DNA of 20,000 nucleotides from positions 108,184 to 128,183 of IMG/VR virus record IMGVR_UViG_3300024261_000008; one strand, written 5' to 3'. Of the stretch, positions 1 through 20,000 are shown piece after piece (the first letter of the stretch is position 1; each line of letters opens with the position of its first letter). The position numbers and the translations under genes were made by a program. Below the pieces are notes generated by a model, which was not told the origin of the DNA, ran no database searches, and saw only the letters and a list, made by a program, of their open reading frames with translations. The stretch is from an uncultured virus (IMG/VR IMGVR_UViG_3300024261_000008). Taxonomy: Duplodnaviria; Heunggongvirae; Uroviricota; Caudoviricetes.

Positions 1-850
1 TTTTACCGAAATCGCATAGTTTTGTACACTTCCATGTTTTCTTGAGAGGTGGACGCTTACAGTTTTTGATATCCTCGAAAGTTTTACGCAGCATCATCTC
101 AACTTTAAATAAATCTCCTTTTTCAAAATTTATAGAAAATATGCCGCCGTCATTAATAAAATTAATCGTAACTATAATATGTTTTGCTTGAGGATACAAA
201 TGTTGAATAGCATAGTAATACAGCATTAGCTGTGGGTCTCTCTGTAACTTAGCTATGGTCTTCTCTTCACCTGTGGCCCAATCCAAACGCCTTCCTGTTT
301 TATAGTCAGTAATCTCATATGTATCATCGTTAATTTTTGTGATCAAGTCGATTGTACCTTTAATCGCCAACTGTCCTTTGACATGGTTGCCTTCTGCGTC
401 AGTAAAGTCATACCAAGCCCAAGGCTTATCAATAGTAATATCAAACCGTTGTTCAGGCTGGATGATATGCTGATTTCTGGGGTCTAACATACCATTGTTC
501 TGCTCTAAACATTTTTGTATCCATTTTCTACAATCTCTGTAGTCTACGTCAGTCCATTTATGGTGTGTAAACGCACTGGTATAATAATCATAGACTTTTT
601 GCGTTAAATCATCTATGCTATAATTATGTACATTGACATATCCTACAATATCATCCTCAAAGCTACCTTCTTTGTTTTGCAGTCCTAACTGTACGAAAGC
701 AAGTATCTCCATCACCTTATGAACGATGGTTCCTTTGTCTGCTTTCTTATTAGAATCTCCATTGTGTCCTAATACATACTGGAAAAAGTATTGTTGATTA
801 CACATTTTCCATGTGCCTAGTGAACTACTTCTAATATATGCTATATCCAT
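1..850 (-). CDS. PD-(D/E)XK nuclease, Cas4/RecB-family exonuclease (3' end runs off the window; not in the ORF track)
   Basis: Manual translation from ATG at 850, preceded by AGGAG: MDIAYIRSSSLGTWKMCNQQYFFQYVLG...KGTIVHKVME...PEQRFD...KGTIDLI...ITDYKTG...PQLMLYY...WKCTKLCDFGK, open to base 1. Shows RecB-family motifs (E, G-x-I-D, D-Y-K-T, QxxxY), one N-terminal Cys and C-terminal Cys residues. Confidence 0.88.
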   Translation of the reverse strand, partial: MDIAYIRSSSLGTWKMCNQQYFFQYVLGHNGDSNKKADKGTIVHKVMEILAFVQLGLQNKEGSFEDDIVGYVNVHNYSIDDLTQKVYDYYTSAFTHHKWTDVDYRDCRKWIQKCLEQNNGMLDPRNQHIIQPEQRFDITIDKPWAWYDFTDAEGNHVKGQLAIKGTIDLITKINDDTYEITDYKTGRRLDWATGEEKTIAKLQRDPQLMLYYYAIQHLYPQAKHIIVTINFINDGGIFSINFEKGDLFKVEMMLRKTFEDIKNCKRPPLKKTWKCTKLCDFGK

Positions 851-858
851 AAAATCTC

Positions 859-1932
859 CTATCGAGTTAAAACGCCACCATCCCTTGAAAGCATTAGTTT
901 ATCCCATGCAGACAAGGCATCAGGAGCCGTACTGGGCAGCACCTCAATGTTGTTATTAATAAAATGTGTTGATCCATCAACAAATACCACACCAACTCCA
1001 CCGGGATGTAGACTTCTAGAAGTTGCTTCATTGTTAGTTAAATTAAAACAACTCATCCCTTGTGCGTTCATGTCGTAGCTTTGTTGTAAAAGGTTGCAGT
1101 TTATTACATTGTCTGCACCTGACGAGGTATTAGCATTTGGCCCAGCAGCATCTAGACTCACCCCATCATAAGTTAAGCCGCCATGACCCCATAACGCACT
1201 ACTGCCAGCACCAGCCATAGCCCAGCAACCTCTAGAATCTCGTTCGTCGATACCTGCACGAATTTCTGCTAATAAACAAGTATTAGAAGTTCCATCAGTT
1301 ATATGTCCGAACTGACTACTCGCTCCATACCCCATGACTCCTCTAAGCATAGGGTCGTTCCAGTTCTTGCCATTATTGCCCAGAGCATTAAATGGAGGAT
1401 GTAAAGTCAAAGAGAACATACCTAGGCCTGCGTTAGCAGCATAGTTACCTCTAGCCCAGTTATCACCCCATTGTGCAGACCTAGAAGCAGAAGTGCCATT
1501 AAATGGCTTCCTATTATATGGGTCACTAGCACAAAGCATAACACTAAGTTCTGTAGAACGCAACGCCTCATTGCTTGGTGCTGATACAGTAAACCTAGAG
1601 TCGCTTTCGTCGTGTAGAGACTTTACTGTGCTTTGCTCTACATAGTCTAGGATGTCAATTACCCAATTCTTTGTTCTGGTATATGAACCAATGCCATCTG
1701 GTGGCAAGTTAGGATCGTTTGATGAAATCTTATGACTAGCATACGGAAATCTACGATGTGCAGACTCGTAATTGTGACACGCTAGCCCTAACTGTTTCAT
1801 ATTGCTGGCACAAGACATACGTCTTGCAGCCTCTCTTGCGGATTGCACAGCAGGCAACAACAAGCCAACAAGCACACCGATGATGGCAATAACAACAAGT
1901 AGTTCGATTAAAGTAAATGCTTTCTTATTCAT
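859..1932 (-). CDS. DUF1559 family protein with prepilin-type N-terminal cleavage/methylation motif and H-X9-DG C-terminal motif (Planctomycetota-type)
   Basis: N-terminus KKAF|TLIELLVVIAIIGVLVGLLLPAVQSAREAARRMSCASNMKQLGLACHNYES..FP region (cleavage expected before the Phe); internal ITDGTSNTCLLAE; C-terminal RSLHPGGVGVVFVDGS (H-X9-DG). GGAG upstream; ATGA overlap with the upstream kinase gene. Confidence 0.95.
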   Translation of the reverse strand: MNKKAFTLIELLVVIAIIGVLVGLLLPAVQSAREAARRMSCASNMKQLGLACHNYESAHRRFPYASHKISSNDPNLPPDGIGSYTRTKNWVIDILDYVEQSTVKSLHDESDSRFTVSAPSNEALRSTELSVMLCASDPYNRKPFNGTSASRSAQWGDNWARGNYAANAGLGMFSLTLHPPFNALGNNGKNWNDPMLRGVMGYGASSQFGHITDGTSNTCLLAEIRAGIDERDSRGCWAMAGAGSSALWGHGGLTYDGVSLDAAGPNANTSSGADNVINCNLLQQSYDMNAQGMSCFNLTNNEATSRSLHPGGVGVVFVDGSTHFINNNIEVLPSTAPDALSAWDKLMLSRDGGVLTR

Positions 1933-2510
1933 AGTAATTTCTCCAAAGTTAAAAAGTTGTCCAATTCATTCAAAGTCTCTTGTACCGTCTTATTAGTATT
2001 GTCAATAACTAAATCGAAGTTATCTATTGAAAAATAAGTGTGATCTAATGCAGTCTCACTGGCATGGTTACTATTATACACGTTCCGTTCCAGTTTGACA
2101 ACCACCCCGCCAGCATTTTTTATACATTCTACTTCATTAGGGAAACGACAGTCTGCTACAAGTGCCAGAAAAGGTGAATCTTTTTCTATGCGACCTATAG
2201 TTGCTGCTGACCATACATCATTTTTAATAGTACGAAATATATCTGTTCCTACATACTGCATTACTTCTCTAGCAGTCATGTTTTTCCCATGTCTCTTACA
2301 TTCTGTCAAAGTGTTCTTTGCAGCATCGTCGCCGTAACACTGGGTATATGTCAAACCTAAAACATCCATACATACAGTGCGTTTTAGTGGATCAGCAAAA
2401 TTATATACTTTGCATACTTTATCTCCTGTACACTTAGACGCAAGGTGTTCTGCACAAGTTGTTTTACCAGACTGTTTTCTGCCAGCAAATGCAATAATCT
2501 TAGTTTTCAT
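1929..2510 (-). CDS. Deoxynucleoside monophosphate kinase (T4 gp1-like P-loop kinase)
   Basis: Walker A AFAGRKQSGKTT, NFADPLK, TAREVMQYVGTDIFR, DCRFPNE and HASETALD motifs typical of phage dNMP kinases. Confidence 0.88.
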   Translation of the reverse strand: MKTKIIAFAGRKQSGKTTCAEHLASKCTGDKVCKVYNFADPLKRTVCMDVLGLTYTQCYGDDAAKNTLTECKRHGKNMTAREVMQYVGTDIFRTIKNDVWSAATIGRIEKDSPFLALVADCRFPNEVECIKNAGGVVVKLERNVYNSNHASETALDHTYFSIDNFDLVIDNTNKTVQETLNELDNFLTLEKLL

Positions 2511-3676
2511 ATAACGTCCTTTATATACTGTTTGATTTCCTTGTCAATTTCTTCACTAGTCATTTCACCAATGTCACCCTTAGATATTTCTGGTATAAAT
2601 ACCCTGTAAGTGTTTTGGCATTTGTTCTTAATCTCTTGTGCCGCCTGCTTACCAGCCTCATCATTATCGGTCAATACTATTATAGCCATTGCTCCCGAAG
2701 AGTCCAGTAATATTTTCTGTCTATCGCTCAGATTACAGCCAAATATAGCTACACTATTATGTATGCCATTCTCTTCTAGTCTCCATACATTGCCGGGACT
2801 CTCTACGATAATAGCTACATGAGACTGCTCTATATGCTCTTTGGCAAAACCTTTCCAATAGTTGTACAAATTATTCTGACTTTTAAAATCTGCACTATGT
2901 TTCCATTTAGAGTAGGCCCATCTATATTCTGAATCAGGACAATCTTGGTTGGGGTCATGGTAAGCACCACATTTAGGACAAGCCTCAAATATGCTGCGAC
3001 CAGTACAGCCTACCATATTATCATATTCTAGATTGTATATGGGTGCTACTACACGATTATTCATAGGCTTGCCTTTAGAGGCACACAAACCAACGTCATA
3101 CCTGTCCAATACTTCCTGTGAATATCCTCTATTTATAAAGTATTCAGCAGGATAAATTAGTGAACTTCTAACTTGTTTTCTGGTAATCTTAGAGGCTTGA
3201 ACTTTGTCTTCTTCCCTTATATGATTAATTGCATTGGTAAAGTTAGACTTATTGCGATTGACCTTTGTGATCTTAATATCTTTCATGTCTTTGTTGACAA
3301 ACTTTTCTAAGAAAGTTACTGCTTCTTTAAAGGTTGCCATCTTATCGCCTTGCTTATACCACTTATATTTTCTGTGTGATATAATACCTCTTACGAAACC
3401 TATTAGTGAACCCCTAAAGCACTTTTGACAACCATGAGTCCTACACTTCCAGTTACCCTTATAATTATCGTAGGCATCATCACCCACATGATAAATGTTC
3501 AGTGCGGAGTCATTGTCTCCACCGTGTATGGGACAAGGCATACTATACATCTTGCCTTTATCTTTATATTCAAGATCAAAGTAGTCAAACAATGCTTCTA
3601 TGTCATCACACGCCATATCGCATAGTATTTTTAACTTTTTCTGATCACTCGAATGGGATTTGTTCGCTGTCTTCAT
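2507..3676 (-). CDS. dnaG: DNA primase (CHC2-type zinc-binding domain plus TOPRIM domain)
   Basis: N-terminal CPIH...CRTHGC zinc-binding domain, YFINRG, VVAPIYN...GCTGR, TOPRIM VESPGNV and TDNDEAG; adjacent to dnaB. Confidence 0.85.
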   Translation of the reverse strand: MKTANKSHSSDQKKLKILCDMACDDIEALFDYFDLEYKDKGKMYSMPCPIHGGDNDSALNIYHVGDDAYDNYKGNWKCRTHGCQKCFRGSLIGFVRGIISHRKYKWYKQGDKMATFKEAVTFLEKFVNKDMKDIKITKVNRNKSNFTNAINHIREEDKVQASKITRKQVRSSLIYPAEYFINRGYSQEVLDRYDVGLCASKGKPMNNRVVAPIYNLEYDNMVGCTGRSIFEACPKCGAYHDPNQDCPDSEYRWAYSKWKHSADFKSQNNLYNYWKGFAKEHIEQSHVAIIVESPGNVWRLEENGIHNSVAIFGCNLSDRQKILLDSSGAMAIIVLTDNDEAGKQAAQEIKNKCQNTYRVFIPEISKGDIGEMTSEEIDKEIKQYIKDVI

Positions 3677-5114
3677 TATTTTCCTCTACCAAAAAGCCAT
3701 CTGATTCTTGTCCACGATTATTCATTACTTCTAATTTAGTTTTACCTTCGGTAATCTTTGCACACCAACCTTTCATGTTGCAGTTGATGTAGTCGTTATC
3801 GTCTAGTCCTCCACCATGACGACTAATAAGAGGAACTAGCTTACGGTTGCCGTTGTCTGCACCATCTTCAGCAATCTCTTCAGACGACTTGCGTTTAAAG
3901 ATACTGAAATTGCTACAGAGCCATACGATTCTATCTGAGCCGCTAGCCGTATCTGTGCTCTCTTTTGTTATACCGTCACGGTTTAGCTGAATAAATGCCA
4001 TGATAGGTATTTTATATTTTGTTGCGAAGTTATGTAGTTGTGTCATCATAAATCCCAACAGTTGATACTCTTTCATATCCGCACTCATGCCTTGCGTATC
4101 CATCAATTTTAGGTAGTCATAGAAGATAACACAGTCTTTTGCTGTGCCGTCATCATTTAGTCCTACTTCTTTTACGATCCATCTACGCACAATAGACATT
4201 TGATCTTCAAAACTTTTACCAGCAATAGACTTATGATAATACGGTGTCTTTTTAAGTTTAGCCATTGCTTCTATTATTTTTGTTTTGTTTGCGGGTGTGC
4301 CAGCAAACCTTCCGGTTTCTATATCATTTATCTCAACCTCTGTCATCATAGCCAGAACACGATTGATATGGTCTTCTTTAGTCATTTCAGTATCCATATT
4401 TAATACTGGGATACCGAGTTCACTAGCTATATAAAAGCCCATATTGTCTGATAATAAAGTCTTACCAGTTTTTGGTCTAGCAGCAATCACGTTGACTGTG
4501 GACTTTCTTAGTCCCCCACCTATAGCCTGATCGTATGCAGGGAAGCCAGTAGAAATACCTACTTGGTCAACTTTATTTTCTACAAGGTCTTTGACATACG
4601 CATCTATATCGCTTCCGATAGTTTCTGGTTTACCATCAGAATCATTCAACACGTTCGTAAAATCAAAAACAGCATCTTCAGCTACAGCCAGAATAGAACC
4701 AATGCTCTCTGTGCCAGTGACATCCAACAGTTTGTCTCCAGCCCCTTCTAATTGTTTCTTTAGTAGTCTAGCTATTTCTAGTTTGCGAATTTTTGCTGCA
4801 AACTTTCTGACGTTATCCAGATTCACGGGGAAATCTATTACGGCTTTGAGATGCTGAACCTCATCCTTTTTCTGAATAACTGCACCAAGAGTTAACTCTT
4901 CAGCAGCAGAAAAGATAGATGCCACATCAATAGATGTTTGTACCTCTTCTTTATCAAAAATAGTCTTCAGGCATTTAAACAGTATCACATTACTGTCTAC
5001 AGTAAACGTAGATTCGGTTACAATGTCTGCTATATCTAACCAGCCGTCATGACCATACTTGCACAATCCTGCAAGCACTGCTCGTTCTGCTGATGTGTCG
5101 CTTAATACTAACAT
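3645..5114 (-). CDS. dnaB: Replicative DnaB-like (SF4) DNA helicase
   Basis: AERAVLAGL N-terminus, GISTGFPAYD, Walker A AARPKTGKT, DTEM, Walker B FYDYLKLM, IQLNR, ASGSDRI, SRHG. Confidence 0.93.
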   Translation of the reverse strand: MLVLSDTSAERAVLAGLCKYGHDGWLDIADIVTESTFTVDSNVILFKCLKTIFDKEEVQTSIDVASIFSAAEELTLGAVIQKKDEVQHLKAVIDFPVNLDNVRKFAAKIRKLEIARLLKKQLEGAGDKLLDVTGTESIGSILAVAEDAVFDFTNVLNDSDGKPETIGSDIDAYVKDLVENKVDQVGISTGFPAYDQAIGGGLRKSTVNVIAARPKTGKTLLSDNMGFYIASELGIPVLNMDTEMTKEDHINRVLAMMTEVEINDIETGRFAGTPANKTKIIEAMAKLKKTPYYHKSIAGKSFEDQMSIVRRWIVKEVGLNDDGTAKDCVIFYDYLKLMDTQGMSADMKEYQLLGFMMTQLHNFATKYKIPIMAFIQLNRDGITKESTDTASGSDRIVWLCSNFSIFKRKSSEEIAEDGADNGNRKLVPLISRHGGGLDDNDYINCNMKGWCAKITEGKTKLEVMNNRGQESDGFLVEENNEDSEQIPFE

Positions 5115-5506
5115 TAACCACTACCCTTTGAGCATGAGTTGCATTTATATCTAGCTTCGCCCTCATATAACAGACTAGCACTGACTTCCTCTGATTTGCC
5201 GCATATACGACAAGTTGCTTTTACCATAGATACACTACGATTTCTAGGAACAGGAGGATACTGTGATAGCTTTTTCTGCAATTCTGTATCCTGCTTGTGC
5301 AGTTTATTTTCCATCATTTCATCAAACTTATTATAGTGCTTGCCAGTTCTATACGAAGGTCCAGCATCCTTAATAGGAGTATTGGGATTGATCAGTGGGG
5401 AGACATCTGTTTTGACTGCCACTGCTTCTTCTTTGTCTTCTGGAAGCATGGCTTTTAACATGCCAATCATTTGCTTGATCTGTGCTGGACTTAATTCTTC
5501 AGCCAT
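5114..5506 (-). CDS. Hypothetical protein with C-terminal C4 zinc finger
   Basis: CRICG...YKCNSC pair; overlaps both neighbours in the operon. Confidence 0.75.
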   Translation of the reverse strand: MAEELSPAQIKQMIGMLKAMLPEDKEEAVAVKTDVSPLINPNTPIKDAGPSYRTGKHYNKFDEMMENKLHKQDTELQKKLSQYPPVPRNRSVSMVKATCRICGKSEEVSASLLYEGEARYKCNSCSKGSG

Positions 5507-5987
5507 TTTTCACCATGCCCTTTGCTCTTTGAATGTTAATTAAAATATCCGATAGGTTTTTCAATGAACTAGACAAGTAAGTTAGTCTGTCTAGTCTCTG
5601 CGTTGCATACTTCTTTATCATGTTTAATTTGAATGCTTTCTCATTGTGTTTAATTGCTTGGTATGATTTTTCAAGATATCCGTATCCTTTGTAGCTGTTG
5701 ATTTCATCAGCAATTACAATCTTGATTTCATCGTCAGCCCAATTAATTCTTGCCTGCTCACGGTTTATAGTTCGCTGTAGATGGAAACCAAATTGTCCAA
5801 GTCTAAAAGCGATCTCTGCACAGTGAGTTATATCCATCTTTTCTAACACATCTCTCGTCATTGTCAAGTACTCATTTAATTCTTTTTCTGGTAGGCTATC
5901 GCCTTTATATGATGGCATACCTAGACCATGTTCATATTCGTCTAGTACTGTATCCCAATATTCTATTTGTTCTTTAGCAGTTTTCAT
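5499..5987 (-). CDS. Hypothetical helical protein, possibly UvsY-like recombination mediator
   Basis: 162 aa, predicted alpha-helical/coiled-coil, between recA and dnaB. Function inferred from size and context only. Confidence 0.55.
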   Translation of the reverse strand: MKTAKEQIEYWDTVLDEYEHGLGMPSYKGDSLPEKELNEYLTMTRDVLEKMDITHCAEIAFRLGQFGFHLQRTINREQARINWADDEIKIVIADEINSYKGYGYLEKSYQAIKHNEKAFKLNMIKKYATQRLDRLTYLSSSLKNLSDILINIQRAKGMVKNG

Positions 5988-6394
5988 CCTAATATCCTTT
6001 TACGCCATTGTTCTAAGTCTTCGCTGTATGGTAACTCAATATATTCTATTCCGTTTAATTCGCACCATTCTATTTTTTCTCTGTCTCGTTTCTTATGTTG
6101 TGCAAAATTCATTGGTGTTTGATGGAAGTGAGGTATAAACTTATAGTGTTGTTCGCCATGAACCTCAATACACTTGCTATTAAGAGGTAGGAAAAAATCT
6201 AGATATACTCTCTGACCTTTCTTAATCGGTATTGTAATCTCTTCACATATTTGTAAAGTAGGAAAACATTCTTTAATTAAATCTCTCGCTGCTGTATGAT
6301 ATTTTGACTTACCTGCCCTAGTTGCTCTAGAAAGACCTTGTGCGATGTTCAATTTTATTTGGTTGCCATCTAGATCGTATACAGTTTTACTCAT
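5984..6394 (-). CDS. PD-(D/E)XK endonuclease (DUF559/Vsr-like)
   Basis: ICEE...YLDFFLP...CIEVHGEQHY...KKRDREKIEWCELNGIEYIELPY motif pattern. Confidence 0.8.
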   Translation of the reverse strand: MSKTVYDLDGNQIKLNIAQGLSRATRAGKSKYHTAARDLIKECFPTLQICEEITIPIKKGQRVYLDFFLPLNSKCIEVHGEQHYKFIPHFHQTPMNFAQHKKRDREKIEWCELNGIEYIELPYSEDLEQWRKRILG

Positions 6395-7406
6395 CTACTT
6401 CCAATCCTAGCATTGCCTTTAATTCTTTGTCTAATTGTTTGGCATGGTCAGGGTTTTCTAATAGATACAGCCGTACCTTCTCAGCACCTTGAAATTTAGG
6501 CTTGTCTTTAATAGACTCAAGCGTGTACCATGCACCACCTTTTTTAATAACACCCAAGTCGCTGCATAATTCGACCAACTCAGACATCTTATCAATTCCT
6601 TGTCCATATCTTATAAAACTGATACTCTTTACTCCCGGTGGTCCAAGAGCAGAGGTGATCGTCTTCCAAGTGACTTTCTGGCCGACTTGTGGCCCTGTTG
6701 CAGGAATGTGCCATGCTTCTACTTTTTCAGCCCATAGCTTCACATCTGTCTGATATGCTACAGCTTGTCCTGATTTTTCTTTGAACTCTTTTCCATAGCC
6801 GGTAGGATTACCCATAAGATGAGTAATACCAATAACAATATTCTTATTGACAGGAATAACATTGGCTACCTTTCTACAAAATTTAGCAAGCAATTTAGCA
6901 CCGTCAGCCCTTTGCATTTTATTCATCTCAGAAGTTATCTCTGCTTCTGTACAAAGTGCTGAATAAGAATCAATAATTAAAATAGAACCGGGAATCTCAT
7001 TGATGATACGTTCTGCAATAGCAAGATATTCTTCACCATGTAGAATCTTACCTTGTTGAGAGCCTACAATTTCAAACCTGTCTAAGTCTAGTCCTTCAAT
7101 CCCTTTTAAATCCCGTTGCTTTAATCTACCTTCTATGTTTAGGTAATACGCCTGTCTTGGTTTCTTTAGGTCTCCCTGATATTCTGGTCTGAGTGCTGTG
7201 GAGCAAAAGTCTAGAGACGATGTAGTCTTGCCGCATTTAGGTTGTCCAGTGAAGATGATGAAACTACCTTCTGGTATTCCTCCTCCTAGACCCAAGTCTA
7301 AAGCTGGACTAACTGGTATAATAACTTGCTTTTGATCGACGACAGCATTTGCTGACACTACAATTTCATCACCAAATTGTTTTTTAATATCTTCCTTTAA
7401 TGCCAT
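6387..7406 (-). CDS. recA: RecA/UvsX-like recombinase
   Basis: SPALDLGLGGGIPEG, Walker A GQPKCGKTT, NIEGR, Walker B LIIDSYSAL, C-terminal GVIKKGGAWY...KFQGAEKV typical of RecA. Confidence 0.92.
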   Translation of the reverse strand: MALKEDIKKQFGDEIVVSANAVVDQKQVIIPVSPALDLGLGGGIPEGSFIIFTGQPKCGKTTSSLDFCSTALRPEYQGDLKKPRQAYYLNIEGRLKQRDLKGIEGLDLDRFEIVGSQQGKILHGEEYLAIAERIINEIPGSILIIDSYSALCTEAEITSEMNKMQRADGAKLLAKFCRKVANVIPVNKNIVIGITHLMGNPTGYGKEFKEKSGQAVAYQTDVKLWAEKVEAWHIPATGPQVGQKVTWKTITSALGPPGVKSISFIRYGQGIDKMSELVELCSDLGVIKKGGAWYTLESIKDKPKFQGAEKVRLYLLENPDHAKQLDKELKAMLGLEVDE

Positions 7407-7814
7407 TTAATCTAACTCCCTAAGTTTACTGATAATGTTGTCTTTAGTCTTATGTTTTGTATAAGTTGGTTTTTCTATTCTCTCTATGTCCTTACGCATC
7501 TGTGTGTTCTGTGCTGCAAGTTTAACTTCTTCCTCTTCTATTATAGCCTTGAGGTGTGGTGCTCGCAAGGAAAAAATTCTTAGACCGGCATTAGTATTTA
7601 ACGCATTAATTATCGCCCTTGGAGAAAACTGCTTACATAACCTATTTGCAGTTGGTATCTGATTCCTGAAGTATTTATTCCACTTGTCACTGAGCCAGAA
7701 ACGATGGTGTAAATCTTGCTTTTCTTTTTTGGCTTTGCGTTCGCATATCATCTCTGTGATAAACTGAGCCGGTGTTATCTCTTTATTTTGAAAATATTTA
7801 GATGGGTATTTCAT
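7407..7814 (-). CDS. Hypothetical basic protein
   Basis: 135-aa ORF abutting recA with no gap, same strand; Lys/Arg-rich. Confidence 0.75.
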   Translation of the reverse strand: MKYPSKYFQNKEITPAQFITEMICERKAKKEKQDLHHRFWLSDKWNKYFRNQIPTANRLCKQFSPRAIINALNTNAGLRIFSLRAPHLKAIIEEEEVKLAAQNTQMRKDIERIEKPTYTKHKTKDNIISKLRELD

Positions 7815-8251
7815 TATGCTTCGTTCGATTTCTTTTTTTCCAATTCTTTTTCTATATTAACATACGAAGCATCAAGAGATTTGTCAAGTGTTTCTATGAA
7901 ATCTTTTGACAGATTTACTGGGTCTATTCCGGGCTTGACTACTACATGATAATCTACACTATTAATTTGCTGTATATTTGTTAACTCTGTACACTCATCA
8001 TTCATGTGGTGTAACTCTGACTTGACATTAATAAAAAGATGTGTAATGCCTTCAGTAACAAATTCAGGATGAGCATCCCCATAATAGTATCCTGCTTCAT
8101 CTATAGGGTTCTCACTTTGGTTTGTTCGACCGCTTGCTGCCGCTTCCATTTTTTTCTTTAGCCTATGATACTCTTCAATTTCTTCTGGGCTAATAAGTTC
8201 TAAAAAACTCTTAACTTCTTCGTCTATCTTTATTTCTTCTTCGTTCTTCAT
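7814..8251 (-). CDS. Hypothetical acidic protein
   Basis: 145-aa ORF, GGAG upstream of ATG, TAATG overlap with the next gene. Confidence 0.75.
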   Translation of the reverse strand: MKNEEEIKIDEEVKSFLELISPEEIEEYHRLKKKMEAAASGRTNQSENPIDEAGYYYGDAHPEFVTEGITHLFINVKSELHHMNDECTELTNIQQINSVDYHVVVKPGIDPVNLSKDFIETLDKSLDASYVNIEKELEKKKSNEA

Positions 8252-8354
8252 TTCTGTTCTCCAATACTGCTAATATAAATGCTAGAACAACTCCTGCTGT
8301 TGCTAGCCAGACAAAAAATCTAATTAAAAATTCTATCGCCGGTACGCCACCCAT
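8211..8354 (-). CDS. Small single-pass membrane protein (47 aa; not in the ORF track)
   Basis: Manual translation MGGVPAIEFLIRFFVWLATAGVVLAFILAVLENRNEERRRNKDRRRS*. ATG overlaps the upstream TGA (TGATG), fills a ~100-bp gap, has a 19-residue hydrophobic stretch and a basic tail. Confidence 0.7.
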   Translation of the reverse strand: MGGVPAIEFLIRFFVWLATAGVVLAFILAVLENRNEERRRNKDRRRS

Positions 8355-8698
8355 CATTCTGGCCTAAAAATAAAGCCGGAAGTATCTCTACTCTCTCCGG
8401 TTTCTTTAGCCTTTTTGACGGCTTCATCTGCCTGCATAGACGCTGCTTCTGTCATTACAGAAACATTGCTCTTGCCACTTGCAGTATCATGACTCATCAA
8501 ATCTCTAACACCTGTTACGGGAGCCTGCTTTGTTTTTACAGCAGATTCTTTTTGTGCTGGTTGAGGATGATGCTTTTTGACTACACCTCTAACTTGTGCA
8601 GGAGTAAGGCCTAGTTCTTCAGAAACCTGCGAAGTAGTTTTCCCTTCACTGATCAAGTGCAAAACAGCATACGTTTGTGTCTGTGTAATCTTTGCCAT
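8354..8698 (-). CDS. Putative helix-turn-helix DNA-binding protein
   Basis: N-terminal VLHLISEGKTTSQVSEELGLTPAQVRGVVKK fits a classical HTH; followed by a low-complexity linker. Confidence 0.65.
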   Translation of the reverse strand: MAKITQTQTYAVLHLISEGKTTSQVSEELGLTPAQVRGVVKKHHPQPAQKESAVKTKQAPVTGVRDLMSHDTASGKSNVSVMTEAASMQADEAVKKAKETGESRDTSGFIFRPE

Positions 8699-9099
8699 TA
8701 TTCTATCTCTCTTTCTGCGTTAAGTAAAAATGCTTTGTTCCTAGTCTTTAAAAAATCAATATACATTGTGAAGGCTTTAAGATTTACTTCCCTGAATCTG
8801 TCATTAGAACGGCACACCCGATCCAAAAAGTCCTCGTCTTCTTTCATTCCATAGATACTTAGAGCATCAAATAGCTTTCCTGTCTGTGCAGTTTTAACCA
8901 AATATTTGTTGCTACCGTCTTTCCTGATCATTGTTTTAGCATACACCCTATTGTCGTCCGACTCTCTACGTGGATAGTCGTCCTGATCATTAAAGTCCTG
9001 ATGACCTGCCATCGTATAAAAAGCCACACCCTTTTCAGTGTTTTCTTTTCTGATAGTTTTCTGTTCTTTGTATACGCTTTTTGGGTTAAATATTGACAT
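8698..9099 (-). CDS. Hypothetical protein
   Basis: 133-aa ORF, AGGAG upstream, TAATG coupling to the next gene. Confidence 0.75.
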   Translation of the reverse strand: MSIFNPKSVYKEQKTIRKENTEKGVAFYTMAGHQDFNDQDDYPRRESDDNRVYAKTMIRKDGSNKYLVKTAQTGKLFDALSIYGMKEDEDFLDRVCRSNDRFREVNLKAFTMYIDFLKTRNKAFLLNAEREIE

Positions 9100-9107
9100 A
9101 TGTTCTC

Positions 9108-9476
9108 CTAGTCTTTAGTCCATTTAGTTTTAGTTTTGGGTCTTTCTATCCTGCTCATGCCTGCTGGCAACTGTTCATCTAGTACTTTCCTAGCGTCTTC
9201 TTTTTGTTTCTGGTCATAATGCTTGGCTTCAATGGATTGCTTTTTGTCTTCGCTAAACCTTCTGCCATTACGCTCTGCTAGATGACCTAATGTAATTTCA
9301 CTGTCTCCCTTTATTACACTGACTAAAGGCAGATCGTCTTCATATGAACGACACACATGCTTTTTCTTTTTACATTTAGGACAATCTGGTTGACTATCAT
9401 ATTCTGAGATTGATACAGTCAACTCAAAGTAAATGTTGCAATTTTTGTCTTCGCAGCAATATGTATATGTTGGCAT
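9108..9476 (-). CDS. FmdB-family (CxxC-CxxC) zinc-ribbon protein
   Basis: MPTYTYCCEDKNCNIYFELTVSISEYDSQPDCPKC matches the MP-x-Y-x-Y-x-C..C...FE...CPxC FmdB signature. Confidence 0.8.
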   Translation of the reverse strand: MPTYTYCCEDKNCNIYFELTVSISEYDSQPDCPKCKKKKHVCRSYEDDLPLVSVIKGDSEITLGHLAERNGRRFSEDKKQSIEAKHYDQKQKEDARKVLDEQLPAGMSRIERPKTKTKWTKD

Positions 9477-9477
9477 C

Positions 9478-10059
9478 CTATAAGTAACCTTTGAGATAAT
9501 TGTTCCATTGACTTGGTATCCTATCCTTTATTATATGCAGTTCATGGGTGATTGGCAAGTACCTATTTGATTTTTTTGGACGAACTGGCTTTTTACGCAG
9601 TTTTAAGTCTGTTTGATTTAACATTTTATTAGATTTTCTGCGATTGCATTTTATGCAGCAGGTTACGATATTTTCCCAAACAGTAGGAGAACTTGATTCT
9701 TCCCATTTGGACTTAGGAATAACATGGTCGTAAGTTAATTGATTTACACTTGGTAAGGCCCCACAGTATTGACAGCTATAATCATCTCTAATAAATATAT
9801 TTTTTCTAGAAAAAACAACATGGTGAGTATTATATATATTAAAATACTTAGCTGTTTTAATAACAGAAGGGACTTGAACAGTGTTCTTGGTGCCTTGTAT
9901 AAAATCATCAGTATAATATTCTATAATTTCAATAGAAGGCTTTTCATGCATAGAATACTGATATTCCCAAACGATGGCTTTTCTCCAACTGATAATGCCA
10001 ATCGGAGAAAAGTCAGCATTTAATATTAAGCACTTTTTATGATCTTCTATTGTTTTCAT
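9478..10059 (-). CDS. HNH endonuclease (McrA/HNH_5-like)
   Basis: CLILNADFSPI...ISWRKAI, PSVIK, FSRKNIFIRDDYSCQYCG...LTYDHVIPKS...WENIVTCCIKCNRRKSN. Confidence 0.9.
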   Translation of the reverse strand: MKTIEDHKKCLILNADFSPIGIISWRKAIVWEYQYSMHEKPSIEIIEYYTDDFIQGTKNTVQVPSVIKTAKYFNIYNTHHVVFSRKNIFIRDDYSCQYCGALPSVNQLTYDHVIPKSKWEESSSPTVWENIVTCCIKCNRRKSNKMLNQTDLKLRKKPVRPKKSNRYLPITHELHIIKDRIPSQWNNYLKGYL

Positions 10060-10753
10060 GATTAGATAGCCTATCTACAATATCAGCGATAATTGGATTT
10101 CTAACTATATCTATGTCTTCTAGTCTTTGACATCCTACGCCATAAACATCTTCTAGTATATCAGACAGTGCATAAAAACCACCTTGTTGCTGCCTCATAA
10201 GATCAGACTGCTCTACGTCTCCCGTTAAGATCATTTTGCTATCCATGCCAATTCTAGTCAACAGCATTTTAAGTTGGTCGTAGGATGCATTCTGGCACTC
10301 GTCAGCTATGATAAAAGCATTGTGGAAGCTACGACCCCTCATTAAAGCTAGAGGTACAACTTCAAGTTTTTTCTTGGCTTTTAGCATACCTATATGAGTA
10401 GGCATTAAAAAGTGACTTAGTTCATCAAACAAGGGAAGTAGATAGGGGTGCAGCTTCTCTTCTGCTGTTCCCGGTAAGAAGCCTAGTTTTTCTCCAGCTT
10501 CTACTACTGGTCTAGTAATAACTATTCTTTCAACTTTCATATCTAATAGATATTCTAAGGCCATTCCTACTGCAATATGAGTCTTACCAGTACCTGCTGC
10601 ACCTTGGCAAAAAGTAATAGTATTCTCAGCTACAGAACGAATATAATCTTTCTGATTAATTGTTTTAGGTTTTAACCTGTTTTTAAATCCAACAATAATC
10701 TCTTCAGGCTTTTCAAGCCTGTTAGTACCAGTGTTCTTTTTTTTCTTTCGCAA
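10037..10753 (-). CDS. phoH: PhoH-like ATPase
   Basis: PKTINQKDY, GAAGTGKT, ITRPVVEAGEKLGFLPG, LALMRGRSF, ADECQN, LTRIG, GDVEQSD, VRNPII. Start re-called at TTG 10753, which has GAGGT 6 nt upstream, rather than the ORF-track ATG inside nrdJ. Confidence 0.93.
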   Translation of the reverse strand: MRKKKKNTGTNRLEKPEEIIVGFKNRLKPKTINQKDYIRSVAENTITFCQGAAGTGKTHIAVGMALEYLLDMKVERIVITRPVVEAGEKLGFLPGTAEEKLHPYLLPLFDELSHFLMPTHIGMLKAKKKLEVVPLALMRGRSFHNAFIIADECQNASYDQLKMLLTRIGMDSKMILTGDVEQSDLMRQQQGGFYALSDILEDVYGVGCQRLEDIDIVRNPIIADIVDRLSNHENNRRS

Positions 10754-10782
10754 AATAATACCTCTCGGTAAAGGGTTAGAGT

Positions 10783-12984
10783 TTAAATTAGACAAGCACC
10801 TCCTGCACAACTAATTTCCTCTATTCCTGTCGTATTATCCTCTGTTTCTAAGAGTTGTGTATAATCAACTTTAATAAAACTGTCGTAAAGGTCTTTATAC
10901 CTTTTCCAGTTATATACGTCTTTCATACAGTATGTTAGACGTTTTTCATCGCCGTCAAAATAGCTGGCGGCAAATCTATGCATCTTTACAGCAAAAAGTT
11001 TTTTATCATCAGGGTCACTATCAGCTTCTTGCTTCAAAGTAATATAGTCACATGCGGCCCATAAATTTAAATCAAAAGCATTCAGGCCTAATTCGATTAA
11101 ACCAGAACACCATAAGGCAGCATCGCCATATTCTTTCACAATCTCTCTAGGAGTATAGACTGTAGTAAATGGTGCTTGAGGATAATCCTTGTCACCACTC
11201 TGAGGAATCAAACTAATTCCAGCAAAGAACTTTCTATTATTATATATATATTTAGTTACGGATTCCCATTCTTCGGGCTTTACAGTAACAGTGTTGCTGA
11301 CGTTGTGACTAAGAAAGTCCTGTGTACATAACGATCTATTTTTACCAGATTGTACCCAGTTTCTTTGAGCGTCTTTTACAACACCCAGCATTTCTACAGC
11401 AGGTAACTGATTCTTTAGCTTAGAACCGTCAGGAACTTCTATAGGGAATTTTACAACCTCATCTGTATCATTAGCAGACCAAGAAGATTTTTCGCAGGCC
11501 TGTGGGTTATAACTCTTAAAGTGTTGAAAAGGGGCTTCCAGAATATTCGCTTGTACATGTCTAATGTATCTCTTAGCATGGTGAGGATGAATACCGGAAC
11601 TTGTACCAAGCATAGAACTTGAGGTTCCTTCTGGTTTCAAGCAAGTTACTCTAGCTGCCTGATTAATATTAATTATTTTAGCAATCTCTTTGTTTGTATC
11701 AACAGCAATCTTAGCACCTTTTTTGAGTACTTTCTCTGTCAATACTAAATCATGTTTTTCCATTATTCCTGTTAAAGAGACACCTAGCAATGCTTCTCTT
11801 TCAAAGATAGCATTGGTGACATCACCTAGATATTCTAGGTTTGTAAAGCCTGCTTGCAGAGTTCCAATAATAGCAGCAGCCCGACATCTTTCGTAAAAGT
11901 CTTCTTCGTCTACTACAGAAGAGCAATTAATCGTAGAAAGATTACAACCTTGCCAACCAGACTTACCTGTTTTCTCATCTACAGGCCACATGCCTACTTC
12001 TACGCATGGGTTAAATGTCATCTCTGTGGAGTCGCTCCAGATAAATCCGGGTTCACCGAACTCTTTGACTGAATCCATCAGATTCTTAAATTGTTCGTAT
12101 GTAGTCTCGTCTTTCAGAAGTAGAGCGGAGTTGTTACTTCTGGCTCGCTGTGGATTATCTATGTACCAGTTGCCCGTTTTGGCTTTAGCCATTTCTTCAT
12201 CATCTGCACTAAATAGTGCTAAGGACGCACTTCTGCGAACACCACCAGATAGTACAGCATCGCTTGAGTGCATAATAATATCATAAGCATCAATCGGTCT
12301 GAGTTTTTTGGTCTTATTTTCAACGCATTTCTCCAACAGCTCTCTAATTTTTTCTAAGCCATTTTGTAGAGGCTCGAAACCGGGAGCCTTACCTACGCCG
12401 GAAGAAAGCACAGCACCTTTCTCACGAATGTTACTGTAATCAAAGACAATGTACTGATCCTTATATTCTTTAAATTTTTCATCTGTAGGCTTAGTAAAGT
12501 ACGAACTAAGCAACACGCCTAAAGCATCAGACCAGCCTTCGATACTATCTTCTATTTTATACTTTACACCTTTTCGCTTATCTTTTTTAGTTTGTATCAA
12601 TGAAGGAAGTTTAGCTACGTGATGCTTTTGGACACTAAAGCCCGTTCCGCTACCGCATAATAACAGCCAGAAACATTCTTGAAAGAATCTTGGACGATCA
12701 CAATAAGAACTGGTACAGTTATAGATTTTGGCATGTCGTTTTAATATAGGGTCTCCACCGAACTGCAATGCTCTTTGACTGCCTAGCACTTTCTTTTTAT
12801 GCATCATACTATAAGCCCAGTTGATTTGATCTGCTAGGCTTTCTATGCTTCCATATTGAGTATGCATCATTCCTTGTACACGCTCTACTGCTTCTTTCCA
12901 AGTCTCTCTTCTGTTTTCTGATTCTACCCAACGTGCGTACTTGCTAACAAAAGTATAGTTCTGTAATTCATTTAACGCCGACAT
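10783..12984 (-). CDS. nrdJ: Class II adenosylcobalamin-dependent ribonucleoside-triphosphate reductase (monomeric RTPR type)
   Basis: RETWKEAVER, YNC, GSGTGFSV, GGVRRSA, RARSNNS, GEPG, NPCVE (thiyl-radical Cys), GCNL, TCLKPEGT, HNVSNTV, YPQAPF and C-terminal redox pair CAGGAC. No small-subunit gene nearby; AGGAG upstream. Confidence 0.92.
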   Translation of the reverse strand: MSALNELQNYTFVSKYARWVESENRRETWKEAVERVQGMMHTQYGSIESLADQINWAYSMMHKKKVLGSQRALQFGGDPILKRHAKIYNCTSSYCDRPRFFQECFWLLLCGSGTGFSVQKHHVAKLPSLIQTKKDKRKGVKYKIEDSIEGWSDALGVLLSSYFTKPTDEKFKEYKDQYIVFDYSNIREKGAVLSSGVGKAPGFEPLQNGLEKIRELLEKCVENKTKKLRPIDAYDIIMHSSDAVLSGGVRRSASLALFSADDEEMAKAKTGNWYIDNPQRARSNNSALLLKDETTYEQFKNLMDSVKEFGEPGFIWSDSTEMTFNPCVEVGMWPVDEKTGKSGWQGCNLSTINCSSVVDEEDFYERCRAAAIIGTLQAGFTNLEYLGDVTNAIFEREALLGVSLTGIMEKHDLVLTEKVLKKGAKIAVDTNKEIAKIININQAARVTCLKPEGTSSSMLGTSSGIHPHHAKRYIRHVQANILEAPFQHFKSYNPQACEKSSWSANDTDEVVKFPIEVPDGSKLKNQLPAVEMLGVVKDAQRNWVQSGKNRSLCTQDFLSHNVSNTVTVKPEEWESVTKYIYNNRKFFAGISLIPQSGDKDYPQAPFTTVYTPREIVKEYGDAALWCSGLIELGLNAFDLNLWAACDYITLKQEADSDPDDKKLFAVKMHRFAASYFDGDEKRLTYCMKDVYNWKRYKDLYDSFIKVDYTQLLETEDNTTGIEEISCAGGACLI

Positions 12985-13043
12985 TGCATCTCCTGATCAA
13001 AATGAAAGTATAATAAATTATTTGTTTGTCCTTGTGATATCAC

Positions 13044-13502
13044 TTATATACACCGCTTTAACCAAGATATATCTGCTTCTTTATATAAAATTTTCATTCC
13101 AGAATTTTTTATAAAAAAATCAAAACGATTTTTGGCTTCTTCGTCAAATAAATGTGTACCATGATTTTTTGCCATAACTACGGTTTCTACGCCTTCTTGC
13201 CAAAGGGCCATAATACAGTCGTTACAACATTGTCCGGTCACATAAGCAATTCCTTTATCTGGTCTAATTACACAGTTTGAGAGTGCATTTCTTTCAGCAT
13301 GAATCATCCACGGATACTTCTCAGGACGAGTAGTAGGCAGAGATGAGTCATCCATTCCTCTAGGGAATCCATTGTATCCTACTCCTATAATTCTATGATC
13401 AGCATCTGTAATGACACAACCGTGTTGAGTTTCAGTATCGTGACTCCGTTGAGCCACAACCTGTGCTATTCCTAAAAAATAATCATCCCACTCTGGTCGC
13501 AT
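13044..13502 (-). CDS. dCMP deaminase (ComEB-like cytidine/deoxycytidylate deaminase)
   Basis: RPEWDDYF, RSHD...HGCVI, GYNGFPRG, IHAERNAL and CxxC (QCCNDC) zinc-binding motifs. Confidence 0.9.
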   Translation of the reverse strand: MRPEWDDYFLGIAQVVAQRSHDTETQHGCVITDADHRIIGVGYNGFPRGMDDSSLPTTRPEKYPWMIHAERNALSNCVIRPDKGIAYVTGQCCNDCIMALWQEGVETVVMAKNHGTHLFDEEAKNRFDFFIKNSGMKILYKEADISWLKRCI

Positions 13503-13541
13503 CTTTATTTTACCTATTTTGAAAAGAGTTAGTACCTACCT

Positions 13542-13569
13542 ATTATAGTTAAAATCGTTATGAAGTCAA
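13542..13569 (-). promoter_or_regulatory. Sigma70-like promoter TTGACT-N16-TATAAT upstream of the dCMP deaminase/nrdJ/phoH block
   Basis: Minus strand reads cTTGACTtcataacgattttaacTATAATaggta; the -35 overlaps the upstream gene's stop codon and the rest lies in one of the few intergenic gaps. Confidence 0.75.
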
Positions 13570-14153
13570 GAAGGATTATAATTTTTTGAGTAGTCTCCAA
13601 CAACAAAATCCATATAGTGATAGTAATATATAATGTCTTGCTGTCTCTGAGTTAACGCTATAGATTTTTTAATTAGGCTTTTATTAGTATGCGGAAAGTT
13701 GTTAAGTATATCAAACCTTTCTGGACCATCACCGTGATATATGTCTTCATTGTTTAAAAATTCTTCAATGATATTTTCACATTTTATTAGATGTGTATAT
13801 TGCGGATATACTATGCTGACAGGCATTTGTACTGCTTGCTTAGAGTGTAACATTAACCACTCATCAAATGATATGGCATCATTTTCCATTTGTATATGCC
13901 ACTTCCATTGACTAATAACTCTATCATATGGGTTTCTAATCGGTAAATATCTTTTCCAGCCTTCTTGCATAACTAGTTCAGGAACCGTGGCTGAATGCGG
14001 ATTTGTCCATAGTGTAGGCTCCCAGCTATAGTGTGGATTGCTACCCAGAAACCTAGTATAGCAATTCCATTGATTAAAGAAGTCTATTATACTACTAGAA
14101 TAATTTTTAAAAGGCGTATAAATACAAAATCTCTTCTTACGGTTTACTATCAT
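13566..14153 (-). CDS. Sulfotransferase family 2-like protein
   Basis: MIVNRKKRFCIYTPFKNYSSSI (divergent 5'-PSB-like loop), PIRNPYDRVISQW (3'-PB motif RNPYDRxxS), SFDEW, IKCEN, PHTNKS, IYYYHYMDF tail. Confidence 0.65.
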   Translation of the reverse strand: MIVNRKKRFCIYTPFKNYSSSIIDFFNQWNCYTRFLGSNPHYSWEPTLWTNPHSATVPELVMQEGWKRYLPIRNPYDRVISQWKWHIQMENDAISFDEWLMLHSKQAVQMPVSIVYPQYTHLIKCENIIEEFLNNEDIYHGDGPERFDILNNFPHTNKSLIKKSIALTQRQQDIIYYYHYMDFVVGDYSKNYNPS

Positions 14154-15541
14154 AAATCACCTATCTGTGGTTCGCTGAAGTTACTTATTATATAGTTTTG
14201 ATTCTTATTAGTTTTATTAAATTCATTATCCAGTTCTAGGCCAGTAAATTTCTGTACAATAGTTTTTTCATTAAGTTTATGGTCTTTAATTAAAATTACA
14301 TTTTCTAGTTCTTCTATTGGATGTTCGTATCTAATATTGCCTTCTAATAATATTATCTTGTGATTCATTAATAAAGATTCTAATACTACTACAGGACAAG
14401 GGTCACGGTTACTAGTTAACATAAAATAGTCTAATTTTTCTAGTTGTCTATACGGGTTTTCTGTTACAGGCAGGCAGGAAAGATTTGCTTCATTATGCGG
14501 AAATTCTCCTCCTATCCAAATGAAATCATATTCGGGATTATTCTTTGCTAGTAAAGCAAATAATCTGGGATTTTTGCGACTACATACAGTACCGCACATT
14601 CCTATTTTAATACGTTTGTTTTTTCTTGTTCTTTTTTTAGTTTTTAAAATTTTAGCTTGACGAGTAGGATGTATAAATTCTGGAACCAGTTTACATTTTT
14701 CTTTAATCTCTGGTGGTAAATTAAAGTTTTGCATTATTTTATCTGCTACAAAATACGTAGATTTAAACTGTGATATCAGTGTTATAATTTCTTTTCTGTT
14801 TGAGCCAAAACATCTGTATAGATCATTATAGGTCTCATGGAGATGTAATATTGTACGACTTAGATATTTTTCAAAAACTTTATAGTCTTTAGTTATCCTA
14901 GTCATAGAGTTTGAGTAAATCAATCTGGGTTCATTAGCATCTAATATGTCTTTAAGTATATTGGTATTGCCAAAGTAGTATAGCTTTTGTATAGATTTGT
15001 GTAATTTGAAACAGTTTGAGGGGAAAATATCTAACCATACAACTTTCTCTCCTTTATCAACAAGCCAATTAGCTAAATCTTGTAAGTAAAAAGGAGCACC
15101 TGTTCTGCTAGTATGGTGATTCACTAGAACAATAGCATCATCGTCAAAAAATATTTCTTGCTCTATTAAAAACTTATTTAGTTCTTGATAAGACATGCCT
15201 ATATCCCATAATCTACCTTCTCCATAACCATGCTGCATGAAGTGGGAACTAGGACATTTTAGCCTCTTTATCTCCGGGTTAATAAATAAATATATATCAG
15301 AATCGAAACTACTAGGTAATTCAAGAAGTGTCTTGTGATACAGATTTTTAGTAGACCTGTTTTCTTTTTGTCCCGACATTAAATAGTGCAGATATAAATC
15401 AAATTTATTAAACAGTAGGTTCTCTTGCAGGTCTGGGTTTACGTCTAAATACTCTATATGATTAAAGTCCGGCTCCAGTGTCCTCACAGATTTATAGAGG
15501 ATGGACTGCTCGTCGATACATTTTTTGAAATGTTTTCGCAT
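14150..15541 (-). CDS. GT4-like (GT-B) glycosyltransferase with two N-terminal FD..YL..NP...HY...G..E.R repeats
   Basis: VLVNHHTSRTGAP, LHLHE, IGMCGTVCSRKNP, FIWIGG, DYFMLTSNRDPCPVVVLES. Confidence 0.8.
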   Translation of the reverse strand: MRKHFKKCIDEQSILYKSVRTLEPDFNHIEYLDVNPDLQENLLFNKFDLYLHYLMSGQKENRSTKNLYHKTLLELPSSFDSDIYLFINPEIKRLKCPSSHFMQHGYGEGRLWDIGMSYQELNKFLIEQEIFFDDDAIVLVNHHTSRTGAPFYLQDLANWLVDKGEKVVWLDIFPSNCFKLHKSIQKLYYFGNTNILKDILDANEPRLIYSNSMTRITKDYKVFEKYLSRTILHLHETYNDLYRCFGSNRKEIITLISQFKSTYFVADKIMQNFNLPPEIKEKCKLVPEFIHPTRQAKILKTKKRTRKNKRIKIGMCGTVCSRKNPRLFALLAKNNPEYDFIWIGGEFPHNEANLSCLPVTENPYRQLEKLDYFMLTSNRDPCPVVVLESLLMNHKIILLEGNIRYEHPIEELENVILIKDHKLNEKTIVQKFTGLELDNEFNKTNKNQNYIISNFSEPQIGDL

Positions 15542-16029
15542 GATTTTTTATCTCTTTGTGATATAACGCTAGGCGTTGCCACAGGCCAAATAATATTAAA
15601 TGCAGGGTCACACCAGCAATGCCCCATATCGTGCTTAGGTTCGTATACAGAATCTTGTTGATGGTAAAGTTTACAACTTTCCTGTACAAAAAACCCATGA
15701 CCACAATTTGGAGGAATGTAAATACTGTTTAATTTTTCAGAATCAATAGTGGTTCCAAAATATTGATTGTATGTTTCACTCTCTGGTCTTAAGTCTACAC
15801 ATACAATATACACCTTACCGGCAAGACAACTAATTAATTTTCCATAAGGAGTCTGGTGTATTCCAGAAATTGTACCGACTGTAGCTTCTTCATAATTTGT
15901 TTGAAATGCAACAAATTGAGGTAGAGCACAACGCTTGTACATTTCTGCAAACACTCCAAGGTGTCTCTGCTTTATCTCTGGATACATTACTACGCAGCCT
16001 AAAATAAAAGTGTCTCTAATCTCAATCAT
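15484..16029 (-). CDS. rmlC: dTDP-4-dehydrorhamnose 3,5-epimerase family (RmlC-like cupin), divergent
   Basis: GTISGIHQ..YGKLISCLAGKVY..CVDLRPESETYNQY, IYIPPNCGHGF, WCDPAFNIIWP, ISQRD. Confidence 0.82.
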   Translation of the reverse strand: MIEIRDTFILGCVVMYPEIKQRHLGVFAEMYKRCALPQFVAFQTNYEEATVGTISGIHQTPYGKLISCLAGKVYIVCVDLRPESETYNQYFGTTIDSEKLNSIYIPPNCGHGFFVQESCKLYHQQDSVYEPKHDMGHCWCDPAFNIIWPVATPSVISQRDKKSCENISKNVSTSSPSSINL

Positions 16030-16030
16030 T

Positions 16031-17020
16031 TTAATTTTTCCAGTAAGAATAAATATTTTTATCTATTTCATAAAAAGGCCAAATGAACCTTTCACGTTTA
16101 GGTTGCTTTTTAGCCCAATCCCACATATCAACTAGACCTTCTTTTAGATCGGTCTTGTGTTCAAAATCTAATAAGTCTATAGATTTTTGGTAAGTAGCGA
16201 AAGCATGTTTTACTTCGTGTCTACTCTCTAAATGTTTTTTAGAACCATCTCCTATGATATTTAACAAAGTGTCACAGGCGAAATTTATAGAAAATTCTTT
16301 CATTCCTCCTAGATTAATAATTTGCTTAGATGCTCTGGAGTCAACCGCTGATTTAAATAGTGGTTCTACGCTGTCATTAATATGGCTGAATGCTCTTGTC
16401 TGATGACCATCTCCAAATATAGTCATAGGTTCATTGTTTAATGCCTGATACATCCATATTCCTAATACGTTTCTGTATTTATCCCAAATGTTCTGTTTGC
16501 GACCATAAACATTATGGGGTCTAATAACACACCAATCTAAACCGTGTTGCTCTCCTGCTATGCGTATATCGCACTCAGCAGCATATTTAGCGACTCCATA
16601 TGGATCAATAGGCATAGGCTGCATATCTTCATCGAATGGTGCTTCTAAGTTACCATATGTAGCCATAGTAGAAGTAAATACAAGTCTCTCTACTCCATTC
16701 ATGATACAGCAGTTGACCACATTTGCGGTTGCCTTGAGATTATTTTCATAATTAAAACATCTAATAAAAGGACTCAATCCTTCCGCTGCATAAGCGGCTA
16801 GATGAAATACATAATCCGGTTTAATTCTAGCAAAATAGTTCTTAAAGTCAGAGTGGTTGCAACTAATTTTATTATGGTTTACGCGAGGGTCTATATTGTT
16901 TTCATATCCTCCACTCATATCATCAGCACCATAGACTATCCAATCTGTACTATCTAATATATAGTCTGCTAAGTTAGAGCCTAGAAGTCCAGCATTACCA
17001 GTTATTAAGCATTTTGTCAT
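16031..17020 (-). CDS. NAD-dependent NDP-sugar epimerase/dehydratase (extended SDR, GalE-like)
   Basis: LITGNAGLLG, DDMSGG, FHLAAYAAEG, FTSTMATYG, PYGVAK (YxxxK), RPHNVYG, IFGDGHQTRAFSHI. Confidence 0.92.
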   Translation of the reverse strand: MTKCLITGNAGLLGSNLADYILDSTDWIVYGADDMSGGYENNIDPRVNHNKISCNHSDFKNYFARIKPDYVFHLAAYAAEGLSPFIRCFNYENNLKATANVVNCCIMNGVERLVFTSTMATYGNLEAPFDEDMQPMPIDPYGVAKYAAECDIRIAGEQHGLDWCVIRPHNVYGRKQNIWDKYRNVLGIWMYQALNNEPMTIFGDGHQTRAFSHINDSVEPLFKSAVDSRASKQIINLGGMKEFSINFACDTLLNIIGDGSKKHLESRHEVKHAFATYQKSIDLLDFEHKTDLKEGLVDMWDWAKKQPKRERFIWPFYEIDKNIYSYWKN

Positions 17021-17028
17021 TGTTGCCT

Positions 17029-17799
17029 CTATATCATTTTAGAATTATTTATTGGGTTGTGCTTCGGTTGATTTTGCCATTTAGTAGCAAAAAACTTTTT
17101 ACATTCTGCCTCTATCGACTGCTCTTTAACTTTAGCTTCTGTACTCTTTCTGCTTACTGAAACGAAATGATAAAAGGCACATTCATAAGTTCTTAGCATT
17201 TTCCATCCGTTGAGTTCACACTTTAAGAAAAAATCCCAATCAGTGTATGAACCTGTTAAGGTAGGATATTCTATATCAAAACCTCCACAAGACATATAAT
17301 TCAACCTACTCATATATATGGGATAGGTAGAGCCTGTGTCTTCAATCAGGTCTTTCCTTTGGGACTTTTCAAACTTCCAAAAACCTTCTAGGTCAAATTT
17401 TGCTGGGTCTTTACCACAGTCCTTAATAATAAACTGACTAAACATACTGTTGTAAGGTTCAATCTGGTTAGGTGCTATGACTGAATTTGTGACATCTAGC
17501 TTTCCCAAAATAGTGTCCCATTCCTTGGGGAAAACATTGTCATCATTTGTAATAAGCACACGCTTATTTTTAGCTAAAGACACTCCAAGGTTTTGTGCTC
17601 TGGTCATTCCAACATTGTTAGGTAGGACGACAGGGTGTATTTGGCTGTAGTATTTACTGAGAACATCTGTATTGACCTCAAGGGTTCCATCAACAACAAC
17701 TAATATCTCGTTGAGTTTTTCCTGTCCTTCAATAACAGACCGTAAACATAAGTCTAATGCTTGAGGAGTCTTAAATGTTGGTATAATTACACTAATCAT
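17029..17799 (-). CDS. Family 2 (GT-A) glycosyltransferase
   Basis: MISVIIPT, EILVVVDG, NVGMTRAQNLG, ITNDDNVF, GGFD...DWDFF, FYHFVSVS. Start placed at ATG 17799 (MISVIIPT); the ORF track extends to 17844. Confidence 0.88.
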   Translation of the reverse strand: MISVIIPTFKTPQALDLCLRSVIEGQEKLNEILVVVDGTLEVNTDVLSKYYSQIHPVVLPNNVGMTRAQNLGVSLAKNKRVLITNDDNVFPKEWDTILGKLDVTNSVIAPNQIEPYNSMFSQFIIKDCGKDPAKFDLEGFWKFEKSQRKDLIEDTGSTYPIYMSRLNYMSCGGFDIEYPTLTGSYTDWDFFLKCELNGWKMLRTYECAFYHFVSVSRKSTEAKVKEQSIEAECKKFFATKWQNQPKHNPINNSKMI

Positions 17800-18130
17800 A
17801 TTGTCTGTAGTATTCTCCTGTGTCAATAGTTTTCTTAGAGACACTAAACTTCATTGACATACTGTCTGTGAAAGGTACGCAAAAAACAGATTCATTTTTA
17901 GTGTACCAGCCATATTCGCATTCTGTAGGCTCCCCTATTATAAATACAGGCTTAGAGTCTACCACTATTGCACCCAGATATAAAGGCCTAACACAAACCT
18001 GTACAAAGTTGTCAAATAGTTCTATAAAATCTTCTGTGTCTGCCCAGTTGTTCAGAGATTCCTCCGACTTATATTCTGAGGATTCTTTACAAAAGGGGAA
18101 CATATGTATTATGTAGCGTAACTTATCCAT
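17792..18130 (-). CDS. Hypothetical protein within the glycosylation cluster
   Basis: 112-aa ORF coupled to the upstream gene (TAATG) and overlapping the downstream GT2 start. Confidence 0.65.
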   Translation of the reverse strand: MDKLRYIIHMFPFCKESSEYKSEESLNNWADTEDFIELFDNFVQVCVRPLYLGAIVVDSKPVFIIGEPTECEYGWYTKNESVFCVPFTDSMSMKFSVSKKTIDTGEYYRQYD

Positions 18131-18762
18131 TATCTTTTAATGCTTTCATATAATTCGTTTTGTTGGCGTTGCTTATTAATCTCTTTACTATGTATTAATG
18201 CACATTGTGGATTTTGCGGAAACCCTCCCATTTCTTTGTATCCTACAATTTGTTCGTGGACGTTACCTTCCCATCTAATGTTGCCGTTATTTTTAAATAT
18301 TCTTGGCTGATAGTCAGGCCAGTTAATCCATCCGTTTTCATTGATGTTCCAGCTATATTTCTTAACGTCTTCTTCTGTGTGGCCTTCTACTGTATTGATA
18401 CGAGGAACATATAACATGTCAACTTCTTCTGTTAGTTGACTTTTCCATATTTCGATTGTTTCCACAGAAGCGTATTCGTCTGCATCGAAATTTATAATCC
18501 AATCTTTATTAGCTAATCCATTGGTAAAATTTTTCATTTCAGCAAACCTTTTATCAAAATGATACCTCATGTATGTATCTGCTACTTGCTGTGAGTATTG
18601 ACGGATATCTACATCTAAGTTTGTCTGTTTTTCTTTTTCTTCTCTAAAAGTATGCACGATAATTATTTCATCATTATGTGACCTAACCTGTTTGAGAAGT
18701 GGAAGGAGAGTCTTTAGTTCTTTTAACTCGTTATAAACTGTTACAGTGTACGATATGCTCAT
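18130..18762 (-). CDS. Family 2 glycosyltransferase, beta-1,4-glucosyltransferase (LgtF/WaaE)-like
   Basis: ISYTVTVYNE, FAEMKNF, DWIINFDADE (DxD), VPRIN, WPDYQPRIF, WEGNVHE. Confidence 0.87.
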   Translation of the reverse strand: MSISYTVTVYNELKELKTLLPLLKQVRSHNDEIIIVHTFREEKEKQTNLDVDIRQYSQQVADTYMRYHFDKRFAEMKNFTNGLANKDWIINFDADEYASVETIEIWKSQLTEEVDMLYVPRINTVEGHTEEDVKKYSWNINENGWINWPDYQPRIFKNNGNIRWEGNVHEQIVGYKEMGGFPQNPQCALIHSKEINKQRQQNELYESIKR

Positions 18763-19361
18763 TGATTCCTCTTATGGTTTACGGTAGCTAATCTTGGGTC
18801 TGGCGTTAAAGCCCCTGACTTTTTAGCCCCTTTAATTGAGATGCCACTTTCCTGCTGCTCCCAGATAAGACCAGAACTTTTTTTAATAATTCTAGGCTGA
18901 TTATCAGGCCAGTTGATCCACCCCTTTTCATTAAGTCTTAATCCGTATCGTTCTTCTTTTTCTTTTTGACTAATTGTATCATCAATATTTACTCTGGGAG
19001 TCCAAAATATATCGTATTCGGGCTCATTCTTGATTACATTGTTCCATAGGGCAAGTGTCTGTGCAGTTAAAAATTCATTGGCATCTAACAAGAAAACATA
19101 ATCTTTAGTAGCTAAGTCACAAACATAGTTTTTTAAGTGAGTTATATCATTTTTATTTTTATAGTTACAATATGTGTCAAAATTATCCATCAGATATTCT
19201 TTGATCTCTACATGGACAGAATCATTCATTTCGTGGTCTTCACGGTAAAGATGCACAGCTATAGTCTCATCTTGAACCTTTTTGCAGACTTCTAAAGTAT
19301 AGTGAAGTCTTTTGACATCATTCAACTCATCTTGTACAACTACAGTATATGATATGGACAT
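18759..19361 (-). CDS. Family 2 glycosyltransferase-like paralog of the adjacent gene, degenerate active-site motifs
   Basis: Shares MSISYTV, LDANE, TPRVN and GWINWPDNQPRI with the neighbour; lacks VHE. Confidence 0.8.
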   Translation of the reverse strand: MSISYTVVVQDELNDVKRLHYTLEVCKKVQDETIAVHLYREDHEMNDSVHVEIKEYLMDNFDTYCNYKNKNDITHLKNYVCDLATKDYVFLLDANEFLTAQTLALWNNVIKNEPEYDIFWTPRVNIDDTISQKEKEERYGLRLNEKGWINWPDNQPRIIKKSSGLIWEQQESGISIKGAKKSGALTPDPRLATVNHKRNQ

Positions 19362-19391
19362 TGGCTTATTTCCTTGATAGTAGATATACTT

Positions 19392-19419
19392 ATAATAGGC
19401 TTATTCTGCTGTTTGTCAA
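19392..19419 (-). promoter_or_regulatory. Sigma70-like promoter TTGACA-N16-TATTAT upstream of the glycosylation cluster
   Basis: Minus strand reads cTTGACAaacagcagaataagccTATTATaagta, in the intergenic gap, followed by AAGGA and ATG at 19361. Confidence 0.72.
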
Positions 19420-19424
19420 GTATT

Positions 19425-19994
19425 TTAAGGCTCAGGAAAAGGTGGTAAATCAGGGCTATAATAACCTGAAATTACAGACCCCGGGTTGCCTTCACCGGGA
19501 AGTTCACCGTACCATTCATCTACCTCTATAATACAGTCAGTGACAACGATAGTATCATAAGCATATACCTTGTTGATTTTACCGTTTGCTCTTAGAAATG
19601 TCCCATCAGCTTTTTCATACAGTGTTCCTATTCGGAAAGCATCCTGATCTCTGATATCACAGTTGCCGATAAAGGTGCCAAAATTTACCGTATTATTACT
19701 GAAAAGTTCACACTTACCACGAAAAGTTCCTATGTTAATACTGGAGAATATAGTATATAATGTGTTATCTAAATATAAATGTAAAGAATCAGCCTTAATA
19801 TTGGAGTAACTAGCGGTAACAATGCCTCCCACAATAAGATCATTATTAGCGTTTTCTACATTTAAAGTTGAGCTCACTAAGTTACATCCATTATAAATCA
19901 GGCCTCCTAGGCCTCCTACAGTAATTGTACTGTCGTGACATTCTATGTTTTGACAAATAAGTTCACCACAAGACAATGCTGATATTTCGTTCAT
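19425..19994 (-). CDS. Hypothetical protein, beta-rich with short repeats (may start upstream of the window)
   Basis: 189-aa ORF rich in Gly/Ile/Asn with IGTFRGKC / FGTFIGNC / IGTL repeats; the frame is open to the window edge. Confidence 0.65.
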   Translation of the reverse strand: MNEISALSCGELICQNIECHDSTITVGGLGGLIYNGCNLVSSTLNVENANNDLIVGGIVTASYSNIKADSLHLYLDNTLYTIFSSINIGTFRGKCELFSNNTVNFGTFIGNCDIRDQDAFRIGTLYEKADGTFLRANGKINKVYAYDTIVVTDCIIEVDEWYGELPGEGNPGSVISGYYSPDLPPFPEP

Positions 19995-20000
19995 AACGAT

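Follow-up and report, generated by a model that had tools for sequence, protein, structure and literature searches.

A marine tailed phage carries, within its DNA replication operon, an intact gene of the DUF1559 / H-X9-DG prepilin type. To our knowledge, DUF1559 is the largest paralogous family of planctomycetes, and we know of no function that has been demonstrated for it. We are highly confident that three things hold jointly: the identity of the gene as DUF1559, its residence in a virus and its dependence on the host. The gene points to the host of the phage and suggests that host cell-surface or uptake machinery is altered. Coordinates refer to the window, the whole stretch of 20,000 nucleotides that was analysed.

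Results

The gene, its family profile matches and its motifs were located as follows:

859..1932, minus strand: DUF1559 / H-X9-DG prepilin-type gene (P0001), from translation, PF07596, PF07963, TIGR04294 and AF2 model
1756..1932, minus strand: class III (prepilin) signal, from sequence, N_methyl and TIGR02532 matches and DSSP of the model
1279..1296, minus strand: DGTSNT motif, residues 213-218, from sequence and 106-sequence alignment
973..1008, minus strand: H-X9-DG motif, H309 to G320, from the TIGR04294 match

The preliminary description had announced an intact, prepilin-like protein of 357 amino acids with these motifs. The open reading frame lies at exactly 859-1932 on the minus strand, and its translation begins with MNKKA followed by FTLIELLVVIAIIGVL, contains PAVQSAREAARRMSCASNMKQLGLA and carries DGTSNT as well as H309-X9-D319-G320. 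Four family matches, all scored against curated cut-offs, exceeded chance by far. PF07596 (DUF1559, SBP_bac_10) matched with E 1.1e-46 and 160.5 bits (cut-off 23.3) over profile positions 1-266 of 268, which makes the protein a full-length member of the family. PF07963 (N_methyl) reached 29.9 bits (cut-off 21.2), the level of a type IV prepilin-like protein, TIGR02532 reached 28 bits (cut-off 16.3), and residues 306-326 belong to TIGR04294 (H-X9-DG-CTERM) with 26.8 bits (cut-off 19). In the 106-sequence alignment, G214 was invariant, D213, S216 and T218 were conserved in at least 90%, and H309 and D319 were present in 106 of 106 sequences. The phage protein retains every residue of the globular domain that is invariant in the family, including those of DGTSNT and H-X9-DG. 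The GspG model TIGR01710 stayed below its cut-off (37.1 versus 88.85 bits) and covered residues 5-66 only. Similarly, phrog_3433 'pilin' (moron category) matched residues 3-41, that is the N-terminal helix only, with E 5.6e-6. None of the 38,880 PHROGs matched the DUF1559 domain at E <=0.001, and PADLOC assigned neither DUF1559 protein of the phage to any family.

The N-terminus has the layout of a class III signal, with the 5-residue leader MNKKA, Ala at -1, Phe at +1 and Glu at +5, followed by the hydrophobic alpha-1 helix. MNKKA and the adjoining FTLIELLVVIAIIGVLVGLLLPAV match prepilins in the short basic leader, in these three positions and in a run of about 20 hydrophobic residues. F6 and E10 were invariant in alignments A1 and A4; Ala at -1 was found in 9 of the 21 rows of A1 and in 31 of the 80 viral copies. 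Of the leader lengths in the 80 viral copies listed, 4-5 residues was the most frequent. In the AF2 model (pLDDT 92.3, pTM 0.89), DSSP assigned residues 8-59 to the alpha-1 helix. Comparison with a representative PDB set by VIA-align gave 20 matches with Z of at least 2, and all 20 were pilins or pseudopilins, spanning residues 2-342 of the model at Z values of only 2.1-4.4. Foldseek gave no match at E <=0.001 against the PDB, its sub-threshold matches being N-terminal helices of pilins only, and there was no fold match in BFVD at the same threshold. No solved structure in the PDB comparison corresponded to the large domain that separates the helix from the C-terminal strands.

The neighbourhood of the gene was read as follows:

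1929..2510, minus strand: dNMP kinase, upstream neighbour (PF21448 E 2.9e-14, phrog_139 E 1.4e-41)
1929..1932, minus strand: ATGA overlap of kinase stop and DUF1559 start (translational coupling), read from sequence
848..861, minus strand: TAG stop that overlaps the ribosome-binding site AGGAG, followed by the exonuclease ATG, read from sequence
2..850, minus strand: PD-(D/E)XK exonuclease, downstream neighbour (PF12705 E 1.4e-18, phrog_69 E 4.8e-25)
2507..7406, minus strand: primase, DnaB helicase, three small ORFs and UvsX/RecA-like recombinase (Pfam and PHROGs)
2073..2101, minus strand: sigma-70-like site TTGTCA-17-TATAAT within the kinase coding region, some 140 nt ahead of the start of DUF1559 (11 of 12 matches)

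At the upstream junction, the kinase gene ends in CTA TGA and the DUF1559 gene starts with ATG AAT, with GGAG 11 nt upstream. The 47 nt in front of this ATG were invariant across the window and two related viral contigs, L003 and L004. Downstream, the stop TAG occupies 861-859, AGGAG 860-856 and the exonuclease ATG 850-848. The exonuclease gene continues past the window start and encodes 347 aa in full (107990-109033 of the record, G000). The replication genes at 2507-7406 share their strand block with the DUF1559 gene, and gene order was kept in L012 and L013. The TTGTCA-17-TATAAT site was the best of 31 in 9 kb, a total not above chance (28.7 expected), and both of its hexamers were invariant in L003 and L004; it is at most a hint of a possible internal promoter.

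Codon usage included 8 AGA, 8 CTA and 10 TTA codons, and A or T is the third letter in 237 of 358 codons. Across the 64 genes that encode 150 aa or more, GC3 averaged 0.300 +/- 0.046; the DUF1559 gene had 0.338 (z 0.83), while its total GC (0.437) ranked second of the 64. The gene had been described as flanked by a dNMP kinase and an exonuclease, built into the operon and, judged by its AGA, CTA, TTA and many A/T-ending codons, long resident there. Both junctions and the identities of both neighbours match this account, the codon counts agree with it, and long residence is borne out by synteny kept in relatives at dS of about 0.8-1.6 and by the ameliorated GC3.

The contig comes from a true tailed phage, marine and abundant, whose complete genome measures about 171 kb. 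It encodes a large terminase, a 3,525-aa tape measure protein and Mtd_N and Collar tail-fibre domains, and phage genes flank the DUF1559 gene on both sides over 128 kb. The suspicion of a cellular contig, raised beforehand, did not hold up. The IMG/VR record is linear with a CheckV completeness of 86%, and a near-identical record of 171 kb (G001) is 100% complete. Read coverage across both junctions had been proposed as a check on the assembly. Contigs of another seawater DNA run, X8, which carries no flag as a possible source, cover 1-1628 and 1758-2209 with 0 differences and bridge both. In 17 seawater or marine DNA runs, 50% or more of the sampled words were present, and 10 of these runs carry no such flag. 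RNA-library contigs fall within the DUF1559 gene, one of them bridging the kinase junction; with DNA carry-over into the library possible, they are a hint of expression. These contigs cover the gene in part.

The DUF1559 gene occupies the same site in three further viral contigs (L002/L012, L003/L013 and L004), and four viral records, drawn from different datasets, have its frame unbroken. Its dN/dS values were 0.069, 0.085 and 0.161, versus 0.016-0.082 for four flanking genes (approximate values, dS being near saturation). The gene is kept under purifying selection, and the relaxed selection that would have counted against it was not seen. For the pair L003-L004, dN of the DUF1559 gene was 0.132 versus 0.012-0.040 in its neighbours, that is 3 to 10 times higher. 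Within related phage groups, DUF1559 proteins were 73-100% identical, compared to 52-89% for primase and kinase, and this conservation pattern does not look like that of an arms-race gene. Hypervariability, considered as a mark of such a race, was absent within groups B and C. The five group-A copies differ mostly at residues 61-160 and 261-305, their N-terminal helix and C-terminus being conserved.

In 15 related phage loci the kinase directly adjoins the exonuclease, and a different DUF1559 gene lies elsewhere in the module. One of them, L017, joins kinase stop and exonuclease start by an ATGA overlap. The arrangement without the insert, suggested earlier as a comparison, does exist, and the DUF1559 gene of the window is shown to have been inserted cleanly, as a single gene, between dNMP kinase and exonuclease and to have become fixed in the phage.

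A search of IMG/VR yielded 334 stretches that encode relatives, and all 80 retained ones are DUF1559 proteins. The family is common in uncultured viruses. By contrast, tblastn with P0001 gave no match in 50,697 GenBank phage records. The statement that DUF1559 is not a standard phage gene consequently stands for cultured phages and fails for uncultured viruses. GTDB genomes, searched with P0001 alone, returned 19 pattern matches with no relative among them, and thus no near-identical cellular or prophage copy. In a full-text literature search, no paper dealt with phage-borne DUF1559, as far as titles and the opening of abstracts show; on planctomycete phages the search returned almost nothing, in passing mention only.

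The best named cellular matches were Lacipirellulaceae proteins with 49% and 45% identity, and none was named above 49%. In an IQ-TREE phylogeny, the window clade (5 rows, SH-aLRT 99) together with P0004 (100) was part of a larger clade of 24 rows (99), whose other members include Adhaeretor, Posidoniimonas and two Planctomycetota MAG loci. The tree shows the window's copy nested among Pirellulales-type cellular proteins, and on this phylogeny the gene is host-derived. The second DUF1559 gene of the same phage has a separate origin (AU test p 2.3e-7). A virus-dominated clade of 114 leaves obtained with FastTree was not recovered in the smaller IQ-TREE tree, so we limit our claim to the separate origins of these two copies. 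Tree, AU test, dN/dS and synteny give the gene both marks of a phage auxiliary gene, host origin and purifying selection in the phage.

The complete genome also holds an adjacent PSCyt/PSD1 and DUF1501 gene pair, two more planctomycete signature families. Phage GC is 37.8%, whereas cellular DUF1559 loci (78 loci, 74 of them from Planctomycetota) have a median GC of 55.6% and go no lower than 43%. The phage value lies below all of these, and the host is therefore assigned by gene content alone. Cultured relatives (closest 23.5% identical for the terminase and 34% for Pol III alpha) are too remote to suggest a host, and the tRNA scan detected no tRNA in the window or elsewhere in G000, which left no host clue from tRNAs. 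We consider it likely that the host is a planctomycete, probably a Pirellulales-like marine one. The planctomycete host proposed at the outset remains the best inference, given closest cellular relatives in Pirellulales and the DUF1501 and PSCyt/PSD1 genes.

Reliance on the prepilin peptidase and pilus system of the host had likewise been predicted. Peptidase_A24 and T2SSE were found in none of the five viral records, including the complete one, whereas controls matched; without a prepilin peptidase or pilus ATPase of its own, the phage depends on its host in this respect. Four Planctomycetota MAGs contained 24-88 DUF1559 matches per genome. According to published accounts, P. limnophila has 68 DUF1559 paralogues, two of them essential (PMC10632474), and R. 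baltica has 74 (PMC10632474, PMC2754498), and these accounts treat the function of DUF1559 as unknown or merely assumed.

Discussion

What could such a gene do for a phage? By analogy, we tentatively propose an auxiliary host-envelope gene for substrate capture or uptake, which of the roles considered is the most likely, though no more than possible. The gene would be translated along with the replication genes, the class III signal would place the protein in the host inner membrane, and the host prepilin peptidase, the presumed processor because the phage has no such enzyme, would remove the 5-residue leader. The mature protein would then join a host apparatus of DUF1559 or pseudopilus type. 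There, a substrate-capture pilin of the phage's choosing (for example for a glycan or a cofactor) would keep up or redirect uptake during phage replication.

Such a role is consistent with the conservation of DUF1559 within phage groups, which equals or exceeds that of primase and kinase, and with the presence of a second, separately derived DUF1559 gene and the PSCyt/PSD1-DUF1501 pair in the same phage. Among close cellular loci, two of four (an anecdotal sample) have DUF1559 among sugar-use or uptake genes: one near Peripla_BP_4 and a fucosidase, the other near an FGE-sulfatase, a CBM protein, a 3-keto-disaccharide hydrolase and an SSF symporter. Against uptake, Rfam detected no riboswitch near the phage copies or the close cellular ones (window, L091, L092, L049, L017, L073 and L036), its sole match being one tRNA in L036. 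The dN excess between L003 and L004 is likewise more in keeping with an arms race at the surface than with uptake.

In a wider form, which we think unlikely, globally distributed marine Planctomycetota phages of about 150-200 kb would systematically import signature envelope families of their host phylum and thereby reprogramme pilin-based capture and uptake. DUF1559 would have been acquired at least twice, at four or more genome positions, alongside DUF1501 and PSCyt/PSD1. Candidate cargoes are glycans, or cobalamin for the phage's own B12-dependent ribonucleotide reductase. If this were true, the single-gene, minimal-leader phage copies would be the most tractable handle yet on DUF1559 function.

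It is doubtful, though conceivable, that the phage pilin instead replaces a host DUF1559 subunit in a filament and masks a receptor, resulting in superinfection exclusion; this presumes putative external filaments of DUF1559 proteins. A recent study provides an experimental precedent, with FimU-like pilins of prophages that enter the pilus and block tip-binding phages, and with PilA-like genes in virulent phages too (PMC12952977). Translational coupling within an early or middle operon, that of replication, suits such a substitution, as do the pilin-like pattern of variable and conserved regions in group A, the raised dN of the L003-L004 pair and an identity of about 49% to cellular homologues, comparable to the roughly 50% given there for P-PilA (PMC12952977). 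However, DUF1559 is not hypervariable within phage groups, whereas P-FimU is described in the same text as highly diverse (PMC12952977). Moreover, the 24-88 matches in each candidate host genome would blur the effect of replacing one subunit, and no close cellular counterpart is named above 49% identity.

We judge it improbable that the phage pilin acts as a dominant-negative poison of the prepilin peptidase or assembly platform that shuts down pili or type II-like secretion, with altered adhesion, motility or DNA uptake during infection as a result. The very short leader, the perfectly conserved class III signal and the lack of Peptidase_A24 and T2SSE would suit a jammer, and phage blockers of type IV pilus assembly are already on record. 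Yet all invariant residues of the globular domain are kept and dN/dS is low along the full length, whereas a pure jammer needs the N-terminal helix only. Truncated PilA-like phage proteins of 60 residues, described in PMC12952977, illustrate that N-terminal-only type.

A passenger gene without present function, or an artefact (chimeric assembly, cellular or prophage fragment), is very improbable and largely refuted: the high total GC and the linear, 86% complete record would allow it, but an intact frame in four viral records, dN/dS of 0.07-0.16, GC3 in line with the genome, bridged junctions, detection in 17 marine runs and phage genes on both flanks argue against it.

An abundant uncultured marine phage lineage gains a phylum-level host assignment from these results. 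Phages keep, exchange and reposition DUF1559 genes under purifying selection, and the family seems to have a part in some process of importance to infection. Naturally compact DUF1559 variants become usable for expression tests, and the recently described principle of phage-encoded pilins is extended beyond Pseudomonas and Xylella to another pilin family and another phylum.

Compared with the DUF1559/H-X9-DG proteins of cellular Planctomycetota, the phage protein shares the full-length model match, all invariant residues and a place in the Lacipirellulaceae/Pirellulales clade. It differs in being a single gene in a phage replication operon, in its leader of 5 residues versus about 7-25 residues for cellular sequences in alignment A1, in a GC3 suited to an AT-rich genome and in being at most 49% identical to named cellular proteins. 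With GspG and type IV pilins (6xxd, 4lw9, 5wda and others) it has in common the N-terminal methylation motif and the long alpha-1 helix, but the low Z values, the TIGR01710 score and the Foldseek result against the PDB set it apart. The 'pilin' family phrog_3433 resembles it in the prepilin N-terminus and not in the DUF1559 domain.

P-FimU of F10-like Pseudomonas prophages and P-PilA of Xylella prophages and virulent phages, as presented by Sztanko et al. (Cell Rep 2026, PMC12952977), are likewise phage-encoded, pilin-type proteins that depend on the host for processing and assembly and are about 50% identical to host counterparts, and some of these examples come from non-temperate phages. In contrast, the phage DUF1559 protein belongs to another pilin family with a globular domain of about 300 aa and to another host phylum, and unlike P-FimU it is not hypervariable within phage groups; its entry into a filament and any block of adsorption are putative. 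Its viral context, the 45-49% identity to Lacipirellulaceae proteins and the nesting in a cellular clade nevertheless place it with pilus-subunit mimics, in that it is phage-encoded and has a host pilin-type homologue. Marine phages carry nutrient-binding auxiliary genes, for example the phosphate-binding protein PstS of cyanophages. Like PstS-type genes, the phage DUF1559 gene would be a host-derived envelope or periplasmic gene of binding type, conserved and spread over many marine phage lineages, and we use this analogy as a working model.

Identity of the DUF1559 gene and its junctions

An intact prepilin-like reading frame had been described from the sequence alone. Translation together with Pfam and NCBIfam searches bore out the frame and its motifs, the sole correction being that it lies on the minus strand:

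Window 859-1932, minus strand: intact DUF1559 / H-X9-DG prepilin-type ORF, 357 codons

The encoded protein starts with MNKKA followed by FTLIELLVVIAIIGVL and carries PAVQSAREAARRMSCASNMKQLGLA, DGTSNT (residues 213-218) and H309-X9-D319-G320. Its DUF1559 match in Pfam (PF07596; E 1.1e-46, 160.5 bits versus a cut-off of 23.3) spans profile positions 1-266 of 268, and its N_methyl match reached 29.9 bits (cut-off 21.2). In NCBIfam, both the GFxxxE prepilin domain and the H-X9-DG C-terminal domain scored above cut-off. Judged by these profiles, the protein is a member of the DUF1559/H-X9-DG family and of the prepilin-type proteins. An identity as GspG equivalog was rejected, as GspG-type NCBIfam models stayed below cut-off and matched the N-terminal helix only.

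The class III signal is perfect, with a 5-residue leader. Alanine at position -1 is common in the family (9 of 21 alignment rows; 31 of the 80 best among 334 viral copies), and all family-invariant residues are kept. The predicted model (pLDDT 92.3, pTM 0.89) has an N-terminal helix of 52 residues. All 20 of its structural matches at Z of at least 2 were pilins or pseudopilins, with weak scores (Z 2.1-4.4).

Both gene overlaps claimed earlier were recovered from the sequence. The stop of the dNMP kinase gene and the start of the DUF1559 gene share ATGA, with GGAG 11 nt upstream, while the TAG stop overlaps an AGGAG and the ATG of the PD-(D/E)XK exonuclease follows eight bases on. Codon counts likewise matched the described usage (AGA 8, CTA 8, TTA 10; 237 of 358 codons ending in A or T).

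Among sigma-70-like sites in 9 kb, the best one (window 2073-2101, minus strand), which matches at 11 of 12 positions, falls within the kinase gene and precedes the DUF1559 start by 140 nt. Two diverged relatives share it unchanged, as part of a block of about 54 nt that hardly varies, and it could be an internal promoter or mere codon constraint.

The contig is a phage genome

The window forms the final 20 kb of a 128,183 bp IMG/VR record (G000; CheckV completeness 86%). Outside the window, this record codes for a large terminase, a tape-measure protein of 3,525 aa and several proteins of Mtd_N, Collar or tail-fibre type, the longest reaching 4,824 aa. Within the window we found primase, DnaB, a UvsX-like recombinase, PhoH, a B12-type ribonucleotide reductase (RNR), dCMP deaminase and a cluster of enzymes that modify sugars. 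The contig is a phage. Even its nearest cultured phages are only remotely related (terminase 23.5% identity, Pol III alpha 34%). In the 17 kb compared, the near-identical record G001 (171,040 bp, CheckV 100%) has matches to 22 of its proteins at 99-100% identity. The following features lie in the window:

10783-12984, minus strand: RNR resembling adenosylcobalamin-dependent RTPR (TIGR02505, E 2.7e-60, below the equivalog cut-off; PF21995)
9478-10059 and 10037-10810, minus strand: HNH endonuclease directly downstream of PhoH
13566-19361, minus strand: surface-sugar or modification island with dTDP-sugar epimerase, NAD-dependent epimerase, GT2 glycosyltransferases and a GT4-like protein

The PhoH ORF was called from a TTG start, which overlaps the end of the RNR gene. 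In the sugar island GC falls to 0.30-0.32 at 13.5-15.5 kb, and the adjacent paralogues 18130-18762 and 18759-19361 both begin with MSISYTV. Elsewhere in G000, C1:16516-92410 encodes very large structural proteins (1,426, 2,217, 4,824, 3,525, 1,914 and 3,030 aa); several contain an Mtd_N domain and one contains YHYH and fn3.

A DnaE-type Pol III alpha (C1:103232-107713; L011:7232-11713 in the same record) is split by an RNase T-like exonuclease gene into an N-terminal half with PHP and NTPase (624 aa) and a C-terminal half with finger and HhH (538 aa).

Residence in the replication operon

Synteny, junction coverage and dN/dS were among the checks proposed in the preliminary description. The order kinase-DUF1559-exonuclease recurs in three other viral contigs, whose DUF1559 proteins are 100%, 89% and 82% identical to the window protein. 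Nei-Gojobori dN/dS was 0.069, 0.085 and 0.161, versus 0.016-0.082 for four flanking genes; these ratios are approximate, with dS (about 0.8-1.6) near saturation. Total GC of the gene is raised (0.437, rank 2 of 64 genes). Its GC3 of 0.338 differs from the genome mean (0.300 +/- 0.046, 64 genes) by less than one standard deviation, so the rise is not due to third codon positions.

Seventeen seawater or marine DNA runs, 10 of them carrying no flag as possible source of this DNA, contained half or more of the words sampled from window 1-4000. Contigs from one of the unflagged seawater runs (X8) cover 1-1628 and 1758-2209 with zero differences and bridge both junctions. The DUF1559 gene truly belongs in the phage operon.

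Pieces of window 1-4000 also occurred in three metatranscriptome libraries. One of them (X18) yielded contigs within the gene at 1253-1455, 1713-1829 and 1800-1930, and another (X19) a contig over the kinase junction (1889-2039). As DNA can occur in RNA libraries, these contigs are only a hint of expression.

DUF1559 genes are widespread in phages and inserted repeatedly

Earlier, the gene was said not to be a standard phage gene. This holds for GenBank phages and BFVD, from which DUF1559 is absent, but not for IMG/VR, where a profile-guided scan gave 481 pattern matches, 334 of which encode a relative. The best 80 of these 334 were kept; PF07596 was found in 80 and N_methyl in 75 of them, and GC was 30-41% in 70 loci and 56-66% in 10. 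Phage-borne DUF1559 is thus confirmed as widespread. PHROGs gave no match to the window protein beyond the N-terminal helix, titles and abstract openings of literature mentioning the family name no phage link, and no riboswitch was found in the loci scanned.

Among the best 80, 20 loci have replication genes in common with the window phage.

Arrangements of DUF1559 relative to kinase and exonuclease
Group A (window and 3 loci): DUF1559 between kinase and exonuclease, which are parted by the insert
Group B (7 loci): DUF1559 after the RNase T-like gene, Pol III C-terminal half next in 3 of 7; kinase and exonuclease adjacent
Group C (9 loci): DUF1559 after UvsX; kinase and exonuclease adjacent in the 7 loci showing both
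L030 (1 locus): DUF1559 about 2.3 kb downstream of the exonuclease; kinase and exonuclease adjacent

The predicted junction without insert was found in 15 related loci, and in one group B locus (L017) kinase stop and exonuclease start themselves overlap as ATGA. In group B the Pol III gap holds a further insert, DUF1559 included. The DUF1559 insertion is clean and recurrent.

In eight other DUF1559-bearing viral loci, the sampled flanks encode ThyX, UvdE, SSB, YopX, RuvB, ligase, ClpP and many one-strand orphan ORFs, which indicates phage genomes rather than cellular fragments. Near the pilin gene of two viral contigs (L040:1713-3576 and L054:23-1442) we observed tandem sulfotransferases, a PhyH dioxygenase, a CAP-domain protein and trypsin-like proteases.

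A second DUF1559 type and the probable host

The complete record G001 contains a second DUF1559 gene about 54 kb from the window copy:

L049:899-4688 and 7992-8975 (in G001): PSCyt/DUF1501 pair and second DUF1559

This copy (328 aa, about 32% identical to the window protein) is of the type common to groups B and C and is densely surrounded by relatives that are 45-94% identical. Some 3 kb upstream, a gene for a PSCyt1/PSCyt2/PSD1 protein (833 aa) overlaps one for a DUF1501 protein (433 aa). Both are signature families of planctomycetes, and the pair adjoins in a host-like manner. Over 100 relatives of the DUF1501 protein are 74-95% identical to it; the longest contigs among them measure 125-206 kb and none is megabase-sized.

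In an IQ-TREE phylogeny of 64 rows, the window protein grouped with its four closest relatives (SH-aLRT 99) and then with the metagenomic relative P0004 (100). The clade enclosing this group (24 rows, 99) also contains Adhaeretor mobilis and Posidoniimonas corsicana, both Lacipirellulaceae, and two Planctomycetota MAG loci; the second type falls in another clade (21 rows, 100). Joining both types by constraint cost 494 log-likelihood units (AU p 2.3e-7, for a grouping picked after a first tree was seen). The separate clades and the AU test argue that the window gene was acquired separately and lineage-specifically, on top of older viral DUF1559. P0004 and another metagenomic relative, P0006 (65% and 49% identical), have an extra N-terminal extension of 60-90 residues before the prepilin motif, annotated PF14237 (GYF_2) in P0004; if the start codon is real, this 'leader' is unusually long.

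The best named matches of the window protein are Lacipirellulaceae (49% and 45%). Planctomycetota account for 74 of 78 GTDB loci retrieved with DUF1559 queries, and DUF1559 matches per genome numbered 24-88 in four Planctomycetota MAGs versus 2 in a Rubritalea MAG. These findings, taken with the presence of DUF1501 and PSCyt/PSD1 in one phage genome, make a planctomycete the best candidate and the probable host. The phage GC of 37.8% speaks against it, since GC in the 78 cellular DUF1559 loci ranges upward from 43% with a median of 55.6%. Neither spacers nor tRNAs nor prophages gave a link to a host.

Possible roles

Neither Peptidase_A24 nor a T2SSE ATPase was detected in five viral records, the complete one included, while control genomes matched; the N_methyl proteins in these records are the DUF1559 genes only. 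The window protein would be produced along with the replication genes, enter the inner membrane, lose its leader to a host peptidase and join host DUF1559/pseudopilus machinery.

Tentatively, the gene may be an auxiliary gene for substrate capture. DUF1559 is as conserved as core genes (73-100% identity within phage groups versus 52-89% for primase/kinase), the phage has gathered several periplasmic families of the host, among them a pair of overlapping neighbours, two unrelated DUF1559 types are kept in one phage, and sugar-use and uptake genes surround DUF1559 in two of four close cellular loci. On these grounds substrate capture ranks slightly first, close to subunit substitution for superinfection exclusion, a possible role only slightly less likely. 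Substitution has experimental precedent in P-FimU and P-PilA as reported in PMC12952977, and the operon position fits it. Variation in DUF1559 is concentrated at residues 61-160 and 261-305, and in one pair of related loci (L003-L004) DUF1559 diverges faster than the neighbouring genes. Jamming of the host assembly system is doubtful, since the whole globular domain is conserved, and an artefact or neutral passenger is highly improbable.

A cobalamin link of the phage pilin-like genes, suggested by the B12-dependent RNR in a phage that also carries them, is speculative.

Comparison with known phage pilins

Phage-encoded pilins, P-FimU and P-PilA, were recently described (PMC12952977). The DUF1559 gene resembles them in being a pilin-type gene encoded by a phage. 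However, it belongs to another pilin family, shows another evolutionary pattern and probably serves in another host phylum. It thereby widens the phage-encoded pilins to a further family and, by inference, a further host phylum.
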